Source: Sandaracinus sp. (GTDB taxonomy: Bacteria; Myxococcota_A; Polyangia; Polyangiales; Houyiibacteriaceae). Taken from it: DNA of 64,000 bases. Numbering within the stretch: position 1 is the first letter of the stretch; each line of letters begins with the position of its first letter. The notes under the pieces are model-generated. The model saw nothing but the letters and a program-made list of their open reading frames with translations, was not told the origin of the DNA and searched no databases. The translations under genes and the position numbers were made by a program. The DNA lies in assembly GCA_020633125.1 (NCBI GenBank), contig JACKEH010000003.1, forward strand, positions 27,084 through 91,083, in the 5' to 3' direction. Below, piece after piece: positions 1-64,000 of this stretch.

Positions 1-1
1 G

Positions 2-1354
2 CACCGCGCACTCGAGGTGCTCCGCCATCGCGACGTCGCGCACCGCCGCCCCCTGAGGAGGGCCCCCGTTCGGGAAGCGCGGCTCCGCCCCGAAGCAGCG
101 AAGCGCGCGGTCCGCGCCGATCGCGCAGCTTCGCGAACGACCCGACACCACCCGCGTGAAACGTCCAGAGGGGATCGTCGACCCGTCGAAATCGCCCCAA
201 CACACGAGGCCCCCGTCTTGCTTCACCGCGCACGTGTGTGTGGTCCCCGCGCCGACGTCGACGAAACGACCTTCCGGAGCGCGGGTCTGGCCTCGGTAGC
301 CTTCCCCGACGCACACGAGCTCGTCGTCCAGGCTTCGCCCACACGCGAAGCCCTCACTGACGATCACCTCCGCCATCGTCCGCGTGCCGAAGTCGTCCGC
401 ACCGCCCCAGCAGCTCACGGTGTGGTCCGCACGAAGGCCACAAACACGACGACGTCCGACCGCGAGCGACGTGAAAGGGCCCGGAGGCGCGGGAGGAAGG
501 CGTGTCATCCGATCGAAGCCCGCGCAGACGACCGAGCCGTCCGTTGTCACGCCGCACAGCCCGCCGCCGCCCGCGACGGCACGGGTCGGCGCGAGGCTCG
601 CGAACCGCGCCCTCGGCGCCTCGTCCGCGCGGTAGCCGCCGCACGCCAGCGTCCCGTCCTCACGTCGACCACACGCGAGCCCCGCGGACATCGTCACCCC
701 GACGAAGCGCTCTTCCGGCAACGTCGGTGCGTTCAGACCCCAACAGATCACGCGGCCGTCGTGGCGGAGCCCACATCCACTCGCTTCGTGAAGCGCGAGC
801 TCGGAGAAGCGCCCCGAAGGCGCGTCGAGACGACCCGAGTCGGGGTCGCCCCAACACGCGATCGTTCCGTCGTCGCGCAGCGCACACACCGCGGATCGTC
901 CCGCGCGCATCCCGTGAAGCGGCACGTTCGGCGGCCCCACCAAGCCGGTGCCGTCGTCGTAGGTGGACCAACACCGCGCGCGTCGCTCGGCGTCGAGCGC
1001 ACAGGCCCAACGGTCGGTCGCCACGATCTCGGAGAACACCCCGGTCGGTAGCGTCGGCCACCCCGCGCCCCAACAGGCGAGGTCGCCTTCGACGCGAACG
1101 ACACAACCGAAGTGTTCTCCGAGCGCGAGCGCGCGCACCTTCGACCGTGTCACCTCGGCCGGGAGCGAGAGCTGCGTCGCGTCGACCGCGACCGGCATCA
1201 CGATTGGCAGTCGGTCGACCTCGGCACGCGCCGGTTCGTGCGGTGGCGTCTCGTCCGGCGTCGATTCGATCGTGGTCGTGGGGCGCGCGGGTTCTCGAGG
1301 CTCGCTCGTCGAACCGCAGCCCAACACGAGACACACGCAGAAGAGCGTTCGCAT
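2..1354 (-). CDS. RCC1-like repeat lipoprotein (C-terminus runs off the window start)
   Basis: Absent from the ORF track because there is no stop in the window. Reverse translation from ATG 1354 gives MRTLFCVCLVLGCGS (lipobox). Repeated motifs follow, such as GDLACWGAGWPTLP, RARCWSTYDDG and DGTIACWGDP, typical of RCC1-type propeller repeats. I checked the frame at several points and it stays open to position 2. Confidence 0.7.
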   Translation of the reverse strand, partial: MRTLFCVCLVLGCGSTSEPREPARPTTTIESTPDETPPHEPARAEVDRLPIVMPVAVDATQLSLPAEVTRSKVRALALGEHFGCVVRVEGDLACWGAGWPTLPTGVFSEIVATDRWACALDAERRARCWSTYDDGTGLVGPPNVPLHGMRAGRSAVCALRDDGTIACWGDPDSGRLDAPSGRFSELALHEASGCGLRHDGRVICWGLNAPTLPEERFVGVTMSAGLACGRREDGTLACGGYRADEAPRARFASLAPTRAVAGGGGLCGVTTDGSVVCAGFDRMTRLPPAPPGPFTSLAVGRRRVCGLRADHTVSCWGGADDFGTRTMAEVIVSEGFACGRSLDDELVCVGEGYRGQTRAPEGRFVDVGAGTTHTCAVKQDGGLVCWGDFDGSTIPSGRFTRVVSGRSRSCAIGADRALRCFGAEPRFPNGGPPQGAAVRDVAMAEHLECAV

Positions 1355-1615
1355 CGCGGCAGCCTAGTCCGTGGACTCCGTGATTTCTTTCGGAAAGCAC
1401 GAGTGGACTCGACGCTTCTTCCGAGGGCTCTCGCACGCCCGCTCCGACGCGATCGTCGAGGCGGACTCGACCCACGCGATCGTCGAGGCGACCTCTGTCT
1501 CCGAGGTTCGTCGCGAATCGAGCTTCGGAGGTCCGCGTCGCTTTCGCGTGGCTCGGGCGTGGGCTCGGAATGCCACGTACGCTCCGCGCGGTCGTCTCGT
1601 CGACGCCCGCCCACC

Positions 1616-2455
1616 ATGACTCCCCTCGCCGCGTTGCTCGTCCTCGCCTCCGCGCTCGCTCACGCGACGTGGAACGCGATGCTCAAGGGTCGTCGCGGCG
1701 ATCCGCTCGCCGCGTCCGGCGCGCTCTGTTTGGGGTGGGTGGTCGCCGCGCTTCCGATGCTCGCGGTGGTCGAGTCTCCGCTCGCCGCGTCGTGGCCGCA
1801 CATGGCCGCGTCGACCGTCCTGCACCTGGTCTACTTCTACGCGCTCGTCGCCGCGTACCGCGTGGCCGATCTCTCGCTCGTCTATCCGATCGCGCGAGGT
1901 CTCCCGCCGTTGCTCGTGGCGCTCGGCGCGGTGCTCGTGTTGCGCGAGCGCCTCAGCCTCGTCGGTTGGGGCGGCGTCGCGCTCGTCACCGCCGGTGTGC
2001 TCGCCATCGGCCTGACCCGCGGAGCCGGCCACGGCCGTGGGCTCGGCCTCGCGTTGCTCACCGCGTGCCTCATCGGCGGCTACACCCTGGTCGACGGCGC
2101 GGGTGCGCGCGCGTCGGGCTCGCCCCTCGGCTACGCGAGCTGGCTCTTCGTGATTCAAGGCTCGCTCTTCGCGGCCAGCGCCTACGCGATCGCCAAACCC
2201 GACGTGAGGTCGGAGATGCGCGCGCGATGGCGCTCGGGCTTGTTGGCCGGGACCCTGGCCGCGGCCGGATACGCCATCGCGCTCTGGGCGATGACGGTCG
2301 CGCCGGTCGCGCACGTCGCCGCGCTGCGCGAGACTTCCGTCGTCTTCGCCGCCGCTATCGGCGCGGTCTTCCTGAAAGAACCGCTCGGGCGTCGACGTCT
2401 CGTGGCAGCGGCCGTCGTCGCCGCCGGGGTCGTGGCGATTCAGCTGGGTGGCTGA
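1616..2455 (+). CDS. EamA/DMT-family transporter
   Basis: Same frame as ORF 1112..2455, but the first 168 codons are Arg-rich shadow. From ATG 1616 the product is 279 aa with about 10 hydrophobic helices in two EamA-like halves (YPIARGLPPLLVALGAVLVLRE, ALRETSVVFAAAIGAVFLKEPLG). Confidence 0.85.
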   Translation: MTPLAALLVLASALAHATWNAMLKGRRGDPLAASGALCLGWVVAALPMLAVVESPLAASWPHMAASTVLHLVYFYALVAAYRVADLSLVYPIARGLPPLLVALGAVLVLRERLSLVGWGGVALVTAGVLAIGLTRGAGHGRGLGLALLTACLIGGYTLVDGAGARASGSPLGYASWLFVIQGSLFAASAYAIAKPDVRSEMRARWRSGLLAGTLAAAGYAIALWAMTVAPVAHVAALRETSVVFAAAIGAVFLKEPLGRRRLVAAAVVAAGVVAIQLGG

Positions 2456-2638
2456 CCCGGACCGACGCGGCGCAGGTCGAACCGCGAACGGAGTCGCGTC
2501 GGAACGCGCCGCGTTGACAGCCGCCGCGGTCGCGCGCTAACCGTTCCGCCTCGCACGCGCTCCACCGAACGAATCTCGGTGCGATCGCGGGCCGCCAGCG
2601 GCTCGATTCGGTCGGCTGCGGAGCGCACGGGAGACGCG

Positions 2639-3157
2639 ATGGACGAGTTTCAGGATGAGATCTTCGAGCTCGACGCGATCGACGCGCAGCTGCTGAACGA
2701 GCTCCAGGACGACGCGAAGATCTCGCTCAAGCGAGTCGGCGAGAAGGTCGGCCTGAGCGCGCCCGCGGTGATGGAGCGGGTGCGAAAGATGGAACAAGCC
2801 GGCGTGATCGTCGGCTACCACGCGCAGATCGACGCGCGACGTGTCGGCATCGACGTCGCGGCGTTCATCGGGGTGTCGATTTCCGATCCGAAGCGCGTCG
2901 ACGCGTTCGAGCAATGGGTCGACGAGACGCCCTCCGTGCTCGAGATGCATCACGTCACGGGCGGGCACACGCTCCTCATCAAGGTGAAGGTGCGGAACAC
3001 CTCCGCGCTCGAGCAGCTCATCCGCCGCATTCGAGAGCTCGAAGGGGTGTCGCACACGGAGACGATGGTGATCCTCTCCACACACACCGAACGGATCCCC
3101 GTGCGGCTCGAGCTGCCCGACGACGAAGCCGCGCGCCGTCGTCGCAAACGACGCTGA
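2639..3157 (+). CDS. Lrp/AsnC-family transcriptional regulator
   Basis: It has an N-terminal HTH (LDAIDAQLLNELQDDAKISLKRVGEKVGLSAPAVMERVRKMEQAGVI) and an AsnC-type ligand domain. The start was moved to ATG 2639 (MDEFQ). Confidence 0.9.
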   Translation: MDEFQDEIFELDAIDAQLLNELQDDAKISLKRVGEKVGLSAPAVMERVRKMEQAGVIVGYHAQIDARRVGIDVAAFIGVSISDPKRVDAFEQWVDETPSVLEMHHVTGGHTLLIKVKVRNTSALEQLIRRIRELEGVSHTETMVILSTHTERIPVRLELPDDEAARRRRKRR

Positions 3158-3213
3158 CTCGTCACGCGACGTGGCGTTCACGCAATCGGTAGTCGTGTAG
3201 CAACGCCCGACGC

Positions 3214-3696
3214 TCACGCACCAATCGACATCGGCGGCGTGGTCGAGCGGCGTCGCTCGATCGCCTCGAGTTCCTCGTCGCTCGAGTCGGGGTCGTAGAA
3301 GCGCTCGAAGTCCTCCCTCGCCTCTTCCATCTCGGCGACGAGCCGCGCGCCGAGGGCGGCTTCGATTGCGCCTGCGTCGGTGAAACGCTGCAGCGCCTCG
3401 ATCAAGTGGTCGAAGAAGGTTGCGACCGGTCCGTCCATCCCGACCGTGCCGCCCTCCGCCAGGTCTCGGAAGAGGAAGTCGCTCACGTCGAACGAGAGCC
3501 AGTCGTAGGGAGGCTGGCGCTCGGAGAAGACGAAACTGCTCAACAAGCAGAACGCGGCATGGGCGGCGGAGGCGATGAAGGGGTCGTGAACGTCCTCGAG
3601 CTCCGTGAGCCACGCCTCGGCGGGGGGCCGGTGACGCTCGAAGAACTCGCGCGCCTCGGGCGCTTCGCACGGGAAGAAGAACGGCATCGACGACAT
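3214..3696 (-). CDS. Hypothetical acidic protein, 160 aa (last gene of a 4-gene operon)
   Basis: This is the C-terminal part of ORF 3214..4737. The protein-like sequence begins at ATG 3696 (MSSMPFFFPCEAPEAREFF), and a GGAGG sits 4-5 nt upstream. The upstream part of that ORF is Arg-rich shadow. Confidence 0.7.
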   Translation of the reverse strand: MSSMPFFFPCEAPEAREFFERHRPPAEAWLTELEDVHDPFIASAAHAAFCLLSSFVFSERQPPYDWLSFDVSDFLFRDLAEGGTVGMDGPVATFFDHLIEALQRFTDAGAIEAALGARLVAEMEEAREDFERFYDPDSSDEELEAIERRRSTTPPMSIGA

Positions 3697-3857
3697 GGGG
3701 CCTCCAGAAAAGAAGCCACTTGCTCGCCCGGCCGTTCCCCCGGTTTCGCGGCGAAGCATGGTCGAAGGACGCCCACTCCGCGGAGCGCGCTCGCTTCGCG
3801 CCGACGCGTCACGTCGCCGCCGCGACCACGTTTGCCTGCGCGAAACGAAACGTCGAC

Positions 3858-4676
3858 TCAGCCGCCGTGGCGCCCCTTGGCGCGCACCCACTGCTGGTTC
3901 GACTCGAGCGAGTACTTGTAGAAATAGGCCATTCGGCTGTCGATGTACTTCTGGTCGACCGGCTCGTTGCGAAGACGCGCGCGCTCGTGCGCGACCGTCT
4001 CCCAATAACGTCGCTCGAGACGCTCCCACTCCTCGAGACTCTCCACCGGCTCGGCCGCCCAGTTTCGGTCGCGACGCCAACGGTCGGCCACGATGCGCTG
4101 ACGCTCGACCGCGTGGCGATGAGGCAGCGCCGCCGCGTCGGCGAGATTCTGCACGCACCAACCGAAGTAGTACTGAATCGCCATCGAAGGCGCGGCTTGG
4201 TTCACGACCCCGCAGTGCGTGCAGGTCGCCGCGACGAGCTCGATGCGCGTGGGAAGGTTCAAGGGCGCGCCGCACGACGAGCACGGCACCGGCTTCTCCA
4301 TCGCCGCCATCGCACGCCCGAACGCTTCGCGCGCGATCTCGCTCATCCACGCGGCCTTCGCGAGCGACCACTTCTCGTCGAGCAAGACCTCCGAGTCTTG
4401 CTTCATGTCGAGGCCGACGTCGTGAATCTCGGGGTCGGCGGAGAACTTGTCCTCGACCTGTGCATCCCAGGTCTCCTGAATCTTGTCCCGCAGCTGCCGC
4501 ACGCGGTGGTCGAGGCCCGTGATCGCGTTGCTCACCGGCATCTGGTCTTCGGGGTGCTGCGCGGCGATCGCGCGCACGCCGGCTTCGGCTTCGACGCAGA
4601 TCTCGGCGAGACGTTCGTGAATCTTCGCGAGGAACGACTGCCAACGATCGACCAAGGCTTGCTGGTTCGCGTTCAT
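3858..4676 (-). CDS. Hypothetical protein with central zinc ribbon, 272 aa
   Basis: ORF 3858..4676 has a balanced composition. It has a helical N-terminus and a CSSCGAPLN...CTHCG (CxxC-N17-CxxC) motif. Confidence 0.75.
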   Translation of the reverse strand: MNANQQALVDRWQSFLAKIHERLAEICVEAEAGVRAIAAQHPEDQMPVSNAITGLDHRVRQLRDKIQETWDAQVEDKFSADPEIHDVGLDMKQDSEVLLDEKWSLAKAAWMSEIAREAFGRAMAAMEKPVPCSSCGAPLNLPTRIELVAATCTHCGVVNQAAPSMAIQYYFGWCVQNLADAAALPHRHAVERQRIVADRWRRDRNWAAEPVESLEEWERLERRYWETVAHERARLRNEPVDQKYIDSRMAYFYKYSLESNQQWVRAKGRHGG

Positions 4677-4789
4677 GAGAAACCTCGATTCGGAGTCGCC
4701 CGCGGCGACGAAGCACGAAAGGGAGAGCCCGGCTCATGCGCGGGCCTGGGACGGAAACGACGAAGCGCGATCGATCGACCGCGCTCCGT

Positions 4790-5260
4790 TCACGCCTGCT
4801 TGGGATCGGCGTAGAGGAAGCGACCGCAATACGGGCAGTGAAACGCGAGCGCCGTCGTCTGCTTGCCGCCGCAGAAGCGGCATCGCGCGACGTAGATCGT
4901 CTTCACCTTCCCGTAGCGCTCCTTCCACCAGCTCACGCTCGCGGTGGCGTTCGCGAAGATCATGGCGAGCCCCGCCTTGCCGCCCGTCGTCGGCGCCGGC
5001 GCGATCTCGTTCATCGTCTCGCGGACGAGGTCGGCGAGATGCGCCGTGATGCCGACGCCCGGAGGCCCGAGCCGGCTGGCCGCGTCGCGACCCCACGTGG
5101 CCACCGCTTCGAGGCACGCACGAAGCTCCGCCTCACGTGCTCCGGTCGGTGTCACGCCGTAGCTCTCGGCCACCGGCTCCCACGGCTCCTCCCCACGAAA
5201 CGCGGCGAGGAGCCGGGCACGGTGCATCGAGACGGCGTCGGCCAGCTCGTCCGGCGTCAC
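4790..5260 (-). CDS. Hypothetical protein with C-terminal zinc ribbon, 156 aa
   Basis: ORF 4790..5260 carries a C-terminal CRFCGG...CPYCG motif. Its start lies 2 nt after the stop of the upstream gene (5262). Confidence 0.75.
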   Translation of the reverse strand: MTPDELADAVSMHRARLLAAFRGEEPWEPVAESYGVTPTGAREAELRACLEAVATWGRDAASRLGPPGVGITAHLADLVRETMNEIAPAPTTGGKAGLAMIFANATASVSWWKERYGKVKTIYVARCRFCGGKQTTALAFHCPYCGRFLYADPKQA

Positions 5261-5261
5261 G

Positions 5262-6416
5262 TCAGAAGCTCAGGTCGGAGTCGGGCGCCGCCGGGGCCGC
5301 ACCCATGTACTGCTTCTCGTAGTGCTCGCAGAGCTCGTTGTAGCGGGGGAAACGCGCGAGGTCCGCGGTGAGCTGCGAGAGCCACCACGAGTGCGCGGCC
5401 GAGAAATCCTGCGCGTTCATGTTGAACGTCTTCGCGAGCATCGCGTTGACGTCCTGGCCCGTCTTCGACCACGCGCTCATCGCGCCCTGAATCTCGCAGC
5501 ACTTCTCGAAGGGGATCGGCTCCGGCCCGCCCGCCGCGGTTCCGTCGTAGCCGGTCGCCGCGTGGGCCGCCGACGCGGCGCCGAACTGGCCCTGACCCGC
5601 CGACTGGAAGGCCTGGCCGTAGATCGTCACGAGCGTGTGCGTCGTGTCGTTCTGCATGCGCGTGTTCCACTCGTTCGACACGCGATGCCACTTCGCCATG
5701 TCCATGCCCTGCTCGGCGAGCAGCGCCGCGAACTGGTCCTGCGAGAGGCTCGCCGCACGCGCCTGAATCTGCGCGTATTGCTCCATCGTCACGCCCTCGA
5801 CCGGCGCGACCAACGCGGGGTCGGCCTGCATGCTCTGCTGCATGTTGGCCTGGTGCATCATCTGGCCGGCCTTCATCGACGCGCTCATGACGCGCTGGCT
5901 CTGGAAGACACAGTCGCCGAGGTTCGGGCCGTGGTAGTCGGCGAAGTGCTTCATCACCGTCGCGCGGACCTTGTAGAAGTGACCCGCGTCCCGGTAGCCG
6001 AAGCCGATGAGCTTCTGCTCGGCGTTGTGCGGGTCGCTCTGGTGCTCCATGCCGAAGACCATCTCGTGCATGAGGAACTTGGTGAGCGCCTCGTCGGTCG
6101 GGCCGTTGCCGGCCGGGCCCCAATCGTCCACCCACGCCTGACGCGGGATGTCCTTGTTGACCTGGTCGATCCAGACGTTGTCGCCGTCGTCCTCGTCCTC
6201 GATGAGCGCGGCGCCATCCCGCTGGACGAGCACCTTGCCGGCCGCGACGTGCACGTGCTCGGCGCCTTCGATCTCGTCGAGACCGGACACGCTGCCGTGG
6301 GCGCTCGCGTAGCCGCCGCCGCCGCTGCTCGCTCCGCCCGACGGGAGCTCGGGATCCTTCTTCATGCCGAAGAGGCCCATGAAGAAGTCGATGATCTTCT
6401 GGATCAAATCACCCAC
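5262..6416 (-). CDS. Hypothetical protein, 384 aa (first gene of the 4-gene operon)
   Basis: It uses a GTG start at 6416 with GGAGGG about 8 nt upstream. The N-terminus is amphipathic (MGDLIQKIIDFFMGLFG), followed by a Gly/Ser linker and a Gln/Met-rich globular part. I recognise no family. Confidence 0.75.
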   Translation of the reverse strand: MGDLIQKIIDFFMGLFGMKKDPELPSGGASSGGGGYASAHGSVSGLDEIEGAEHVHVAAGKVLVQRDGAALIEDEDDGDNVWIDQVNKDIPRQAWVDDWGPAGNGPTDEALTKFLMHEMVFGMEHQSDPHNAEQKLIGFGYRDAGHFYKVRATVMKHFADYHGPNLGDCVFQSQRVMSASMKAGQMMHQANMQQSMQADPALVAPVEGVTMEQYAQIQARAASLSQDQFAALLAEQGMDMAKWHRVSNEWNTRMQNDTTHTLVTIYGQAFQSAGQGQFGAASAAHAATGYDGTAAGGPEPIPFEKCCEIQGAMSAWSKTGQDVNAMLAKTFNMNAQDFSAAHSWWLSQLTADLARFPRYNELCEHYEKQYMGAAPAAPDSDLSF

Positions 6417-6536
6417 GTCGAAACCCTCCCTCGCGACGTGGGGCCCCTCGGATCGACCATGTCGACCTTGCCCTCCCGTCGGTGGGGAAAGTGCCAGACG
6501 CTCGCGTCCGTTAGAAGGGGCTTCGTCTGTGACGGA

Positions 6537-6998
6537 TCAATCCACCGTGGACGGATTCTGGATCGCAGCGAGCCGCTCACGGGCTGGACGCTGAAGCCTC
6601 GGATCGGCTTCGTGGGCAAGTCGCTCCAAACGTGCGCGCAACGCCGCGTCGAGGGTCCAGGTGCGGGTGGCTCGAAGCGCCGCGGCTCGAACCAGGGCCG
6701 GCGCGGTGGAGTCGAGGACCCGAAGCACGAGCGAACGGGTCTCCACGGAAGGGTCCGAGGCCAACAGGAGCAAGGCGCGCGTGCGCACGAGCGGACGGGT
6801 GTGGTGCTCGGCGAGCCAGCGCAAGCGCGCCCGATCGGCGTCGCTCGAAAGGCGCTCGGCGCTCGGGACGTCACGGGGGTGGCGGGCCTGCAACCGCAAC
6901 GCGAGGGTCTCGGCGCCGGCGGGTGCTTGCGCTGCGAGGGAGGCGACGGGAAGCGCCGCCAGGGCCACGGCCAAGACGAGTCGGACCGCTTTGCTCAT
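6537..6998 (-). CDS. Secreted helical (HEAT-like) protein, 153 aa
   Basis: It has a signal peptide (MSKAVRLVLAVALAALPVASLAAQA). Its ATG overlaps the upstream stop as ATGA (6995-6998). The rest of ORF 6537..8150 is shadow of the metalloprotease gene. Confidence 0.65.
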   Translation of the reverse strand: MSKAVRLVLAVALAALPVASLAAQAPAGAETLALRLQARHPRDVPSAERLSSDADRARLRWLAEHHTRPLVRTRALLLLASDPSVETRSLVLRVLDSTAPALVRAAALRATRTWTLDAALRARLERLAHEADPRLQRPARERLAAIQNPSTVD

Positions 6999-8134
6999 CG
7001 CACCACCGGTCCGAGCTCGAGGATGCGTCGCTGCCAGGCCGACAGCTCGCGTTGGGGGAACTCGGCCGAGACCCAGAACATCAAGTTCCGGCCGCCGGTC
7101 TCCGCGCATTCCTCCGCCGACACGTCGCCGTCGCCGTCGTCGTCGCGCGAGGCGTCGCACTCGGCCGTGTCGCCGATCGGGTCGTGCTCGGTGCCTTCGG
7201 CTTCGGTGGTGTGAAAGAGGCCGAGCTGGTGACCGAGCTCGTGGGCTGCCGTTTCGGCCATCACGAGCACGTCGACCTCGCCGCCTTCGGTGAGGTGTGG
7301 ATCGACGGCGACCAAGACACCGGCCGAGGCGGCGCCAGGGACCCCGTTCGCGCCGGGAATGCCGCCCGCGATGCCCAGGGTGTCGAGCTCGCCGGTGAAG
7401 CCCTGGATCACGTAGATCGGAATGCGCGAGGGATCGGCCGGTCGGTAGGAGCCGCGCAGCGCCAGGGTCTCCGCGCCGTCGGAGGGCGGGAAGGGATCGC
7501 CGTCGACGGCGGCCGTGGCGACCTCGACGGTGATGGCGAGACCGGTCGCGTCGAGGACCGTCGCGAGCTCGGCGGCCACTTGATCGAGCGTCGCGCCGGG
7601 AAGCTCGGTGGCACCGACGAGCACGAGGTCGACCCGCAACGTACCGCCGGCGGCGCGGCGACGGGAGAGCACGTGAAGGACGCCAGGAGCCGCGCCGGAG
7701 CCGTCGGTCAGAGCCTCGACCCGAAGGCAACCGGGCTCGAGGGCGGAGGTCTCGTTCGTCGGAAAGGCCAACGAAGACGAGTAGTTCCACGTGTGGTAGA
7801 AGGGCGCACGGAGCCCATCGGGGTCGGTGTCGAGGTCGACGAGGCCCCGGTTGTCTTGGCGCACGCTCCAGAAGGCGGTGTAGTCGGTGCCGTCTTCGGC
7901 GACGAGGGCGAGGGCGGTGAGATCGTCGGGCACGACGAGGTCGACGGCCGCGACTCCGTCCGGCCCCCAGGTGAGCGGGAAGGTCTCGCTCGAGGTCGTG
8001 CCGGCGGAGCCGATCGTGGGCGCTTCGGTCGGGCACGCGAGGGGACCCGCATCCGGGAGCGGTTCGGGACCGCCGCCGCCGCCGCCGCAAGCGAGGCCGA
8101 GAGCGATCGAGGCGCGCAGCGCGTGGCGAAGCAC
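6995..8134 (-). CDS. Metzincin-type zinc metalloprotease lipoprotein
   Basis: It has a lipobox (LGLACGG) and the motif HELGHQLGLFH, which fits the HExxHxxGxxH metzincin signature. Confidence 0.8.
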   Translation of the reverse strand: MLRHALRASIALGLACGGGGGGPEPLPDAGPLACPTEAPTIGSAGTTSSETFPLTWGPDGVAAVDLVVPDDLTALALVAEDGTDYTAFWSVRQDNRGLVDLDTDPDGLRAPFYHTWNYSSSLAFPTNETSALEPGCLRVEALTDGSGAAPGVLHVLSRRRAAGGTLRVDLVLVGATELPGATLDQVAAELATVLDATGLAITVEVATAAVDGDPFPPSDGAETLALRGSYRPADPSRIPIYVIQGFTGELDTLGIAGGIPGANGVPGAASAGVLVAVDPHLTEGGEVDVLVMAETAAHELGHQLGLFHTTEAEGTEHDPIGDTAECDASRDDDGDGDVSAEECAETGGRNLMFWVSAEFPQRELSAWQRRILELGPVVR

Positions 8135-8157
8135 GGAGAGAGGGTATCACGGGGACG

Positions 8158-8838
8158 GTGGCGGCGGTGTCGGTGGGGACGGCGGACGGTGGCGGGGCGG
8201 TGTCGGGTCGGTGGCGGTGGCGGTGTCGGTGGCGGTGTCGGGGGTGTCGGTGGCGGTGTCGGTGGCGGGGCGGTGGCGGTGGCGGTGGCGGTGTCGGTGT
8301 CGGTGGCGGTGGCGGTGTCGGTGGCGGTGTCGGTGGCGGTGTGGCGGTGTCCGTGGCGGTGTCGGTGGCGGTGGCGGTGACGGGCGGTGGCGCCGGTGAC
8401 GGTGACGGTGGCGGTGACGGTGGCGCCGGTGGCAGTGGCGGCGCCTGCCGAACTCCGCGAGCGAAGCGGCAGGGCGCGCTGCGGTCTCGGTCTCCGTCTC
8501 GGTCTCCGTCTCGGTCTCCGTCTCGGTCTCCGTCTCGGTCTCCGTCTCGGTCTCCGTCTCGGTCTCCGTCTCGGTCTCCGTCTCGGTCTCCGTCTCCGTC
8601 TCCGTCTCCGTCTCCGTCTCCGTCTCCATCTCGACTCCACTCCGTCTCCGTCTCACCGACTCTCGGGTCTCGGTCTCCGTCTCGTCTCCGTCTCCGTCTC
8701 CGTCTCCGTCTCCGTCTCGGTCTCCGTCTCCGTCTCCGTCTCCGTCTCCGTCTCCGTCTCCGTCTCCGTCTCCGTCTCGGTCTCCGTCTCGGTCTCCGTC
8801 TCGGTCTCGGTCTCGGTCTCCGTCTCGGTCTCCGTCTG
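8158..8838. repeat. Simple-sequence array: GGTGGCGGTGTC-like units, then (TCTCGGTCTCCG)n and (TCTCCG)n
   Basis: The tandem 6/12-mers are directly visible and fill the divergent intergenic region between starts 8134(-) and 8934(+). TCTCCG is a permutation of the reverse complement of GGAGAC. Confidence 0.9.
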
Positions 8839-8933
8839 ACGCCTCAATCGCCCGTAAATCACGACCAATTTCCACGTCTCCCGCTCTCCCCTAGCCTCCC
8901 CTCGAACGTCACACCCGCGTGGTACCAAGGTCC

Positions 8934-10415
8934 ATGGATCGAGCCCTCGACAAGAGCCTCACTCGCCTGCATCGCACCGCGCGTCTCGTGCTCGCCGCGA
9001 CCACGCATCGCGCCCGAGTCCTGTTCTCGCGCGCGTTGCTCTTGCTCTGGGTGGTGCTCGCCAGCTCCTGCGGCGGCTACGAAACGCTGCGGCGCGACCT
9101 GCACACGATGCAGACCTACGCGGACGTCGAAGGCGAGGTCGAAGCGCCGACGTGGTCGGGTGGTCCGTTGGTGGTCGCCGCCTTTCGGGCGCCGGACTCC
9201 GACGACGGCCGCTTCAGCCGGGTCGAGGTGCAGGAGCTCGCCCGGCCGGGGGAGTTCCGCTTCCGACTTCCGCCCGGCGACTACAGCTTCTGCGTCTACG
9301 AAGATCGCGACGGCGATCACACCCACACGCCTGGTGAGCCGTTTGGGGTGTGGCGACGCTTCGAACCGACGACGCTCGCGCCTTCATCGCGCTTTCCGGT
9401 TCGTCTCGTCGCCGCGTCGCGTGGCGTGAGCCCGCCCGAGCAGCCCGCACGTGACGGGCGAGTGATCCAGGTCGGTGTTCGGGCGTCGCTCGACGAGCCG
9501 CGCTTCGACGCGTTTCACGGACGCCTGGGAGTCTGGGAACCGCTCGCGTTCGTGGCCGCACGCGCGTACGGGCTCTTCGTGCTCGAAGGTATCGCAGACG
9601 AGTCCCTCGTTCGTGATACCGAGGCCGCAGCCACCGAAACGGTGTCGAACGGGCTTCCTACTTCGACCTCCGAAGCCGCTTCGTCGACCGGCACGCCTGC
9701 CACCTCGAGCGACCCGACGAGCACCGCGAATGGGAGCACCGTCGACACCACGTCGCCCGAACGTGTCCCCGTCGTCTTCGTGCACGGCATCCTCGGTCAC
9801 GCGTCCGAGTTCCGCGATGCCGTCGCCGCGTTGGACCGCACGCGATACGTGCCGTGGGTCTTTCAATACCCCTCCGGGCTTCCGCTCGGCGAGCAAGCCG
9901 AACGATTTGCGGCCGCGTTGCGCGAGATGCGTTCTCGCGAGCGCGCCAAGCGTGTGTGCGTCGTCGCGCACAGCATGGGTGGCTTGGTGTCACGTGCGAT
10001 GCTGGCCCGACTCGCGACGCGAGACGACGACGTGCCCGAGGTTCCGCTCTTCGTCACGTTGGCTTCGCCCCTCGCAGGACACGCGGGTGCTTCGGCCGGG
10101 GTCGCGATGGCGCCCGTGATCGTCCCTTCGTGGGAGGATCTCGAGCCAGGCTCGCCTTTCCTCGCGAGCCTCTACGAAACGCCGCTGTCGGAGCGCACGC
10201 GATACGCTCTCTTCTTCGCGTTCGCGAGCACCTCGGCGTGGAGCGGCGCGCCGGGGGACGGAGTCGTCACGCTCGAGAGCCAGCTTCGACCCGAAGCCCA
10301 AGGCGAAGCCGATTGGGTGCGGGGCTTCGGCGCCGAGCACGCGGGCATCGTGCGCGACGCGACCGCGCTGGGAGCGCTGAACGAACTGCTCGCGACACAT
10401 TGCCGCGCCGAGTGA
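8934..10415 (+). CDS. Alpha/beta-hydrolase (lipase/PGAP1-like) lipoprotein
   Basis: It has a lipobox (VLASSCGG), a Ser/Thr-rich linker and a nucleophile elbow (AHSMGG). The start could be ATG 8934 or GTG 8919. Confidence 0.8.
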   Translation: MDRALDKSLTRLHRTARLVLAATTHRARVLFSRALLLLWVVLASSCGGYETLRRDLHTMQTYADVEGEVEAPTWSGGPLVVAAFRAPDSDDGRFSRVEVQELARPGEFRFRLPPGDYSFCVYEDRDGDHTHTPGEPFGVWRRFEPTTLAPSSRFPVRLVAASRGVSPPEQPARDGRVIQVGVRASLDEPRFDAFHGRLGVWEPLAFVAARAYGLFVLEGIADESLVRDTEAAATETVSNGLPTSTSEAASSTGTPATSSDPTSTANGSTVDTTSPERVPVVFVHGILGHASEFRDAVAALDRTRYVPWVFQYPSGLPLGEQAERFAAALREMRSRERAKRVCVVAHSMGGLVSRAMLARLATRDDDVPEVPLFVTLASPLAGHAGASAGVAMAPVIVPSWEDLEPGSPFLASLYETPLSERTRYALFFAFASTSAWSGAPGDGVVTLESQLRPEAQGEADWVRGFGAEHAGIVRDATALGALNELLATHCRAE

Positions 10416-10545
10416 GCGACGCGGTTGCACCTGTCGCGAAGCGCGGCTTCCGACGAGGGGATGGTGAAGTCCGTCGGCGTCGATCCGTGCTGACCGCACG
10501 AAATGAGCGCCTCGTGACGCATTGCGTCTTCGCGAGGCGGACGAG

Positions 10546-10962
10546 CTATCGCGCCCGAACGCACCAGAGCCCCATCGAAGCGAGCTCCGGACGCGGTGAG
10601 CTCGTCGAGCACGTGACCGGCAACCCGTATTGGCCAGGGGTCTCGCCCTCTTGCCGCGTCCAGAGCAAGAGCCACGGAGCACGAAGTGTCTCGATCGCGG
10701 TGGCGCACGTGCGCCAGATGCCGGCATCGCCCACGTACGCGAGGTCGCCTTCGAAGCGGAACCACACGACCTCGACGGGTGGCGAAGTGGACGTGAGGCG
10801 GACGCGGTCGACGTCGTCGAGTCGGCGTGCGGTGCGCATCACGTACTTCGGCAAACCTCCACGCTGGGCGTCGCGCACCGCGTCTGCCGCGGCCGCCCAG
10901 ACTGCGGTCGCGGCGATCTCGAGGCGAGCGTCGAAGCCGAGCCAAGTGCTCTCCCAGCTCAT
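10546..10962 (-). CDS. Hypothetical protein, 138 aa (paralog of 17481..17915)
   Basis: It aligns by eye with 17481..17915. Both begin M(S)WEST.(L/V)GF and share VxWFRFEGDL. Confidence 0.65.
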   Translation of the reverse strand: MSWESTWLGFDARLEIAATAVWAAAADAVRDAQRGGLPKYVMRTARRLDDVDRVRLTSTSPPVEVVWFRFEGDLAYVGDAGIWRTCATAIETLRAPWLLLWTRQEGETPGQYGLPVTCSTSSPRPELASMGLWCVRAR

Positions 10963-11081
10963 GCCTGCCTCGCCGCGCGAACGTTCTCGACCTCGTCGAC
11001 GAGCCCTGCTTCGGTCAACGCGCGCTCCAAGGCGTCGAGGGCCTCACGCACTCCGACTTCGGGAAATAGGGCCAAGACCAA
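10959..11081 (-). CDS. Possible 40-aa small ORF (TTG start)
   Basis: It is too short to appear in the ORF track. The sequence AGGAGcggTTG leads into LVLALFPEVGVREALDALERALTEAGLVDEVENVRAARQA. Its stop overlaps the next ATG as ATGA (10959-10962). Confidence 0.2.
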   Translation of the reverse strand: MVLALFPEVGVREALDALERALTEAGLVDEVENVRAARQA

Positions 11082-11129
11082 CCGCTCCTGGCGAGTGTGG
11101 TCACTTCGACGGTGGCACGACGCGACATG

Positions 11130-11837
11130 TCAGTCCTCCGCGATCCAAGGACGGAAGCTCACTTCCTCGCGCCGCGGACGCTCGAAGAGACCACCGCCAC
11201 CCCAGCCGAGCGCGAGCGGCTCCCCGCCGAGAACGAAGCGGCTGAGCCGGAAGGTCTCGCCCTTCAACGTCGCCCCCGCGAAGAAACGTTCACCCACGAC
11301 CGCAGAAGCCAGCACCGCCTGGAGATCGGCTTTCGCAGCCAGCCGATCCTCCGAGGTCGACAAGGGCTCCATGTTCGCGAGCTCCGCGCCTTCGCCGAGA
11401 AAGAGGTTGAAGCGAAGGTCCGCCGGGTCGTCTCCGACGTGCAGCTCGAGCGGGAGGTGACGGTCGCCGAGGGCGAAGAGCCAGAGCGCATGCAGGTCCC
11501 CGAGGCGACCTCGGGACGAGCGGTCGAAGTCGATCGCGTGCGCGGGCAGCGCGGCGAGCGCCGAGAAGACGTCGCGCGCCTCGCTCGGAAGATCCCGGAG
11601 CCAGTCGCCGATCAGTCGCTCTTTGGCTTCCAACGGGCCGTCGACGAGCTCCCGCACCGATCGCGCTGGCGCGTTTGGAGAACGCATGCGCTCCAACACG
11701 ACGAGCGTTCCGGGCCTCAGGCGCACCCAGACCTCGAAGCCGAGCGCGTCGGTGACGCGTGCGTCGTAGAGATCGGGTCGCGCGCTGTCGAAGTCTTCGA
11801 CGTCGCACAGGAGCGAGGCCTCGTCTGCGATCTCCAC
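11130..11837 (-). CDS. Hypothetical protein, about 235 aa
   Basis: This is the protein-like C-terminal part of ORF 11130..12443. I propose a GTG start at 11837, preceded by GGAGAG (VEIADEASLLCDVEDFDS). An internal ATG (MRSPNAP) is also possible. Confidence 0.5.
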   Translation of the reverse strand: MEIADEASLLCDVEDFDSARPDLYDARVTDALGFEVWVRLRPGTLVVLERMRSPNAPARSVRELVDGPLEAKERLIGDWLRDLPSEARDVFSALAALPAHAIDFDRSSRGRLGDLHALWLFALGDRHLPLELHVGDDPADLRFNLFLGEGAELANMEPLSTSEDRLAAKADLQAVLASAVVGERFFAGATLKGETFRLSRFVLGGEPLALGWGGGGLFERPRREEVSFRPWIAED

Positions 11838-11956
11838 GGCTCTCCGTCCGGCCAGACGAAGGTCAGGGGGTACGTGGGCGCGTCGGGGGGAAGACTCACG
11901 CGATGCTCCGAGCTCGAGCGCCTTGGGTGCGCACGCGGTCGCGAACGCGCAAGTGC

Positions 11957-12286
11957 TCAATCCAACGCTTCGAACGCCTCGGGATCGAAAGGCGGCCACT
12001 CCCGATCCGCGAAGACGACGCCTTCGACGAAGAGCGCATCCTCGCCGTCTCGGAAGCACGTGAACGAACCTCCGTGGCTCAAGCTCGTGTGCTCGAAGTT
12101 CCAGTCCCACGCGCCGAGCTCGGTCGGTGGCAGCGGGCGGTCGAAACGAATCGTGGTGAGGAACCCGACCACGGTGTCTTCGCGCTCGATCGACACCCAG
12201 CGTGCGGAAGATACGAACGCGAGCAGCGCGGGCTCGTCGCGGAGCATCTGTCGCAGCGCGAAGCGCTCTTCGTCGCCCTTGGTCAT
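11957..12286 (-). CDS. Hypothetical protein, 109 aa
   Basis: The start is ATG 12286 (MTKGDEERF). It overlaps the stop of the upstream oxidoreductase as ATGA (12283-12286). Confidence 0.6.
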   Translation of the reverse strand: MTKGDEERFALRQMLRDEPALLAFVSSARWVSIEREDTVVGFLTTIRFDRPLPPTELGAWDWNFEHTSLSHGGSFTCFRDGEDALFVEGVVFADREWPPFDPEAFEALD

Positions 12287-13569
12287 TGCCAACGCATCGC
12301 GCGGTGCACTCGCGCGGCCCAACGGTCCTGCGAGCGTGGCTCGTCGGGCATGCGGACGTAGAGCGCCGCGACCTGCGCGACCTGGCCGGCGACGCGACCC
12401 AGGCGGCGAGCGAGCGCGGGACGACGCGCGAGCACGCGCGCACCTCGAAGCAGGCCGAGGTCGGGACGCGGCGCGCGCTGGGCGAGCACGCGCATCAAGA
12501 ACGCGTCCGAGAGCACACCCTCGCCGAGCATCGCGCTGGTCTCTTCGAGCGAGAGGTCTTGGGTGAAGCGACGGAAGAGGTCTTGGGTCGCGAGCTGAAG
12601 CCCGAAGCGACGCTGGAACGCGCGTTGGTAGTGTCGGAGGTCGCCCGCGGCGAGCGCGTCGTCGAGCATCCGCGCGGCGACGAGGCCGGTGCCGACGCCC
12701 GAGCCGTGCGCGGAGAAGACCTGGCCCGCGGCGTCGCCCAGCGCCGCGACGCGGCCACGCGCGACGATCGGACGCGGGTAGACGAGCGGGATCGCGCGCG
12801 CGCCGCCGAACTCACGCTCGCCGAGGAAGTCGTGGCGTCGCACGAAGTCGTCGACCACGTGGCGGCCCGAAGGATGGCCGTCGGCGGGAATGGTGCCGGA
12901 GAGCAAGAAGACGCGGTCGCCGTGGCGACGGACGTTGAGGATCGAGTAGCCGCCCGCGACGCCGGCGTAGAGCAGCACGTCGCCGTCTTTCGCGCCGCGC
13001 TCGTCGAAGTACGCGCGTGCGGCGTCGAGGTCACGCACGTGCCGCACCTCTTGCGAGGCCACGCAGGTGTCGCGAGGCGTGGCGTGATGCGGCCCGAGCG
13101 CGTCGACGCCGGCGAGCCCGGACGCGTCGACGAAGTGGCGCGCGACGTAGGTGGTCGAGCCGGTGGTTACCCGCACCTCGTGCCCGCTCGGCGCGACGGC
13201 ACGCACGGCCTCTTCGCCGACGAGCTCCGCCCCCGCGTCACGCGCGGCGTTCTGCAGACGCGCGACCAGCGCGCGCATGTCGACCCCGAGGAACTCCTTC
13301 GGACGCACCTTCCGCATCGGCACGTCGCCCGGCTTCGCTTCGCCCGCGAAGAAGTGCGTCGTGGCCGACTCGTGCCGTTCGTCACCGCTCGGCCGGGCGA
13401 CGCCCGCTTCGTCGAACATCCAGCCCGGCACGTCGTTGATCCACGTCGCGCCCGCGCGCTCGAGGGGACGGCGATCGAGGACCAAGACACGCAGACCACG
13501 CGAGGCGGCCATCCAAGCGAGGGCGGCTCCCGCGGAGCCGGCGCCGGCGACGATCAGGTCGTAGGTCAT
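12283..13569 (-). CDS. FAD-dependent oxidoreductase (geranylgeranyl-reductase/halogenase-like fold)
   Basis: The start was moved to ATG 13569. The N-terminus MTYDLIVAGAGSAGAALA is a GxGxxG dinucleotide-binding motif, and GDAAGQV occurs later. Confidence 0.85.
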   Translation of the reverse strand: MTYDLIVAGAGSAGAALAWMAASRGLRVLVLDRRPLERAGATWINDVPGWMFDEAGVARPSGDERHESATTHFFAGEAKPGDVPMRKVRPKEFLGVDMRALVARLQNAARDAGAELVGEEAVRAVAPSGHEVRVTTGSTTYVARHFVDASGLAGVDALGPHHATPRDTCVASQEVRHVRDLDAARAYFDERGAKDGDVLLYAGVAGGYSILNVRRHGDRVFLLSGTIPADGHPSGRHVVDDFVRRHDFLGEREFGGARAIPLVYPRPIVARGRVAALGDAAGQVFSAHGSGVGTGLVAARMLDDALAAGDLRHYQRAFQRRFGLQLATQDLFRRFTQDLSLEETSAMLGEGVLSDAFLMRVLAQRAPRPDLGLLRGARVLARRPALARRLGRVAGQVAQVAALYVRMPDEPRSQDRWAARVHRAMRWQ

Positions 13570-13832
13570 CGGGGCGGCAAGGTAGCAGGTCGGGGCAAGG
13601 TGCCCCGTCGGCGTCGGTGTCCGTGTCCCTGTGGTTTTCGTCCTCGCGAGCGCGGGTACCGGAACCGCGCTTTGCGCCCCAGAGACAGAGGCCGAGACGG
13701 CGCGTCGCGCCACCGCCGCTTCGCGGCCTCACGGCTTCGCCGACACCGCGCTTCGCGCCACGAACGCCCACGAAACCCTGTCGATTCGTAGCGTAGGCGA
13801 GCCTGAGAAATGGGGGCCGCACGTCCGTGGCC

Positions 13833-14165
13833 GTGTCGCGAAGCGATGTCTCCGTCTCCGAGGTCGCGAAGCGACGGCGGCGCAACGCGACGTCTCCGTC
13901 TCTGTCTCCGAGGTCGCGAAGCGACGGAGTCGCAACGCGACGTCTCCGTCTCTGTCTCCGAGGTCGCGAAGCGACGGAGTCGCAACGCGACGTCTCCGTC
14001 TCTGTCTCCGAGGTCGCGAAGCGACGGAGTCGCAACGCGACGTCTCCGTCTCTGTCTCCGAGGTCGCGAAGCGACGGAGTCGCAACGCGACGTCTCTGTC
14101 TCCGTCGACGTCTCCGTCGTCGCGCAGCGACGTCGTCACGAAGCGACGTCCCCGTCTCCGACGCA
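13833..14165. repeat. 50-bp minisatellite, about 5 full and 2 degenerate units, each with two small hairpins
   Basis: The string aggtcgcgaa recurs at 13861, 13911, 13961, 14011 and 14061. Each unit contains GTCGC-GAA-GCGAC (e.g. 13863-13875), GTCGC-AAC-GCGAC (13929-13941) and GTCTCCGTCTCT. Confidence 0.9.
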
Positions 14166-14174
14166 GCCCCACCC

Positions 14175-15410
14175 TCACGCCTGCGCGAGCCGCTCGCTTC
14201 CCTGCCGCTCCGCGTACGGCACGTACTCCACCTTCGCATCACCGAGCAGCTCCTCGATGATCTTCCGCTGCTGCCCGAGCCCGTGCTTCGCCGCCCAACG
14301 CGTCGCGCCCGGCACCAGGCGCCGCGTGGTCTCGAGCCCGAAGCGACCGAGGGCCAAGAGCGGAAGGAGGCGCCACTGGGGCGCGGCGGGAAGACCGAGG
14401 TCGTCCACCGCCGAATCCCCGAGCGTGTAGCGCGACACCGCGACGCGATGCTGCATGAGCAGGCGCGCGAAGGCGCGCTCGAAGCCGTTCTTCGCGACCC
14501 GCTCCGGCAGCTCGTGAAGCGCGAGCGCGAGCGCGCGGCTGTCGTCGTCGGCGTAGGGGTTGGTCGCGCTGTGGATGTACGTCTGGCGTAGCCCGTCGCG
14601 GTAGTCGTGTGCGAGCAACGCGTCGTCCGCGCCGAGCACGTGGCCGACGTAGCGCCACAGATGCATCACCGCGTCACGCTCGTTCGGCGTGAAGTGGAAG
14701 CCGAGCATCGTCAGGCCGATCAGGAAGACCGCGCTGAACTCGAGCTGCGTGGCCGCCGTGTCGGCCTGGTTGATTGGCACGCCCCACGCCGCCGTGTCCC
14801 AGTCGGGGCTGCGTCGCAACGAACGACGCACCGTCGCGTGCATCAGACGCACGCGGCACGCGCTCTTGAAGCCCGCGCTGAAGCGGTCGAGCGTCTCCGA
14901 CTCCATGACGTCGAGCACGAACCGCGAGGTCTCCGCGATGCGGCGCACGACCATGCGATCGAGCGCGCCGGTGCGTGCGAGCGGCTTCACGGCGGCGGCG
15001 CTTCGGTAGCCGCCCATCAACGCCATCGCGCTCAAGATCGTCCCCGACGCGTTGCCAGGTCGCCATTGCGTGTGGCAGCCGAGACGTAGCGCGTCGCGGT
15101 CGAGCCACTCGGGCGGATGCTCGAGCGGCTCGAACCAATGCGCGAGCGGCTCGGGCGGGCTCGGCACCGCGACCAATCCCCCTTCGACCACCCGCTCGAA
15201 GAGCACGCGCGGACGTTGATGTGCGTTGTTCGCCGCCCACTCGACGAACGCGTCGGCGATCGGATCCGCCTGCATCAACCCGTCGCGCAGACGCAGCACG
15301 TCGGGGTCGTTCGGTTGGACCTCGAACCCGCCCAGCTTGGCGAGACGACGCAAACGAGGCGGAGGGTTGGCGAGACGTTGGCCCTGCCAGCGAGTCGGGA
15401 TCTCGGTCAT
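14175..15410 (-). CDS. DUF2236 / MpaB-family oxygenase-like protein
   Basis: This 411-aa ORF has the architecture I recognise from the MpaB/rubber-oxygenase-like family (…RVRLMHATVRRSL…INQADTAATQLEF…). No HMM was run to confirm this. Confidence 0.75.
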   Translation of the reverse strand: MTEIPTRWQGQRLANPPPRLRRLAKLGGFEVQPNDPDVLRLRDGLMQADPIADAFVEWAANNAHQRPRVLFERVVEGGLVAVPSPPEPLAHWFEPLEHPPEWLDRDALRLGCHTQWRPGNASGTILSAMALMGGYRSAAAVKPLARTGALDRMVVRRIAETSRFVLDVMESETLDRFSAGFKSACRVRLMHATVRRSLRRSPDWDTAAWGVPINQADTAATQLEFSAVFLIGLTMLGFHFTPNERDAVMHLWRYVGHVLGADDALLAHDYRDGLRQTYIHSATNPYADDDSRALALALHELPERVAKNGFERAFARLLMQHRVAVSRYTLGDSAVDDLGLPAAPQWRLLPLLALGRFGLETTRRLVPGATRWAAKHGLGQQRKIIEELLGDAKVEYVPYAERQGSERLAQA

Positions 15411-15711
15411 GGGTGAGATCGTAAACCGAGCAAATGACGCATTTTACTCGGATTACATCTCGGGCTCCTCGCGGAATCGAACCCAAGTAGTTTCAGATAG
15501 TTACAAACTCGCCGCGCGCCGTTCGAGACCACCTTCCTCGGCTTCCGCACCTGCCGGTCGTGCAGACGTGCCACGAGACGCGCCTGGTCGTTCGGCCCCT
15601 CGAGCGACGACCGAGCGACGACCGAGCGGCGGTCGACGACGCGGCGCCGCAACGGCGCGCTTCACTCTGGCGGTCGACCGACGACGCACCTACGCGCCGC
15701 AACGGAGCGCC

Positions 15712-16488
15712 CTACTCCGAGCGACGGTCGATCAAAACCGCGCCCAACACGCCGCTCAACGCCGCGAGCTCGGCGTCTTTCACGAACGCCGTCTGCGTCG
15801 CGTTCGAAGGACCGAAGCGCAACGCCACGCGACCGTGCATCGCGTGCACCTCCGCGCCGCCCGCGGCGCGAATGCGACGCGCGAGATCGTCGAGACGCGG
15901 CACGCCGAGCGACGACGCGCGGTAGACGGTGAGATGCGTCGGCTCGGGCACGTCGTAGAGCTCGCGCGCGTCGAAGAAGAACGCCTTCGCGCTCTCGATC
16001 AGCGCCCCGATCGCGTGGTGCGGCTTGCCGTCGCAGAGGTCGCACCAACGACCGTCCGGGGCCTCGGCGCCGCGTCCGAAGTCACGCTCCAGGTCGTCGC
16101 CGAAGCGGCCACGCACGAGCACGCCTCGAGGGTCGACACGTCGTTCTTCGCAGGTGCACTCCAATCCGCCTTTCGCGTCGACCTCCGCGAGGAGCGTGAA
16201 GAGCACGACCTCGGTGCCCGACGAAGCCGCGATGCTTCGCGCCAACGCCGGCGCGAGGTCGAGCGGGTAGACGAGCTCGGCCATCGCGCGCTCGTTCGAA
16301 GCCGCCACGCCGACACCGACGCCACGTTCCGCTTCACGTCGCGCGCGTGCCGACGAACCGGCGCGGCGCTCGTAGGCCTCGGTGCCGATCGCGACGTGAC
16401 CCGCCTCGACGAGCGCCTCGCCGACCGCCTGCTCGAGCACCTCGGCCGAGACCTGGGCGCCGAGGAGGACGAAGGTGTCGCGGTGCAT
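15712..16488 (-). CDS. Hypothetical protein, 258 aa
   Basis: Protein-like sequence begins at ATG 16488 (MHRDTFVLLGAQVS). The upstream part of ORF 15712..16920 is shadow. Confidence 0.6.
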   Translation of the reverse strand: MHRDTFVLLGAQVSAEVLEQAVGEALVEAGHVAIGTEAYERRAGSSARARREAERGVGVGVAASNERAMAELVYPLDLAPALARSIAASSGTEVVLFTLLAEVDAKGGLECTCEERRVDPRGVLVRGRFGDDLERDFGRGAEAPDGRWCDLCDGKPHHAIGALIESAKAFFFDARELYDVPEPTHLTVYRASSLGVPRLDDLARRIRAAGGAEVHAMHGRVALRFGPSNATQTAFVKDAELAALSGVLGAVLIDRRSE

Positions 16489-16535
16489 GACGATCACCTT
16501 CGAACGGAGCGAAGGCGCGGCGCAAGGTGCGAAGG

Positions 16536-16976
16536 TCAGGGGCCGTGGCCATCGAGGGTCGAGGTCCGGCATCCACCGATCCGCAACGTCCGCGCCTCGC
16601 CATAGACGAGCGGAGCGCCCACGAAGTCGGCCATCGTTCGACACCGCCCGGTCGAGTTCGCGACCACCTCGTCGGGTCGCCCCCGCGTCCCGAGGTGCAC
16701 GACCGCGACGAACGCCGCCTTCGGTTTCGCGAGCTTCACGACGGCACGCACGTCCGACCAGTTCTCGGGGTCGATCCCGCCGTCCCTGAGGGTCGTGAGG
16801 GTCGCGCCGGTCAGCGGCATCTCCAACACGTACGTGCAGTCGATCCCGAAACGCGTGAAGCCTTCGGTGCGGTAGCGCCAGAACCCCATCTGCCGCGTGG
16901 CGTCGCGCATGTGGCGCCACAGGTCCTGCTTCGAGCAGGACACCTCGCCGAGTCCCAGCGCCATCGTGTCGGTCAT
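16536..16976 (-). CDS. Hypothetical protein, 146 aa
   Basis: ORF 16536..16976 has a balanced composition and lies in a same-strand cluster. Confidence 0.6.
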   Translation of the reverse strand: MTDTMALGLGEVSCSKQDLWRHMRDATRQMGFWRYRTEGFTRFGIDCTYVLEMPLTGATLTTLRDGGIDPENWSDVRAVVKLAKPKAAFVAVVHLGTRGRPDEVVANSTGRCRTMADFVGAPLVYGEARTLRIGGCRTSTLDGHGP

Positions 16977-16998
16977 TCGCTGGCTCTTCGCTCCAACC

Positions 16999-17484
16999 TC
17001 ACGGCCCGTTCATCCGACCACGTTTCCCTCGTCGTGGACGAGGGCCTCGAATCTGGGGCTCCACGCGCTTCCAGTAGAGCGTGGGTTGGTCGAAGGGAGG
17101 CGGGACCTCCCACTCCTCGCGCGAGCGCACGACCCGCACGTCGCTCGGGAGCTCGAAGAGGCGATCGAAACCGCGACCCATCACCGCGAAGAACGCGCCG
17201 CCCGTGCCGGCCGCCTCGAGCTCCTCCCCGAGTCGACGCCAATACGCCGGCGCCATCTCGCGCTCACGCCGCATGCGGTAGAGCGGGCCCCCGAGGTCGT
17301 TGTCGAGGTGGAACCCGGTCGCGTCCGAATCCACGCCGAAGAGCTCGGCCAGTCTCGTGGGTTGGAAGACCGGATGCGTCGCCGAAGGATGCCCGACGCC
17401 TTCCAAAAGCAACGTCGAGAGGCGACGCGGGTCGTAGCCCTCGACCCAACTCCCGACGATGCCGATCACCACCGCGTCCGTCAC
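16999..17484 (-). CDS. Hypothetical protein, about 161 aa
   Basis: GTG 17484 overlaps the upstream stop as GTGA (17481-17484). The track's ATG at 17511 is an alternative start. There is possible distant similarity to the C-terminal half of 11130..11837. Confidence 0.55.
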   Translation of the reverse strand: MTDAVVIGIVGSWVEGYDPRRLSTLLLEGVGHPSATHPVFQPTRLAELFGVDSDATGFHLDNDLGGPLYRMRREREMAPAYWRRLGEELEAAGTGGAFFAVMGRGFDRLFELPSDVRVVRSREEWEVPPPFDQPTLYWKRVEPQIRGPRPRRGKRGRMNGP

Positions 17485-17915
17485 GAGCCCACCACGAGCC
17501 AAGGCCCGCATTCACCGAGCCTCTCGGGGAGGGCGGCGAGCGAGACACGAGGGGCCGGCTCGTAGGCAAAGAGCGGCTCGCTCCCCTGCCGGGCCCAGAA
17601 GACGATCGACTTGGCGCCGTGCCACGCCATGACCTCGCCGACGAGCCTCGCGGTCTCCTCGTGGTCGTGCCCAAGAAGCAAATCGCCCTCGAATCGGAAC
17701 CAAGCGACCCGCGTTGGGACGACGCGGCCGCTTGCCGAAGCGCACCGAACCGACGAGGCGCTCACTCGATCGTCGGCGCTCTTGGCGCTGCGCATCCACG
17801 AGCGAGGCCGCCCCTCGCGCAGCGCTCGCGCAACGCCTTGCTGCGCGGACTGCCAAACCGAGGAAGCCGATGCTGCGAGAGACTCTTCGAAACCGACCAG
17901 GGTTGATTCCCACAT
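17481..17915 (-). CDS. Hypothetical protein, 144 aa (paralog of 10546..10962)
   Basis: The start is ATG 17915 (MWESTLVGFEESL). It shares the WFRFEGDL motif with its paralog. Confidence 0.65.
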   Translation of the reverse strand: MWESTLVGFEESLAASASSVWQSAQQGVARALREGRPRSWMRSAKSADDRVSASSVRCASASGRVVPTRVAWFRFEGDLLLGHDHEETARLVGEVMAWHGAKSIVFWARQGSEPLFAYEPAPRVSLAALPERLGECGPWLVVGS

Positions 17916-18186
17916 GTGCGTCGCGCTCGAGTACGTACGAAACGTCGACCGGGCAATCCTGGCTCGTGCGAAAGGAGCGCCGATTCGTGGTCCCTTCGAC
18001 ACCGTCCTTCGCGCGAACGGTGCTCGGTCTGGAGGCGACCACCGAAGACGAAGCGGTCCTTTGACGTGCCGAAGCGTTTCGGTGGTCGGGACCTTCCCGG
18101 CACGGGCCCTCTCAGCTTGGCGAGCGATCACGCCCTTCCCTATGCTCGCGACCCGTTCGGCGCGCGTCGCCAGGAAGACATTCACG

Positions 18187-18618
18187 ATGACCTTCGCTCG
18201 CCGCATCTCGCTTCTCGCCCTCCTCACCCTCCCCGGCTTCGCCTTCGGCTGCGGCGACGACGACGGGAGCGACGCGGATCGGGTCGGCATCGCGGCGAGC
18301 TGTGTGGTGGACGAGGACTGTCGGCGCTTCGAGAGCGCGGACGGCGGTGTGGTTCAGCTTCGCTGCCTGACGCAGTTTTCCGGCGGCTACTGCGGGCTTC
18401 CGGATTGTGTGTCGTCGCTCGATTGTCCGGCGAGTTCGATCTGCGTCGCGCACGACGACGGCCGCAACTACTGCTTCCGTGTCTGCGCCGACAAGCCGGA
18501 GTGCAACGTGAACCGTCCGGCCGACGTGGAGGCGAACTGCTCGTCGAGCTTCGATTGGGCGACGCCGAGCGACGACGGCGGTGAGAAGGCGTGTATCCCG
18601 CCTTCGTCGGGAATCTGA
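18187..18618 (+). CDS. Cys-rich secreted lipoprotein, 143 aa
   Basis: The start is ATG 18187. It has a lipobox (FAFGCGDDD) and about 12 Cys in the mature part. Confidence 0.7.
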   Translation: MTFARRISLLALLTLPGFAFGCGDDDGSDADRVGIAASCVVDEDCRRFESADGGVVQLRCLTQFSGGYCGLPDCVSSLDCPASSICVAHDDGRNYCFRVCADKPECNVNRPADVEANCSSSFDWATPSDDGGEKACIPPSSGI

Positions 18619-18688
18619 GGTCGCGTCTGCGGCGTCTCGACGCACGAACGCCCCACGCACGAAGCGTGGCGCTATCGTTCGCGCACCG

Positions 18689-19324
18689 ATGACCTCACCC
18701 CGCACGCCGAAGCCCTCTACCTCGCGTCGTCTCGCGCTTCTCGTCGCGCTTCTCGCCGGCTGCTCGAGCGCCTCCGAACCGGAGCCGGGCTCGTCGAGCT
18801 CAGGCGGCGAGCAGGTGGCCACCGAGCAGGCGACGCCTGCCACGCCCTCCACGCCGGCGCCGACGTCGATCGTCGACGCGGAGATCCCGAACCCCTGCGA
18901 CGGCGGGACGGTGCAACTTCGCGGCGGCGAAGGGGAATACCCGAGCACGATCGAGATGGAGGAGCCCGGCAACCTCGAGGTGCGTGACGTCGGAGCGGCC
19001 GACCTCGACGGAGACGGCGTGACGGAGCACCTCGCGATGGTGCTCTGCATGCCGGGTGGCTCGGGGACCTTCGACTCGGTGCGCGCGTACCACTGGGAGA
19101 ACGGACGCTTCGTGGAGGTCGCCGCGATCGAAGGCGGCGACCGCGCCGATGGTGGGCTCGACGTGGCGCGAATCGAAGGCGACGCGGTGGTGGTCGGGCG
19201 CTTCAGCGGCGACGAAGAAGGGCTGTGTTGTCCGACGCACGTGACGGATGAGACGTGGCAGCTTCGCGACGGAGCGTTCGCGCGTACGGCGCAGGGCGAG
19301 CGTCGCGAGTACGCGAACGAGTGA
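18689..19324 (+). CDS. Lipoprotein, 211 aa
   Basis: The start is ATG 18689. It has a lipobox (LLAGCSS), a Pro/Thr linker and a DLDGDG (FG-GAP/VCBS-like) motif. Confidence 0.7.
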   Translation: MTSPRTPKPSTSRRLALLVALLAGCSSASEPEPGSSSSGGEQVATEQATPATPSTPAPTSIVDAEIPNPCDGGTVQLRGGEGEYPSTIEMEEPGNLEVRDVGAADLDGDGVTEHLAMVLCMPGGSGTFDSVRAYHWENGRFVEVAAIEGGDRADGGLDVARIEGDAVVVGRFSGDEEGLCCPTHVTDETWQLRDGAFARTAQGERREYANE

Positions 19325-19522
19325 CGACGGACCGAGACCGAGACGACGCTTCGCGCGAAAAGAGGCCGCGCAGCGGCGTTGGCTGCAAGGCAGCGGTCTC
19401 GGCCAAGCCGAGGAGGCCGCGAAGCGGCGGTGGCTGCGACGCAGCCGTCTCTGTCTCTGCCACGGACGCTGCGAAGCAGCAGTCTCGGCGAAGCCGAGGG
19501 CACGGGCACGGGCACGGGCACC
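19325..19522. repeat. Composite hairpin repeat ending in (GGCACG)4; inverted copy of 35255..35400
   Basis: It contains six hairpins with 5-6 bp stems and 3-nt loops: 19382-94, 19398-412, 19416-28, 19433-45, 19468-80 and 19484-98. GGGCACGGGCACGGGCACGGGCAC follows. Confidence 0.85.
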
Positions 19523-19584
19523 TTCACCAACACCGACACCGCCGCCCACTCGACTTCCCGCCCACACCGCGGTAGCGCGAAGCC

Positions 19585-20178
19585 ATGAGCTGGGACGACG
19601 CGTGGCGTGAAGGTCGAACTCCTTGGGACGCAGGGCAGGCCGCGCCTCCCCTCGTGGACCTGCTCGCGAGCGGCGCGCTCGACGGCGCGAAGAACGCGTT
19701 GGTGCCGGGCTGCGGTGGCGGATGGGACGTGTTCGCCTTCGCGCACGCCCGCGTGCGTAGCGTGGGGCTCGACGTGGCGGAGTCGGCGGCGCCCGTCTTC
19801 GCGCGGCACCGCGACGAAGCGAAGCTCGACGCCACGCGGGCGCGTCTCGTGGTCGGCGACTTCTTCACCTTCGCGCCCGCCGAACGCTTCGACGTGATCT
19901 GGGACTACACCTTCCTCTGCGCGTTGCCGCCCGCGTGGCGCGCGCGTTGGGCGGAGCGCATGGACACGTTGCTCGCGCCGAAGGGCACGCTCGCCACGCT
20001 GATCTTTCCTGCGACGCATCCGGGCCCGGAGTACGTGGGGCCGCCCTGGCCGCTGCATCCCGACGACGTGCGCGCGTTGCTCTTGCCGCGTGGCTTTCGC
20101 GAGTTGCGCATGGAGCGGCCCGCACGCAGCCATCCCGCCCGCGAAGGCAAGGAGTGGATCGCGCTCTGGTCGCGGTGA
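19585..20178 (+). CDS. TPMT-like SAM-dependent methyltransferase
   Basis: It begins WDDAWREGRTPWD, has SAM motif I (ALVPGCGGGWD) and is 197 aa, which matches the thiopurine/halide methyltransferase family layout. Confidence 0.8.
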   Translation: MSWDDAWREGRTPWDAGQAAPPLVDLLASGALDGAKNALVPGCGGGWDVFAFAHARVRSVGLDVAESAAPVFARHRDEAKLDATRARLVVGDFFTFAPAERFDVIWDYTFLCALPPAWRARWAERMDTLLAPKGTLATLIFPATHPGPEYVGPPWPLHPDDVRALLLPRGFRELRMERPARSHPAREGKEWIALWSR

Positions 20179-20296
20179 CGGGCTCGCAATCGCGCCCATG
20201 TGTCCGCGAGGGCGACGTTCGGGGGCTCGCCAAAAGCGTCGAACCCATGACCTTCGGCACATGTGGCGTGTACCTCGGCCGGACATCCTGGCGCGC

Positions 20297-21439
20297 ATGA
20301 AACGCCTGCTCCTGCTCGTTTGCTTCGTCACCCTCGGCTGCGGCGACGACGACGCCTCCGAACCGGACGCCGCGACGGATGGCGCGATCGACCCGGGCGA
20401 TGGCGCGACGTCCGACGCGGGCCGGCCCTCGCTCGCCGCGCTCGTCGAAGACGTGGTTCGAGACACCGGCGTGCCGAGCCTCGCCGTGGCGATCGTCGAC
20501 TCGAACGGGGTCGTGGAGAGCGCCGCGTCCGGCGTGCGACGGCTCGGCGACCCCACCCCCGTCACGCTCGACGACCGTTACCACCTCGGCTCGAACACGA
20601 AGGCGATGACCGCGACTTTGGCCGCGATGCTCGTCGACGAAGACGTCGTCGCGTGGACCACGTCGCTGACCGAAGCCTTCGGTGACGAAATCACCGTCGA
20701 CGCCGGCTTCGCGGAGGTCACGCTCGCCGAGCTTCTCTCGCACACCGCCGGCATCGACGACGCGGCCGTCTTCGCGCGGGTCGACGAGCTGCCGGACGAC
20801 GTCGTCGCGGCACGACGCGCGGGCGCGCTCGCGGTGGTCTCGTCGCCGCCCGACGGGACACGTGGATCGTTCGCGTACTCGAACGTCGGCTACGTGATCG
20901 CCGGCGCGATCCTGGAGAAGCGCACGGGCGCGAGCTGGGAGTCGCTGATGCGTACGCGGCTCTTCACGCCGCTCGGGATGAGCTCGTGTGGCTTCGGCCC
21001 GCCGGGCACGAGTGGCGCCGTCGACGAGCCTTGGGGTCATGCCCACGAGACCGACGCCCCGCGGCCCGTCGATCCCGGCGCGGACGACGCTGACAACCCT
21101 CCCCTTCTCGGCCCCGCGGGCACCGTGCATTGCGCGATCGCCGATTGGGCGAAGTTCGCGTCGATGAACCTCCGAGGGCAACGCGGAAGCGCAGACGAGC
21201 TCGTGTCACCGAGCGGATTCGTGGAGCTCGCGACGCCGCGTGCGAACGACTACGCGCTCGGTTGGTTGATCCTCGACGATCCGATCACGCTCGCGCACGA
21301 CGGCAGCAACACCCGCTTCTATTCTGTCGCGATCCTCGTGCCTTCGGGCGATCGCGGTTTGTTGATCAACACGAACGTCGGAGGCGCGAGAGCCGAGGCC
21401 GCGCTCGAAGCCGTGATCGCGTGGTCGACCACGCCTTGA
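20297..21439 (+). CDS. Serine hydrolase (beta-lactamase/transpeptidase-like) lipoprotein
   Basis: The start is ATG 20297. It has a lipobox (VTLGCGDDD), an SxxK motif (GSNTKAM) and a YSN motif. Confidence 0.85.
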
Positions 21440-21489
21440 ACGCGACGTGGCGTGCTGCCGTTTCCGATGGAACGCTCGCCTCTGCGCCC

Positions 21490-22614
21490 ATGACCGCTCG
21501 CTCCACGCGCCGCACGTTGGCGTGGCTCTCGCTCGGCGTCGCCACGATGCTCGGCGCGATCGCCGCGACGTTCGCGACGCGTGGGCTCGTGCGTTTCGAC
21601 GCGGGCCCCGTCGGGCGGTGGCTTGTCCTCGGCGTCGCTTACGGCGGAGTCGCGCTCGGCGCGTGGTGGACGTTGCGCGAGAGCGAGCGCTGGAGCCTTC
21701 GCGCACGCGTCGCGTCGATCGTGCTGCAAACCGCGGGCGGCTTGGTCGACGAGAGCCTGCTCTACGTGGTCGCGCTTCAACTGCCCTTCGTCTTGCCCAC
21801 GCGTTGGGGCGTGCCTTGGCTGCTCGGGCAGATCGCCGTGACGGTGCCCGCCTTCGTGGCGGTCGTGCTCCACCGACTCGAAGCGGATCCGACGCAGATG
21901 CCAATCGAGATGCTCGTGACCGTGGTGGCGGGGCTCGAGATCGGCTGGCAGAGCTTCGCCTTCTTCGTCGGGCGCATCGCGTTCCTCGCCGACTCGCGGG
22001 CCGAGGAGCTCACGCGCATGCAGGGGGCGCTGGCCGAACGCACGCGGCTCGAAGAGCGCCTCGCGATCTCACGCGAGCTTCACGACGTGGTGGGACATCA
22101 CCTCGCCGCGCTCGCCGTGAACCTCGACCTCGCGCGGCGCCTTCAACCCGAAGGGCCGGCGGCCGGGCCGCTGAGCGACGCTCGGGAGATCGCGTCGTCG
22201 TTGTTGGCGGACGTGCGAGACGTGGTGGGGCGCATGCGCGCGACGCCGCAGACGACGCTCGCGGCGGAGCTTCGAGCCCTCGCGGAGGGCGCCCACGGTT
22301 TGGCGCTGGTGTGGACGGTCGAAGCGGAGCCCGTCGTGCCTCACGCGCATGCGATCGCGCGCTGCGTACGCGAAGCGATGACGAACGCGTGGCGGCATGG
22401 GGGTGCGACGGAGCTGCGAGTGCACGTGACGCGCGACGACGGGGTCGTGGTGCGTTGGCGCGACGACGGCACGGGCGCGACGGAGATCTCCGTAAAGACC
22501 GAGGGCCATGGCCTTCGCGGCATGCGGGAGCGCGTCGAGGAGCTCGGCGGTACGCTCGTCTTCGAAGGCGGCCCCGGGTTTCCCGCCGTGCTTCGTTTGC
22601 CGGAGGACGCATGA
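21490..22614 (+). CDS. Sensor histidine kinase (HisKA_3 / NarX-DesK type)
   Basis: The start is ATG 21490. It has about 5 TM helices, an H-box ([16 protein letters not shown]), and NAWRHG and [11 protein letters not shown] boxes. Confidence 0.85.
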
Positions 22615-23216
22615 AGAGCGCGACGACGCACGCGCGTATGCGGGTGGTGCTCGCCGACGATCAAGAGCTGCTGCGGCACGGGCTGCGTGGGCTCCTGCAG
22701 CTCGCGGACGAGGTCGAGGTCGTCGGCGAAGCGAGCGACGGGATCGAAGCGGTGGACGTGGTGCGAGCGCGCCGGCCCGACGTGCTCTTGCTCGACGTCC
22801 GCATGCCGAAGCTCGACGGCGTCGGGGTGCTTCGCGCGCTCGGAGCCGACGCGCCTCCGACGGTGATGCTCACGACCTTCGACGATCCCGTGGCGTCGAA
22901 GGCCGCGGCCGAAGCGGGGGCTCGCGCGTTTCTGCTCAAGGACGTCTCGCTCGAGACCTTGGTGGACGTGCTTCGGCGCGTGCGTGAGGGCGCGACGCTG
23001 CTCCCTCGAGCCACCAAGGAGCTCGATGCGTTGACGCCACGGGAGCGCGAGGTGCTCGCCTGTCTCGCGCGGGGCCTGTCGAACCGAGAGATCGCGGAGG
23101 AGCTCGGCACACGCGAAGGCACCGTGAAGAACCACCTCTCGAGCGTGCTCTCGAAGCTCGCGGTTCGCGACCGCACGCAAGCCGTGCTCAAGGCGATGTC
23201 GCTCGGTTGGGTGTAG
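22611..23216 (+). CDS. NarL/LuxR-family response regulator
   Basis: Its ATG overlaps the kinase stop as ATGA. It has a REC domain ([12 protein letters not shown]) and a LuxR HTH ([40 protein letters not shown]). Confidence 0.9.
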
Positions 23217-23342
23217 GCGGGCGCGCTGCGGCACGTCCCGAGCGCCATGTGCGGACTCGTGGTGTCGCTCGGTCGGGTGTAGGCCGACGCGCTGCGGCAC
23301 GTCCCGAGCGCCACGTGCGGACTCGTGGTGTCGCTCGGTCGG
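23199..23342 (+). repeat. 66-bp tandem repeat (about 2.2 copies) seeded by the last 18 nt of the response-regulator gene
   Basis: The string tcgctcgg(t/c)(t/c)gggtgtagg recurs at 23199, 23265 and 23331. Each unit contains GCACGT-N10-ACGTGC. Confidence 0.85.
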
Positions 23343-23350
23343 CCCTCCGT

Positions 23351-24031
23351 CTACGCCGGCAGCTGCATCGCACCCGGCCACGCGCCGTGCTCCGAGATCG
23401 GCACCAAACGCAGCGTCGTGAACTCGTAGTGAAAGTCGCGGCGCGCGCGTTCGATCATCGCGTCGCGATGCGATTTGCCGCCGACGGTGCCGCGGACCAT
23501 GCCGACCATCGCGTCTTCGTCTTGCCACACGCTGAAGGTCGAGAATCGATTCAGCGGACGAAACGCGACGGCGCCGTGCACGAGCCCCGGATGGTCGCGC
23601 ACCAAGGCTTCGACGGGCTTGCCCCAACGCGCGAAGCGCAGGGTCTCGGTGAGCTTCAAGCGCGCGACGGTCAGGCCCACCACCTTGCCGGTCGGCGTCA
23701 CGTCGTCGAGCGTCGCCTGGTCGAAACCGCGGTAGCTGCCCCAACGCCGATACGCGCGCATGCGGACGTGGTAGCCGGGCCGCTCGAAGATCGAATAGGG
23801 CGGCGCCGCGAGAAAACGATCGAGGTGCGGCTCGCTCTCCCAGAGCCCGACGAAGACCCACGCGCGCCAGCGGTAGCGGCTCGGGGAGACGATGCCCGCG
23901 CCCATGCGCATCGGAAGGAAACGTTCGGCGTGCAGCAGGCCGGGCACACGACGTAGCGCGCCCGACGCGAACAACCGAAGGCCGACGGCGAGCACTGGCG
24001 CCTCGATCACGTGGTAACTGAAGACCTGCAT
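23351..24031 (-). CDS. Putative CrtA-like (spheroidene-monooxygenase family) protein
   Basis: The start is ATG 24031. The 226-aa product has two ABM-like halves, and the C-terminal …FSTFSVWQDEDAMVGMV…HRDAMIERARRDF… resembles the family as I recall it. The functional call is tentative. Confidence 0.5.
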   Translation of the reverse strand: MQVFSYHVIEAPVLAVGLRLFASGALRRVPGLLHAERFLPMRMGAGIVSPSRYRWRAWVFVGLWESEPHLDRFLAAPPYSIFERPGYHVRMRAYRRWGSYRGFDQATLDDVTPTGKVVGLTVARLKLTETLRFARWGKPVEALVRDHPGLVHGAVAFRPLNRFSTFSVWQDEDAMVGMVRGTVGGKSHRDAMIERARRDFHYEFTTLRLVPISEHGAWPGAMQLPA

Positions 24032-24079
24032 GACGCGGTTCGGCGAGAATGCTCGGGGCCCTCGAAGGGACGCAAGCCG

Positions 24080-24871
24080 ATGACGGAGCTCGCGCTGCTG
24101 CAGGTGCTCTTGCTCGTGAGCGTCGGCGTCGCGCCGCTGGGCACCCGTCTTTTCGTGCCGCTGCCACGCCTCTGGTTCGTGGCGTATGCGCTGGGCGTCG
24201 CGTCGGTCGCGGGCGCGCTCTTCGTGTGGCCCCCACTCGCAGTGTTTTGGCCGCTCTTTTGCCTCGGGAACCTCGCGTTGGTGCTCCGAGTCCGTCTTCC
24301 TCGAAGCCTGCCGGAGCTTGCGGGCGCGGTGCCTTTCGCGTTCAGCCTCGTCGCCGCGACCTGGATCGTCGGTGGCACCAACGACCTGCAGATCCTCGGC
24401 TACGGGCCGCACTTCAGCTTCTACGCGGCGCTGCACGGCAACGTGCTGGGTTGGATGTTGGTCGGCGCGCTCGCGGCGTTGGCGCGTCGTGAGGGTCGAC
24501 GCCTCTACGTCGCGGCGGTCCTCACGTGTTTCGTGTCGTTCCTGCTGGTGGCGTTGGGCATCGACGTGTGGGCGCCGCTCAAGCCGATCGGAGTGGCCGG
24601 CCTGACGCTCGCCATCCCCACGGCGCAGCTCGCGTTCTTGGCCGATGCGCGATCGAATCGAGCGGCCTTCGCGGCCGGTCTGCTCAGCCTCGTCGGGTTG
24701 GTGCTCACGTTGACGCTCGCTTGGCTCAACGAGCTCGGGCTCCTCACGCTCGGGCCGCTCGGATCGGTGCGCGCGATGGTCGCGATCCACGGCGTCGTGA
24801 ACGTGCTCCTCGTCGGCCCGGCGATGCTCTGGGCCGTGCATCGGCACCTTCGCGCGGTCGACGCGCGTTGA
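24080..24871 (+). CDS. Polytopic membrane protein (YndJ-like, tentative)
   Basis: The start is ATG 24080. The 263-aa product has about 8 hydrophobic helices. Confidence 0.6.
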   Translation: MTELALLQVLLLVSVGVAPLGTRLFVPLPRLWFVAYALGVASVAGALFVWPPLAVFWPLFCLGNLALVLRVRLPRSLPELAGAVPFAFSLVAATWIVGGTNDLQILGYGPHFSFYAALHGNVLGWMLVGALAALARREGRRLYVAAVLTCFVSFLLVALGIDVWAPLKPIGVAGLTLAIPTAQLAFLADARSNRAAFAAGLLSLVGLVLTLTLAWLNELGLLTLGPLGSVRAMVAIHGVVNVLLVGPAMLWAVHRHLRAVDAR

Positions 24872-24912
24872 CCCCGCACCACTCGCGATTCGCTCGCGAT
24901 TCGCTCGAGGGC

Positions 24913-25791
24913 TCAGCGAAACGCGTAGGCGAGCGCGACCGCGGCGGCCACCAGCATCAGCGTCCACGCGAGGATCGGGTCCATGCTGGTCCGAACCGCG
25001 GCCCCAGGCTTCTTCGCCACCGGCTCGTCCTCGCCTCGCAGCTCACGCTCCGAGACCGGCGCCGCCTCGCCCACGCCTCGCACCCGCACCGCGCCGTCCG
25101 GGGAAGGCACCATCACGAGGCAATCGCTTCGGTCGCGGTACCCACCGCCGAGCTCCCCGGGCATCGGCTCCCGACGCAGAAGCCCCTCGACCTCGACCGG
25201 ATCGCCCTCCCGCAGCATCACCTCGAAACGCTCGACCATGCGCTGCACGGTGCGCTCGCCGAGGCCCTTGTCGGCGAGGTGTTGGTTCAGCTCGATCCAA
25301 CGTCGCTGCCCCGCGAGGTTGCCGCCGAGGTGCACGTTGCCACGCGCTTCGGCGCGAATCGCACAGAGCAAGGTCGCGACCTTCGCCAGACGTTTGCGCT
25401 CGCGGTTGGCCTCGGATTGCGTCGCGCCACCGCGTTTGGCTTCGTCCTTCAGCTCGCGAATCCGGACGCTGACGGCGTCGATGTCCGCTTCGGCGACCGA
25501 GACGAGCTCTTGCCCTCGCTCGGCCCGAACCTCCACCGCCAACGTTTCGGCGCGCACCAAGACGCGCTCGCCCGCTTCGTCCTCGAGCCAGAAGGTGCAG
25601 GCCTCCGAGGCTTCGGGTGCTTTCGCGAGCCCGACGCGCACGTCCCAATACACGCAGCTCTCGCCCTGGAGCTTCGAGCGCAAGGTGCGGCCCGCCGCGC
25701 GCACGACGCCACGAAGGCGCACGACGGTTCCTGGCTCGGCGTCCGCGATGAACACGAGGGGAATCGGACCGCGTTCGGCGGTTTCACGCAA
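24913..25791 (-). CDS. Hypothetical C-terminally membrane-anchored protein, 292 aa
   Basis: It uses a TTG start, as called in the track. The sequence is balanced and ends in a TM helix (ILAWTLMLVAAAVALAYAF). Confidence 0.55.
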   Translation of the reverse strand: MRETAERGPIPLVFIADAEPGTVVRLRGVVRAAGRTLRSKLQGESCVYWDVRVGLAKAPEASEACTFWLEDEAGERVLVRAETLAVEVRAERGQELVSVAEADIDAVSVRIRELKDEAKRGGATQSEANRERKRLAKVATLLCAIRAEARGNVHLGGNLAGQRRWIELNQHLADKGLGERTVQRMVERFEVMLREGDPVEVEGLLRREPMPGELGGGYRDRSDCLVMVPSPDGAVRVRGVGEAAPVSERELRGEDEPVAKKPGAAVRTSMDPILAWTLMLVAAAVALAYAFR

Positions 25792-25824
25792 GACGTGCGC
25801 GGCCCAGGAGACCCCGAGCCTCGA

Positions 25825-26445
25825 TCACTCCAGGGCTTCGCGCCGCTGGAAGATCTCCGCGTTGCGCTCGATCTGCCGGAGGTCGCGGCTCGCGACGTCG
25901 CGCTCGTGATCCAGGGCCTCGGTCCGCCAGACGAAGCCCCACCACTGCCCCTCCCGCTGCCGGTAGAAGCGCAGCTCCCGGTCTCGGGAGGTCTTCACGA
26001 CGAGCACCTCCCCCTCCCGATGCTGCTCGACCGGGGCCCCGACCGACTCCATCAGGTCGTCCCGGCAGGCCCGGTCGCAGCGACGCGCGAAGAGTGCATC
26101 CGGGCTCTCGGCCTGCGCCCCGTCGCCGAGCTCCGCGAGCGCCTCGGCCCGCGCGTCTTCCGGGTAGCGCGTGCGAACGATCTCCGCGGCGGCCCGGCGA
26201 TCGGCGTGAATGGAGATCAGCGCGTGGCGCGAACGTTCGTCGAGAAGTCGGTAGAGGCGCTCGCCCTGGTCGGCCTCCAGGGCCTGGGCCATGTAGGCCA
26301 ACGCGCCCTCGAGCTCCCGCGGGTCCGGGGTCTGGTCACAGGACGCCCAAAAGAGCGCCGCGGCGAGAAGCGCCGTCTTTCGGCATCCTTGGCTTGACAG
26401 GCCGGCTCTCCACGACAGAACCTTCGAACGGTTCCGAGCCCCCAT
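25825..26445 (-). CDS. Lipoprotein, about 206 aa
   Basis: It has a lipobox (LFWASCDQ). Candidate ATGs are at 26445 and 26454, and both overlap the divergent PP2C start. Confidence 0.5.
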   Translation of the reverse strand: MGARNRSKVLSWRAGLSSQGCRKTALLAAALFWASCDQTPDPRELEGALAYMAQALEADQGERLYRLLDERSRHALISIHADRRAAAEIVRTRYPEDARAEALAELGDGAQAESPDALFARRCDRACRDDLMESVGAPVEQHREGEVLVVKTSRDRELRFYRQREGQWWGFVWRTEALDHERDVASRDLRQIERNAEIFQRREALE

Positions 26446-27211
26446 GAACTTCATCGCGGCAGGTCTATCGGACGTCGGGCTCCAGCGCGAGCACAACGAA
26501 GACAGCTTCGTGATCCTCGCGGAGCACCGGCTCTTCGTCGTCGCGGACGGCATGGGCGGCCATCGGGCCGGCGACGTCGCGAGCAAGATGGCGACCCACG
26601 CCATCGCGCAATTCTTCCAGGCCACGGCCAGCGAAGACGCGACGTGGCCCTTCAGCTTCGACCCTCACCTCTCGGTCGACGAAAATCGGCTGGTCACGGG
26701 CATCAAGCTCGCGAACCGGAAGATCTTCGAGGCCTCGGTGAAGCACCGTGAGGTGCACGGCATGGGCACCACGGTCGTGGCCTGCCTCTTCTCCAAGGAG
26801 AAGGGCAAGGTCTACGTGGCCCACGTGGGCGACAGCCGGGCCTACCGGATTCGGGATGGGGAAATCACCCAGCTCACGAGGGACCATTCCCTGGTCAACG
26901 ACTACCTGCTCGTGATGCCCGACATGACGGAGGAGCAGCGCGAGGAGCTGCCCAAGAACGTCATCACGCGAGCCCTGGGCATGCAGGACTCGGTCGCGGT
27001 GGACATGGTCCCCGACGAGCCGAAGCCGGGCGACGTCTACGTGCTCTGCTCGGACGGCCTCAGCGGCATGATCACCGACGAGGCCATCGCCAAGATCGTC
27101 GGCGACGCGAACGACGACGTCGAGAAGGCCGCCCGGGAGCTGATCCAGTCGGCGAACCAGAACGGCGGCGACGACAACATCACCGTCGCGGTCATTCGTT
27201 TCACCGAGTGA
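26444..27211 (+). CDS. PP2C-family Ser/Thr protein phosphatase
   Basis: It has the motifs GLQREHNEDS, VVADGMGGHRAGDVAS, CSDGLSG and GGDDNITV. Confidence 0.9.
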   Translation: MNFIAAGLSDVGLQREHNEDSFVILAEHRLFVVADGMGGHRAGDVASKMATHAIAQFFQATASEDATWPFSFDPHLSVDENRLVTGIKLANRKIFEASVKHREVHGMGTTVVACLFSKEKGKVYVAHVGDSRAYRIRDGEITQLTRDHSLVNDYLLVMPDMTEEQREELPKNVITRALGMQDSVAVDMVPDEPKPGDVYVLCSDGLSGMITDEAIAKIVGDANDDVEKAARELIQSANQNGGDDNITVAVIRFTE

Positions 27212-27233
27212 GACCGCTCGAGCGAGTCGAACG

Positions 27234-27797
27234 GTGAAGGCGTCCCTGAAGCTGGGGTTCATCGGAACCCACGGCGTCGGAAAGACCACGCTCTGCTACG
27301 GGCTCGCGGCGCGGCTCAAGGCGCGCGACGTGGTGCTCGACATCGTGCACGAGGTCGCGCGCCGCTGCCCGCTTCCGATCAACGAGCACACGAGCCTCGC
27401 GGCGCAGTCCTGGATCCTGCACACACAGGTCGCGGACGAGCTCGTCGCGTCGGCCCGGCACCCGGTCGTGCTCTGCGACCGCAGCGTGCTCGACAACTAC
27501 GTCTACCTGCTCTTGTCGGCGGGACGGCAACCCGGGCTCGAAGCGCTCGTGAGCTGGTGGCTCTCGACCTACGACCTGCTGGTCTACGTGCCGATCGTCG
27601 ACGGGCCCCGCGCAGACGGCATGCGCTCGACCGACCCGGTCTTTCAGCGCGCGGTGGACGAACGCCTGCTCCGAGAGCTCGACGCGCGTGGCGTGAACGT
27701 GTTGCGCCTCGACCCTTCGGCGCGCGAGCGATGGCTCGACGTGGTCGAAGAAGACGTCTTCGGACGCCTCGACGACGGCCAGCTCCCGCTGCTTTGA
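27234..27797 (+). CDS. P-loop NTPase (AAA_28/NadR-kinase-like)
   Basis: It uses a GTG start and has a Walker A motif (GTHGVGKTT) and a Walker B-like motif (VVLCDRS). Confidence 0.7.
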   Translation: MKASLKLGFIGTHGVGKTTLCYGLAARLKARDVVLDIVHEVARRCPLPINEHTSLAAQSWILHTQVADELVASARHPVVLCDRSVLDNYVYLLLSAGRQPGLEALVSWWLSTYDLLVYVPIVDGPRADGMRSTDPVFQRAVDERLLRELDARGVNVLRLDPSARERWLDVVEEDVFGRLDDGQLPLL

Positions 27798-27856
27798 GCC
27801 TGCGACGTCGATGCCAACGGCTTGCCCGTGTGCACGTCGCGGGACACGAGCGCGCT

Positions 27857-28964
27857 TCATTCGGTCGCGACGCGCAGCTGCTGCTCGACGATCGTCCACA
27901 CCGCGCCCGCGTCCGTCGTCACGTCGTCCGCGTCGCCGTCGAAGCGAAGGCAGAAGCTGGTGCGCAGCACGTCGCGAATCTGGTCGTCGGTGCCACCGCC
28001 GAAACGCGGATGCGCGAGGTAGGTGCACGCTTCGTCGGTCGCACGCACCGAGAGCCCCGAGCCGACCTCCGGCGAGCGGCGGACCGCGTCGGCCACGAGC
28101 ACCACACGCTCGATCACCTTGGTCGGCATCCGCGTGGCGACGCTTGAGGATCTTCACCTCCTCGGCCGGCGGCGGGTAGCCCATGCGAAGCGGCGCGAAG
28201 CGGTCGAGCTGCGCGGCGTCGAGGCCGAAGGTCGCGCTGAACTGTCGTCCGCGGTTCACCGCGGCCACGAACTGCACGTGATCGGGGATCGCGACGAAGC
28301 GGTTCTCGATCGGATGAAAGACCCGACGCGTGCTGTCGAGCGCGGGCATGAGCGCGTTGCGCGCGGCTTCGGGGCAACGGTTGAGCTCGTCGAGGAACAC
28401 GAGCACCGGACGCTCCGAGCTCGCGGCGCGCTCGACCGCTTCGAGGATCTCCGTCTTCACGAAGTCCGTGACCGGCGCGCCGCTCTCGGAGGCGCGCACC
28501 TGAATGGTCGCGAAGAAGTCGCTCGCGTCGACGACCGCGCCGCAGTTGAAGAACACGAACTCCATGCCGAGCTGCGTGGCGACGGCGCGCGCGAGCGTGG
28601 TCTTGCCGCAGCCTTGGGGACCGTCGAGCAAGATGTTCATCCCACTCTCGAGCAAGACCTCGAGCTTTCGCGCCACGCTCGGATCGAGCCATACGCCTTC
28701 GATGCGAAAGGCCGCGGCGCGCTCCCACACCACCTCGACGTGGCCGTGGGTGTCGCTCTCCGGTTTTCCGACGTGCACGACACGCACGACGCACGGCACG
28801 CCGGCTTGAATGCGCGCGTCGTCGCTGAGCACGACCTTCGGCGTGCGGCGTCCGTCGAGCTGGGTCGTGCGCCAACGAAAGCGCGAGCCGGGGGCGTCGT
28901 TCTCGAGGAAGGTGGCCTCGAAAGTGCGGCCGGGAGCGAGGTCGTCGAGGGCGAGGCGGGTCAT
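27857..28964 (-). pseudogene. MoxR/AAA_5-type AAA+ ATPase interrupted by a 1-nt frameshift near 28127-28140
   Basis: Frame A runs from ATG 28964 and has Walker A (GPQGCGKTT) and Walker B (VLVFLDELNR), reaching ...YPPPAEEVKILKRRH. The lid-domain continuation (PTKVIERVVLVADAVRRSPEVGSGLSVRA…) lies in the +1 frame as ORF 27857..28129. Frame A then continues only as Arg-rich shadow to 27201. Confidence 0.7.
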
Positions 28965-29020
28965 GACTTCTCGTTTCGTAACCGTTGGATTCGACTGCGA
29001 TTTTCGTCGACGGAAGAGTC

Positions 29021-32000
29021 TCAGGTGGCGCCGATCGTCTGGCGCACGAGGCGTGCGATGATGGTGCCGAAGCGACGCACGGACTCCTCCGTGCTGAGGT
29101 CGCGCACCTCGACGTAGTGGTCGAAGCAGCGCTCTTCGAGCGGGCGCACCGCGATCTGCGCGCACGCCATGCCTTCACGCGTCAGCCGTCGCACCAAGCC
29201 GCGCAGCGCCGCCACCGAGCACTCGGTCGGAAGGCCGTCGCTGATCATCACGAGCAGCTTCGCGCGACGTCCGGAGCGACGCGCGAGCTCGGCCACGTGC
29301 GCGAGCGCCGCCGCGTCGTTGTTGCCGCCGCTCGCTTGCAACGACGCCGCCGCCGAACGGTCCGCGTCGCCCGCGTCGAAGAGCTGCGTGTGGGTGAACC
29401 CGAAGACACGCAGGTCGACGCCACGCAGGCCGCGGGCGCTCTCCGCGAGCAACACCGCGAAGCGGCGCGCGAGCTCCATGCTCTGACCGACCATCGAGCC
29501 GGAGCAGTCCACCGCGACGCCGAGGAAGAGATCGGCCCGAGGCTCGAGCACCCGCGTCTGCATCACGTGGGGATCGCCGCGCAGCACGAGACCACGCAAG
29601 CGCGGGCGGTCGAGCCGCGTGCCGGCGAGACGTGCACCGACGGAGACCCGCGCGAGCCCGAGCGCTTCGAGATCGGCGCGAAGGCGCCGCGACGCGCGCA
29701 TGACCTCTTGCGCGAGCGCACGCTGCGCGACCGGATCGGGCGGCAGACGGACCACGTTGCGAATCGGGTCGAAGCCTTGGTCGGCGCCGACGTTGATCTG
29801 CAAGCGGCTCCCTCCGCGCGGCGTGCCCGATCCCTGCGACGAGGGCGGCGCGAGGATTCGCTCGACCTCGCGCTGCACCTCGTCGTCGGAGATGCCTTCG
29901 CGCCGTTCGACCGCGTTGGGGTCGTCGCCCGGAAGCTCTTCGGGCGTGCCCACGCAGCGAAGCATCTGTGCTTCGTGACCGAAGAGCGCCGCGAGCTTCA
30001 GCGTGAGGTCGTAGAGCGCCTTCGTGTCGAGGTCCTTGAAGCCCCGATCGAAGTACGAGAGCGCCTCGGCCACGAGCGGGTCGGCGTCGCGGTCACCCAT
30101 GCCCATGCGCAGCGCTCGAACGAAACGCGCGAAGGAGCTCCCCGACGCGCTGGACGCGCGAAGCAGCTCGCCGCTCGAGACGTGCACCGACGCGATGTCG
30201 AAGGAGGGCTTCACGTTTCCGATCAGCAGGAGCACGGAGCGCGGACCGAGCGCGCCGAGGAGCACGACGGGCGAGAGGTCGCGCCCCGAATGTTGGAACG
30301 CGTACGCCGCGAGGCGCTTGAGACGGTCGCCGTCCGCGCGATCGCGGGCGCGCAGGCGACGCTCGAGGTGCTCGTCGAGCACGAGGTTGTAGAGGTGCTG
30401 CAAACCGGCAGCGCCGGCTTTGCCCCAAAGCTCACGCGAGGCCGGATCCGAGTGGTAGACCTGGTGACCGAGCTCGTGCAGCACGAGCCCTTCGACGACG
30501 TCGCGACCTCGCAACGCGTTGTCGAAGACGGGCCAACCCGCGACGTGAATGACGTTGCTGCCGAGCTGGGTGTGGCCGAGGTTGCGGCGCTCGCTGATGA
30601 GGCGAATGCGGAAGAGACGCCCCGTGAGCTCACGCCCACGCCGCACGCCCCACGCGAAGAGCTCCCCGAGGGTGCGTAGCTTGTCGCGACGCGAGGGGCG
30701 GTCCGGGTCGTAGAGCTCGTCGGTCGCCGACGCGCGCACCCCCGCGTCGCGCGCTTGCAGGAGCTTCAGCGCGAGCGCGGCACGTTCGTCGTCGGCGAGA
30801 TGCGGGTCTTGAAAGACGACGGTCGCCGCCGCGAGCTCGGCTTCGCGCGTGCCGACCGCGAGGGCGCCTTCCACCAGCACGTCGAGTGGCACGCGAAACC
30901 AAGGACGCGGCTCGCGTCGCGCGATCACGTCGGCAACCAGCAAGGGCATGCCGAGGTCGTCGTCGAGGCGATCGAGGGCACGTGCGGCGTCGAGGCGAAG
31001 GTCGGCGAGCCGCTCGGTGCCGAGCTCCAGGAACGCGACGAGCGCAGCGCGGGCCTCGTCGTCGGTGGGCGCGTCGTCGGTTCCGCCGCGATCGATGCAG
31101 AGACGGACCGCCGGCGCGTACGCGTCCGGATGCGGCGAGACCGTGAGCGCGCAGGCGAAACGACGGGGCCCGAGTCGCGCGAGGAGCTTCTCGGTGTCCG
31201 ACGACTCCATCCAGCTCGCGCCGTCCAAGCGCGCGCAGGCAGCTTCCACCGCGACCTCCGGTGCGTCGAGCTCGAGCGCGAGGTGAAAACGGGTGGCGGG
31301 ATTCACGTACGCGAGCGGCGCACGGAGCCGCTCGCGATCGACGTGGCTGAAGAGCGCCGCGAAGCGCGCGACGTGGATCGCGTGGGGGACGCTGCTTCGA
31401 AGGCAGTGCAGGAGTCGCTCCTCGCCGACTTCGCCGAGCTCGAAGAGCCGCTGCACGGCCTCCTCGGCGAACTGGCGCACGGGGTCGGCCAACGTCGCTT
31501 CGAGAAACGGGAGGTCGGTGCTCTTTCGAATCGCCGCGAGGCGCGCGTCGACGTCGGCGAAGGTGCGATCCGACGTCGCTTTCGGCGGCAGGCCCTCGAG
31601 CTTCGCGTAGCTCGAGAGCACCGCGCGTGTGTTCTCGGCGAGCTTGGGCAAGAGGCCCTTCACCTTCGCGTGGCGTGCCCGAAAGCCGTCTTCGCCGACG
31701 CCGGCTTCGAAGAGCCCCATGAAGAGACGCGCCGCCGGGACGCCGAGGTCGCTGTCGAAGGTGTCGACGAGGAGGTCGAGCAGGGCGTCGGTCGCGAGAG
31801 GCGCGAGGCGGCCGCGTCGATGCCAATGGCAGAGGGCGACCGCGCGCGCGACCGCCGACCACACGAGGCGCCGTGCGAGCACGGACCGGGTTTGACGGAT
31901 GGCGCCGAGACGCGCCGCGAACTGCGCGTCGCCGAGCACGTCGAGGGTCGCGTAGGCGTGCGTCTCCCAACGGGAGAGCGCGGCGTGGCCGAGCAACGTG

Positions 32001-33901
32001 AGGCCCGTGCGACCTGCGAAGCGCGCGACGTCGGTGCGCACGAGCTCTTCGAAGGCGGGCGACGCGTCGCCTTCGAAACGCGCGAGCTGCGCGGCGACGT
32101 CGCCGTGAAAGTCGCCGCTCACGAGCAGCCACGAGCAGGCGCGGACGCTCGGCTCCGGAAGACGACGCGCGAGCACGGCGGCGAGCCCGAGCGGCGGGGT
32201 ACGCAGGCGTCCGAGCACGGCGCCGAGATCGGGCGCCGTCACGATCGCTTCACGCGTCGCTTCGTCGAGCGTGGTGGTGCCGGTCGGCGCGGGCGGCGGC
32301 GGCTTGGGCAGACGTGGCGTCGCCCACGCGCTTCGTGCCGGCTCGGCGTGATCCTTCCAACGCAGCGCCAGCGTGCGCTCGACCGCGAAAGGGAACGTCG
32401 TCGCTTCGCCGATGCGCGCCGCGAGATGGGCGCCGTCCGGAGCGCCGTCGAGCACATCCGCAACCGCGTCTCCGAAACGCCGCCCGAGCGCGCCGAGGAA
32501 ACGGTCGTCGAGCGTGCCGAGGGCTTCGGCGGTCGCGGCGCGCACGAGCGTGAGGAGGTCGGCTTCCGCGACGTGCTCCGCGAGCCGCTCCGCGAGACGG
32601 TTCGCGCGTTTGGGTTTGACCGGGGCGCCACGCACGAAGATCAGCAATCGCTCGACGACCGACGCGTACCCCTCGCGTTTGGCTTCCACCGCGAGCGCAT
32701 CACGAAGCTTCGGATCGGCGACGCTCGCTGCGAGCAAGGTGATCGCGCGTGCATCGAACGCCGCTTCGGGACGGCGGCGCGCGAGCTCGTCGATGAACCA
32801 CGCGCGGTCGCGCTTGCCGCTCGCGGGGTTCTCGTAGAGGCGCGCGACGACGCCGGGCTCGGCCAACACGGCCTCCGCGACCTCGTCGAATCCGAACGCG
32901 TCGACGAGCACGCCGTAGGGCGACTCGGGGTGCAGCGCGAGGATCGAGAGGACGGCGGCGAGGTCGAGCGCACCCGCGCGGGGACCGTCGGTGTGACGCG
33001 CGAGCGGCCCCGCGAGCAGGCGCATCGCGAGCGGCTTGCGGCTGGACACCGCGGGCAGGAGCACGTGCTGGAGCGCGACCTCACGAAGGATGGCGCGACG
33101 CTCCTCGAGCGGCTCGGCGTCGTCGACGAAGTAGTGCGCGTCGAAGCCCGCGAACAACACGGTGAGCGCACGATCGGGACGTTTGGCCCGCTCGTCCCGA
33201 AGGATCGCGAGGCCTCCGACCGGGCTCTGCCGCACCAGCTGCCACACGCGTTGCCCGAGCAAGATCCGCTGATGCGGCTCGGCGCCCTCGAACATGTCGA
33301 AGAGCCACGCCCAGAGGGCGGCCGGCTCTCGCAGCGGCGGGTAGTCCTTCGCTTCGTTGCCGATCGCGTGCGTGAGCGCGAAGTTCCGAACCTCCGCGCG
33401 TGGAATCCAGCCTTCGGTCGCGAAGACGTGAAGGTAGGGCAGCATCGGCGTCGGCGGCCGCATGCCCGGCGGCACCGCGTCGCGCACCTCGGGGTCCGCG
33501 CGAAGGGCAAAGCAGATCGGCGCCGTGTCGGGCGTCGGCCAAACGAGCGCGGCGCGGCGCACGTCGACGCGGGCGTGAAGCAACGCGTACGCGAGCCGCG
33601 CCGGATGCGGCGACGCGCGAAGCGTGGACACCGCCTCGACGCGCACGTCAGGGTCGGGGTCGTCGAGCGCCGCGATCACGGCCTCTTCGACGGCTTGGCC
33701 CCGCATGCCGGCGAGACAGCGCAGCGCGATTCGCCGCCACGCCGGATCGGCGTCCGCGAGCAGCGGAACGAGCTCCGACACGAACGCGACGCGCTGCGGC
33801 GCCGGGCCACTGCGCCAGCTGCCCGAGCGTCGCGAGGTCGTCGGGATCACGGCGACCGGCGCGTAGGTTTCGATGGAGAACGACGTCGCGCATCGGCGCA
33901 C
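29021..33901 (-). CDS. Giant (about 1626 aa) HEAT-like repeat / HExxH / vWA protein
   Basis: The real part of ORF 29021..34657 begins near GTG 33901; the upstream 252 codons only translate the microsatellite. The N-terminus has HEAT-like repeats (IAALDDPDPDVRVEAV). An HELGH motif sits at 30464-30478. The C-terminal vWA domain has a MIDAS motif, DCSGS (VAVDCSGSM…SDG). Confidence 0.75.
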   Translation of the reverse strand: MRRCATSFSIETYAPVAVIPTTSRRSGSWRSGPAPQRVAFVSELVPLLADADPAWRRIALRCLAGMRGQAVEEAVIAALDDPDPDVRVEAVSTLRASPHPARLAYALLHARVDVRRAALVWPTPDTAPICFALRADPEVRDAVPPGMRPPTPMLPYLHVFATEGWIPRAEVRNFALTHAIGNEAKDYPPLREPAALWAWLFDMFEGAEPHQRILLGQRVWQLVRQSPVGGLAILRDERAKRPDRALTVLFAGFDAHYFVDDAEPLEERRAILREVALQHVLLPAVSSRKPLAMRLLAGPLARHTDGPRAGALDLAAVLSILALHPESPYGVLVDAFGFDEVAEAVLAEPGVVARLYENPASGKRDRAWFIDELARRRPEAAFDARAITLLAASVADPKLRDALAVEAKREGYASVVERLLIFVRGAPVKPKRANRLAERLAEHVAEADLLTLVRAATAEALGTLDDRFLGALGRRFGDAVADVLDGAPDGAHLAARIGEATTFPFAVERTLALRWKDHAEPARSAWATPRLPKPPPPAPTGTTTLDEATREAIVTAPDLGAVLGRLRTPPLGLAAVLARRLPEPSVRACSWLLVSGDFHGDVAAQLARFEGDASPAFEELVRTDVARFAGRTGLTLLGHAALSRWETHAYATLDVLGDAQFAARLGAIRQTRSVLARRLVWSAVARAVALCHWHRRGRLAPLATDALLDLLVDTFDSDLGVPAARLFMGLFEAGVGEDGFRARHAKVKGLLPKLAENTRAVLSSYAKLEGLPPKATSDRTFADVDARLAAIRKSTDLPFLEATLADPVRQFAEEAVQRLFELGEVGEERLLHCLRSSVPHAIHVARFAALFSHVDRERLRAPLAYVNPATRFHLALELDAPEVAVEAACARLDGASWMESSDTEKLLARLGPRRFACALTVSPHPDAYAPAVRLCIDRGGTDDAPTDDEARAALVAFLELGTERLADLRLDAARALDRLDDDLGMPLLVADVIARREPRPWFRVPLDVLVEGALAVGTREAELAAATVVFQDPHLADDERAALALKLLQARDAGVRASATDELYDPDRPSRRDKLRTLGELFAWGVRRGRELTGRLFRIRLISERRNLGHTQLGSNVIHVAGWPVFDNALRGRDVVEGLVLHELGHQVYHSDPASRELWGKAGAAGLQHLYNLVLDEHLERRLRARDRADGDRLKRLAAYAFQHSGRDLSPVVLLGALGPRSVLLLIGNVKPSFDIASVHVSSGELLRASSASGSSFARFVRALRMGMGDRDADPLVAEALSYFDRGFKDLDTKALYDLTLKLAALFGHEAQMLRCVGTPEELPGDDPNAVERREGISDDEVQREVERILAPPSSQGSGTPRGGSRLQINVGADQGFDPIRNVVRLPPDPVAQRALAQEVMRASRRLRADLEALGLARVSVGARLAGTRLDRPRLRGLVLRGDPHVMQTRVLEPRADLFLGVAVDCSGSMVGQSMELARRFAVLLAESARGLRGVDLRVFGFTHTQLFDAGDADRSAAASLQASGGNNDAAALAHVAELARRSGRRAKLLVMISDGLPTECSVAALRGLVRRLTREGMACAQIAVRPLEERCFDHYVEVRDLSTEESVRRFGTIIARLVRQTIGAT

Positions 33902-33942
33902 CGGTGAGGGTCGGGGAAAGGAGGGGAAGGAAGCAGGAATTG

Positions 33943-34230
33943 GAGACGGTGACGGTGACGGTGACGGTGACGGTGACGGGAGACAGGGACGGGACGGAGA
34001 CAGAGACGGGGACGGAGGAGACGGAGACGGAGACGGAGACGGACGGAGACGGAGACGGAGACGGAGACGGAGACGGAGACGGAGACGGAGACGGAGACGG
34101 AGACGGAGACGGAGACGGAGACGGAGACGGAGACGGAGACGGAGACGGAGACGGAGACGGAGACGGAGACGGAGACGGAGACGGAGACGGAGACGGTGAC
34201 CGAGTCGGAGTCGGGACGGTGTCGGATACC
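33943..34230. repeat. (GACGGT)n then a near-perfect (GGAGAC)n array of about 25 units
   Basis: The repeats are directly visible. A perfect hexamer run extends from about 34047 to 34196, 40-330 bp upstream of the giant gene start. Confidence 0.95.
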
Positions 34231-35159
34231 CAGACGGAGCCGGCGGAGTCGCAAACGCTCGACCACGTCGCCCGAGTCGGCGCGCAGGCCAAGGCCGAGC
34301 ACCGACACCCCACGTACACGTCATCCCGACACTCGCGTCACTCCCACTGCGACGAACATGGTCCGGGTTTCGAAAGGGGCGACCAGCCCCTTCGCCGCGG
34401 AGCACCGCAGGAGACGACCGGAGCGAAGCGAAGCGAGGCTCCGAGGCACGGAGGGGAAGGGGGAGGCAGAGCCTCCCCAAGCGGGCGGTAGGCGCGCAGG
34501 CGAAGCCGAGCACCGCAGCCCTGCACACCGCCCGCAGCCCTGCACACCGCCGCCGCTCGCGATCCATCGATCCCACTCTCGCGCCCACGAGCCGTGTGCC
34601 GAAGCATGAAGGCTCGCCGTGGAGGCGAAGACGGTTGCCGAGGGGAGTGGGTGGCAAGCCACCGTGGGTTCACGAAGGCGATCGCTCGCTCGTTCGCCGA
34701 AGCGAACGTCCCGCTGGATGCTCCCGGCACGGCGAGCCGTGCGCGGGTGGACGAGGAGCATCCGGGTACCGCGCCAGGCGGCTCCCACCGGAGAAGCCCT
34801 CGTGACGACGCGGTCTTCGGTGGCGCCTTCCGAAGAAGACGCCGGGCACGTCCTCGCGCTCCGAAGAACGCGACCACGCACCGAATCACCCCTGGCTCGC
34901 GCGACGAACGCGCGATCGATGGACCCCGAGCGGAGGCCGTGACGATCACCGAGTGATCGCTCGCAGGACCGACGTCTTCGATCACGACACACGAAGCGCG
35001 TCGAAAACGAAGGCGGGGGTCAGTCGCTCGTGGCGCCTCCGAAGTCGGAGGGGACGCGAGCGCGGCTGGTGCTCGAGAGCGTTTCTCTCATGTGCGTCGT
35101 CCCTCCTTTCGTGGAGGCGCGGGACTGGTAAGTCGCGAGGAAGGAGGGTCAAGGGAAGG

Positions 35160-35790
35160 ATTGGCGATCGGTGGCCCTGGCGTTGGCGCTGGCGGTGGCT
35201 GTGGCGGTGGCGCTGGCGGCGACGGTGACGGTGGCGCTGGCGTTGGCGCGCTGACCTCGGCTTCGCCGAGACCGTGGCAGAGACCGAGACGGCTGCGTTG
35301 CAGCCACCGCCGCTTCACGGCCTCCTCGGCTTCGCCGTGACCGCTGCTGCGCAGCCTCCGCCGCTTCGCGGCCTCCTCGGCTCGGCCGAGACCGCTACAC
35401 GGCCGCTGCGCAGCCTCCGCTTGGCGGCCTCCGTCGCGCGAATCGCCGGGACGCGCAGCGTGAACTCCGTCTCAGCTCCGTCGCGCGAAGCGCGGGGACG
35501 CGCAGCGTCGACTCCGTCTCTGCCTCCGTCGCGCGAAGCGCGGGGACGCGCAGCGTCTGCCTCCGTCGCGCGAAGCGCGGGGACGCGCAGCGTCGTCCCC
35601 GCCTCTGGCTCCGTCGCGCGAAGCGCGGGGACGCGAAGCGTCGTCTCCGTCTCTGCCTCCGTCGCGCGAAGCGCGGGGACGCGCAGCGTCGTCTCCGACT
35701 CTGCCTCCGTCTCCGACTCTGCCTCCGTCTCCGACTCTGCCTCCGTCTCCGTCTCCGTCGCCGTCTCCGGGCACGGGCACGGGCACGCAA
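35160..35790. repeat. Composite repeat block: GGTGGCG-type 6-mers, inverted copy of the 19.4-kb hairpin repeat, six 34-bp double-hairpin units, (GTCTCCGACTCTGCCTCC)3 and (GGCACG)3
   Basis: Hairpins lie at 35256-70, 35292-304, 35343-55, 35360-72 and 35376-90. The unit CTCCGTCGCGCGAAGCGCGGGGACGCGCAGCGTC occurs six times between about 35430 and 35690. Confidence 0.9.
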
Positions 35791-35888
35791 TCCACACGAA
35801 ACAACCCCTCCCCGTCCCCGGACCCACCTTCCCCGATCGTCCTTCCCCGCGTAACGCTGCGTTCCACCGACGCGACGGGGCGCGGCAC

Positions 35889-36932
35889 ATGAACGCCACG
35901 AAGATCGTCATCCACCGCGCGGGCTCGTACGACCAGCTCCGCGTCGAGTCCCACCCCGCACCGAAGCCGAAGGCCGGCGAGGTCGCCATCGACGTGAAGG
36001 CGACCGGCGTGAACTACGCCGACGTCATCGTGCGCATGGGCCTCTACGCCTCCGCGAAGGAGCTCGTCGGTTGGCCCATCACGCCCGGCTTCGAGGTCGC
36101 CGGCGTCGTGCGCGAGCTCGGCGAGGGCGTGACGGACCTGAAGGTCGGCGACCGTGTGATCGCGGGGTTGCTCTTCGGCGGTTACGCGAGCTCGGTCGTC
36201 GCGCCGAGCACGCAGGTGTGGAAGCTCCCCGAGGCGCTCTCGTTCGAACAAGGCGCCGGCATTCCTGCCGTCTACCTCACGGGCTGGTTCGCGCTTCACT
36301 TCCTCGCGCACCCGCGCAAGGGCGATCGCGTGCTCGTGCACAGCGCCGCGGGCGGGGTCGGCTCCGTGCTCGTGCAGATGGCCAAGCGCGTCGGCTGCGA
36401 GGTCACCGGCGTCGTCGGTCGCACCGAGAAGGTCGCGGTCGCGCGCGCGCTCGGCTGCGATCACGTCATCGACAAGTCGAAGGAAGACCTCTGGGCCCGC
36501 GCGAAGGCGATCGCCCCGAAGGGCTTCGACCTCGCGCTCGACGCGAACGGCGTCGAGACGCTCAAGCACAGCTACGACCACCTGCGCCCGGCCGGCAAGC
36601 TCGTCGTCTACGGCTTCTCCACGATGATGCCGAAGACCGGCGGCAAGCCGAACTACCTCAAGCTCGCCGCGGATTGGATTCGCACGCCGCGCTTCAACCC
36701 GCTCGATCTGACGAACCAGAGCAAGAGCGTCCTGGCCTTCAACCTCAGCTACCTCTTCGATCGGATGGACCTGCTCGGCGCCGCGATGGACGACGTGCTC
36801 GCGTGGATCGAGAACGGCGAGCTGAAGCCGCCCGCGACCACGACCTTCCCGCTCTCCCAGGTGGCCGACGCGCACAAGCACATCGAGTCGGGCAAGAGCA
36901 CCGGCAAGCTCATCCTCCTTCCTCAGGCTTGA
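35889..36932 (+). CDS. MDR-family NADPH:quinone oxidoreductase / zinc-type alcohol dehydrogenase-like protein
   Basis: The start is ATG 35889. The 347-aa product has the motifs GVNYADV…PGFEVAGVV…HSAAGGVGS. Confidence 0.88.
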   Translation: MNATKIVIHRAGSYDQLRVESHPAPKPKAGEVAIDVKATGVNYADVIVRMGLYASAKELVGWPITPGFEVAGVVRELGEGVTDLKVGDRVIAGLLFGGYASSVVAPSTQVWKLPEALSFEQGAGIPAVYLTGWFALHFLAHPRKGDRVLVHSAAGGVGSVLVQMAKRVGCEVTGVVGRTEKVAVARALGCDHVIDKSKEDLWARAKAIAPKGFDLALDANGVETLKHSYDHLRPAGKLVVYGFSTMMPKTGGKPNYLKLAADWIRTPRFNPLDLTNQSKSVLAFNLSYLFDRMDLLGAAMDDVLAWIENGELKPPATTTFPLSQVADAHKHIESGKSTGKLILLPQA

Positions 36933-37028
36933 ACCGAGCTGCGACGATCGGCCTCGCGCGGTAACGTGCGAGGTCGGCGCAGCGACTCTCCCGACACGTC
37001 CGAAAGCTCACGAAGACCCCTCGTTCGA

Positions 37029-38789
37029 ATGGACACGCCCCCCGAGAAGAAGCGCCGCGGCTTTCGTCGCATCACGAGCGTCGTCTCGCTCGTGAGCCCC
37101 TACGCGGGGCGCTTCGTCGCCGCGACGATCTTCCTCGTCTTCGGGAGCGGCATCGGGCTCGTCTACCCGAAGGCCGTGCAATGGGCGGTCGATCGTGGCC
37201 TCGCCGACGGCAACCTCGCGCTCCTCGATCAGGTCGCCTTCGCGCTCATCGGCGCGTTCTTGCTGCAGGCGGTCTTCACCTGGCTGCGCCACTACCACAT
37301 GAGCTGGCTCGGCGAGCGCGCCGTCACCGACCTCCGCCGCCGCGTGATCGGTCACCTCGTTCGCCTACCGCCCGAGTGGTTCCACGAGCGCCGCACCGGC
37401 GAGCTCGTCGGTCGCATCGCCGGTGACGTGACCATCCTCGAAGGCGTCGTCGGCACCGAGCTCTCGATGGCGCTGCGCAACCTCGTGCAGCTCGTCGGTG
37501 GCGTGGTCCTGCTCGCGATCACCGATCCCTGGCTGACCCTCGCGATGCTCGGCGTCGTGCCGCCGCTCTCGATCGGCATGATGCTCTTCGGCAAACGCAT
37601 TCGCGCGATGAGCAAGGGCCTGCAAGACGCAGCCGCCGACGCGAGCGGCCGCGTGCAAGAGGTCCTCGGCGCGATCACCACCGTGCAGGCCTTTCGCCGC
37701 GAAGACGCCGAGTCCGCGCGCTACGGCGAAGCGGTCGAGCACGTCTTCTCGCGCGCGCTCCGCCTCGCGCGTTGGCGCGCGACCTTCTTCGCGACCTCCT
37801 CGCTCGGCGGCTTCCTCGCCATCGGCATCGTGATCTGGCTCGGCGGCCGACGCGTCGCCGCGGGCGAGCTCTCCGGCGGCGGGCTCACCGCGTTCTTGCT
37901 CTACACGACCATCGTCGCGGTCGCGCTCGCGAGCCTCACCTCGCTCTGGGGCAGCCTTCAGCGCGCGGCCGGTGCGACCGAGCGACTTCAAGAGATCCTC
38001 GACACCGTTCCGTCGATCGCGAGCCCGGACGACACGGCGCCCTTCCCCGCCGAGCCGCGACGCATCGCCTTCGAGGGCGCGCGTTTCGCGTACCCCTCAC
38101 GCCCCGACGTCGAGGTGCTCGCGGGCATCGACCTGCAGGTGGAGCCGGGCGAGACGATCGCGCTCGTGGGCCCCAGCGGCGCCGGCAAGACGACCCTGAC
38201 CGCGCTCGTGCCACGCTTCTACGACGTGACCGCCGGTCGCGTGCGTGTGGGCGGGGTGGACGTGCGCGAGCTCGACCTCGAGCAGCTCCGCGCGTGCATC
38301 GCGATGGTGCCGCAGGATCCCGTGCTCTTCTCCGGGTCGGTCGCGGAGAACATCGCGTACGGCCGGCCGGGCGCGACCCAGGCGCAGATCGAAGACGCCG
38401 CGAGAAAGGCCAACGCCCACGCGTTCGTGAGCGCGTTCCCGGAAGGCTACGGCACGCTCTGCGGCGAGCGAGGCGTGCAGCTCTCGGGCGGGCAGCGGCA
38501 GCGCATCGCGATCGCGCGCGCGATTCTGGCCGATCCGCAGATCCTGATCCTCGACGAGGCGACCAGCAGCCTCGACGCGGAGAGCGAAGCGCTCGTTCAA
38601 GAAGCGCTCGGCACGTTGATGAAGGGCCGCACCACGCTCGTGATCGCGCACCGCCTGAGCACAGTGCGCGAAGCGGATCGCATCGTCGTGCTGCAAGACG
38701 GACGTGTGGTCGAGGTCGGCAAACACACCGAGCTGCTCTCGCACGACGGCGTCTACAAACGCCTCGTCGAGCATCAGCTCGCGGCATGA
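37029..38789 (+). CDS. ABC transporter, fused permease/ATPase (MsbA/multidrug-exporter type)
   Basis: It has 6 TM helices, Walker A (GPSGAGKTT), the ABC signature (LSGGQRQRIAIARA) and Walker B (ILILDEATSSLD). The start is ATG 37029, with GTG 36966 as an alternative. Confidence 0.9.
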   Translation: MDTPPEKKRRGFRRITSVVSLVSPYAGRFVAATIFLVFGSGIGLVYPKAVQWAVDRGLADGNLALLDQVAFALIGAFLLQAVFTWLRHYHMSWLGERAVTDLRRRVIGHLVRLPPEWFHERRTGELVGRIAGDVTILEGVVGTELSMALRNLVQLVGGVVLLAITDPWLTLAMLGVVPPLSIGMMLFGKRIRAMSKGLQDAAADASGRVQEVLGAITTVQAFRREDAESARYGEAVEHVFSRALRLARWRATFFATSSLGGFLAIGIVIWLGGRRVAAGELSGGGLTAFLLYTTIVAVALASLTSLWGSLQRAAGATERLQEILDTVPSIASPDDTAPFPAEPRRIAFEGARFAYPSRPDVEVLAGIDLQVEPGETIALVGPSGAGKTTLTALVPRFYDVTAGRVRVGGVDVRELDLEQLRACIAMVPQDPVLFSGSVAENIAYGRPGATQAQIEDAARKANAHAFVSAFPEGYGTLCGERGVQLSGGQRQRIAIARAILADPQILILDEATSSLDAESEALVQEALGTLMKGRTTLVIAHRLSTVREADRIVVLQDGRVVEVGKHTELLSHDGVYKRLVEHQLAA

Positions 38790-38878
38790 GCTGCGGACGG
38801 CGAGAAAGCCGGGGGAGCGACGACGTGCGTCCCATGCGTCGTACGCCGCTCCCGAAGCGTATCGATTCTTGAGCTCGA

Positions 38879-39016
38879 GGCGGGAGCGGGGCGTGGGCGG
38901 AGCGTCGGGAGGTCCAGCGGACCCCTCACGACCTCCGGAGTGGCCGAGCGAAGCGAGGTCCGGAGGAGGTCGCCCTGCTCGACCGGACAGAGCGGAGCCC
39001 GCGCCCCGCTCCCGCC
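38879..39016. repeat. 138-bp element bounded by a perfect 15-bp inverted repeat
   Basis: GGCGGGAGCGGGGCG (38879-38893) pairs with CGCCCCGCTCCCGCC (39002-39016). There is an inner 7-bp stem, GGAGGTC/GACCTCC. The element lies between convergent stops at 38789 and 39048. Confidence 0.7.
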
Positions 39017-39047
39017 GCCCCCTCGCCCGCACCTCGGCTCTCGGTCG

Positions 39048-40016
39048 TCAGAGCTGCGTCACGCGCGGTACGTCGCCACGCCGGTAGGTCGGCCCCACCG
39101 CGACCGAGAGCGCGGCCGGCCGCACGCGCGCGGACACGACGGGCGAAGGCTCGAGCTCTCCGTCGAGGCTGAAGGGCATCGGCGGATCGCAGCGCATCGC
39201 GAGCGACCGACCGACACGCCGCTCGAGCAGCTCGTGCTCTTCGAGCTTTCCGACGCGCAGACGTGCGGCCAGCGTGGCCAATCGTGCGGCGTTCGCGGGA
39301 CGCACCACCAAGAGGTCGAGCAGACCGTCTTCGAGGTCGGCCGTCGGCGCGACGCGCACGCCACCCCCGCACGTCGCGCCGTTCGCGATCGCGACCACCA
39401 CGGCTTCGAGCTCTTCGGGGGTGCCGTCGTCGATCTGCACGTGCACACGATGCACGGGGCTCTCCGCGTCGATCGCGGCGCGCGCGTAGGCGAACGCGCC
39501 CCACGCGGACTTCGCCTCGGAGTCGACGATGGCGCCGACCTGTGCGGCGAAACCGCCGTTCGCGACGTTCAGCACGCATCGGGTGCGGCCGTCCTCCAAC
39601 GTGAGCTCGAGGACGTCGACGCGTCGACGCTCCGCGTCCGCGAGCAGGTGGAGCGCTTCGATCGGATCGCTCGGAATGCCGAGCTGCGTCGCGAGGTCGT
39701 TCGCGGTGCCGAGCGGCAAGATGCCGAGGGTCACGTCGCCTCCGACCAGCGCGCTCGCGACCGCTGCGACCGTTCCGTCGCCGCCCGCAGCCACCACGAC
39801 GTCCGCCGCCGACGCCGCCTTCTGCGCGACGAGGGTGAGGTCGTCGCCTTCGCCGAGCGTGATCAGCTCGACACCGGGCATCGCAGCGATCGCCTCCTGC
39901 AACGCCGCGTCGTCGGGCGCACGGCTCGCGCCGGGGTTCAGCAGCAGTCGAATCCGCGGGCCCACGGGCACGGGGCGCTCGAGACGAATGCGGAGGGTCG
40001 GGGTCTTGTCGGGCAT
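39048..40016 (-). CDS. Diacylglycerol-kinase-family lipid kinase (YegS/BmrU-like)
   Basis: The start is ATG 40016, with GGAG upstream. It has the motifs VVAAGGDGTVAAV and LPLGTANDLA. Confidence 0.85.
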   Translation of the reverse strand: MPDKTPTLRIRLERPVPVGPRIRLLLNPGASRAPDDAALQEAIAAMPGVELITLGEGDDLTLVAQKAASAADVVVAAGGDGTVAAVASALVGGDVTLGILPLGTANDLATQLGIPSDPIEALHLLADAERRRVDVLELTLEDGRTRCVLNVANGGFAAQVGAIVDSEAKSAWGAFAYARAAIDAESPVHRVHVQIDDGTPEELEAVVVAIANGATCGGGVRVAPTADLEDGLLDLLVVRPANAARLATLAARLRVGKLEEHELLERRVGRSLAMRCDPPMPFSLDGELEPSPVVSARVRPAALSVAVGPTYRRGDVPRVTQL

Positions 40017-40077
40017 GGGAGGCTCCGCGGACGAGAGGTCGGCACGACACCGACGGGGACACGAGCGGTGCCCTCCG

Positions 40078-40245
40078 GTCGTTCGTTCGATGCAAGCGAG
40101 GCACGAGAAGGAACGGATCGCGGCCGACGAACGAGGCCGTCGTTCGTTCGAAGCAAGCGCGGCACGAGAAGGAACGGATCGCAGCCGAAAAGCGAAACTC
40201 GACCGTCGTCCGTTCGAAGCAAGCGCGGCACGCACGAGACGACCG
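40078..40245. repeat. Tandem repeat of about 61-66 bp, roughly 2.7 copies
   Basis: The string gtcgt(t/c)cgttcga(a/t)gcaagcg(c/a)ggcacg recurs at about 40079, 40139 and 40205. Confidence 0.8.
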
Positions 40246-40317
40246 CCGCCGACGAGCCACCGACGCGGTGGCCCGTCGACGCACGCGAAGCTCGTTCGAG
40301 CCTCGCCGGCACGGGCG

Positions 40318-41697
<1,380 letters not shown>

Positions 41698-41724
41698 GTC
41701 GTTTCCTCCAGGCCCGTGTCCCTT

Positions 41725-41740
41725 CGCGACAATCGTGCCA
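41725..41740 (-). promoter_or_regulatory. Weak sigma-54 (-24/-12) promoter candidate upstream of the bEBP gene
   Basis: The minus strand reads TGGCACGATTGTCGCG. The GG-N10-GC spacing is correct, but the -12 element is TCGC rather than TTGC. It lies about 28 nt upstream of ATG 41697. Confidence 0.3.
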
Positions 41741-41800
41741 CGCGATCGAGGCGGAAAGACTCGGGATTTTGGCGACGGCGCCGGTTCGGACCGTTGCAGG

Positions 41801-41818
41801 ATGCCACGACCGTGGCAT
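41801..41818. terminator. Perfect palindrome ATGCCACG-AC-CGTGGCAT directly after the stop at 41823
   Basis: It forms an 8-bp stem. There is no U-tract, so it could be a terminator-like hairpin or a protein-binding site. Confidence 0.3.
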
Positions 41819-41822
41819 TTTG

Positions 41823-42245
41823 CTACGCGTCACGAACGAGCCCGGCAAGGATCTGGACGAGGGCGTTCGGGGTCACCGGCTTGTCGAGCTGGAGGTCGAA
41901 ACCGGCGCTTCGACTGGCCGCGTGCTCTCTCGGGTTGGCAAACGCCGAGACGGCCACCGCGGGAAGTCGCGGCAGGTCCTGCTCGAGCTCTTGCTCGCGC
42001 AGGCGCGCGAGAAAGGTCCGGCCGTCCTCGCCCGGCATGCCGACGTCCGAGACGAGAAGATCGGGGCGGCGCTCGGCGAGCAGCTGCTCGGCCTCTCGGA
42101 CCGAGCTGGCGGTTCGCACACGGGCCCCTGCGCGCCTCAGAAGACACGCGAGGAGCCAGCGTGCGTCGGGCTCGTCGTCGACCACGACGATGTCGAGCCC
42201 TCCGAGCAGCGGCGCCGAGAAGGCGTCGGGACCGCGTGACCGCAT
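41823..42245 (-). CDS. Single-domain response regulator (REC)
   Basis: The start is ATG 42245, sharing one base with the upstream stop (TGATG). It has the motifs IVVVDDEPDARW…DLLVSDVGMPGEDG…KP. Confidence 0.8.
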   Translation of the reverse strand: MRSRGPDAFSAPLLGGLDIVVVDDEPDARWLLACLLRRAGARVRTASSVREAEQLLAERRPDLLVSDVGMPGEDGRTFLARLREQELEQDLPRLPAVAVSAFANPREHAASRSAGFDLQLDKPVTPNALVQILAGLVRDA

Positions 42246-42412
42246 CAGCTGCTCTTGGGGAGGCGGCCGAAGAAGAACGACGCGATCGCGAGAACCAGGA
42301 AACCGATGAAGAGAATCTTCGCGATCCACGCGGCCGAGCCGGCGAGCGCGCCGAAGCCGAAGAAGGCGAGAAGGAGAGCGACGACGAAGAATCCGAGTGC
42401 GTAGCGGAGCAT
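42245..42412 (-). CDS. DUF1328 (UPF0391) small membrane protein, 55 aa
   Basis: The start is ATG 42412. [43 protein letters not shown] is the typical two-helix family sequence. Confidence 0.75.
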
Positions 42413-42458
42413 GGTGTTTTCCTTTCGTGCGAGTCCTTGCCGCACGGAAGGCTGTCAT

Positions 42459-42474
42459 TGCAGTCGGCGTACCA
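42459..42474 (-). promoter_or_regulatory. Sigma-54 (-24/-12) promoter candidate for the DUF1328-REC operon
   Basis: The minus strand reads CTGGTACGCCGACTGCAAT, compared with the consensus TGGCACG-N4-TTGCW. It lies about 47 nt upstream of ATG 42412. A 7-bp inverted repeat (CGCGAAT-N19-ATTCGCG) with an AT-rich centre sits at 42488-42520. Confidence 0.5.
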
Positions 42475-42791
42475 GCGTCTCTCAGAGCGCGAATGCCTTT
42501 GTTTTTACGGGTGATTCGCGACACACGCGCTTCGCCGGCGATCCGCGTCGAGGGACGTTGGCGAGGCGAGCACGCTACGCGCGAGGCGACACGCCACGAC
42601 AACGGCTCCGCGTACACACGCGGACAGGAGCGCTCTTCGTCGGGGCGGTTGCCGTCGATCTCGCGCACGCTCGTGCTCGGCCTCGCCGTCGCCCGAAGGG
42701 ACGATCGACGCACGTCGCCGCGAGCTGGTCGGCGCTCGACACCCCGTCGAGCGTGATGTCGACCCGCTCTTCTCCGCGGGGTGGTCCGCGC

Positions 42792-43886
42792 TCAGCCGCG
42801 ACGAAAGCTCAGCGTCACCGCCGCGCCGCCGTTCGGTCCGTCGTTGCTCGCGGTGATCGTCGCTTCGTGGGCTTCGGCGATCGCGCGCACGATCGCGAGG
42901 CCGAGGCCGAGGCCGCCGCCGCGACGATGCGCGACCTCGCCCTTGGCGAAACGATCGAAGACTCGCCCGAGGAGCTGCGGTGGAAAGCCCGGGCCGTCGT
43001 CTTCGACGCGCAGGAAGGCGTGGTCGCCGTCGCAACGCACGCGCACGCAGACGCTCGCGTCCGACGCGTGGCGCAGGGCGTTGCCCACGAGGTTCTCCAC
43101 GACCTGCTCGAGCCGGAGCGCGTCGCCGAGGATGGGCGCGCATTCTTCGACCGAAAGGTCGAGGGTGCGCGTCGGGTGCAACGTGCGAAGGGCTTCGGTC
43201 GCCGAGCGCGCGACGGAGGCGAGGTCGACCGGCTTGCGTTCGACCGCGAGCTCGCCGCGTTCGGAGCGGGCGGCGTCGAGCAAGTCTTCGACGGTGCGCT
43301 CGAGGCGGCCGAGGCCACGCTCGAGCAAGGTCTTGGCGCGGCCTCGTTCGGCCTCGCCGAGCGAGGGCGCGGCGAGGGCGGCGATCGCGAGACGCATCGT
43401 GTGGAGCGGCGCGCGAAGCTCGTGGGAGAGCGTGGCGACGAGCTCGTCCATGGCGCGCGCGGCGGCTTCGGCCTCGGCACGCGCGACGTGCGCGATCGAG
43501 AGGTGATGTTGGGCGACCGCGAAACGCACCGCGCGCTCGAGCGAGTTCTCGTCGAACACGCCCTTGACCAGATAGTCGGCGGCCCCGGCGGTCAACGCAC
43601 GGTTGATGGTCTCTCGCTCGCTCGCGCCCGTCAGCACGATGACCGGCGCCGCGTACCCGGCGGCACGTGCGCTCGCGAGCACTTCGAAGCCGTCTTCGGC
43701 CCCGAGGCGCAGGTCGAGCAGACACGCATCGTAGGTGGGATCGACCCGCAGCTTCTCGAGCGCGGCGTCCGCGTCGGAGACCCGCTCCAAGGTCCAACCC
43801 GGGAGCTTTCGAGCCATCGCAGAGACGAGGAGGAAGTCGTCGTCGTCGTCTTCGACGAGGAGGACGTGCAACGCGCGGCTCATCAT
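42792..43886 (-). CDS. REC-HisKA-HATPase histidine kinase
   Basis: ATG 43886 overlaps the upstream stop as ATGA. It has an N-terminal REC domain (VLLVEDDDDDF…LLDLRLG), an H-box (LSHELRAPLHTM) and GGLGLGLAIVRAIAEAH. Confidence 0.85.
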   Translation of the reverse strand: MMSRALHVLLVEDDDDDFLLVSAMARKLPGWTLERVSDADAALEKLRVDPTYDACLLDLRLGAEDGFEVLASARAAGYAAPVIVLTGASERETINRALTAGAADYLVKGVFDENSLERAVRFAVAQHHLSIAHVARAEAEAAARAMDELVATLSHELRAPLHTMRLAIAALAAPSLGEAERGRAKTLLERGLGRLERTVEDLLDAARSERGELAVERKPVDLASVARSATEALRTLHPTRTLDLSVEECAPILGDALRLEQVVENLVGNALRHASDASVCVRVRCDGDHAFLRVEDDGPGFPPQLLGRVFDRFAKGEVAHRRGGGLGLGLAIVRAIAEAHEATITASNDGPNGGAAVTLSFRRG

Positions 43887-44317
43887 GACGAAGGCAGCTC
43901 CACGAACTCGATCCAATAGCGCCCGAGGGTCTTCATCAGCTCCACCAACGCATCGAAGGTGACCGGTTTGGTGATGAACGAGGCCGCGCCGAGATCGTAG
44001 CTCTTGAGCAGATCCTCTTCGGCTTTCGACGTCGTGAGCACGACGATCGGAATGCGACGAAGCGCGGGGTCGGCCTTGATCTCTTCCAACGCTTCGCGCC
44101 CGTCCTTCTTGGGCATGTTCAGGTCCAAGAGGATCAAGCCGGGGCGCGTCGCGTTCTCGTAGGGCGCCTCGCGTCGGAGGTACGCGAGCAGCTGCTCTCC
44201 GTCCTCGACACAGACGAGCTCGTTGACGACACGGCTCTTGCGAAGCGCGTCTTGGGCCAGCAGCCGATCGTCCGCGTCGTCGTCCGCCATGAGGATGGTC
44301 ATCGATCGAGTGGTCAT
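43883..44317 (-). CDS. Single-domain response regulator (REC)
   Basis: The start is ATG 44317. It has the motifs ILMADDDADDRLL…LILLDLNMPKKDG…TKP. Confidence 0.85.
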   Translation of the reverse strand: MTTRSMTILMADDDADDRLLAQDALRKSRVVNELVCVEDGEQLLAYLRREAPYENATRPGLILLDLNMPKKDGREALEEIKADPALRRIPIVVLTTSKAEEDLLKSYDLGAASFITKPVTFDALVELMKTLGRYWIEFVELPSS

Positions 44318-44405
44318 GTCGGCTCCTTCTCCGGCTTCCCTACCCTCGCTTGGCGAGCGGCGCGCCGTCCAGGGGGGCGGCTCGCAACGTCGGAAGAGCG
44401 TCTCG

Positions 44406-45842
44406 TCACTTCGGCAGCTCCACGACGAAGGTCGTGCCTCGCCCGGGCTCACTGTGCACGTCGATCGTTCCTTCGTGACGTTCCACGATTCGCCGGCAGA
44501 TGGCGAGCCCGATTCCGGTGCCTTCGTAGGTCCCGCGGCCGTGCAGCCGTTGGAACGGCCCGAAGACTTTCTCCTTGTACTTCGGATCGAAACCAATGCC
44601 GTCGTCGACGACCTCGAAACGCCAGAGGTCTTCGGCCTCTTCCACCTTCACTTCGACCGTCGTCCCTCGATCTTCGGGATGGAACTTCAACGCGTTGCCG
44701 AGCAGGTTCTGAAAGAGTTGGTGCATCTGCGACGGATCGGCGTCGAGGGTCGGCAGCGCGTCGGGAACGACGAGGCGGCCCTTCGTGTCCTCGACGCGCT
44801 GCTCGAGGTCGGCGCAGACGTCGCGCAACACCTCGTTCAGGTCGACCCGGGTGAACTCCTGGCCGTGACGGTGCACGCGGGAGAAGGTGAGGAGGTCGCT
44901 GATCAAGCGCGACATGCGTTGGGCGGCGCTCTGCATGCGCTGGAGAAAGTCGCGGCCCTCGTCGTTCAGCACGTCGGCGTGGTCGGTCGCCAGGCGATCG
45001 CCGAAGGCGCGAATCTTTCGGAGCGGCTCCTGGAGGTCGTGCGAGGCGATGAAGGCGAAGTCGTTGAGCTCGCGGTTGCTGCGTTCGAGCTCGAGCGTCA
45101 GCTCCTCGAGCTCTTCTTCGCGTTCGCGACGCTTGGCGTTCTCGACCCGAAGCTCTTCGGTGCGTTGCTCGACCTCGCGCTCGAGGCGTTCGGTGAACGT
45201 GAACGCGGCGCGACGTTCGCGCTGCGCGCGCGCCGCGAGCCAGAGCAGGAGGATCGTCGCGAAGGCCGCTTGGCCGAAGAGCGCGAGCGCGACGCGAAGC
45301 CCACCGCCTTCTTCGTCCTCGCGGGCGTCTTGGAGCGCTGCGAGCTCGTGGCCTTCGATGTCGCGTAGGCGATCCACCGCCTCGCGCATCAACGCGCGGC
45401 CTTCGCCGGTTCGAACGATCGCGAGCGCCTCGTCGTAGGAGCGCTCGTCGGCTTTGAGCACGGCGGCGAGCTCCGCCATCTTCTGTTCCGCGATCTCCCG
45501 TACCTCGGCGACCCGCGATTCCTGCAGCCGGTCCCCGCGGACGGCTTCTTCGAGCGCGTCGAGCGACTCGTCGGCGCGTGCGGCCGCCTCTTCGTAGGGA
45601 AGCCGGTATCCCTCGTCGTGCGTGAGCAGGTAGCCGCGTTGCCCGCTCTCCGCTTCGCGCAAGAGGGTTCGAACGGACTCGACCTCGGCGTGCACCGTGC
45701 GGGCCCGTTCCGCGCGCTCGATGTCGTCGATGAGCAGGGTGGTGGCCGTGTAGCCGCCCGCAGCGACGAACCAGGCAGCGGCGGCTCCCGCGACGTACGC
45801 GACGCGCGCGCCCACGGGAGTACGGGTCGGCATTCGGGTCAC
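44406..45842 (-). CDS. CHASE3-type sensor histidine kinase
   Basis: It has a TM helix, a CHASE3-like periplasmic helix bundle (…GQRGYLLT…), a second TM helix and a coiled coil. The H-box is IASHDLQEPLRKI and the HATPase box is GTGIGLAICRRIVERHEG. Confidence 0.85.
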   Translation of the reverse strand: MTRMPTRTPVGARVAYVAGAAAAWFVAAGGYTATTLLIDDIERAERARTVHAEVESVRTLLREAESGQRGYLLTHDEGYRLPYEEAAARADESLDALEEAVRGDRLQESRVAEVREIAEQKMAELAAVLKADERSYDEALAIVRTGEGRALMREAVDRLRDIEGHELAALQDAREDEEGGGLRVALALFGQAAFATILLLWLAARAQRERRAAFTFTERLEREVEQRTEELRVENAKRREREEELEELTLELERSNRELNDFAFIASHDLQEPLRKIRAFGDRLATDHADVLNDEGRDFLQRMQSAAQRMSRLISDLLTFSRVHRHGQEFTRVDLNEVLRDVCADLEQRVEDTKGRLVVPDALPTLDADPSQMHQLFQNLLGNALKFHPEDRGTTVEVKVEEAEDLWRFEVVDDGIGFDPKYKEKVFGPFQRLHGRGTYEGTGIGLAICRRIVERHEGTIDVHSEPGRGTTFVVELPK

Positions 45843-46040
45843 GCGACGCTAGCATTCCGGCGTCGCCGCGCACGGCCGCCACACGAGAGAAGGGTCACAG
45901 CGAGACGGGATGCCACGCTGCGCGTCTCGCCTTTTTCGACAGAGCGAAACGGTGATTCACGGCGCCCCTCGACGCGGACGAGGCGGCGGCTCGGGCGGTC
46001 GACGTGGACGGGCCCCTCGCTCGTCGCCCAAGATGCGCCG

Positions 46041-46400
46041 ATGGCCTTGCGGATCGTGCTCATCGACGACGACGACGACGCTCGCGAGCTGCTCGCGATG
46101 TTGCTCGGCGCGGACGGACACCAGGTCGTCGAAGAGCGTGACGGACGGGCGGGGTTGGAGCGTGTGCGACGCGACGGGCCGGACGTGGTGTTGGTGGACC
46201 TGCAGCTTCCGGAGCTCTCGGGGCTCGAGGTCGCCAAGGCGCTGCGCGAGGACGGCAGCACGACGCACTTGGTCGCGCTCACGGGGCGCGCGCAGGAATC
46301 CGATCGCGTCGCGACGGCGGAGGCCGGGTTCGACCACCACGTGACGAAGCCGGTCGACCTCGCGGCGCTTCGCGCCCATCTGCGCGAGGTGGCGTCGTGA
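46041..46400 (+). CDS. Single-domain response regulator (REC)
   Basis: The start is ATG 46041. It has the motifs IVLIDDDDDAREL…VVLVDLQLPELSG…TKP. Confidence 0.85.
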   Translation: MALRIVLIDDDDDARELLAMLLGADGHQVVEERDGRAGLERVRRDGPDVVLVDLQLPELSGLEVAKALREDGSTTHLVALTGRAQESDRVATAEAGFDHHVTKPVDLAALRAHLREVAS

Positions 46401-46936
46401 GCGACGAACGGCAGGTCACCCACCTCTCGCGCGCGGCGGCGCACGACCTTCGCGGCCGACTCAACGGGCTCGTCCTGCTCGGCGCGCTGCTCGACGACCA
46501 CACCGATCCGATGGTGCAGAAGGCGGTCGAGAAGCTGCGGCGCGCGACGACGGAGCTCACGGAGCTCGCGACCGCGCTCGAGGCGGCCGGCGAGCTCTTC
46601 GCGGGCGGCGCGGTGGCCGCGATCGAAGGCGCGACCTTCGCTTCGCTCTTGGAAGAACGCTCGAAGGGCACGTGGAAGGTGACGGGGAGCACCGACGTGC
46701 GCCTCGTGGTCGACGCGCGCGCACTGGCGGACGCGTTGAGCGCGCTCGACTCGGAGCCGCGCGAGGTCGTCTTCGGAAGCGAAGGGGACGTCGTCACGCT
46801 GCGCGTCGAAGGCGTGCGCCCGCGCCTCGGCAGCTCGCCGAGCCTTCGAGGGCTTCGGCTCGAGCTCGCCGCGGGTCGGGATGCCGAGGTCGTGATCGAC
46901 GAGAGCGGACTGACCGTCCGCGTGCCGCGCGGCTGA
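46397..46936 (+). CDS. Histidine-kinase-like protein with H-box but degenerate ATPase domain
   Basis: It is GTGA-coupled to the preceding REC gene. It has an H-box-like motif (AAAHDLRGRLN). I can see no N, G1 or G2 boxes in the C-terminal 110 aa. Confidence 0.5.
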   Translation: MSDERQVTHLSRAAAHDLRGRLNGLVLLGALLDDHTDPMVQKAVEKLRRATTELTELATALEAAGELFAGGAVAAIEGATFASLLEERSKGTWKVTGSTDVRLVVDARALADALSALDSEPREVVFGSEGDVVTLRVEGVRPRLGSSPSLRGLRLELAAGRDAEVVIDESGLTVRVPRG

Positions 46937-46942
46937 CATCGA

Positions 46943-49192
46943 TCAACCCCGCGCCAGGCGGGCGATGGTCTCGACCAAGGCCTTGGGGCTGACGGGTTTG
47001 CCGAGGTGGGCATCGAAGCCGGCGGCGCGGGCTCGGGCGGCGTCGCTCTCGGCGGCGTAGGCCGTCACCGCGAGCGCCGGCAATCGGGGTCCTCGTTCGT
47101 CTTCGCGCCAGGCGCTGAGGAAGGTGAGGCCGTCTTCGCCCGGCATGCCGAGGTCGCTGACCAACACGTCGGGACGCCACGCCGCGAGCTCGCGACGTGC
47201 TTCGGAGGCCGACGCGACGGTGCGAACGAACGCGCCTTCGCGCTCGAGGAGCTGGGCGACGATCCAACGCGCGTCTTCTTCGTCGTCGACCACGAGCACT
47301 TGCACGCCTTCGAGCACCGCGGGGACGCGGGGGCGCTCGCCGGTGTCGGAGCGCAGCGGGGCGATGGGCAGCTCGACGACGAACGACGTGCCTTGTTCGG
47401 GTCCGGCGCTCTCGGCCCAGAGGCGGCCCCCGAGGGCTTCGATGTCGCGTCGAGCGACGGCGAGGCCGAGACCGAGGCCGACGACACGCGCGCTCGGACG
47501 ATCGCGGCGGCGGAAGGGTTGAAAGAGCCCTTCGAGCTCCGCCGAGGTGAGACCGAGACCGTGCTCTTCGAGGGTCAGGCGGAGCGACGATTGCCAGCGG
47601 CGGGCGACGAGCCGCACCGTCTCGCCGGGCTTGGAGAAACGAATCGCGTTGGCGAGCAATTGCTGCAGCGCGCGCGCGACCGAGTCGTCGCCGAGCACGA
47701 TCGAGCCGCGTGGAACCTCTGATTCGAGCGTCACTCGGGCCGCGGCGGCGTCGGCTTGGTTGTCCCGCAGCGCGTGGTCGCAGACCTCGGCGAGATCGAG
47801 CGGTCGCGCGTCGGCCTCGCTCGCGGGGGCGGCGAAGGCGAGCAGGTCTTCGACCATCTCGAGCTGCGTGCGGGCGCTGCGCTCCACGATCTCGACGGCG
47901 CGCGCACGGTCTTGGTGGCTGCTGCCTTCGAGCAACGAGACCGCGCCGAGGATCGCGCCGAGGGGGGCACGAAGCTCGTGGGTGACGGCCGCGAGGAAGT
48001 CGTCGCGGGCGCGCATCGCGGTGCGGGCGCGGTCGCTCTCTTGGCGTGCGACTTGAAGCAGGCTGCGGAGGTCGAGCGCGACCGTCACGCGGCGGGCGGC
48101 TTCTTCGAGCGCTTCGATCTGCCGCGGGGTGAAGCGGTCGGTCTCGTCGTGGCGCCCGATCGCGAGGCCTCCGCGCGCGACCTGACCGAAGAGCGGAAAG
48201 ACCGCGAGCTCGCACACGTCGGCGAGGCCGGCGGTGTTCGGTGCGCCCCAAGGGCGCGGGCTGTGCGTGCCGAGGCGGTAGACGCGGGCGCGCGCGGGCT
48301 CGCGCTCGTCGGCGGCGGTGCGGACGAGCCAACGGTCGAAGCCGTCGCCGCTGCTCTCGTCCCAGACCAGGCGCACGAAGGTGCCGAGGCGGGTGAAGGC
48401 CTCGCTCAGCGACGCTTCGAGGCCGCCGCTCGCCATGCCGCGCTCGATGCAGCGGCCGAGGGTGACGAGCATCTCGGTCGAGCGGCGCTCGTCTTCTTGC
48501 GCCGTGGCGTCGGCGAAGAAGATCAGGAGGCCGCTGTCGGTCGGGTAGAGCTGCACTTCGATGGGCAGCGGTCCGAGCCGATCGCGAAACGTCTCGCGGG
48601 CGCCGCTCTGCAAGGCGCGGTGGCCGTGCTCGTCGAGGCGGACGTGAAGGTGTAGGGGCAGGCCTTCGAAGACCGGCAGACCACTCGTGAGGTTGCCGAA
48701 CGCCGCCTGTGCCTTCTCGTTGATCCAGCGGACGCGCCACGTCTTGTCGACGACGATGCAGGCCTCGCCCAAGTGGCCGAGCAGCTCGTGCACGTCGCGG
48801 GTGGCCGCTTTGGCGCTGGTGACGTCGGTGAAGACGACGAGCAGTCCGTCGTCGCCGTCGCGGGTGGCGCGTACGGAGAACCAACGGTCGAAGCCGTCGT
48901 GTGGGTAGTACTGCTCGACCGTCTTCGGCTCGCCGGACTCGACGACGGAGACGTAGGCGGCGAAGAGTCCGGACGGGGCGTTGCCGGGGAAGACCTCGAG
49001 CAGACGGGCGCCGACGAGCGTGGACGCCTCTTGGTTCACGAGACGCTCGGCGTAGGGGTTGACCGCGCGCCAGATGAAGTCGACGACGTTGCCGTCAGCG
49101 TCGCGAAGCGCAGCCAAGCACATCACGCCCGCGTTCAAATCGCGCCAGAGGGCGCCCAGGTGCTCGTCGGAAGATTGCACGATACGAGTCAC
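46943..49192 (-). CDS. Hybrid sensor histidine kinase (PAS-like, GAF-like, HisKA, HATPase, REC)
   Basis: It has an H-box (VTHELRAPLGAI), GLGLGLAVARRDIEALGG and a C-terminal REC domain (VLVVDDEEDARW…VLVSDLGMPGEDG). The start is uncertain: I propose GTG 49192, while the track's ATG at 49516 adds 108 non-protein-like residues. Confidence 0.78.
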   Translation of the reverse strand: MTRIVQSSDEHLGALWRDLNAGVMCLAALRDADGNVVDFIWRAVNPYAERLVNQEASTLVGARLLEVFPGNAPSGLFAAYVSVVESGEPKTVEQYYPHDGFDRWFSVRATRDGDDGLLVVFTDVTSAKAATRDVHELLGHLGEACIVVDKTWRVRWINEKAQAAFGNLTSGLPVFEGLPLHLHVRLDEHGHRALQSGARETFRDRLGPLPIEVQLYPTDSGLLIFFADATAQEDERRSTEMLVTLGRCIERGMASGGLEASLSEAFTRLGTFVRLVWDESSGDGFDRWLVRTAADEREPARARVYRLGTHSPRPWGAPNTAGLADVCELAVFPLFGQVARGGLAIGRHDETDRFTPRQIEALEEAARRVTVALDLRSLLQVARQESDRARTAMRARDDFLAAVTHELRAPLGAILGAVSLLEGSSHQDRARAVEIVERSARTQLEMVEDLLAFAAPASEADARPLDLAEVCDHALRDNQADAAAARVTLESEVPRGSIVLGDDSVARALQQLLANAIRFSKPGETVRLVARRWQSSLRLTLEEHGLGLTSAELEGLFQPFRRRDRPSARVVGLGLGLAVARRDIEALGGRLWAESAGPEQGTSFVVELPIAPLRSDTGERPRVPAVLEGVQVLVVDDEEDARWIVAQLLEREGAFVRTVASASEARRELAAWRPDVLVSDLGMPGEDGLTFLSAWREDERGPRLPALAVTAYAAESDAARARAAGFDAHLGKPVSPKALVETIARLARG

Positions 49193-49575
49193 GCCGAGGT
49201 GGTCGGAGTTTGGGGAAGTCGGGGAGCGCCAGATGTCGTGGCGGGGAGGCGGAGTCGCGAGGTCTCGGATTGGGGGGCTTGGTTCCGCCCCCGTCGCATC
49301 GGAAGCATACGGGACACGGCAGAGCGCTCGAAGCACGCCACGGGCCAGCGCAATTTTCGAGAGTCGACGGATGATCCGTTGCGGCTCGCCACGACCATGG
49401 CGAAACGCCACGACGAAACGTGCGCTGGCCGGGAAAGTCCCGACGGGGACGGGCTGCCTCGGGGTGAGGCACGTCGCCCCGTTCGGGAAGGCCTTCCGGG
49501 GCGTTCGGCTCGGCACGTCGGCTGCTGCTTCGGAGGGTCGTGCAGCACCACTCGCGGTGCCGCGCCGGAGATTCC

Positions 49576-50430
49576 ATGCATTCCCTCAACCTCAATCATC
49601 TCGTGTACTTCCACGCGGTTGCCGAAGAGTCTTCGGTGAGCGCGGCGGCGCGGCGGCTCGACGTCACGAAGGCGACCGTCAGCGAGCAGCTGCGCGCGTT
49701 GGAGGACGGGTTGGAGGCGCGGCTCTTCGACCGGGTCGCGGGTCGGCTCGAGCTGAACGAGCAGGGCCGTGTCGCGTTTCGGCATGCCGCGACGATCGTG
49801 GAAACGGTGCGCTCGCTCTTGGACGAGCTCTCCGGTGACGAGGGCGGCTCGGTGGTCTTGCGCGTCGGCGTCGCCCGAACGGTGGCGCGGCGGGTGGCGG
49901 GCGACTTCTTCTTGCCGCTCACGCAGCTCGACGCGCGGCCGATTCTCGGCGTCGACGCGCCGGAGGTCGTGGCCGAGCGGGTGCGCCGTCGGGAGCTCGA
50001 CTTCGGGTTGATCGAGCACGAGCCGCACGACGAGCGGCTCGCGTCGAAGGTGCTTCGTCGGTCGCGTTGGATCGGCGTGGCGAAGGAGCCTCGGGAGGCG
50101 GACCTTTCGACGCTGCTGCGGACCACGCCGCTGGTGCGTCATCGAAGCGGAGGCGAGGCGCAGCGGGCGATCGACGACTTGGTTCGCACGCACGTCGCGC
50201 GGCCGAACGTGGCGGCGGAGTCCGACGATCTGCCGACCGTGGTCGCGATGGTCGAGGCCGGGGTCGGGATGGCGTTCGTGCCCGAGATGGCGGTGCGGGA
50301 CCTGCTCGCGTCGGGTCGCCTCGCGCGGGTGGCGGAGCTGCGCGTGAAGGCGGACCTCGTGGCGATCTCGGCCGGAGGCGAAGCGTCGGAGCTGGTGGAG
50401 CGGGCGATCGCGTCGTTGTTGGACGAGTGA
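49576..50430 (+). CDS. LysR-family transcriptional regulator
   Basis: The start is ATG 49576. It has an HTH (LNHLVYFHAVAEESSVSAAARRLDVTKATVSEQLRALE) and a LysR substrate-binding domain. Confidence 0.88.
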   Translation: MHSLNLNHLVYFHAVAEESSVSAAARRLDVTKATVSEQLRALEDGLEARLFDRVAGRLELNEQGRVAFRHAATIVETVRSLLDELSGDEGGSVVLRVGVARTVARRVAGDFFLPLTQLDARPILGVDAPEVVAERVRRRELDFGLIEHEPHDERLASKVLRRSRWIGVAKEPREADLSTLLRTTPLVRHRSGGEAQRAIDDLVRTHVARPNVAAESDDLPTVVAMVEAGVGMAFVPEMAVRDLLASGRLARVAELRVKADLVAISAGGEASELVERAIASLLDE

Positions 50431-50516
50431 GCGCCCTCAACCGTGCGATTCCATGGTCCTCGGGTCCCCAATCCCCCGCGTCGGGTCGCGATTTCGTGGA
50501 GGCGGGTTCCGGTCTC

Positions 50517-51020
50517 TCAGTCCGCTCGGAACACGTGCGTGAGCTGCAAGACACCGGTGCCGCTCGCGAAACTCTCCGCTCGGAGCTCCTGCATCAGACA
50601 GCCCTCGCGTCGGGTCATCGTTTCTAGGTCCGAGACCGCGCCCTGGGGTCGGAGAACGAGCTTGGCGGAGAAGGGTTGCCCCTCTGAGCAAGCCGCCGTG
50701 ATGCGGGGCCCCAACTCGCGTAGCCGCGCCCGAACGGCCTCGACGCGCTCCACGAAGGGTCGGAACCCGTCGTGAGTCGAGGCGACGGGTTCGCTCGCCG
50801 TCGTGCAGACGCGGTCACGACACACGTAGCGGACGGCATGGTCACACCCGAGCGCTTCGTAGTTGTGCCCTTGGTAGCGCTGAATCGCGATCTGGTGATC
50901 GGAACACTCGAGCTCGAGCGCCGACTGCCGGCGCACTTCGTCCGACCAACCGGGATTTGCGGCTCCACAACCCGAGGCGAGGAGCACGAGCAAGAGACTT
51001 CGGAGTGTTTGCGTGGTCAT
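50517..51020 (-). CDS. Cys-containing lipoprotein, 167 aa
   Basis: The start is ATG 51020. It has a lipobox (LLASGCGA). Confidence 0.65.
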   Translation of the reverse strand: MTTQTLRSLLLVLLASGCGAANPGWSDEVRRQSALELECSDHQIAIQRYQGHNYEALGCDHAVRYVCRDRVCTTASEPVASTHDGFRPFVERVEAVRARLRELGPRITAACSEGQPFSAKLVLRPQGAVSDLETMTRREGCLMQELRAESFASGTGVLQLTHVFRAD

Positions 51021-51361
51021 TTCAATACGCTTCGCCGAGGACAATAGCCCGCGTAGCCCGTCACGACCGGTCCGTCGACCGTCTACACTCCCGACCCGCC
51101 CTCGTACTCGCGGTGGATCCAGATCTACGCGTCGTCCGAGTTGTCGCGGTAGCGCCGCCATCGCGCTCGCGGAGAGGTGGTCCTCCCCTCGGAAAAAGCC
51201 GGCCGCGCGGCGCGAGACGCGAGGCCGAGGAGCAGCGAGAGCGAGACCCCTCCGAGTCATCGCTCGAGGCTGGTTGCAGGCCCTCGTCGTCGCAAAGACA
51301 TGACCCTGGCCACGAGTCGTCCACTCGCCTCCGCCCAAGCACTCGATCTAGGCTCGAAGCC

Positions 51362-51913
51362 ATGCATCGTGCGCTTTGCGTGATCTGGATCGTCTTGGCG
51401 GGTTGCGGGGAAAGCGAGACCGCACCTGCTGTGCTCGCGCCAGAGGCGGCGGACCTCGGCGAGTCGAACGAGCCTGCGGCTCCCACCTCCGAGACGCCCC
51501 CGGAGGTCGCGCGCCCCTACGAGGACGGCGCGGACGCAGGGCCGCTCCTCGAGACCGCGCTGGCCGAGGCGCGGGCCGAGAACAAGCGTGTGCTGCTGAT
51601 GTTCGGCGCCAACTGGTGTGTGTGGTGTCGGCGCCTCGAATGGGTCTTTCAGAACGACGCCGACGTCTCCACCGCGTTGCGCGAAGGATGGAAGGTCGTG
51701 CACGTCGACGTGGGCGCTGGCGACTCGGGCACCAACGCCGCGACGATCGCCCGCTACGGCAACCCCGTGCAGCACGGGCTCCCCTGTCTGGTCGTGCTCG
51801 ACGCGCAGGGCCAGCCCGTGCACACGCAAGAGACGGGCTCGCTCGAGGTCGGCAACCGCCACGACCCCGCGCGGGTCGTCGCGTTTCTGAACCGGTTCCG
51901 CGCTCCGGGCTGA
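51362..51913 (+). CDS. Thioredoxin-fold lipoprotein
   Basis: The start is ATG 51362. It has a lipobox (VLAGCGE) and a CxxC active-site-like motif (WCVWC). Confidence 0.75.
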   Translation: MHRALCVIWIVLAGCGESETAPAVLAPEAADLGESNEPAAPTSETPPEVARPYEDGADAGPLLETALAEARAENKRVLLMFGANWCVWCRRLEWVFQNDADVSTALREGWKVVHVDVGAGDSGTNAATIARYGNPVQHGLPCLVVLDAQGQPVHTQETGSLEVGNRHDPARVVAFLNRFRAPG

Positions 51914-51960
51914 CAACCTTCGCCGGGTTCGAGCGTTCGAGGGATTCGACGACGGACGGG

Positions 51961-52845
51961 TCACCTTCGGCGGCGACGCCACACACCGACGAGCACGGCG
52001 AAGCAAGCCCCTCCCGCGACGTCCGAGGAGCTCGCTCCCGGCGCCGCGCAGCCACAGCCGCGGGCGCTTTCACAGCGCGCGTCGAAGCCGCCACGTGGCT
52101 CGTGGTCGCACTCGGTGCGCAGCGCGTCCGGGCCGTAGATGCTGCAGAACGCGTCCACGTCGTCCGCTTCGAGCGAGCGCTTGTGCGTCTCGCCGTCCTC
52201 GGCGCACGCCCACATCGTCGCGTCTTCCGAGGTGGGGGTGTGGGCGATTCCGAAGAAATGCCCGAGCTCGTGGGTGACGGTGTTCTCCAAGTCGATCCGT
52301 CCATCGACGCAGCCGTCTTCGGGACACGTCGCCCACTCCCACTGCTGCTCGTTCAACGCCATGTCGGCGTCGAAGATCTCGCCTGAGCGTGTGCCGTACC
52401 ACGCCGTGGTCAGTGCGAGAACGCGGGGGTCGTAGTCTCGTTCGAACCAATCGTCGAGGAAGAACATCTGATTGGCGTTTCCCTCGCCGACGAGATGCTC
52501 TTCCGTCCGGCATCTCCCGGCGCGCGGGTCGAACCGAACGTCGAAAGGAACGGTTCTTCCCCCGGGGCACGTCGTGCTCGTCCACGTGGCGAAGGAGCGC
52601 TCGAAGACGGCGCGCACCTCGTCGCTCGCCAGGTCGCGTGACCCCCTCGCGTTCAGGACCCACGAGAGGCAGGGACGCGACCACGCGAGGTAGAGGAGAC
52701 GTGCGTTCGGGGGAAGGTCGGCCTCGGTGACGCAGCGTTCGAGGCACGTGTCCGAACGGGGCGGCTGGAAGTTCGCCGATTGGCACCACGCGGCGGCCGA
52801 CGCCGGGGCGGCGAAGACCACGCATGCGATCAGGAGCCCACGCAT
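51961..52845 (-). CDS. Matrixin-like metzincin with MYXO-CTERM-type sorting tail
   Basis: The start is ATG 52845, followed by a signal peptide. HELGHFFGIAH fits HExxHxxGxxH. The C-terminus (GCGCAAPG…ACFAVLVGVWRRRRR) consists of a Cys-containing motif, a TM helix and an Arg cluster. Confidence 0.85.
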   Translation of the reverse strand: MRGLLIACVVFAAPASAAAWCQSANFQPPRSDTCLERCVTEADLPPNARLLYLAWSRPCLSWVLNARGSRDLASDEVRAVFERSFATWTSTTCPGGRTVPFDVRFDPRAGRCRTEEHLVGEGNANQMFFLDDWFERDYDPRVLALTTAWYGTRSGEIFDADMALNEQQWEWATCPEDGCVDGRIDLENTVTHELGHFFGIAHTPTSEDATMWACAEDGETHKRSLEADDVDAFCSIYGPDALRTECDHEPRGGFDARCESARGCGCAAPGASSSDVAGGACFAVLVGVWRRRRR

Positions 52846-53011
52846 GCGTCCCAGTCTTCGGTCCTCGGCGCTGCGCGCAACTCGCGTCTCGTCGCCGGGA
52901 CGGGCGCGCGACCGCTCGACGTGTGGTCGGGGACGCCGGCGGCGTCGAGCGCCGTTTCGAGGCACCCACGCTGGCGCGCGGGACTTTTGAGCAGCCTGCT
53001 AGGGTCTGTGC

Positions 53012-54427
53012 ATGCGTGCGTTCCCGAGGACGGCTGCTTGGCTCGTGGCGATCGTGGCTGCCTGTGGAGAGGAGGCGCCCTCCCCCGCCGTGGCACCAAC
53101 CGTCGTGGAGGCGATTCCCGAGCCACCGAGCTCGAACGATCCGGTGCCTCGCGCGCTTCCGCGTTGCGACGCGATCGGACGAACCTCGATTCCCGAGGTC
53201 CCGAGCGCTGAGGCACGGCGTGCGAATCGCGAGGGCCTGACGGCCCACGAGCGTGGCGATCACACGGCGGCGCTCGCGCGCTTCGAACGCGCGCTCGAGC
53301 TCGCCCCCGACTACGAGAACGCGCGCTTCAACGCGGCGTGTGCGCTCGCCCGGCTCGGTCGGGTGGACGAGGCGTGGGAGCGCGTGAGGGCGCTGGCGTG
53401 CACGGACCTCCCTTCGTTCGCGCCTCGTGCGCTTCGGGATCCCGATTTGGAGGGTGTGCGCGCGGCCCACGACGTGGCCGCGTTCGTGGCGGCGGAGGCG
53501 GTGCACTACGAGGGAGCGATGCGGGAAGGCGTGCCGCTGGTCGCGTATCGAGAGGAGCCGATCGTCGATCCGGGCAACGGCGCGTACGGAGGCGCGGTCA
53601 CGGCTCAGGCCGGCGTGTGGCTGCACGCAGAGCACCGCTTCGTGCCGCTCTCGCCGAACCTTCGAGTCGAGCGCGGCGAAGCGCCGACGGTGGCGCCGCT
53701 CGTGGACGTCGCGCGTGGACAGGTGGTGGTCGTGACGACGACGGGCTCGAGCGCGGAAGGGCCGGCGCCCATTCCGACGCGCGTTCGGCTCTTCGCGGCC
53801 GGGACGGGCGACGTGCTCGCGGACGCGCGCGTGGGTGGGGAGCCCTTGATGACCGACGTCGGGGTCGCGGCCGACGGAATCGTCGTGCGGGTGACGGGAG
53901 CGGACTCGGATCACGACGATCCTCCGACCACGTACCGATTCGACGCGAGTGGTCTTCGACGTGTCGCGAGCGCACCTGCGACGCCGCTCTTCGTGCGCGT
54001 CGGCCCGCTCGGGTGGTGGCTTCGCGCCGAGACGCCGTCGCTCTCGCTTCCGGCGTCGGCTCGTGTGCCGACCACGCTCGCGGGGGTGCCGATCTTCGCG
54101 CGGGGCTCGCGACGGCAACGTCTGCATCACAGCGGGTGGCTCGACGAAGCCCGTGGGCTCGGGGTGGTGCTCGCCGCCGACTGGGGTGATTGCGGGGCGC
54201 CGGACCGGTACACGCTCGAGGTCGTCGACGTCGCTGCAGGGCGATCGGTGCGGGAGATCGAGGGTCGCGGGCAGGTGCATCCGATGCTCGGGCGGGACGG
54301 CGCGCTCTACCTGCAGGTCGGGGACGAGCTGCGCCGCTTCGCGGATCCGCGCGTCGACGTCTCGGAGCCGTTGCCCGCGGGGCTCGGCATCACGTCGCGG
54401 CCGATCGATTCGAATCCGTACTGCTGA
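53012..54427 (+). CDS. TPR-containing lipoprotein, 471 aa
   Basis: It has a lipobox (IVAACGEE) and a TPR-like segment (HTAALARFERALELAPDYENARFNAACALARLGRVDEA). Confidence 0.7.
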   Translation: MRAFPRTAAWLVAIVAACGEEAPSPAVAPTVVEAIPEPPSSNDPVPRALPRCDAIGRTSIPEVPSAEARRANREGLTAHERGDHTAALARFERALELAPDYENARFNAACALARLGRVDEAWERVRALACTDLPSFAPRALRDPDLEGVRAAHDVAAFVAAEAVHYEGAMREGVPLVAYREEPIVDPGNGAYGGAVTAQAGVWLHAEHRFVPLSPNLRVERGEAPTVAPLVDVARGQVVVVTTTGSSAEGPAPIPTRVRLFAAGTGDVLADARVGGEPLMTDVGVAADGIVVRVTGADSDHDDPPTTYRFDASGLRRVASAPATPLFVRVGPLGWWLRAETPSLSLPASARVPTTLAGVPIFARGSRRQRLHHSGWLDEARGLGVVLAADWGDCGAPDRYTLEVVDVAAGRSVREIEGRGQVHPMLGRDGALYLQVGDELRRFADPRVDVSEPLPAGLGITSRPIDSNPYC

Positions 54428-54691
54428 TCAACCGCTGTGGAGGCACACGAGGCAGTCGAGGGTCGAGAGCCGTAGGGCGCTTCCGACGCAGACGCCGACG
54501 ACGCACCACCACGCGCGTCGGGCGGTGAGCGTGGCGGCCACGACGGCGCCCGCGCCGTAGACCGCTCCGAGGATCGGCCCCGCGTCGAGGTGCGCGTTCG
54601 CGGTCTGCTGCGCGTAGGGGAGCACGACGAACGCGGTGAACGCCGCGAGCATGGCGGTCACGAGCGCGGGAGCGTGGACGTTGCGGGGCAT
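54428..54691 (-). CDS. Possible small membrane protein, 87 aa
   Basis: ATG 54691 lies within ORF 54428..54916. The product has three hydrophobic segments. Support is weak. Confidence 0.4.
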   Translation of the reverse strand: MPRNVHAPALVTAMLAAFTAFVVLPYAQQTANAHLDAGPILGAVYGAGAVVAATLTARRAWWCVVGVCVGSALRLSTLDCLVCLHSG

Positions 54692-54815
54692 GCCGCGCGA
54701 ACACGCGTTCGGGCTCGAAGGCTTCCCAGGCGGACCTCGACCGAGAGGCGGTCGTGGGTGTGCTGGTTCGAGGTGGGCGTCGTGGGGTCCGCTCCCACCG
54801 CATCCGCGGCTCCGA

Positions 54816-55730
54816 TCACCCCGCCGTCGGAGCGTCGTCGGGACCGAATCCCCACGCACGGAGCGCGGCGTCGGCTTCGTCGGAGAGCAACAACCCGAGA
54901 TCCGGAGGGACCTCACGCGCGGCGAGCTCGGTACGCAACGTCGCGATCGCCTGGGCGCGCCGAGCGTCCTTCTCTCGACGGGCGGCGTGGGAGAGCCGAG
55001 GCTCCAGCCAGGCGTCGATGTCCGCCGCGAGCGCGGCGTGGTCGGCTTCTTCGGCGGCGAGGGGCGCCATCACCGCACGCAGCGTTCGGTCGGGCGCACG
55101 CTTCGCTTGAAGCGCGGCCTCCTTCGCCGCGAAGGTCTCCACGACGCAGCCTTCGACGACGTTGCGCCAGGCGAGCTCCTCGAGGGTCGGGAGCACGGCG
55201 CGCTCGACCTCGACGAAGACGCGCTCGGAGTGTCCCGACCAGGTGGCCGCGAGCGCGGTCATGGCGCGTGCGTGGTTCACCTCGTCGAGTCGGGCCCGGT
55301 GGGCGGCGGCGCACAACGCCGGAGGGGCACCGTGATGGAGCAACGCACGGCGGAGCTCGTCGAACGCGACGACCGACGAGGCTTCGCCGACGGCGGCTTC
55401 GAGGGCCCACGCGACGTTCGGCGGCGCGTCGGCGCGAAGATGGGCGATCGTGGCGCCCATCTTGGGCCGGCCGACAGCCTGGCATTGGGTCTCGATGCGG
55501 TAACAACGCACGTGCGTTTCGTCGAGGGCGCTGCAGGAGTCCTCGCCGCAGAGCGCGGCGCAATCGAGCTGCACGCCGGTCGTCGTGGCGACTTCGACCA
55601 CGGACGTCTCGCGCGGCATGGCGTGACAGGCGCCGCCCTGTCGCCATCCGCAGCCGAGCAACCAAGGGGCTGCCGCGACCGGGACGACGAGCGGGAGGCC
55701 GAGCGCGAGCTTCACGAGAGGACGTGCCAT
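54816..55730 (-). CDS. Ferritin-like / di-iron-type lipoprotein (tentative)
   Basis: It has a lipobox (WLLGCGW) and two ExxH motifs in helical context (LDEVNHARAM, AAEEADHAAL). Confidence 0.6.
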   Translation of the reverse strand: MARPLVKLALGLPLVVPVAAAPWLLGCGWRQGGACHAMPRETSVVEVATTTGVQLDCAALCGEDSCSALDETHVRCYRIETQCQAVGRPKMGATIAHLRADAPPNVAWALEAAVGEASSVVAFDELRRALLHHGAPPALCAAAHRARLDEVNHARAMTALAATWSGHSERVFVEVERAVLPTLEELAWRNVVEGCVVETFAAKEAALQAKRAPDRTLRAVMAPLAAEEADHAALAADIDAWLEPRLSHAARREKDARRAQAIATLRTELAAREVPPDLGLLLSDEADAALRAWGFGPDDAPTAG

Positions 55731-55812
55731 GGCATCTCCAACGGTCGAGCTCTCCCGAGCTTACAGGGCGACCACGTGACCGATGCTGCCTTGCGACGCT
55801 CGTGGTGCGGAA

Positions 55813-56202
55813 TCAGTCGGCGCAGCGCACGGTGACTCGAGCGATGCCGACCGGCGGCTCGGAGAGCGTCGCCGCGAACGCGTCGGCGTCTTCGCGGGTG
55901 TCGAAGGTCACGGAGACGGCGTGGGCTTCGGGGGCGGCGCCGAGAGCTTCCGCGGCGCCTTCGTCGCAGCCCAGCTCGCCGACCGAGACGTGCAGGGCCT
56001 GCTCCCGCAACGGCGCGGCCGCTTCTTCGAGCGCGGCGGCGCCGGGGTCGGCCACGACGACGTAGACGGCGAAGACCTCGGCGCCGTGCGTGGGTGCGGC
56101 GGACTCTCCGCCGGAGGTGTGCGTGGGCGGTTCTTCCGGAGCGGGCGAGCCGCAGCCGAGGAGCCACACGAGGGATACACGCGCCAGGCATCGAACCGTC
56201 AT
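55813..56202 (-). CDS. Lipoprotein, 129 aa
   Basis: The start is ATG 56202. It has a lipobox (WLLGCGS). The upstream part of ORF 55813..56496 is antisense shadow of the HUH fragment. Confidence 0.6.
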   Translation of the reverse strand: MTVRCLARVSLVWLLGCGSPAPEEPPTHTSGGESAAPTHGAEVFAVYVVVADPGAAALEEAAAPLREQALHVSVGELGCDEGAAEALGAAPEAHAVSVTFDTREDADAFAATLSEPPVGIARVTVRCAD

Positions 56203-56295
56203 GCGCGGGAGACTACCTCGGAAGTGGGATCTCCCGATTGGTCTTGCGAGGACGTACGTGTCGGGCGCTTCTCGAGTTGGTGCGGTGCCGAAGAT

Positions 56296-56634
56296 GCGGT
56301 GCATCCGCGGCTCATCACCGAGAACGCGTGCGTCGCGATCACGCGGCGGACGAGCTTTGGCAAGGGCTCCTCTTTCCTTGGGCGGGTCAGGGGATGTGGT
56401 CGAACGTGGTGCGGCGGCGGCGTGGTCGCGCTCGGGCACGACGACGGTCCCCGAAGCCCTCGGGACTCGCCGCACTCCTCGGGCCGTTGTCACCAACGAA
56501 CGTCACGCGGCGCGAGCTCCGCGACCAGCGACCGACGCCGGGGAGAAGGGGCGCGCCGTCGTGCTTCGCACGCGTGAGCGATTGGAGCACGACGGCGTCG
56601 GCGGCGTCGTCGGAACAACGACCCACCCGAGTGA
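56296..56634 (+). pseudogene. Internal-deletion, frameshifted derivative of the HUH gene (copy A)
   Basis: 56296 to about 56436 aligns with 57804 to about 57945 of the full copy. About 56437-56634 aligns with about 59020-59216, so roughly 1.07 kb is missing. It also has a 1-nt deletion (ggctcctc versus ggcttcctc). Confidence 0.75.
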
Positions 56635-56838
56635 CTTCAGACCGCCTGAAAAGGCGTCGCGCGGCCCGGAACCAGCCCGAGCCGCGCGTCGGTGTATCCG
56701 GCGTTCGACGGAGTTTCGAACCCGACGCGAGAATCCGCGCTCAGCGGACCGCGCGCGGCGCACGACGCGAGTGACACCGACCACGCGGAACGCCGGTTGG
56801 AAACGGGGAGTCGCCACGTACCTCGTACCGGAGTCGGT
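56635..56838 (+). repeat. 3' module copy M1 (most diverged)
   Basis: It begins CTTCAGACCGCCTGAAAAGGCG directly after the TGA and ends …GTCGCCACGTACCTCGTACCGGAGTCGGTG. Confidence 0.8.
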
Positions 56839-56998
56839 GGGATGCGGCGCGGCCCGCCGGTGGTGCGTGGCGGGCACAGCGTGAGGCTTTCACCACATCC
56901 AAGGATCGCTTGGGGCCCATCGCTGCGACCCACCCGCCGCATTTGCGCCATTTGCGTCTGCTGCGGGACCGGCACACCGGGTGCTAAGGCGCCGGAAC

Positions 56999-57505
56999 AT
57001 GAACCACAGATCATCCATCAGTCTCTCTGCTCTCCTCTGCACGCTGCTCTTCGTCGGCTGCGGTTCTTCGACTCCCAGCGTCGAGGAGTCGGCGGCCCTT
57101 TTCTGCGAGGGCGACTCGGCCCGCGCCGAACGCTGCGGGGACGGCGCTTTCGGGCCCGACGACCTCGCCGAATGCGAGGCCGAGATGACGGTGTTCTTCC
57201 GGTCGGCGCGGGAGGACGCGCACGACGCGATCACCGACTGCAACTCTTCGCGCGCATGCGACGAGAGCGACGACCGCTGCTTCTCGGCGGCGGGCCTCGG
57301 CCTCACGCCGAGCTCGACGGCGACCGAGTATCAGACGGCGTGCCTCGCTTACCGCGAGACATGCGACGGCATGGGTGAGGGCATCATCGACGACTACTGC
57401 TTCGCCGACATCCTCGACGATTCGGTCCTCACCCAGATGCGCTCCTGCCTGAGCGGCGCCTGCTCCGACTTCCACGACTGTGTGGAAACGGCCGCCGGCT
57501 TTTGA
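56999..57505 (+). CDS. Cys-rich lipoprotein, 168 aa
   Basis: The start is ATG 56999. It has a lipobox (LLFVGCGSS) and about 12 Cys. Confidence 0.7.
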   Translation: MNHRSSISLSALLCTLLFVGCGSSTPSVEESAALFCEGDSARAERCGDGAFGPDDLAECEAEMTVFFRSAREDAHDAITDCNSSRACDESDDRCFSAAGLGLTPSSTATEYQTACLAYRETCDGMGEGIIDDYCFADILDDSVLTQMRSCLSGACSDFHDCVETAAGF

Positions 57506-57806
57506 TCGCCTCTGCTCGCGGCGGACCTTTCGCGCGCCGAGCTCGGTCCTCGACTCTCACACGGAGTTCACCGTGATCGATTCGGTGGGACGGCTCTTCG
57601 GCGTACGGGCGGGGCTCGTGAGGGACAAGACGTCGGTGCTCGAGGGCCGGTGACAGCACACGCGAAGGTGGCGAGATCTGACCACCGGGCGCGAGTCCGG
57701 GGTGGCGGCCGCCACCTCTTCGCCGCCAATCCGCCGCCACCTCGCTCGTAGGTGCGCGAAATCGTTCGCGCGCGCGCCGGTACGAAAGGTGGAGTGGGTG
57801 GGCGCG

Positions 57807-59216
57807 GTGCATCCGCGGCTCATCACCGAGAACGCGTGCGTCGCGATCACGCGGCGGACGAGCTTTCGTAAGGGCTTCCTCTTTCCTTGGGCGGGGTCGG
57901 GGGATGCGGTCGAGCGAGGTGCGGCGGCGGCGTGGTCGCGCTCGGACGCGACGACGGCGCGATGGGATGCGGTCGGTCAGCTCTTCGCGTACTCGGCGGG
58001 CCTCGCGCAGCGCGCGACCGGTCTCGATTGGCACCAGCTCGTGCTCGTCGGCACGCACCATCACAGCCAAGCCACGCCGCGCGATCGGGAGCTCGCGGAG
58101 AGCACGCGGGTGCTGCATCGAACGATGGCGTGCGCGATCAACGCGCAGCTACGGATGCGCGGCTTCGACGCGCCGGGTTCGGTCTGGGACAAACGGCAGA
58201 CGCATTGGACGACGCTCGTCGACGTGGAGGCGGTCGGGTCGCGGCTCCTCTACGACCACCTCAACTGCGTGCGGGCGGGTTGGGTCGAGCATCCGCTCGA
58301 CGTGCCCATGGGACATCACCTCGGCTTCGAGCTGTGGAAGGCGGGTGGCGTCGCGGTGCCCAAGCCGGACAACCCGTATTTCTCGAAGCGGATGCCGAAG
58401 GAGATCGAGCTTCGGCTCACGCCGCCGATCCCGCTGGTGCGGAAGTTTGGGCGCGATGTCGACGCGATGGTGGCGTGGCTCTCCGAGCTGCGCGAAGTGC
58501 GTCGGAAGGTGCTCATGGCGGCGCGTGTCGGGCTCGTGCGTGGCGTCGCGAAGATGCGGCGCGTGCATCCGTGGGACGAGCCCGACACGGACAAGGAGAC
58601 CATTGGTCGGCGCGTGAAGATCTTCGGCGTCGGTCAGGGTGGACCCGAAGGGGAGCAGACGCGACGCGCGTGCGAGCGCGACGTTCGCGGTCATCGAGAA
58701 GGCCACGCGGCTCGCGTCGTGGCGTGGAAAGACGGCGACCACACGAGTCCCTTTCCTGCGGGCACGTTGCTCGGGCACACGTTCCTCGGGATGCCGCTCG
58801 CGCCCGCGTCGTCGGATGCGGTGCTCGGCACGCGTCACCCGTCGCGCGAGGAAGTCGAAGCCGAGTTGGCCGCGGAGTGGGCGGCGCGGGAGCGCGAGGA
58901 AGAAGAGAACCGTGCGCGTCGACGTGTGCGGGCGGAACGCCGTGCCCGCGCTGCACGAATCGCCGAAGACGACGCGTTCGAGCGTGAGCTCGAGGCGTTG
59001 CAGCAACGCGTGCGTGTGATGGACCCCAACCGAAAGGCCTCGGGGATGGGAGCGCTCCTCGAGCCACTCGCTCCGTCGAACGTCACGCGGCGCGAGCTCG
59101 GCGACGCACGACCCGACGTGGGGGAGAAGGGGCGCGCCATCGTGCTTCGCACCCGTGAGCGACCGAAGCCGCGTCGGCGTCGGCGGCGTCGTCGGAACAA
59201 CGACCCACCCGAGTGA
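57807..59216 (+). CDS. Y1-HUH transposase-like protein (IS200/REP-associated tyrosine transposase fold) with a long C-terminal extension
   Basis: It has an N-terminal …ITRRTSFRKGFLFP segment. The HUH-type motif is LVLVGTHHHS. The segment G.VWDKR…LVDVEAVGSRLLYDHLNCVRAGWVEHP matches the catalytic-Tyr helix layout of Y1 transposases. GTG 57807 is the first start inside the repeated unit; GTGs at 57789 and 57798 lie outside it. Confidence 0.7.
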   Translation: MHPRLITENACVAITRRTSFRKGFLFPWAGSGDAVERGAAAAWSRSDATTARWDAVGQLFAYSAGLAQRATGLDWHQLVLVGTHHHSQATPRDRELAESTRVLHRTMACAINAQLRMRGFDAPGSVWDKRQTHWTTLVDVEAVGSRLLYDHLNCVRAGWVEHPLDVPMGHHLGFELWKAGGVAVPKPDNPYFSKRMPKEIELRLTPPIPLVRKFGRDVDAMVAWLSELREVRRKVLMAARVGLVRGVAKMRRVHPWDEPDTDKETIGRRVKIFGVGQGGPEGEQTRRACERDVRGHREGHAARVVAWKDGDHTSPFPAGTLLGHTFLGMPLAPASSDAVLGTRHPSREEVEAELAAEWAAREREEEENRARRRVRAERRARAARIAEDDAFERELEALQQRVRVMDPNRKASGMGALLEPLAPSNVTRRELGDARPDVGEKGRAIVLRTRERPKPRRRRRRRRNNDPPE

Positions 59217-59426
59217 CTTCAGACCGCCTGAAAAGGCGTCGCGCGGCCCGGAACCAGCCCGAGCCGCGCGTCGGTGTGTCCGTCGTTCGGGCGGGTTTCG
59301 AGGGTGGCGAGAGAATCCGTTCTGAGCGGACCGCCTCCCGCGCGAGAGGTGGTTGACCTCTCACCGACCACGGCGGAACGCCGGTGTGAAACCGGGAGTC
59401 GCCACGTACCTCGTACCGTAGTCGTC
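59217..59426 (+). repeat. 3' module copy M2
   Basis: It contains the stem CGCGCGGC (59240-47) / GCCGCGCG (59263-70), the hairpins GAGAGGT-GGTTG-ACCTCTC, GGCG-GAA-CGCC and CCGG-TGTGAAA-CCGG (59381-95), and the terminal GTACCTCGTACCGTAGTCGTC. Confidence 0.85.
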
Positions 59427-59994
59427 AGGGGAGCAGACGCGGCGCGCCTGCGAGCGCGACGTTCGCGGTCATCGAGAAGGCCACGCGGCTCGCGTCGTGG
59501 CGTGGAAAGACGGCGACCACACGAGCCCCTTTCCGGCGGGCACGTTGCTCGGACACACGTTCCTCGGGATGCCGCTCGCGCCCGCGTCGTCGGATGCGGT
59601 GCTCGGCACGCGTCACCCGTCGCGCGAGGAAGTCGAAGCCGAGTTGGCCGCGGAGTGGGCGGCGCGGGAGCGCGAGGAAGAAGAGAACCGTGCGCGTCGA
59701 CGTGTGCGCAACGAACGCCGTGCCCGCGCTGCACGAATCGCCGAAGACGAAGCTTTCGAGCGTGAGCTCGAGGCGTTGCAGCAACGCGTGCGTGTGATGG
59801 ACCCCAACCGAAAGGCCTCGGGGATGGGAGCGCTCCTCGAGCCACTCGCTCCGTCGAACGTCACGCGGCGCGAGCTCGGCGACGCACGACCCGACGTGGG
59901 GGAGAAGGGGCGCGCCGTCGTGCTTCGCACCCGTGAGCGACCGAAGCCGCGTCGGCGTCGGCGGCGTCGTCGGAACAACGACCCACCCGAGTGA
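59427..59994 (+). pseudogene. 5'-truncated HUH gene copy C (last ~189 codons)
   Basis: It aligns with 58649-59216, with about a dozen substitutions by eye. It starts immediately after the M2 terminal motif. Confidence 0.8.
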
Positions 59995-60236
59995 CTTCAG
60001 ACCGCCTGAAAAGGCGTCGCGCGGCCCGGAACCAGCCCGAGCCGCGCGTCGGTGTGTCCGTCGTTCGGGCGGGTTTCGAGGGTGGCGAGAGAATCCGTTC
60101 TGAGCGGACCGCCTGCCGCGCGAGACGTGGTTGACCTCTCACCGACCACGGCGGAACGCCGGTGTGAAACCGGGAGTCGCCACGTACCTCGTACCGTAGT
60201 CGTCCGCGAGGACACGTACCTCGTACCGTAGTCGTG
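59995..60236 (+). repeat. 3' module copy M3 plus an extra 32-bp solo terminal motif
   Basis: M3 ends at 60204. The sequence CGCGAGGACACGTACCTCGTACCGTAGTCGTG follows at 60205-60236. Confidence 0.85.
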
Positions 60237-60471
60237 CCGGAACAACGACCCACCCGAGTGACTTCAGACCGCCTGAAAAGGCGTCGCGCGGCCCGGAACC
60301 TGCCCGAGCCGCGCGTCGGTGTGTCCGTCGTTCGGGCGGGTTTCGAGGGTGGCGAGAGAATCCGTTCTGAGCGGACCGCCCGCCGTGCGAGACGTGGTTG
60401 ACCTCTCACCGACCTCGGCGGAACGCCGGTGTGAAACCGGGAGTCGCCACGTACCTCGTACCGTAGTCGTG
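60237..60471 (+). repeat. 25-bp gene tail (last 8 codons plus TGA) followed by 3' module copy M4
   Basis: CCGGAACAACGACCCACCCGAGTGA occupies 60237-60261. A full module follows, ending CGTAGTCGTG at 60471. Confidence 0.85.
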
Positions 60472-61515
60472 TCGGGTTCCGTTTGGGACAAACGGCAGAC
60501 GCATTGGAAGACCCTCGTCGACGTCGAGGCGGTCGGGTCGCGGCTCGTGTACGACCACCTCAACTGCGTCGGGGCGGGGTGGGTGGAGCATCCGCTCGAC
60601 GTGCCGATGGGGCATCACCTCGGCTTCGAGCTCTGGAAGGCGGGCGGGGTCGCGGTGCCGAAGCCCGACAATCCGTATTTCTCGAAGCGCATGCCCAAGG
60701 AGATCGAGCTTCGGCTCACGCCGCCCATTCCGCTGGTGCGGAAGTTCGGGGGCGACGTCGACGCCATGGTCGGGTGGCTCTCCGAGGTGCGTGACGCGCG
60801 GTTGAAGGTGCTGGCCGCGGCGCGTGTGGGGCCCGTGCGTGGCGTCGCGAAGATGCGGCGCGTGCATCCGTGGGACGAGCCCGACACCGACAAGGAGACC
60901 ATCGGGCGGCGCGTGAAGGTGTTCGGGGTCGGACAGGGCGGGCCCGAAGGGGAGCAGACGCGACGGGCCTGCGAGCGCGACGTTCGCGGTCATCGTGAAG
61001 GGCACGCGGCTCGCGTCGTGGCGTGGAAGGACGGCGACCACACGAGCCCTTTCCCTCCGGGCACGTTGCTCGGGCACACGTACCTCGGCATGCCGCTCGC
61101 GGCGGCGTCGTCGGATGCGGTGCTCGGGACGCGGCATCCTTCGCGAGAGGAAGTCGAAGCGGAGCTCGCCGCGGAGTGGGCCGCGCGGGAGCGCGAGGAA
61201 GAGACGCGTCGTACGCGTGGACGCATCCGCGCCGAACGCCGAGAGCGCGCCGCGCGAGTCGCCGATGACGAAGCGTTCTCGCGCGAGCTCGAGGCGCTGC
61301 AACAACGCGTGCGTGTGATGGACCCGACGCGAAAGCGCTCGGGCCTCACGGGACTCCTCGAGCCACTCACACCCTCGAAGGTCGTGCGCCGAGAGCTCGG
61401 CGACCAACGACCCGACGTCGAAGAAAAGGGGCGCGCCGTCGTGCTTCGCACGCGTGAGCGCCAAGCGTCGCGGCCGCGTCGTCGGCGCCGTCGGAACAAC
61501 GACCCACCCGAGTGA
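60472..61515 (+). pseudogene. 5'-truncated HUH gene copy D (lacks the HUH motif; starts at ~codon 123)
   Basis: It aligns with 58174-59216 of the full copy with clearly more divergence than copy C. It starts immediately after the M4 terminal motif. The track ORF 60319..61515 reads through from the module. Confidence 0.8.
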
Positions 61516-61854
61516 CCTCAGACCGCCTGAGAAGGCGTCGCGCGGCACGGAACCAGCCCGAGCCGCGCGTCGGTGTATCCGTCGTTTGGTCGGGTTTCGA
61601 GGGTGCCGAGAGAATCCGTTCTCAGCGGACCGCACGCGGCGCGAGACTCGACTGACACCTCACCGACCACGGCGGAACGCCGGGGTGAACCCGGGAGTCG
61701 CCACGTACCTCGTACCGTAGTCGTTCGCGCGGCGCGAGACTCGACTGACACCTCACCGACCACGGCGGAACGCCGGGGTGAACCCGGGAGTCGCCACCTA
61801 CCTCGTACCGTAGTCGTGTGACGTGCGTGCCGCGTACCTAGTACGGTAGTCGTG
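61516..61854 (+). repeat. 3' module copy M5, a 94-bp partial re-duplication, and a variant solo terminal motif
   Basis: M5 ends at 61724. Positions 61725-61818 repeat its last ~94 bp. Positions 61819-61854 end in the variant GTACCTAGTACGGTAGTCGTG. Confidence 0.85.
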
Positions 61855-61925
61855 ACCGAGCCGCGTATCTGTCTTGCGATCTACTGTGCGTCGGTTCAGC
61901 ATTCGCAGGCTCTCGAGGGACAACC

Positions 61926-63692
61926 ATGAACTTCATCGCGAACGAGACGCCTGAGAAACTCCGCGGCGGTTACTACACCGACCCGGCTATCGCAAGCTAC
62001 CTAGCCCGTTGGGCCCTGGCCAAGCCTGCGGCGCACGTCCTGGAGCCTAGCTGCGGCGACGGGGCGTTCCTCACAGCACTCGGATCGCTCCGTTCAGACC
62101 GATTGAAGTCACTCACGGCTTGCGAACTCGTGCCCGCGGAGGCCGCAAAGGCGCGCGAGCGACTACCCAAACGTCGTGGTTGTTCTACCGAGGTGATCTG
62201 CGACGATTTTCTTCGCTGGGCACAAGACGGCCCTGGAATGGTCCCTCGCTTCGACGCGATTGTCGGCAATCCCCCGTTTATCCGCTATCAGTACCTCACG
62301 CCAGAATCCCAGCATCGTGCGGCGGCTATCTTCGCCACACTAGATCTGCCCTTCACGAAACACACAAACGCTTGGGTGCCTTTCGTGTTGGCTTCACTTT
62401 CGCTTCTACGGCCCGGCGGCCGCTTGGCGATGGTGGTTCCCTCCGAGCTGCTACACGTTCTGCATGCGCAGGCGGTCCGAACACACCTCCTTCGGACGTG
62501 TTCACGAGTGGTCGTCCTTGACCCCGAAGACATCTGGTTTCGCGGCACCCTTCAGGGCGTTGTATTGCTCCTCGCCGAGCGCGCTCTCACTCCATCGTCC
62601 GCGGACGTCGCCGTGGTTCGGATACAGGGGAGTCCTTCAAATCTCCCCGAACCAGAAGCACTGTTCGCAAACACACCCGTCGTTCCAGGCAAGACTTTGG
62701 AACGAAAGTGGACACTCGCTCTTCTCGATGACCACGAACGAACGCTTCTAGACGATTTGTCAAATCGCCGGGGATTCTCTCGATTTGGCCAAGTCGCGAA
62801 CGCATCGGTAGGAATCGTTACCGGAGCAAATCAATTCTTCCTTGTACCAGATGCAACAGTCGAAGAATTTGGTCTTGAGCAATTCGCGCACGCGATGTTC
62901 GGGCGCAGCGACCACGTTGACGGTGTTATCTATGACACCGCCCAACATGAACGGAATCGTCGCTCGGGTCGACCAACAAACTTCCTGTGGTTTAGCGACG
63001 AGGATACAAAGAAGACACTGCCATCCGGTGCACTTCGATATATTGAGCGAGGTGAAGTCGACCAACTTCACACCCGGTTCAAGTGTCGAATCAGGTCTCC
63101 CTGGTACGCAGTCCCTTCGGTGTTCACAGCCCCAGTTGGGATGCTCAAGCGGTCGCACGATTTTCCTCGACTTGTTCTCAATAAGGTTGGCGCATTCACT
63201 ACCGACACCGCGTACAGAGTGACACCTAAGAATGGAATCTCAGCCGGCGCGCTAGTCCACACGTTTGTTAACAGTCTCACTGCGCTTTCCGCAGAACTTG
63301 AAGGGCGCCACTATGGGGGAGGCGTGCTGGAACTCGTTCCCTCAGAGATCGCACGTTTGGTGCTCCCACCCGTGGCAGGAAATGGACGTGAACTCAAAGC
63401 TCTCAACAGCGAGATGTCAGAGCGAACGCTGTCAGCAGAGGCCTTGCTTGCCCGTGGAGACGCACGAGTCCTCGCAGAGATACTCCGCCCATCCGAGCGA
63501 GAAGCGTTGGCCGGGGCTTGGACGAGACTACGTCGACGGCGACAAAGGGTAGCTGGTCAACACGAGCCGGATGAAACGGTACGATCACACGATCTCGAGC
63601 GCAAAGTCGGACCTTCCACCAGGCGGAAGCGAGTACAGCCTCAACTCTCTCTTGGTTACGTCGACTTGGGTGCGGAGCACGGCGGTGAATGA
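61926..63692 (+). CDS. N6-adenine DNA methyltransferase (Eco57I/TaqI-like, gamma class) with a C-terminal target-recognition domain
   Basis: Motif I is LEPSCGDGAFL. Motif IV is IVGNPPFIRYQ, with NPPF at 62268-62279. The gene lies in a region of visibly lower G+C. Confidence 0.85.
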   Translation: MNFIANETPEKLRGGYYTDPAIASYLARWALAKPAAHVLEPSCGDGAFLTALGSLRSDRLKSLTACELVPAEAAKARERLPKRRGCSTEVICDDFLRWAQDGPGMVPRFDAIVGNPPFIRYQYLTPESQHRAAAIFATLDLPFTKHTNAWVPFVLASLSLLRPGGRLAMVVPSELLHVLHAQAVRTHLLRTCSRVVVLDPEDIWFRGTLQGVVLLLAERALTPSSADVAVVRIQGSPSNLPEPEALFANTPVVPGKTLERKWTLALLDDHERTLLDDLSNRRGFSRFGQVANASVGIVTGANQFFLVPDATVEEFGLEQFAHAMFGRSDHVDGVIYDTAQHERNRRSGRPTNFLWFSDEDTKKTLPSGALRYIERGEVDQLHTRFKCRIRSPWYAVPSVFTAPVGMLKRSHDFPRLVLNKVGAFTTDTAYRVTPKNGISAGALVHTFVNSLTALSAELEGRHYGGGVLELVPSEIARLVLPPVAGNGRELKALNSEMSERTLSAEALLARGDARVLAEILRPSEREALAGAWTRLRRRRQRVAGQHEPDETVRSHDLERKVGPSTRRKRVQPQLSLGYVDLGAEHGGE

Positions 63693-64000
63693 ACCCCAGC
63701 GAAGGCCGGTGGTATAGTTCTGTTGTCCCGCATGTCCATCTGGTCGATGGCTTAAGGTCAGCGAGTGGATCCCGTATTGGTGACCCAGAATCGCAACCTG
63801 GAAGTTGCCCGATGCTTCCTCATGACCGTCGGACTGTGTCGACCAGATAAGGTTGCCGAACACTTGGTAGCGGAAGAACTTCGTTTGGTCGATCGGGTAG
63901 CCCGCCTTCATCAGGCGAAGATCACCAGTGGGGTGACCGGTCTGCCTTTGAGCGTCGGTTCGTGAGAGAGTCTTCTTCCAGACCGGTACAGGAGGAATTG
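63585..64000 (-). CDS. Restriction-endonuclease-like protein, C-terminal part only (B3/EcoRII-N-like DNA-binding domain suspected)
   Basis: The frame of ORF 63585..63911 stays open upstream to the window end (…IPPVPVWKKTLSRTDAQRQTGHPTGDLRLMKAGYPIDQ…). The WKKxLxxxD…L.L pattern resembles B3-like domains. The gene is convergent with the methyltransferase gene and overlaps its 3' end by 108 nt. Confidence 0.45.
   Translation of the reverse strand, partial: IPPVPVWKKTLSRTDAQRQTGHPTGDLRLMKAGYPIDQTKFFRYQVFGNLIWSTQSDGHEEASGNFQVAILGHQYGIHSLTLSHRPDGHAGQQNYTTGLRWGSFTAVLRTQVDVTKRELRLYSLPPGGRSDFALEIV

Follow-up and report, generated by a model that had tools for sequence, protein, structure and literature searches.

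A candidate family of REP-like hairpin minisatellites in intergenic DNA of Sandaracinus

Introduction

REP elements are short (20-40 bp) imperfect extragenic palindromes that cluster in facing orientation and are typically dispersed in more than 100 copies per genome. They form dimers and BIMEs and are found preferentially downstream of genes (PMC3733652). In Enterobacteria and Pseudomonas the palindrome is tagged at one end by a conserved, unpaired GTAG, and a RAYT gene is bordered by inverted copies of the same REPs. The CGTC-tagged REPs (Di Nocera et al., 2013), such as dRS3 of Neisseria and RPE-4/6 of Rickettsia, have no dedicated transposase and present stems of 8-9 bp with A/T at the first two positions, loops of 4-5 nt and a CCA tail (PMC3733652). 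Another relevant system is the mini-hairpin d(GCGNAGC) (Hirao), defined by a C:G closing pair and a GNA loop (PMC13037366). This motif is known at the priming site of phage G4, at RSF1010 ssiA and at the early promoters of phage N4, and its previous associations are all with priming sites or promoters of phages and plasmids.

Sandaracinus belongs to the class Polyangia, whose genomes are large and regulation-rich. In the searchable literature, no report of a REP-type repeat was found for Sandaracinus or for any other myxobacterium. In the stretch of Sandaracinus DNA analysed here (64,000 nt, hereafter the window), arrays of a composite hairpin unit occupy three intergenic regions, at 13.57-14.17, 19.32-19.58 and 35.1-35.9 kb. 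These arrays are probably, though by no means certainly, a family of REP-like extragenic palindromes that is specific to the Sandaracinus lineage (class Polyangia) and organised as hairpin minisatellites at the DNA level. Such a family would add to the REP-like elements a class without an identified transposase; it is unusual in its composite unit and its strictly kept GCGAAGC core, which ties bacterial extragenic repeats to a well-characterised structural motif of DNA.

Organization of the Repeat Loci

The repeat unit comprises, in this order, pyrimidine-rich hexamers (GTCTCS), GAG, a first hairpin (N5-GAA-N5'), GGN and a second hairpin. This architecture is common to at least eight distinct unit types from five intergenic regions, with a sixth region in a strain variant. 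The core GCGAAGC is invariant in hairpin 1 of all eight unit types, and GCGCAGC or GCGAAGC is also present in hairpin 2 of array A2 and of a further Sandaracinus locus (L250). At each locus the copies are 85-97% alike and run head-to-tail; the degenerate units at the edges have lost their pairing. Since their periods (50, 37-48 and 17 bp) do not follow multiples of 3, the arrays are non-coding. All window loci are bipartite, with a forward block faced by a reverse-oriented block, and C-rich hexamer microsatellites run outward from each of them (Table 1). The initial annotation had described the forward hairpins at the three loci, and those of A1 (GTCGC-GAA-GCGAC and GTCGC-AAC-GCGAC in a 50-bp unit) and of the 19.4-kb block (GCCGC-, GCTGC- and CTCGGC-GAA hairpins) are present as it reported them; those of A2 are also there, five times, but with a period of 37-48 bp instead of the 34 bp that had been given. 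It had overlooked the hexamer tails and the reverse-oriented blocks of the first and third loci.

Table 1. Repeat features of the window, with positions counted from its first nucleotide.
Feature	Position	Strand	Basis
Related repeat-only intergenic region	8160..8837	.	sequence, strain comparison
Degenerate hexamer tail, minus-strand CAGGGACACGGACACCGACGCCGACGGGGCAC	13606..13640	-	read from sequence, composition
Reverse block opposite A1	13691..13772	-	sequence, covariance model
Array A1, forward and edge units	13809..14165	+	sequence, covariance model
Degenerate reverse half-unit, minus-strand GCGCGAAGCGTC then GTCTCGGTCTCGGTC	19330..19360	-	read from sequence
Block A3, 3 units with 17-nt sub-periods	19358..19505	+	sequence, covariance model
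(GGGCAC)4 tail	19498..19521	+	sequence
(GTCTCC)~51 microsatellite, minus-strand reading	33942..34243	-	sequence
(CCACCG/CCAGCG)n hexamer tail, minus-strand reading; outward tail of reverse block	35169..35249	-	sequence, composition
Reverse block, 3-4 units	35222..35421	-	sequence, covariance model
Array A2, 6 units, 37-48-bp period, first degenerate	35429..35698	+	sequence, covariance model
Outward tail (CGTCTC/CGACTC/TGCCTC)n then (CGGGCA)3.3	35690..35787	+	sequence

In the first locus, the tandem array proper of A1 (13848-14106; period 50, 5.2 copies, 97% match) is composed of five full 50-bp units, (GTCTCY)3-GAG-GTCGC-GAA-GCGAC-GGA-GTCGC-AAC-GCGAC, bordered by degenerate units at 13809-13855 and 14112-14155. 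Covariance-model matches of 56-64 bits start at 13856, 13906, 13956, 14006 and 14056. Each A1 unit forms an imperfect palindrome of 29 nt and has an alternative fold, a single 11-bp imperfect palindrome around the GGA loop. The stop codon (14175) of a convergent minus-strand MpaB-family gene is 10 nt from the end of the array. The reverse block carries on the minus strand GCGC-GAA-GCGC, CGGC-GAA-GCCG and GCCGC-GAA-GCGGC-GGT-GGCGC-GAC-GCGCC-GTCTCGG, with one covariance-model match (13691-13733 (-), 62.4 bits). The block occupies the stretch 122-200 nt upstream of the start codon of an FAD-oxidoreductase gene (13569, minus strand; start confirmed), and the degenerate tail is placed between the two.

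In the second locus, the reverse half-unit starts 6 nt past the stop codon (19322-19324) of an upstream lipoprotein-like gene. The A3 hairpins are GCCGC-GCA/GAA-GCGGC, GGCTGC-AAG/GAC-GCAGCC and CTCGGC-CAA/GAA-GCCGAG, with covariance-model matches of 49-66 bits, and the tail lies 64 nt upstream of the start codon (19585) of a TPMT-family gene. In the third locus, the units of the reverse block are about 90% identical to those of A3 (e.g., GCCGC-GAA-GCGGC-GGAG-GCTGC-GCA-GCAGC) and give covariance-model matches of 59-64 bits at 35283-35328 and 35334-35379. The A2 unit is CGCGC-GAA-GCGCG-GG-GACGC-GCA/GAA-GCGTC; over 35427-35711, the GCA-loop form of the second hairpin follows CGCGC-GAA-GCGCG and GG five times. 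The outward tail lies 100 nt upstream of the start codon (35889) of an ADH-family gene, and the same 2.3-kb non-coding region also contains the (GTCTCC)~51 microsatellite, upstream of a 1043-aa minus-strand gene.

Turnover between Strains

A related region without genes (Table 1) is composed of (CGGTGG)~40, a central palindrome (8453-8491) and (GTCTCS)~58. In strain GCA_020633155.1 the repeat content of this esterase/M12-protease intergenic region (8135-8933) is replaced by (GGGGAC)n, one reverse double-hairpin unit of the present family and (ACCGACTCCGCC)n, between flanks that are ~99% identical; the repeat content has turned over here. Since at least one intergenic region is wholly different between near-identical strains, these loci may serve as strain markers. 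They are also possible sources of expression variation, and they break short-read assemblies: a (GGAGAC)n tract forms the contig end in three assemblies.

The copy number of A1, A2 and A3 is identical across five to six assemblies; since these arrays are found within long strain-identical blocks, this constancy neither supports nor refutes instability. Divergence between strains is patchy, and for these reasons conservation was not judged by strain comparison. A comparison of orthologous intergenic regions across species was likewise set aside, the closest MpaB orthologues being at most 69% identical and non-syntenic.

Compensated Stem Variation and Tests against Chance

Between loci, the stems have changed by compensated substitutions while GC-GAA-GC has remained unchanged. 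Among 11 distinct units, most of them chosen by a perfect-hairpin scan and therefore subject to a selection caveat, 97% of the cells are paired, changes on both sides are found in 5 of the 11 pairs, and the observed covariation is reached by none of 500 shuffles. The proposal that stems differ by locus and keep their pairing is thus borne out, within the limits of units mostly picked as hairpins. This pattern also bears on whether the palindromes, perfect over 13 bp and regularly spaced upstream of genes, might serve a dimeric DNA-binding protein as recognition sites, such as iterons or operators. Such binding-site arrays are very unlikely: the outer bases of the half-sites vary by locus and only their complementarity is conserved, some arrays are located in convergent intergenic regions, and no regulator gene is consistently adjacent.

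At 70% GC, chance pairing has to be considered, as well as a metagenome-assembly artefact, a misread coding repeat or a CRISPR array. The folding energy of the units is unexceptional (z from -2.3 to +0.9), shuffled GC-rich sequences fold comparably well, and the DNA parameters of ViennaRNA give modest z-scores for the hairpins. Moreover, GC-rich 9-mers occur in many tandem arrays of the databases (72, 54 and 18 for controls versus 45 for GAA). Against this, the 21 perfect 5-bp stems that enclose a GAA loop are confined to intergenic DNA and amount to about ten times the 2.2 ± 1.4 of dinucleotide shuffles, in a count that overstates the effect because tandem copies are non-independent; the shuffle control proposed in the initial annotation thus came out in favour of the hairpins. 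C(GNA)G hairpins reach 1.8 per kb in intergenic DNA versus 0.29 per kb in coding DNA, while hairpins with other triloops show an even density (7.75 intergenic versus 7.89 coding), and a 22-mer of the unit has 5 matches at 3 loci versus 0.04 expected. The covariance-model search, suggested likewise, recovered the shared unit architecture at five intergenic regions in ~150 kb of Sandaracinus DNA, and all matches above 40 bits were intergenic; about 31 units were counted in five to six intergenic regions of this sample. The sequence of A2 is identical in five independent assemblies, which argues against an artefact, while the repeated spacers, the lack of cas genes in the gene calls and periods that are not multiples of 3 argue against a CRISPR array or a coding repeat. 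These explanations are largely refuted by the controls and are hardly credible. A metagenome scan with the dispersed 22-mer GCCGCGAAGCGGCGGNGGCNGC gave 120 isolated matches, none in array context, which are probably chance or coding.

The Transposase-like Gene of the Window

The initial annotation had noted a "RAYT-like HUH gene" in the window and considered a REP-RAYT relationship. The gene in question, at 57789-59216, is marginally RAYT-like and, judged from its sequence, weakly Y1/HUH-like. Its 475-aa product matches NCBIfam REP_Tyr_transpos at E=2e-4 and 21.1 bits, well below the cut-off of 80. An hhalign comparison with E. coli RayT aligns 22 columns around the catalytic Tyr (E=0.12), sequence and profile searches gave no match in Pfam or PDB, and the AlphaFold model (pLDDT 44) is unusable. 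In 20 homologues HHH and Y155 are invariant, with the motif Y-D-x-x-N-x-V-x-A-G-W-V.

If the arrays were true REP/BIME elements spread by a RAYT-type HUH transposase, this protein would recognise the single-stranded hairpins. A multi-copy mobile gene family with invariant HHH and Tyr motifs in the same genome, the weak similarity to RAYT described above, and units that are dispersed and in facing blocks are all consistent with that view. The Y1-like gene, however, belongs to a separate mobile element whose conserved ends bear no relation to the arrays: all five copies (one in the window, plus L248-L252) have GTAG then GTGCGCGAAATCG... upstream and ...GGTACCTCGT downstream. None of the five is flanked by array units, and within 10 kb of them the only units are those in unrelated intergenic regions. 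The GTAG tag is absent from every unit type, where the flanks are GAG (5') and GTCTC (3'), and a sequence-specific transposase would not favour stems that vary by locus. The proposed REP-RAYT relationship is not supported by these results: nothing found here links the Sandaracinus arrays to the transposase-like gene of the window, and their mobilisation by a RAYT is improbable.

GAA-cored Arrays in Other Bacteria and Viral Contigs

GAA-cored arrays also occur in low-GC Bacteroidales, in Lachnospiraceae and in viral contigs, in some cases keeping GCGAAGC alone while the spacers drift. In viral contigs, the stem of CGC-GAA-GCG arrays is extended by at least 2 bp in 15 of 34 cases, versus 9 of 107 for controls with AAG, AGA or ACG loops (Fisher p=1e-5), whose periods are mostly multiples of 3. 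It is important to note that these loop-permuted controls give similar numbers of viral arrays, and therefore the raw array number is uninformative and the stem-extension statistic is the informative one. A genome scan for three copies of CGCGAAGCG found at least 120 arrays, and among the 120 listed, which come from species other than this Sandaracinus, 50 extend by at least 2 bp versus 8.7 expected. A general rule for GNA mini-hairpins was rejected, since GCA-cored arrays show no enrichment for extended stems (3 of 26). An unbiased sample contained 82 tandem arrays in 1.6 Mb of loci, too few for a loop preference.

With a crude gene finder, the GAA arrays of other taxa favour tandem and convergent intergenic regions, often abutting stop codons, with only 2 of 32 in divergent regions; relative to flanking genes, 9 are sense and 8 antisense, so that the orientation bias raised as a check by the initial annotation does not appear in these taxa. 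This lack of strand preference, together with the avoidance of divergent regions, fits a DNA-level REP-like element better than an RNA with a required loop. With regard to replication strand, six complete-genome matches, judged by eye without computation and with unverified origins, gave no signal.

Mini-hairpin tandem arrays with a C(GAA)G core might be a widespread DNA-level class of structural repeats, extending over many bacterial phyla and viral contigs, but this generalisation is doubtful. We know of no earlier description of such a class. If it exists, the stability of single-stranded d(GCGAAGC) would either drive amplification or be exploited for priming, pausing or insulating, and the double-hairpin family of Sandaracinus, in which the C-rich tails are oriented, would represent a local elaboration of it. 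The control-backed result that GAA-cored arrays are real palindromes, unlike the loop-permuted ones, provides a concrete and testable way into the question of why certain hairpins turn into minisatellites.

Possible Origin and Role of the Arrays

Local amplification and quick turnover as DNA-level minisatellites is the most likely explanation of the Sandaracinus units. By sequence, the core GCGAAGC qualifies as a d(GCGNAGC) mini-hairpin, a structure of extraordinary stability, and hairpins formed in single-stranded DNA would be expected to promote pausing of the polymerase as well as slipped-strand or unequal exchange, which could in turn lead to tandem amplification and rapid turnover. The arrays would then arise and change at the DNA level and be tolerated outside genes only. 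Selection for the hairpin may uphold the palindromy, or one arm may be corrected within the hairpin with the other arm as template. Any cellular effect would be secondary and modest, for example by insulating genes from one another or by forming stem-loops in 5' leaders or where transcripts end. Hairpin formation, slippage and function are all deduced here from sequence.

Alternatively, the arrays could be RNA-level cis-regulatory structures under structural selection, acting in 3'-end protection or termination, or as C-rich, rut-like 5' leaders that attenuate the downstream gene. Three of the five Sandaracinus loci begin 6-20 nt past a stop codon, the placement of the arrays of other taxa described above is in line with this, pairing is preserved, and a small number of G:T variants would pair as G:U wobbles when read in the GAA orientation. 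The C-rich strand of the hexamer tails coincides, in 9 of 11 cases, with the sense strand of the gene next downstream, and on that strand the outward tails are rich in C (0.40-0.60) and poor in G (0.18-0.31). This orientation hints at an orientation-dependent, possibly transcriptional role, which a purely mutational model does not explain. On the other hand, the GAA strand is unbiased in tandem intergenic regions (9 versus 8), the degenerate edge units lack pairing and RNA folding z-scores are weak. The arrays lack the U-tract that follows the GC-rich hairpin of intrinsic (Rho-independent) terminators; no terminator-like sites, U-tracts or promoter-like sites were found in 13400-14400 or 34900-36000, Rfam searches at gathering and E-value thresholds gave nothing relevant, and no tRNAs were found. 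The GAA loop is specially stable in DNA, whereas we know of no special stability in RNA. An RNA-level function is accordingly a possible but rather unlikely explanation of the arrays.

Comparison with Known Systems

The Sandaracinus arrays share several features with described repeats. The d(GCGNAGC) sequence is present exactly, as GCGAAGC, in hairpin 1 of every unit type, and the central loop of A1, C(GGA)G on a 5-bp stem, has the geometry described for N4 promoters (PMC13037366). The known mini-hairpins, however, are single and lie on single-stranded phage or plasmid DNA, whereas those of Sandaracinus form chromosomal tandem arrays without a primase or virion RNA polymerase context.

With the MIRUs (mycobacterial VNTRs) they have in common tandem intergenic units of 40-60 bp in a GC-rich genome, with related content that varies between strains. 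MIRUs code for small ORFs by which the flanking genes are coupled, and they are not built on hairpins; the Sandaracinus arrays differ in their periods, which are not multiples of 3, and in a unit composed of two palindromes. CRISPR arrays are likewise short palindromic repeats at regular spacing, but the spacers of Sandaracinus are themselves repeated hexamers, with periods of 17-50 bp, and the gene calls contain no cas domains.

The CGTC-tagged REPs resemble the Sandaracinus units in doing without a dedicated transposase, in their head-to-head organisation and in the C|GTC that follows hairpin 2 in most units; the Sandaracinus stems are of 5-6 bp and G/C-rich, with 3-nt loops and no CCA tail. 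The likeness to REP/BIME elements drawn in the initial annotation holds in part. As in REPs, BIMEs and REPINs, the units are short GC-rich extragenic palindromes (13-nt palindromes, with all strong model matches intergenic), repeated (about 31 units in the ~150 kb sampled), clustered and with opposite orientations facing each other, and in both REP/BIME elements and Sandaracinus stem variation keeps the pairing. The broader GAA-cored arrays share with REPs the preference for positions downstream of genes and the avoidance of divergent regions (PMC3733652). The likeness fails in the GTAG tag and in flanking of a RAYT gene, both absent from Sandaracinus, in the short stems (5-6 bp) and loops (3 nt), and in a unit of two hairpins plus a hexamer spacer whose stem sequences are locus-specific. 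It also fails in copy arrangement: the Sandaracinus units are near-identical and head-to-tail within a locus, an arrangement that is rare among REP dimers.

Architecture of the repeat unit

One unit plan covers every double hairpin collected from the window plus about 85 kb of other Sandaracinus sequence: (GTCTCS)2-3, GAG, hairpin 1 (N5-GAA-N5'), GGN, hairpin 2 (N5-6, NNN, N5-6') and GTCTC. The stems of hairpin 1 (GTCGC, GCCGC, CGCGC and GCTGC) and of hairpin 2 (GTCGC, GGCGC, GGCTGC, GACGC, GCTGC and CTCGGC) vary, as do the loops of hairpin 2 (AAC, AAA, GAC, GCA, GAA, AAG and CAA); the inner GC-GAA-GC of hairpin 1 is invariant. The sequences quoted in the initial annotation are all present, and its claim that stems differ between loci with pairing kept is borne out: among 11 distinct units, most of them found by a perfect-hairpin scan, 97.3% of cells are paired, 5 of 11 pairs have changed on both sides, and none of 500 shuffles reached the observed covariation. 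Pairing is lost when the partner columns of this alignment are slid, and also in the degenerate units at array edges. Because both stems of array A1 have the same sequence, its unit doubles as a 29-nt imperfect palindrome, with a single 11-bp hairpin closed by a C(GGA)G loop as its minimum-energy fold. Tandem Repeats Finder reports a 50-bp unit in 5.2 copies (97% match) at 13848-14106 and about six copies with a period of 37-48 bp at 35427-35711, so the 34-bp period first given for array A2 was wrong.

Shuffled sequence, raised earlier as a possible source of such hairpin densities, does not match them. Perfect 5-bp stems with a GAA loop number 21 against 2.2 ± 1.4 in dinucleotide-preserving shuffles, and the reverse form with a TTC loop 9 against 2.05. 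Since tandem copies are non-independent, intergenic and coding compartments were also compared: intergenic DNA has 1.8 C(GNA)G hairpins with stems of at least 4 bp per kb and coding DNA 0.29, and the density of all other triloop hairpins does not differ between the two (7.75 and 7.89 per kb, respectively). The unit 22-mer has five matches at three loci (0.04 expected). For their composition the units have an ordinary minimum free energy, with z between -2.3 and +0.9 whichever strand is folded and whether as DNA or as RNA; the signal is one of palindromy and architecture, not of bulk stability.

Hairpin arrays, reverse-oriented units, hexamer tails and Y1-like gene copies. L250 and L252 are Sandaracinus loci outside the window.
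Feature	Position	Setting
Array A1 (+)	13809-14165	605-bp intergenic region between minus-strand MpaB-family oxygenase (stop 14175) and minus-strand FAD oxidoreductase (start codon 13569)
Reverse-oriented units	13691-13772	Left of A1
19.4-kb block (+)	19358-19505	Intergenic, between lipoprotein-like gene (stop 19322-19324) and TPMT-family methyltransferase (start codon 19585)
Reverse-oriented units, degenerate	19330-19360	Left of 19.4-kb block
Array A2 (+)	35429-35698	2.3-kb non-coding region upstream of zinc-type alcohol dehydrogenase (ADH-family) gene (start codon 35889)
Reverse-oriented units	35222-35421	Left of A2
L250 array	6243-6572	Convergent intergenic region, beginning ~20 nt past a stop codon; >40 bits
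L252 array	16583-16752	Divergent intergenic region; >40 bits
Hexamer tails, window	8187-8425, 8484-8837, 13570-13690, 19498-19584, 33942-34243, 35169-35249, 35690-35787	
Hexamer tails, L252	16440-16820	
Y1-like gene, full	57789-59216	
Y1-like paralogue, truncated	59497-59994	
Y1-like paralogue, truncated	60469-61515	
Y1-like remnant	56270-56850	

Bipartite loci and hexamer tails

The initial observation is also extended by reverse blocks and hexamer tails. All three window loci are bipartite, which had been missed: reverse units lie to the left of the forward blocks, and therefore the hairpin-1 ends of the two blocks point toward each other. Identity to the forward units of the 19.4-kb block is about 90% for the reverse blocks at 13.7 and 35.3 kb, so the family is both dispersed and locally amplified. 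Outward from the blocks run hexamer microsatellites, (GTCTCC)n, (GGGCAC)3-4 and (CCACCG)n, and repeat-only intergenic DNA of similar style occupies 8160-8837 and 33942-34243. Eleven tails were counted (those of the window, of L250 and L252, and of a strain variant); in 9 of them the gene next downstream has the C-rich, G-poor strand (C 0.40-0.60, G 0.17-0.31) as its sense strand, and the two exceptions, A1 and the L250 array, run toward the 3' end of a convergent gene. This regularity persists even where strain replacement swapped the motif. The tail composition resembles Rho-utilisation sites, and both the oriented C-rich tails and the array positions beside stop codons fit the main rival explanation, a role in RNA as 3'-end protection or as C-rich Rho-loading leaders, against which stands the lack of U-tracts at the arrays.

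Several further repeats were noted. The G-tract hexamers (GGGCAC)3-4 and (GGGGAC)~13 have the spacing of canonical G-quadruplex motifs and adjoin hairpin blocks 60-100 nt upstream of start codons (19498-19521 and 35768-35787; L252 16750-16800; and L001, the strain variant of the 8.2-kb intergenic region). The A2 region has no called gene over 2.3 kb (33579-35888) and contains (GGAGAC)~51, two copies of a 19-bp repeat and, at 34.3-35.15 kb, about 800 bp of non-repetitive DNA; a minus-strand 23-codon ORF at 35020-35091 is preceded by a strong AAGGAGG ribosome-binding site, and in three other assemblies the contigs stop close to the (GGAGAC)n tract and this 19-bp repeat. A further two tandem repeats do not belong to the hairpin family: a 61-bp unit in 2.4 copies (40078-40232), intergenic between the minus-strand diacylglycerol-kinase-family and sigma-54 activator genes, and a 66-bp unit in 2.2 copies (23197-23342) at the end of a response-regulator gene.

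Distribution and strain turnover

The window is a bacterial chromosome segment of about 70% GC, in which no tRNA and no match to an Rfam family was found. Its proteins recur in Sandaracinus sp. MAGs (Polyangia, Myxococcota; GCA_020633155.1, GCA_020633095.1, GCA_020633115.1, GCA_020633175.1, GCA_041389665.1 and GCA_020430885.1); the window itself matches one of these at 100% identity along 13 kb and the rest at 97.8-99.7%. A covariance model from 11 units, a scan suggested by the initial annotation, was run over 333 kb comprising the window, other Sandaracinus, other Polyangia loci and one Janibacter locus; it scored above 40 bits only at five Sandaracinus intergenic regions, the three of the window and those of L250 and L252, and the density of unit loci is about one per 30 kb.

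A2 is identical base for base across five independent assemblies, and A1 and the 19.4-kb block are identical in a sixth, which rules out an assembly artefact; this identity is silent on stability because strain divergence is patchy and the arrays lie inside identical blocks. A contrasting case is 8135-8933, where genes for an M12-like protease and an esterase diverge and the intergenic DNA consists almost wholly of hexamer microsatellites. In GCA_020633155.1 its repeat content is non-homologous between flanks about 99% identical: the window has (CGGTGG)n, a central palindrome of another kind and (GTCTCS)n, and the other strain has (GGGGAC)n, one reverse double-hairpin unit of the family and (ACCGACTCCGCC)n (690 bp versus 440 bp, window versus L001/L474). 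Both versions retain a short central anchor, CGGCAGGGCGC(GC)TGCGG, and the G-rich left and C-rich right asymmetry. This exchange between near-identical flanks means that the repeat regions can turn over quickly with their G-rich left and C-rich right sides preserved.

The Y1-like gene

The "RAYT-like HUH gene" proposed as a partner of the arrays is most likely the full Y1-like gene, which encodes 475 aa. The protein has no Pfam match, a PDB sequence profile search returned nothing relevant, and NCBIfam REP_Tyr_transpos matches weakly (E=2e-4, 21 bits against a cut-off of 80, residues 72-171). With hhalign, the catalytic-Tyr motif alone aligns to E. coli RayT (YDHLNCVRAGWV / YIYINPVKHGWV, E=0.12); the structure model was unusable (pLDDT 44). 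The HHH and Tyr motifs (YDxxNxVxAGWV) are invariant among 20 homologues, and the family may be a divergent, undescribed Y1/HUH transposase family. It is multi-copy, with homologues only in Sandaracinus and Polyangiales assemblies, and an identical protein occurs in two distinct gene neighbourhoods (L251 and L252), so the gene is mobile. Conserved ends particular to the element are ...GGCGGCCGCCAC...GTAGGTGCGCGAAATCG on the upstream side and, downstream, a conserved tail of about 200 nt finishing near GGTACCTCGT. The REP-RAYT relationship fails its defining test, because none of five Y1-like copies is flanked by array units, an inverted-repeat search around the window copy gave no REP-like pair, and the terminal hairpins of the element (CGGCG-GAA-CGCCG and CCGGG-GTGAA-CCCGG) are unrelated to the arrays. 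A trans-acting enzyme might still conceivably act on the arrays.

The window copy belongs to a tandem cluster (56270-61850) in which a mobile element of about 1.75 kb is present once in full and several times in part. Directly adjoining it, the segment 61926-64000, with GC down to 58%, carries a type IIG-like restriction-modification gene (N6_Mtase, Eco57I and M_Eco57I_C domains), with a PLD-like gene of the same low-GC segment just past the window end; it is probably a horizontally acquired island.

GAA-cored arrays in other genomes

A search for three CGCGAAGCG cores, 20-50 nt apart, in 185,579 species genomes gave at least 120 arrays; the matches listed span very different phyla and include arrays from genomes with 39-48% GC. 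The raw count is meaningless as evidence: in viral contigs the same pattern gave 45 GAA stretches versus 72 (AAG), 54 (AGA) and 18 (ACG) for loop-permuted controls. The periods of control arrays are mostly divisible by 3, which suggests coding repeats. The GAA arrays stand apart by the stem: in the viral contigs the palindrome extends at least 2 bp past the 3-bp core in 15 of 34 GAA arrays versus 9 of 107 control arrays (odds ratio 8.6, Fisher p=1e-5). Among the matches listed in the genome set, 50 of 120 extend this far versus 8.7 expected; GCA-cored arrays show no such enrichment (3/26).

Some Bacteroidales arrays conserve the hairpin alone (TACGCGAAGCGTA or bare GCGAAGC) with differing spacers. 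Intergenic arrays at L029 (Bacteroidales RUG538) and at L023 and L107 (Bacteroidota MAGs, 39-55% GC) repeat TACGCGAAGCGTA or bare GCGAAGC/GCGCAGC every 16-22 nt or 45 nt among variable A/T-rich spacers, a pattern that suggests constraint on the hairpin itself. In Janibacter terrae (Actinomycetota; L009 7553-7647), a 33-bp tandem unit, GAGGAGGTCGCGAAGCGACCGTCTCCGCTCCCT, directly follows a stop codon and has in common with A1 the 16-mer GAGGTCGCGAAGCGAC followed by GTCTCC; as the organisms belong to unrelated phyla, this could be convergence or shared constraint.

With a crude gene finder, 17 of the extended GAA arrays of other genomes fall between tandem genes, 13 between convergent genes and just 2 between divergent genes; they often lie within 30 nt of a stop codon, a placement like that which Di Nocera et al. 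report for REPs (PMC3733652). An orientation bias relative to genes is absent from these arrays (9 sense, 8 antisense). The lack of strand bias counts against a role in RNA and is an argument for the importance of the GAA loop at the DNA level, where orientation makes no difference.

Possible mechanism and comparison with known repeats

The composite units form a dispersed intergenic family with preserved pairing and local amplification. Their GCGAAGC core matches exactly the d(GCGNAGC) "mini-hairpin", described in a 2026 review by its discoverers as extraordinarily thermostable, nuclease-resistant and able to pause polymerases, and known in nature from the phage G4 priming site, RSF1010 ssiA and phage N4 early promoters (PMC13037366). 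The DNA-specific character of this conserved loop is a further point against the RNA-level role. On the best-supported account, stable hairpins acting in single-stranded DNA would promote pausing and slipped or unequal exchange, through which arrays could be built and remodelled; palindromy might be maintained via selection or arm-to-arm templated correction. The most novel lead is the cross-phylum, control-backed tie of the GAA mini-hairpin core to real hairpin arrays.

The REP/BIME likeness put forward in the initial annotation is a fair description of appearance; membership fails, since the array units have no GTAG tag and flank none of the five Y1-like copies. The arrays are best classed among extragenic palindromic repeats, as a new form, a hairpin minisatellite that is specific to Sandaracinus.

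Follow-up and report, generated by a model that had tools for sequence, protein, structure and literature searches.

Genes, features and gene models

The window, that is, the whole 64,000-nt stretch that was analysed, carries a pair of genes on the minus strand: a giant gene whose product ends in a vWA domain and, 56 nt downstream on the same strand, the gene of an AAA_5 ATPase. The features of both genes are collected in Table 1. Neighbours of the pair in the window are AAA_28, PP2C, zinc-type ADH and ABC transporter genes, and neither Rfam nor a tRNA scan gave any match anywhere in the window.

Table 1. Coordinates of the gene pair, its domains and motifs, and the adjoining repeat (positions within the window)
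Feature	Position	Strand	Description
AAA_5 ATPase gene	27857..28964	-	MoxR/CobS/NorQ-type; 369 aa after 2 nt are restored at 28128/28129
Giant adaptor gene	29021..33893	-	1,623 aa once one extra base near 33803 is removed
vWA domain with MIDAS	29024..29533	-	DCSGS 29495-29509, GGNND 29315-29329, SDG 29234-29242
Candidate 'finger/shaft' (LARVSVGARLAGTRLDRPRLRGLVLRGDPHVMQTRVLEPRA)	29534..29656	-	Conserved, Arg-rich; 41 residues
Strand and long helix before vWA	29657..29758	-	AF2 E323-326, H331-356; equivalent to beta0-alpha0'-alpha0 of CobT_C
Acidic/Gly-rich linker	29759..29938	-	Mostly disordered (AF2)
EVQREVERIL, short invariant helix in linker	29852..29887	-	E286, V287, E288, R289 invariant
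Zincin-like domain	29939..30724	-	Helix, three-stranded sheet, HExxH helix, then ~8 helices; counterpart of the CobT/NorD N-terminal domain
NLVLDEHLER	30359..30388	-	Acidic/His motif on helix 34 residues past HExxH
HELGHQVYH (HExxHxxxH motif)	30452..30478	-	On putative active-site helix; HExxH itself 30464-30478
N-terminal extension	30725..33544	-	~aa 120-1059; no Pfam match; weakly conserved
HEAT_2 segment	33545..33778	-	aa 42-119 (numbering of the earlier note); sole significant HEAT-repeat match
Hexanucleotide microsatellite	33942..34243	.	GGAGAC on plus strand, CCGTCT on gene strand; ~51 copies

The minus-strand ORF of the giant protein ends with a stop at 29021-29023. The earlier note had read it as 1,626 aa from a GTG at 33901, which is the wrong gene model: the N-terminus MRDVVLHRNLR is common to all homologues of the giant protein and assigns the true start to the ATG at 33893, in a frame other than that of the downstream ORF. 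The same note had suspected a frameshift near 33800-33900, and rightly so. Relative to a 96.8 %-identical MAG, the giant gene has one extra base near 33803, which in the assembly leaves the opening ~30 codons (MRDVVLHRNLRAGRRDPDDLATLGQLAQWP) in a different frame from the remainder; deletion of one base anywhere in 33798-33807 yields a single ORF of 1,623 aa. The ATPase gene has a frameshift of its own, overlooked in the earlier note, in the form of a 2-nt deletion at 28128/28129; the repaired ORF runs from the ATG at 28964 to the stop at 27857.

Most likely, both frameshifts are assembly errors or very recent lesions. The 96.8 %-identical MAG is free of both and has its own cluster of ~17 indels in a different part of the giant gene, which points to indel-prone assemblies in this group. 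A GC3 phase plot was too noisy to be of use in finding further frameshifts. A somewhat unlikely alternative, which concerns this copy only and not the family, is that neither frameshift (+1 at about codon 30 in the giant gene, -2 in the ATPase gene) is an artefact and that both genes are recent pseudogenes, leaving the module dead in this genome. Both lesions are indeed present in the sequence as given, and two hits in functionally linked genes would fit a relaxation of selection following the first; against this stand the location of both lesions within G/C-rich runs, the indels found elsewhere in the giant gene of the related MAG, the lack of any further stop across ~1,590 and 290 codons of the giant and ATPase genes, respectively, and the omega values in comparison with the close MAG. 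Omega is 0.21 for the giant gene and ~0.02 for the ATPase gene (28 synonymous and 2 non-synonymous differences). The ATPase is under strong purifying selection.

The microsatellite ends 49 nt upstream of the giant start codon, outside the protein-coding part, and presumably lies in the promoter or leader of the giant gene. In the related MAG it has 46 copies, and the unit variants differ. A promoter scan revealed no promoter-like sites, and terminator-like sites were no more frequent than expected by chance.

Family and synteny

The pair belongs to a family of at least 425 clusters at 50 % identity, hosted by Myxococcota of the Polyangia group and by some MAGs labelled Planctomycetota; it is present in the cultured species Minicystis rosea and Plesiocystis pacifica. 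The ATPase gene lies downstream of the giant gene on the same strand in 73 of 83 loci by tblastn, mostly less than 100 bp away, and in 75 of 84 loci by ORF clustering. The pairing proposed from this one locus is therefore upheld by synteny across the family. No third conserved gene next to the pair emerged from ORF clustering of the 84 loci, and the architecture of the giant is uniform across the best 150 representatives. Motif conservation in the N-domain was counted over 143 representatives, which are clusters no more than 50 % identical to one another and drawn from two phyla.

It had been suggested from the sequence that the locus might be a conflict or signalling system. In this reading the pair would be a vWA-MoxR conflict, defence or signalling system with the giant as sensor and effector, and the comparison has some basis: multicellular bacteria, deltaproteobacteria and planctomycetes among them, are enriched in vWA-MoxR systems, which at times carry HEAT repeats or a metallopeptidase (Kaur et al. 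2020, PMC7159879). However, these systems are ternary, with an N-terminal vWA domain, variable C-terminal effectors and a VMAP, iSTAND, FtsH or beta-propeller protein as third component (PMC7159879), whereas here the vWA domain is C-terminal, a third component is absent from the 84 loci and the architecture does not vary among the best 150 representatives. In PADLOC the giant has no match and the ATPase only generic P-loop ones, bpMoxR reaches 19.3 bits against a cut-off of 27, and the neighbouring genes are ordinary metabolic ones. The ATPase, at 60-70 % identity across families, looks vertically inherited and housekeeping-like, in addition to being under purifying selection. A conflict or signalling role thus finds no support here and is very unlikely.

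The C-terminal adaptor module

The last 567 aa of the giant follow the plan of the CobT and NorD adaptors: the zincin-like N-domain is joined through a disordered linker and a strand-helix element to a candidate finger and the vWA domain. The order of these elements in the AF2 model matches the published descriptions of CobT and NorD. A fusion of a peptidase motif with a vWA domain had been proposed for this protein; HExxH and vWA are both present, but the combination is not new, being the standard CobT/NorD adaptor unit. Three traits set this protein and its locus apart: the HExxH is intact, an N-terminal extension of ~1,050 aa is present, and the gene order is reversed.

The C-terminal MIDAS vWA domain, initially recognized by its DCSGS motif, is confirmed. 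DCSGS, GGNND and SDG are conserved, with SDG (within an ISDG motif at 29234-29245) kept in 134 of 134 family representatives. Pfam VWA falls just short of its cut-off in the window giant (23.7 versus 23.8 bits); CobT_C matches 13 of 15 family members and scores 18.2 bits against a cut-off of 21 in the window giant. A profile of the vWA and pre-vWA region finds CobT among PDB entries (21vt_A, 1.5e-7), and Foldseek with the C-terminal model finds the NorD vWA domain (9qhd_G, 1e-7) and the Rea1 MIDAS domain (5.7e-7).

Upstream of the vWA domain, pLDDT in the linker drops below 50 at module residues 262-275 and 293-316, with a helix at 280-291 in between. The HMM alignment to CobT 9uka_G begins at the strand-helix element that follows the linker. 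The candidate finger is aligned with a part of CobT in which the shaft (Q373-R413) lies, and it contains the invariant residues R365, G368, D372, R375, R382 and R391. Modelled in isolation it has a pLDDT of 32-36 in AF2; the shaft is likewise unobserved in apo-CobST (bioRxiv 10.64898/2026.07.21.739949).

The zincin-like domain

The AF2 model of the zincin-like domain has a pLDDT of 94.4 and a pTM of 0.91. Strands at residues 39-43, 50-52 and 58-62 are followed by a helix at 73-91 that bears H83-E84-x-x-H87. The HExxH motif, first picked out as a putative zincin site, therefore sits on a helix that follows a three-stranded sheet, which is the position of a zincin active site. It is kept in all 143 family representatives, and the third His of HExxHxxxH in 136 of them. 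With HExxH in 143/143 and the MIDAS SDG in 134/134, neither motif is due to chance. The DEHLER motif is found in 142 of 143 representatives, at a spacing of 34 from HExxH in 130 of 134, and its residues D117-E118-H119-L-E121 lie on a helix at 109-127 of the model. This helix is a candidate 'glutamate helix' that may provide the third metal ligand. The site is rich in His, as domain residues H83, H87, H88, H91, H119 and H145 are invariant or almost so.

In Foldseek searches of the PDB the top 10 matches of the domain are minigluzincins, with weak, non-significant scores (E >= 0.39; 74-109 of 262 columns aligned). The top PDB fold matches are all zincins: minigluzincins, Wss1, M1 and the M48-like 3c37. 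Minigluzincins and M48-M56-type zincins (abylysin 4JIU, selecase 4QHF, jannalysin 4JIX) have a sheet, an HExxH helix and a further helix, which in the giant bears the candidate third ligand; the domain in the giant has ~6 extra helices. No Pfam peptidase family matches the domain even at E <= 10.

The best BFVD matches are phage CobT-like/VWFA proteins (230-273 columns, E 4.5e-4 to 3e-2), annotated as 'Cobalt chelatase, CobT subunit' or 'VWFA domain containing protein'. They were obtained with the zincin-like domain alone; with this model, which lacks the vWA domain, the best matches are 570-810-aa phage CobT/VWFA proteins aligned over the full domain length. Sequence homology to CobT_N was sought with hhalign, using a 59-sequence profile against 4- and 119-sequence alignments, and rejected (probabilities 0.06-0.24), so that the equivalence to CobT_N is one of fold and architecture.

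The match to phage CobT-like N-domains at the level of the fold, together with the binding of the CobST and NorQD adaptor N-domain to the small subdomain of an AAA+ protomer, would also suit a domain that serves only to dock onto the lid of the ATPase. On this view the HExxH would either bind a structural zinc or be a relic, and the machine would be a pure remodeller that owes its specificity to the N-terminal extension together with the MIDAS site. Yet canonical CobT docks without the motif, and a relic is not expected to be invariant, together with the DEHLER helix, in at least 143 clusters of <=50 % identity from two phyla. A purely docking role is therefore quite unlikely.

The ATPase

The ATPase consists of an N-terminal domain of ~100 aa that matches no family, followed by a single AAA+ module of the AAA_5/helix-2-insert branch. 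Walker A (GPQGCGKT) is at 28599-28622 and the Walker B DE at 28386-28391. Across 15 orthologues there is no variation in Walker A and B, sensor 1, Arg finger or sensor 2 (GPQGCGKT, FLDELNR, AAVNRG, QLDRF, SVRAT). The Pfam match is AAA_5 at 1.8e-14. A profile of the ATPase against the PDB finds Midasin (5e-20), CbbQ (1e-6), NorQ (3e-6) and CobS (1e-5), and the best PHROG family is the phage CobS-like phrog_249 (7e-24). In NCBIfam the giant matches no family, and the matches of the ATPase lie far below threshold.

Comparison with known motor-adaptor pairs

CobS-CobT, which serve as motor and adaptor in the aerobic cobaltochelatase CobNST (PDB 9UKA, 21VT, 21VU, with full-length CobT from S. meliloti pSymB), have an AAA_5 motor, as does the pair described here. 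Among proteins of solved structure, CobT is also the closest in sequence to the vWA and pre-vWA region of the giant, and the ISDG-P motif is found in both. Its N-domain, a helix, a three-stranded sheet and ~8 helices, is described as M48C (zincin)-like and follows the same plan as the domain in the giant (bioRxiv 10.64898/2026.07.21.739949). Likewise, its disordered acidic linker, strand-helix element and vWA domain with a D-S-S-N-D MIDAS correspond to the adaptor plan seen here, and its pore-entering shaft has a candidate counterpart in the Arg-rich segment of the giant. The two systems differ in that pairwise identity between the pair and S. meliloti CobS/CobT is just 23-27 %, that CobT has lost the HExxH which the giant keeps, that the adaptor has 1,623 aa here and 631 in CobT, and that the ATPase has an additional N-domain of ~100 aa relative to CobS. 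In S. meliloti cobS precedes cobT, whereas here the adaptor gene comes first, so the order of vWA gene before AAA+ gene, noted from the outset as reversed, is confirmed at this locus.

Identity with cobaltochelatase was considered and rejected. Neither a CobN catalytic subunit nor a cobalamin gene context was found in the 84 loci and among the window neighbours, Pfam CobT (PF06213) is absent, and the CobT_C score and the identity to CobS/CobT are as given above.

Of NorQ-NorD, a chaperone that inserts FeB into nitric oxide reductase (PDB 9QH6, 9QHD), NorD is the structure that the vWA domain matches best, and NorQ ranks with the best matches that cover the full ATPase module. The accessible text on NorD describes how its N-domain docks to the lid of the AAA+ ring, how a flexible linker is essential and how the vWA finger lies in the pore (PMC13036017, PMC9976466). 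The domains of the giant are laid out on the same plan, with a candidate for the finger; in the NorD text the N-domain is not described as zincin-like. There are no nor genes near the pair, which also differs from NorQ-NorD in size and in gene order.

Phage and plasmid CobS/CobT-like pairs, such as those of phrog_249 ('porphyrin biosynthesis'), likewise lack CobN. The phage CobT-like proteins are without the ~1,050-aa extension of the giant, and the one plasmid CobT-like protein examined, unlike the giant, has no HExxH.

The overall logic of the pair is similar to that of Rea1/Midasin, an AAA+ protein of ribosome assembly in eukaryotes, in which a ring, a long helical part, an acidic linker and a MIDAS domain are combined, and among the fold matches of the vWA domain the Rea1 MIDAS domain ranks second. 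In Midasin, six fused AAA domains belong to a single chain of ~4,700-4,900 residues, whereas the pair consists of two genes. Among solved structures, the ATPase matches best to one stretch of the Midasin AAA ring (residues ~895-1067 of 6or5, ~1030-1203 in other entries). A special evolutionary tie to Midasin was considered and discarded: bona fide CobS matches the same Midasin region better (1e-30), and the similarity is thus a trait common to this AAA_5 branch.

The N-terminal extension

The giant had been thought to contain ~1,100 aa of helical repeats. This holds for a segment of ~80 aa, where Pfam HEAT_2 matches with an E value of 4e-8 (33.9 bits versus a cut-off of 27.7), a match also seen in 13 of 15 family members. 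Searches of sub-segments of the N-terminal part against Pfam found nothing besides this segment, and hhalign between segments of the N-terminal ~1,050 aa revealed no significant internal repeats (E 0.05-0.44). Column conservation is 0.30-0.50 in the extension compared with 0.5-0.73 in the C-terminal module. Presumably the extension acts as a helical scaffold or binds the client.

Possible function and mechanism

The sequence, the structural models and the gene linkage suggest that the two proteins are motor and adaptor in the MoxR-type AAA+/vWA class, to which CobS-CobT, NorQ-NorD, CbbQ-CbbO and Rea1 also belong. We tentatively read the HExxH site as zinc-binding and catalytic, in which case the machine would be an ATP-gated processing protease or remodeller acting on a cytoplasmic client encoded elsewhere; as a whole, this reading has a little less than an even chance of being correct. 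A catalytic zinc is suggested by the invariance of the motif, its Glu included, by the invariant DEHLER 34 residues on, and by the loss of the motif in canonical CobT.

By analogy with the CobST and NorQD complexes, the ATPase would form a hexameric ring, into whose pore the finger may insert from the concave face while the zincin-like domain docks onto the lid subdomain of one protomer. The linker could then be twisted or stretched between its two anchor points upon ATP hydrolysis. An acidic residue of the client would be held at the MIDAS site, and client specificity would come from the ~1,050-aa N-terminal extension.

The same motor-adaptor machine might instead be a chaperone for the maturation of a metal centre, like NorQD, CobST, Mg-chelatase I/D and CoxDE, with the His- and acid-rich cluster (HExGHHxxH, DEH, H145) holding or passing on a metal and no peptide bond being cut. 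In the cited work, the characterised bacterial relatives are metal-insertion or enzyme-reactivation chaperones and none is a protease; NorQD inserts FeB and CobSTN inserts Co. CobT, moreover, is the closest sequence relative of the vWA domain, and the site in the giant is unusually rich in His (H83, H87, H88, H91, H119, H145). However, simple metal binding does not need the Glu of HExxH, which is invariant in 143/143; CobT and the examined plasmid CobT-like protein function without the motif; and the 84 loci contain no linked metalloenzyme client or CobN-like subunit. Metal-centre maturation is accordingly an unlikely function.

A bolder form of the protease reading is that the giant and its ATPase constitute the first AAA+-gated zincin. 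The adaptor N-domain would be ancestral and still catalytic, placed on the lid of a CobS-like ring, and ATP-driven twisting of the linker would switch client access, the client itself being bound at the MIDAS site and by the ~1,050-aa scaffold. This is speculative and on present evidence improbable. If it were true, the degenerate 'M48C-like' N-domains of CobT and its phage relatives would go back to a protease that was active, and some of the MoxR-vWA machines would represent a new architecture of ATP-dependent protease with no relation to Lon, FtsH or Clp.

MoxR-type AAA+/vWA pairs are widespread, and clients or mechanisms have been established for few of them; the first complex structures of such pairs (NorQD, CobST) date from 2026. 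The family described here is a well-populated, strictly two-gene variant of these motor/vWA-adaptor pairs, whose adaptor has a full zinc-protease motif in its N-domain and a very large presumed client-binding region of its own. It raises the questions of whether the adaptor N-domain of such machines is a protease in origin, and whether an AAA+ ring is able to gate a zincin via an adaptor linker. The NCBI label of the giant, 'HEAT repeat domain-containing protein', conceals the CobT-like adaptor.

The CobT/NorD-like C-terminal module

The C-terminal third of the giant protein, encoded on the minus strand beside an AAA_5 ATPase gene, follows the full plan of a CobT/NorD-type adaptor. A structure model of residues 1060–1626, counted from GTG 33901 (pLDDT 75.6), opens with a long helix and three strands. 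The HELGH-bearing helix comes next, with about eight helices after it, and leads into an acidic/Gly-rich stretch that is mostly disordered and contains a single short helix, the invariant EVQREVERIL. A short strand, a long helix and a conserved 41-residue Arg-rich segment modelled at low confidence then precede the vWA domain. This is the published order of CobT, the adaptor of the cobaltochelatase motor CobS: CobT_N, disordered linker, beta0-alpha0'-alpha0, shaft and vWA. CobT_N, a helix, a three-stranded sheet and eight helices likened to peptidase M48 subfamily C, binds the CobS lid; the shaft (Q373–R413) is seen only when inserted in the ring pore, and the vWA MIDAS is D-S-S-N-D (bioRxiv 10.64898/2026.07.21.739949). 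NorD, the adaptor of the NO-reductase FeB-insertion chaperone NorQD, has the same plan as CobT and an essential linker (PMC13036017, PMC9976466). Structurally, the vWA domain resembles that of NorD as seen in NorQD complexes (E 1e-7) and the Rea1 MIDAS domain (5.7e-7), and the sequence profile of the giant protein matches CobT at 1.5e-7, the alignment running on through the pre-vWA region. The HExxH and MIDAS motifs were re-located where an earlier note had placed them; its reading of a peptidase-vWA fusion gives way, on the model order and vWA matches, to the adaptor plan. The invariant acidic helix of the linker between the zincin-like and vWA domains, DDEVQREVERIL, might conceivably serve in docking or act as a pseudo-ligand of the MIDAS site within the same molecule.

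The roughly 1100 aa of helical repeats previously proposed are borne out by a HEAT_2 match at residues 42–119 only; no internal repeats are detectable in the N-terminal two thirds. Conservation of the N-terminal part is 0.30–0.50 versus 0.5–0.73 in the C-terminal module. According to the NorQD authors, MoxR-associated vWA proteins differ greatly in the length of their N-terminal parts, which probably confer target specificity (PMC13036017, PMC9976466); the family of the giant protein is an extreme case of this variation.

Table. Features of the locus and its surroundings (window coordinates)
Feature	Position	Strand	Gene or region
PP2C-type protein phosphatase	26444–27211	+	convergent on ATPase gene
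Small AAA_28 P-loop protein	27234–27797	+	convergent on ATPase gene
2-nt deletion	28128/28129		ATPase gene
Walker A GPQGCGKT	28599–28622	-	ATPase
N-domain, first ~100 residues	28665–28964	-	ATPase
SDG	29234–29242	-	giant vWA
GGNND	29315–29329	-	giant vWA
DCSGS	29495–29509	-	giant vWA
Acidic linker helix	29852–29887	-	giant
NLVLDEHLER	30359–30388	-	giant
HELGHQVYH	30452–30478	-	giant
Extra G	near 33803		giant gene
Hexanucleotide microsatellite	33942–34243		GGAGAC on + strand
Zinc-type alcohol dehydrogenase	35274–36932	+	beyond breakpoint
ABC transporter	36966–38789	+	beyond breakpoint

A two-gene module

Searching 1.84 billion cluster representatives with a profile built from the last 567 residues retrieved at least 425 proteins at E <= 1e-30. 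Among the top 150 representatives the majority measure 1,600–1,800 aa and align along their full length, the shorter ones presumably being fragments. A one-genome-per-species scan gave 169 relatives, labelled overwhelmingly as Myxococcota of the Polyangia group (Sandaracinaceae, Nannocystaceae, Kofleriaceae, Haliangiales and Polyangiaceae), including the cultured Plesiocystis pacifica SIR-1 and Minicystis rosea DSM 24000; among the matches listed, 8 of 80 are MAGs labelled Planctomycetota. The synteny questioned earlier holds: in 73 of 83 loci a cognate ATPase gene follows the giant gene on the same strand, usually within 100 bp, its product being 57–71% identical when the closest relatives are excluded. 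Clustering of all ORFs in 84 loci found no third conserved gene; the module consists strictly of these two, and the neighbourhoods around it are ordinary and vary. A conflict system, as the earlier note had mentioned alongside signalling, is very improbable: the defining third component is absent, the vWA is not N-terminal and PADLOC gives no match for the giant protein.

Full-text literature searches found no description of the family, and it is covered by no model in Pfam, NCBIfam or PADLOC; its NCBI name is 'HEAT repeat domain-containing protein'. Cobaltochelatase identity was ruled out (no CobN, no match to Pfam CobT, identity 23–27%). The order giant–ATPase is the reverse of cobS-cobT, as had been noticed. 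The family is set apart by its giant adaptor, whose N-domain keeps an intact HExxH, by the reversed gene order and by the additional N-domain of the motor.

CobT-like vWA proteins, mostly annotated as hypothetical, are also encoded on plasmids, in about 146 Acinetobacter and 11 Aeromonas records of ~80–145 kb (for example Acinetobacter pittii NZ_CP069498.1, 75259–76995). They are 28–35% identical to the query, the vWA/shaft fragment of a solved CobT, and are the products of further CobN-less CobT-like genes.

The ATPase

The ATPase is an AAA_5 protein (Pfam) whose Walker A/B, sensor 1, Arg finger and sensor 2 are invariant among orthologues. Its profile matches CbbQ (1e-6), NorQ (3e-6), CobS (1e-5), a phage CobS-like PHROG (7e-24) and Midasin residues ~895–1067 of 6or5 (5e-20). 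A special link to Midasin was ruled out: bona fide CobS matches the same region at 1e-30, which makes the similarity a property of this AAA_5 branch. The N-domain is strongly conserved, with F19, N22, S27, R32, P42-K43, G55, C58, G74, G90 and D94 invariant in 15 orthologues, and has no family match, nor any in Pfam even at E <= 10. NorQ chains (268–270 residues, against 328 in CobS) align from about position 105 of the ATPase, and so have no counterpart of it.

The zincin-like domain and possible function

Modelled alone, the zincin-like domain is confident (pLDDT 94.4, pTM 0.91), and the HExxH helix follows three strands, which is where zincins have their active site; the model gives no sign of the non-catalytic helix that would have refuted the earlier reading. 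Against solved structures the top ten matches are all minigluzincins (best E 0.39, not significant), followed, likewise non-significantly, by Wss1, M1 aminopeptidases, an M48-like peptidase, PprI and MATCAP. Among predicted viral structures the best matches are phage proteins of 570–810 aa, those named being 'Cobalt chelatase, CobT subunit', 'Cobalamin biosynthesis protein' and 'VWFA domain containing protein' (230–273 columns, query TM 0.43–0.53, E 4.5e-4 to 3e-2, probability 1.00). Since the query lacked the vWA domain, these matches fall on the N-domains of phage CobT-like proteins. Profile-profile comparison with CobT_N was negative, so the equivalence is one of fold and architecture only.

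HExxH is present in 143/143 family representatives, HExxHxxxH in 136/143 and NLVxDEHLER in 142/143, with 34-residue spacing in 130/134. Another 59 domains, drawn separately from genome loci, all have H83, E84, G86, H87, H91, D117, E118, E121 and R122 (domain numbering), and a candidate third metal ligand can be proposed. At the equivalent helix canonical CobT reads RGLGDSMALR; like one plasmid CobT-like protein, it lacks HExxH, which is therefore not needed for docking; in this family it is kept by selection for something other than docking. A zincin-like domain that serves docking only is unlikely.

To the observed parts, order, conservation and linkage, CobST and NorQD add a mechanism by analogy, and the pair probably works like them. 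The ATPase would form a hexameric ring with the Arg-rich finger inside its pore and the zincin-like domain on a lid subdomain; ATP would drive the linker to twist or stretch, with the client held by the MIDAS site and N-terminal scaffold. The reading preferred here, and quite possibly the right one, is of a catalytic zinc site in an ATP-gated processing protease or remodeller, acting on a cytoplasmic client that is encoded elsewhere. A metal-insertion chaperone, as NorQD is, whose His-rich site handles metal, seems unlikely.

Gene models and divergence

The minus-strand ORF is open from 34657 to the stop at 29021–29023, its translation upstream of ~33900 being microsatellite read-through (RLRLRL.../SPSPSP...). 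MRDVVLHRNLRxGRR, the N-terminus of 14/14 first-pass homologues, is encoded from ATG 33893 in a frame differing from the remainder. Relative to a close Polyangiales MAG (GCA_041389665.1, locus L089; 96.8% identity over an 8.5 kb alignment), the giant gene has one extra G, at the frameshift suspected near 33800–33900, and the ATPase gene a 2-nt deletion. Removing one base gives a single ORF of 1,623 aa; a large single protein thus stands, and the 1626-aa length and its start do not. With two bases restored, the ATPase is 369 aa long and collinear with its orthologues; its gene starts at ATG 28964, 56 nt downstream of the giant gene.

The giant gene shows 84.5 synonymous versus 50.5 non-synonymous differences from the MAG (omega 0.21), and the ATPase 28 versus 2; on these counts selection has acted on both since the two strains split. 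For this reason both frameshifts are treated as assembly errors or very recent lesions. The MAG itself carries about 17 small indels within ~320 bp (window 29277–29600, L089 14294–14604) that garble the vWA domain and the C-terminus of its annotated 1,536-aa protein (P0001), a sign of a low-quality stretch; assemblies of this group are therefore indel-prone. That the two frameshifts instead mark a recent pseudogene pair is rather doubtful.

Divergence is mosaic along the giant gene (window 29600–33800, L089 10090–14294): dS is 0.014 over aa 31–560 and 0.22 over aa 561–1055 (76 synonymous, 47 non-synonymous), with zero synonymous differences over aa 1056–1320, which suggests strain-to-strain recombination or a chimeric assembly.

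Surroundings

The microsatellite (about 51 copies, 86% matches) lies upstream of the giant start codon, ending 49 nt short of it. In the MAG the repeat runs to 46 copies and has other unit variants (CCGTCA/CCGTCT); most of the non-coding indels that separate the two strains lie inside it, and length polymorphism in this leader/promoter could affect expression. Homology to the MAG ends at ~34527, just past the microsatellite, at a rearrangement breakpoint beside the giant gene; in place of the alcohol dehydrogenase and ABC transporter genes, the MAG carries those for isocitrate dehydrogenase and succinyl-CoA ligase. The PP2C-type and AAA_28 genes are also in the MAG and are not conserved across the family. 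A tRNA/Rfam scan of the whole window found none. G+C is about 70% in the window, falling to 0.576 at 62001–64000 versus about 0.70 elsewhere.

Follow-up and report, generated by a model that had tools for sequence, protein, structure and literature searches.

A head-to-tail nest of 5'-truncated copies of a Y1-HUH-like transposase gene in Sandaracinus

What process could leave behind, in a bacterial genome, a row of copies of one gene that all share a common tail while varying amounts of their front are missing? The question is raised by a region of the window (the whole 64-kb stretch of Sandaracinus sp. DNA analysed here), in which the first-pass annotation had described a nested head-to-tail array with constant 3' ends. 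A BLAST search with the intact copy B against the window, which recovers A, C, D, E and F, together with a scan for the terminal 20-mer confirmed that this array, at 56296-61853, is real and that all copies lie head-to-tail in the same orientation on the + strand (Table 1). Copy B (ORF 57807-59216, tail end at 59425) is followed by six units of 778, 32, 235, 1254, 93 and 36 nt, among them the three truncated units listed before and three more that had been missed (C', F and G). The reading frame of what had been called the full copy is indeed intact, but position 57807 is its GTG start codon and not the left end of the element.

Table 1. Features of the array in the window (positions in nt; BLAST matches with copy B as query).
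Feature	Position	Strand	BLAST match	Description
Copy A	56296-56837	+		diverged; internal deletion; without left-end palindrome; about 0.8 kb upstream of B; terminates in variant 20-mer GTACCTCGTACCGGAGTCGG
Copy A, first part	56296-56447	+	56296-56447 (93% identity)	ORF codons 1 to about 50, joined to the second part
Copy A, second part	56454-56837	+	56454-56836 (83% identity)	last ~380 nt
Copy B, left-end non-coding region	57620-57806	+		conserved upstream of the ORF in 17/17 related loci
Copy B, transposase gene	57807-59216	+		GTG start; 468 aa after the start codon
Copy B, 3' non-coding right-end module	59217-59425	+		terminal 20-mer at 59406-59425
Unit C	59426-60203	+	59427-60203	5'-truncated, start at about codon 281; 98-99% identical to B
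Mini-unit C'	60204-60235	+		10 unrelated nt (CCGCGAGGAC), then last 22 nt of tail
Unit D	60236-60470	+	60231-60470	last 8 codons and whole 3' module; 97-98% identical to B and C
Unit E	60471-61724	+	60473-61724	5'-truncated, start at about codon 123; 87% identical to B (BLAST)
Unit F	61725-61817	+	61732-61817	last ~90 nt of tail; 99% identical to the end of E, 88% to B
Mini-unit G	61818-61853	+		16 unrelated nt, then variant 20-mer GTACCTAGTACGGTAGTCGT

Pairwise identities of 99% for B/C, 98% for C/D, 99% for E/F, 87-91% for B/E and about 82% for copy A agree with the divergence reported originally, and the proposal that the array arose in several events over time holds as well. In particular, unit E, of which 347 codons are still open, differs from B by 73 synonymous and 40 non-synonymous codon changes with neither an indel nor a stop codon; since these changes are mostly synonymous, unit E would derive from a separate active lineage, and it appears to have diverged from B under purifying selection. 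Unit C likewise retains an intact reading frame up to its stop codon, and unit D is effectively a solo right-end module. In copy A a weak 5' UTR similarity may reach back to about 56245. Two further candidates were rejected, namely the stretch 61854-61925 as an additional degraded unit, because 25 of 500 shuffles scored equally well, and the A-B interval (56838-57619, about 0.8 kb, with a lipoprotein gene) as captured cargo, because it was found next to no other copy. Neither Rfam families nor tRNAs were found in the array region, and a plasmid collection gave no match to the element.

All array units end in the 20-mer GTACCTCGTACCGTAGTCGT, with variants in A and G, the one in mini-unit G being the CGG form that is typical of other subfamilies. 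At three or fewer mismatches the 20-mer occurs eight times, always on the + strand and always within the array, as compared to 0.01 occurrences expected by chance, and its 10-nt core TACCTCGTAC was not found outside the array anywhere in the 64-kb window, in which 0.7 matches would be expected by chance. A 21st base (G or C) that had been counted as part of the motif does not belong to it, as the base in question reads C, C, G, G, T, G and G across the junctions. The statement that each unit starts on the base after the motif comes near to what is seen: units start 0-2 nt after the preceding 20-mer, with these bases being unassignable, the exceptions being the two mini-units, where 10-16 unrelated nt come first. 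Across the family, 21 right ends all carry the core TACCTCGTA unchanged, 10-14 nt ahead of a right-end terminus that is sharply defined, and the 3' module, if taken to begin with the last 8 codons, always measures 233-236 nt.

At the left end, a palindrome (GTGGCGGCCGCCAC) at 57702-57715 is followed by CGCCGCCAATCCGCCGCCAC; the conserved 5' non-coding region reaches at least 105 nt upstream of 57807, and the boundary of copy B lies somewhere between about 57620 and about 57700. Given this approximate boundary, a comparison of the left end with the reverse-complemented right end revealed no terminal inverted repeats beyond what shuffled sequences yield, and at seven loci no target duplication above chance was detected, the longest flank match being 5-7 nt. 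The predicted hairpins at the two ends, i.e., the palindrome and CCGGTGTGAAACCGG before the tail, have folding energies no better than those of shuffled sequence, and covariation is clear only in the proximal part of the 3' module.

With regard to the encoded protein, the family is annotated only as 'hypothetical protein' and missed by Pfam, and for the full-length protein Pfam, PHROGs and PDB searches with either the single sequence or the family profile returned nothing useful. The Pfam test of the proposed Y1-HUH identity fails, as none of 26 family members matches PF01797 (Y1_Tnp) even at E ≤ 10; more distant relatives of about 300 aa reach 17-22 bits against a cut-off of 23. The NCBIfam model REP_Tyr_transpos (NF047646) matches 7 of the 26 family members (best E = 2.5e-5), and the score of 21.2 bits is far under the cut-off of 80 bits. 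However, the same identity is upheld by comparison with solved structures: a profile built from 74 sequences of the superfamily finds E. coli TnpA-REP (4er8) at E = 9e-5, in an alignment that brings both the HUH motif and the tyrosine into register, as well as ISDra2 TnpA (E = 0.03), and the top 30 PDB matches in a fold search with the AF2 model of residues 1-215 (pLDDT 90.9) are all Y1 transposases (TnpA-REP, IS608, ISDra2, Sulfolobus IS200). By hhalign against the single E. coli RayT sequence, only the tyrosine motif is aligned (E = 0.13).

The Y1-HUH domain comprises residues 1-215 with H83-H84-H85 and Y148, of which H83, H85 and Y148 are (nearly) invariant across the 74 sequences; a single tyrosine is conserved in the transposase, and no match to a helicase domain was found in it. 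The remainder of the protein, residues 216-468, is an extension specific to the family; a long helix is predicted in it, its tail is basic, and it closes with a conserved NDPP(E/A). Since the full-length AF2 model (pLDDT 46) is unusable, these C-terminal 250 aa are without an assigned fold. Taken from remote homology and structure tests, the evidence supports placing the enzyme among the Y1-HUH proteins, with TnpA-REP/RayT and IS200/IS605 TnpA as its probable closest relatives, and on the best reading the transposase would be a long (about 470 aa) Y1-HUH enzyme of a new single-strand transposon family.

By sequence profile and predicted fold, TnpA-REP/RayT (PDB 4er8, NF047646) comes closest, and a single HUH motif together with one tyrosine in a Y-x-x-x-N-x-V-x-x-G-(W/L)-V helix is common to both. 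However, RayTs are domesticated, single-copy proteins of about 165 aa, bordered by inverted REPs, repeats of which hundreds of dispersed copies exist, whereas the Sandaracinus family has 468 aa and is multi-copy, with 11 and 6 loci in two related genome bins, and its motif is found only at its own tail, always on the strand of the gene and in direct orientation, with the core confined to the array over the 64 kb scanned.

With IS200/IS605 the element has in common the Y1-HUH fold, the lack of terminal inverted repeats and of target duplications above chance, and ends that are unlike each other. In addition, the + strand has a positive GC skew in the array region, and the sense strand of the element would accordingly be the presumed lagging-strand template, as IS200/IS605 elements require, which the skew faintly suggests. 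Tail-like motifs are also present upstream of the left ends in L001, L002, L020, L012 and L022, in several loci 24-95 nt upstream of the palindrome, and bring to mind IS200/IS605 elements, which insert 3' to a specific target; the L051 element, by contrast, is preceded at its left end by sequence unlike its own tail. Differences from IS200/IS605 are the missing PF01797 match, the lack of tnpB in the Sandaracinus element, the size of the protein (468 aa with a conserved 250-aa C-terminal extension, three times as long as the small single-domain TnpA of about 130-160 aa) and a putatively recognised terminal sequence that seems much longer than a tetra- or pentanucleotide. No description of tail-anchored 5'-truncated arrays for IS200/IS605 was found in literature searches.

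IS91 and ISCR elements, which have a sequence-specific target and an ssDNA circle as intermediate (PMC13181058), resemble the present family in that one end, downstream of the transposase gene, is constant, the other is variable and target duplications are lacking. They belong, however, to a different HUH lineage; the Sandaracinus protein matches no Pfam family at all, the structures retrieved in its fold search are all IS200-type, and errors in IS91 lengthen the element by read-through past terIS, whereas the Sandaracinus units are shortened. The view that the layout has no described parallel needs qualifying, since comparable arrays of truncated copies are formed by eukaryotic Helitrons (PMC5148889), and the layout is therefore not unprecedented among HUH elements: tandem truncated insertions and reiterated termini have been documented for Helitrons, where circular intermediates, rolling-circle replication and self-insertion are held responsible for them (PMC5148889, PMC12001565). 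However, Helitrons encode a Rep of the Y2 type joined to a helicase, in contrast to the single tyrosine and lacking helicase of the Sandaracinus enzyme, their insertions are at AT or TT dinucleotides, and the reiterated termini of Fusarium Helitrons are 5' ends, whereas the Sandaracinus array keeps 3' tails.

The arrangement recurs in related genomes, where at least 16 of about 22 loci reaching the tail carry repeated tail fragments behind it. The fragments are between 9 nt and more than 480 nt long, with units of 9-30 nt greatly outnumbering long ones, and some come from a different subfamily. In L018, a 95-nt unit is followed by an ORF-containing truncated copy, and in L022 a truncated copy is followed directly by a full left end (a tail-to-left-end junction); further tail-anchored units are found in L011, L024, L025, L031, L033, L038, L043, L052, L053, L009, L015 and L008. 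The units in L043 and L052 are of another subfamily, in L043 behind another element's tail. An identical 28-nt unit is present in two independent assemblies (L053 and L054), and L025 and L055 represent one chromosomal site with different arrays between samples. All these data are from short-read metagenome bins, with the related assemblies, made with different tools, coming from JGI, ENA and NCBI; statements on junctions are based on manual reading, an automated filler/microhomology table across loci being unreliable.

The explanation that we favour, and to which we give about an even chance, is that the array is a nest of copies of an undescribed IS family restricted to Sandaracinaceae, the terminus of which is both nick site and preferred target. 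Judging from the junction positions, the transposase would nick one DNA strand exactly at the right-end terminus, the expected cut being directly after or near ...GTAGTCGT, and the same kind of terminal sequence would be its preferred insertion site, so that new copies, be they its own or those of diverged relatives, would be joined tail-first beside a resident tail. If the front end is not joined, the 5' part, being free, would be lost; alternatively, the nicked 3' end might be extended and then switch template. Both routes would yield a tail-anchored unit that is truncated on its 5' side, has a few unassignable bases at the left junction and is joined precisely at the right, and the array might have been built up as such events recurred in at least three lineages (B/C/D; E/F; A and G). 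With the right-end terminus as a site-specific point of nicking and joining, incomplete insertions as well as nick-primed duplications would accumulate there.

The foreign-subfamily units in L043 and L052 and the divergence of unit E support insertion, and not only local duplication, as a probable source of the units, and the earlier proposal of end-anchored insertion at the element's own terminal motif is strengthened by the recurrence in independent assemblies and by the unit in L043. The notion of abortive products has to be narrowed, however, as several short reiterations (L024, L033, L055), which include 5-13 nt of flank and show microhomology, are probably ordinary template-switch duplications near the terminus and not transposed abortive products; against the main reading, they can be explained by slippage without any transposase. 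A more far-reaching idea, which we regard as doubtful, is that this Y1-HUH family integrates tail-first, with the enzyme joining the right end and host replication or repair either completing or losing the rest. If so, LINE-like 5' truncations and self-targeted nests would result from a pathway distinct from both peel-and-paste and IS91-type rolling circles, and the enzyme would be a RayT relative enlarged three times.

Mobilisation from two nick sites in the style of rolling-circle plasmids, starting at one right-end terminus and ending at the next one downstream, is an unlikely alternative. Any segment between two direct tails would then itself be mobile, able to be cut out as a circle and inserted behind a further tail; truncated units would propagate in their own right, and no left end would be needed. 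The same terminus flanks every unit on its left and right, unit D coincides with the conserved 235-nt 3' module, and solo tail fragments in the same orientation lie 1-3 kb upstream of the elements in L002, L014 and L020, and in the window as copy A; in IS91, too, the constant initiating end is downstream of tnpA and the other end is variable (PMC13181058). However, among the loci compared none of the truncated units was seen to recur in identical form at a second site, the A-B interval was found next to no other copy, the origin of the first truncated unit is left unexplained by the model, and the fold is IS200-type and not of the IS91 or Rep type.

That full-length copies were inserted head-to-tail and lost their fronts later, which would make the array a graveyard of ordinary insertions, seems distinctly unlikely, even though the full left end directly behind a tail in L022 indicates that full-length head-to-tail insertion occurs and copy A shows that internal deletions happen. 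Each deletion would have to begin no more than 0-2 nt from the terminus before it and yet end at a random point, so that a terminus-specific break would still be required, and the excess of 9-30 nt units over long ones speaks against later deletion as well. Very unlikely is a scenario without any role for the transposase, in which a structured, GC-rich 3' end stalls replication and thereby leads to microhomology-mediated tandem duplications. It would account for the flank-including microhomology duplications in L024, L033 and L055 and for the 67 nt of host DNA that are duplicated ahead of the left end in L051, and would be in line with the many tandem repeats in the genome, but the foreign-subfamily units in L043 and L052 and the difference in lineage between D and E are impossible by local duplication, and the common right boundary is exact in most units. 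Finally, it is hardly credible that the array was created in assembly from a repeated element: the window is from a short-read metagenome bin in which the order of the near-identical units C and D could be mis-assembled, it disagrees with the public contig at 10 bases, some of which lie in repeats, and many related copies sit at contig ends, but the tail-to-internal junctions have no k-mer in common by which an assembler might be led astray, substitutions distinguish the units, and the same architecture is present in JGI, ENA and NCBI assemblies made with different tools, being identical in two.

Of the known enzymes that cut and join single-stranded DNA, Y1-HUH transposases are the simplest, and tools for DNA tagging and genome writing are being developed from them. 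To our knowledge, it is still not understood how REP sequences are spread by RayTs, the closest domesticated relatives of the present enzyme. The family lies between RayT and IS200/IS605, is clearly mobile and appears in multiple copies in the genome bins; with its long invariant terminal sequence and its tail-anchored partial copies it would therefore offer a natural record of half-completed one-end reactions. The tail-anchored habit in related genomes suggests a mode of copying or inserting that is unusual for this enzyme class. If the terminus is indeed both nick site and target, the element would be a single-strand transposon that homes to its own end and thereby builds arrays, and a HUH enzyme with a long recognition site would become available for study. 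P0057 at locus L048, a distant relative with about 45% identity, is present only once, has unrelated ends and is uninformative; the Sandaracinus genome itself is generally rich in tandem repeats.

The array was mapped by BLAST of the intact copy (unit B) against the window, with a repeat finder and by direct reading. These give a same-strand series of tail-sharing units (A to G), so that the array of copies with a common tail described in the first-pass annotation is correct, but three small units had been missed and the start of the ORF had been mistaken for the left end of the element. The units lie in strictly direct orientation in a region of 68-70% GC of this Sandaracinus sp. metagenome-assembled genome, and the nest is the largest among the loci examined. 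Every unit terminates in GTACCTCGTACCGTAGTCGT or a near variant; this 20-mer occurs eight times, always on the plus strand and inside the array (0.01 expected), and across the 64-kb window its 10-nt core is absent outside the array. In C, D, E and F, homology to the source starts 0-2 nt past the preceding 20-mer, and in C' and G it is preceded by 10 and 16 unrelated bases, respectively. The 0.8 kb of unrelated DNA between A and B contain a Cys-rich lipoprotein-like ORF (56981-57505, lipobox LLFVGCGSS), which has no Pfam match and does not accompany other copies of the element. In several copies (56800-56837, 59388-59425 and 7575-7620 of the related locus L009) a short direct repeat flanks the invariant core, as in GGAGTCG-CCAC-GTACCTCGTACC-GGAGTCG of copy A, and the tail itself may have been built from an older reiteration.

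Units of the array and other repeats (coordinates refer to the window unless a related locus is named)
Feature	Position	Strand	Length	Description
Unit A	56296-56837	+	542 nt	diverged copy, internal deletion
Unit B	~57620/57700 to 59425	+	~1.7-1.8 kb	intact element, ORF 57807-59216
Unit C	59426-60203	+	778 nt	starts at ~codon 281
Unit C'	60204-60235	+	32 nt	mini-unit
Unit D	60236-60470	+	235 nt	last 8 codons and 3' non-coding module
Unit E	60471-61724	+	1254 nt	starts at ~codon 123
Unit F	61725-61817	+	93 nt	tail fragment
Unit G	61818-61853	+	36 nt	mini-unit
GTCTCC/GGAGAC and GTCGCGAAGCGAC-hairpin repeats	8187-8837, 13835-14161, 33942-34243, 35169-35769; L003 7850-8000			

As for the history of the array, two groups stand out, B/C/D (97-99% identity) and E/F (99%), which are 9-13% apart; A shares about 82% identity with every other unit, and G has a CGG variant of the type usual in other subfamilies. 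An alignment of B and E over 347 codons shows 73 synonymous and 40 non-synonymous codon differences and neither indel nor stop; most of this divergence therefore built up while the elements were functional and under purifying selection, and E was truncated only later. E is not a local duplicate of B that has decayed, and the array stems from several events involving at least two or three lineages, as the first-pass annotation had proposed.

The arrays are real and dynamic. At the tail-to-internal junction there is no shared k-mer able to mislead an assembler, the same architecture is found in NCBI, JGI and ENA assemblies, and two independent assemblies, L053 and L054, share an identical 28-nt unit. 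According to flanking genes and flank sequence, L025, L053/L054 and L055 represent one chromosomal insertion and carry different arrays; therefore, units are gained or lost within populations. The four samples show population-level polymorphism in the tail units. Given short-read assembly, the order of near-identical units may be wrong. The public contig (L049; JACKEF010000013.1, GCA_020633155.1) differs from the window by 10 substitutions and no indels, the differences being clustered (57402-57434, 58890-58952, 60386) with five of the ten inside repeat units, and may be another polishing version or reflect strain variation.

Tail repetition is the rule in the family and not peculiar to the window: at least 16 of about 22 non-redundant loci reaching the right end have further tail fragments in the same orientation directly behind it. 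These include a 95-nt unit and, behind it, a truncated copy in which the ORF resumes at about codon 345 (L018), a truncated 0.5-kb copy whose tail directly abuts the left end of another full copy (L022), units of 24, 15 and 13 nt (L033), and reiterations of 9 nt (L050/L051). In L043 and L052 the units come from another subfamily than the element preceding them, and in L024, L033 and L055 the duplicated segment extends 5-13 nt into the flank, with microhomology. In L051 (4733-4871), 67 nt of host DNA comprising the end of the upstream gene are duplicated in tandem up to GGTCGTCG, just ahead of the left end of the element; this is the same kind of anchored duplication, here right-anchored and located in the left flank.

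The element is mobile. Its 53 close homologues, every one annotated as hypothetical, stem from bins or metagenomes of Sandaracinus and other Polyangiales, and in two genome bins there are 11 and 6 loci, many of which sit at contig ends. At all loci a conserved 5' non-coding region of at least ~110 nt with the palindrome GTGGCGGCCGCCAC precedes an ORF opening with (M/V)HPRL, and the 3' module, taken from the last 8 codons onward, has a constant length of 233-236 nt. Behind the absolutely invariant core TACCTCGTA come CGG(T) and 6-10 nt of subfamily-specific tail. Neither inverted repeats between the element ends nor target duplications above chance were found. The 3' module begins with ~90 nt that overlap the last 8 codons and are highly conserved (59198-59290 and equivalents in 20 other copies); they are predicted to form 30 base pairs, four of them with compensatory changes. 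The module has no Rfam match, and its conserved start may be bound by the enzyme as DNA or may act as an RNA element.

The Pfam (PF01797) check proposed for the Y1-HUH assignment fails as stated, as neither the window protein nor any of 26 family members has a Pfam match; the assignment itself is supported by four other lines, namely NCBIfam, a superfamily profile, a profile match to solved structures and the predicted fold. The NCBIfam model for REP-associated tyrosine transposases (RayT) matches seven of the 26 members over the HUH-to-tyrosine stretch (best E=2.5e-5), with a score far under the family cut-off. A profile of the N-terminal 215 residues, searched against 1.84 billion representatives, retrieved 238 clusters, mostly of 400-450 aa proteins, whose combined alignment yields the consensus N-H-x-H ... 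Y-x-x-x-N-P-V-A-A-G-L-V, H83, H85 and Y148 being almost invariant; sub-threshold PF01797 matches occur in six of ten more distant members of ~300 aa. Against solved structures, the superfamily profile matches E. coli TnpA-REP (4er8, E=9e-5), HUH aligning over HUH and Tyr over Tyr, and ISDra2 TnpA (E=0.03). Finally, an AlphaFold model of residues 1-215 built from the superfamily alignment (pLDDT 90.9) retrieves TnpA-REP as top Foldseek match in the PDB (E=1.7e-6), followed at ranks 2-30 exclusively by IS608, ISDra2, Sulfolobus and IS200 transposases. Because of these four lines, the N-terminal domain is assigned a predicted Y1-HUH transposase fold closest to RayT. Residues 216-468, which are without detectable relatives, are conserved in the family, with motifs such as HPWDEP and WK-GD--S-FP-G, a basic tail and NDPP(E/A) at the very end, and are predicted to contain a long helix.

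By profile and model, the enzyme represents a new, very divergent branch of the IS200/IS605-RayT superfamily. Formal membership failed for both families: the protein scores under the Pfam and NCBIfam thresholds and is three times larger than the transposases of either, and the single-copy gene with dispersed inverted REPs that marks a RAYT system is absent. The element resembles IS200/IS605 in its unlike ends, its lack of inverted repeats and of duplication, and its apparently sequence-specific placement. Its asymmetry is IS91-like, in that the end downstream of the gene is constant and the opposite one variable (PMC13181058), and the best-documented parallel for arrays of truncated copies is provided by eukaryotic Helitrons (PMC5148889, PMC12001565). 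Searches of an open-access library turned up no account of a bacterial Y1 element with tail-anchored nests of truncated copies. The observation is genuine and recurs across loci, and the family of elements involved is unannotated.

As to the mechanism, it is established that the enzyme is of the Y1-HUH type, that an invariant motif lies at a fixed short distance from a sharp terminus, that the units share this terminus and vary at the other side, that some units are of foreign origin, and that a few unassignable bases occur at left junctions. The terminus would be the nick and joining site of the enzyme, and tail-like sequence would also be the preferred target, as supported by the tail-like motifs upstream of the left ends in L001, L002, L012, L020 and L022. 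Tail-first joining with the front end left unjoined would yield exactly the observed products; the same products would result if the nicked 3' end were extended and then switched template, as is directly suggested by the duplications with flank and microhomology in L024, L033 and L055 and also by the host-DNA duplication in L051. Such duplications mean that transposition need not account for every unit. Part of the pattern is ordinary duplication associated with nicks or with structure. Alternatively, any segment between two tails might be mobilised, or full-length insertions might be followed by deletion; transposase-independent slippage might account for the short units only. The end-anchored mechanism put forward in the first-pass annotation is reasonable but unproven.

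An M.Eco57I-like N6-adenine DNA methyltransferase gene (61926-63692 and on to 64000) starts 72 nt past the array. Its DNA has 57-58% GC as compared to 68-72% elsewhere, so that the nest lies at the edge of a probable foreign island. Elsewhere in the window, the hexamer GTCTCC/GGAGAC and 48-50-nt units with a GTCGCGAAGCGAC hairpin form long arrays, recurrent in intergenic DNA of this genome and one related bin, which look like a separate repeat family.
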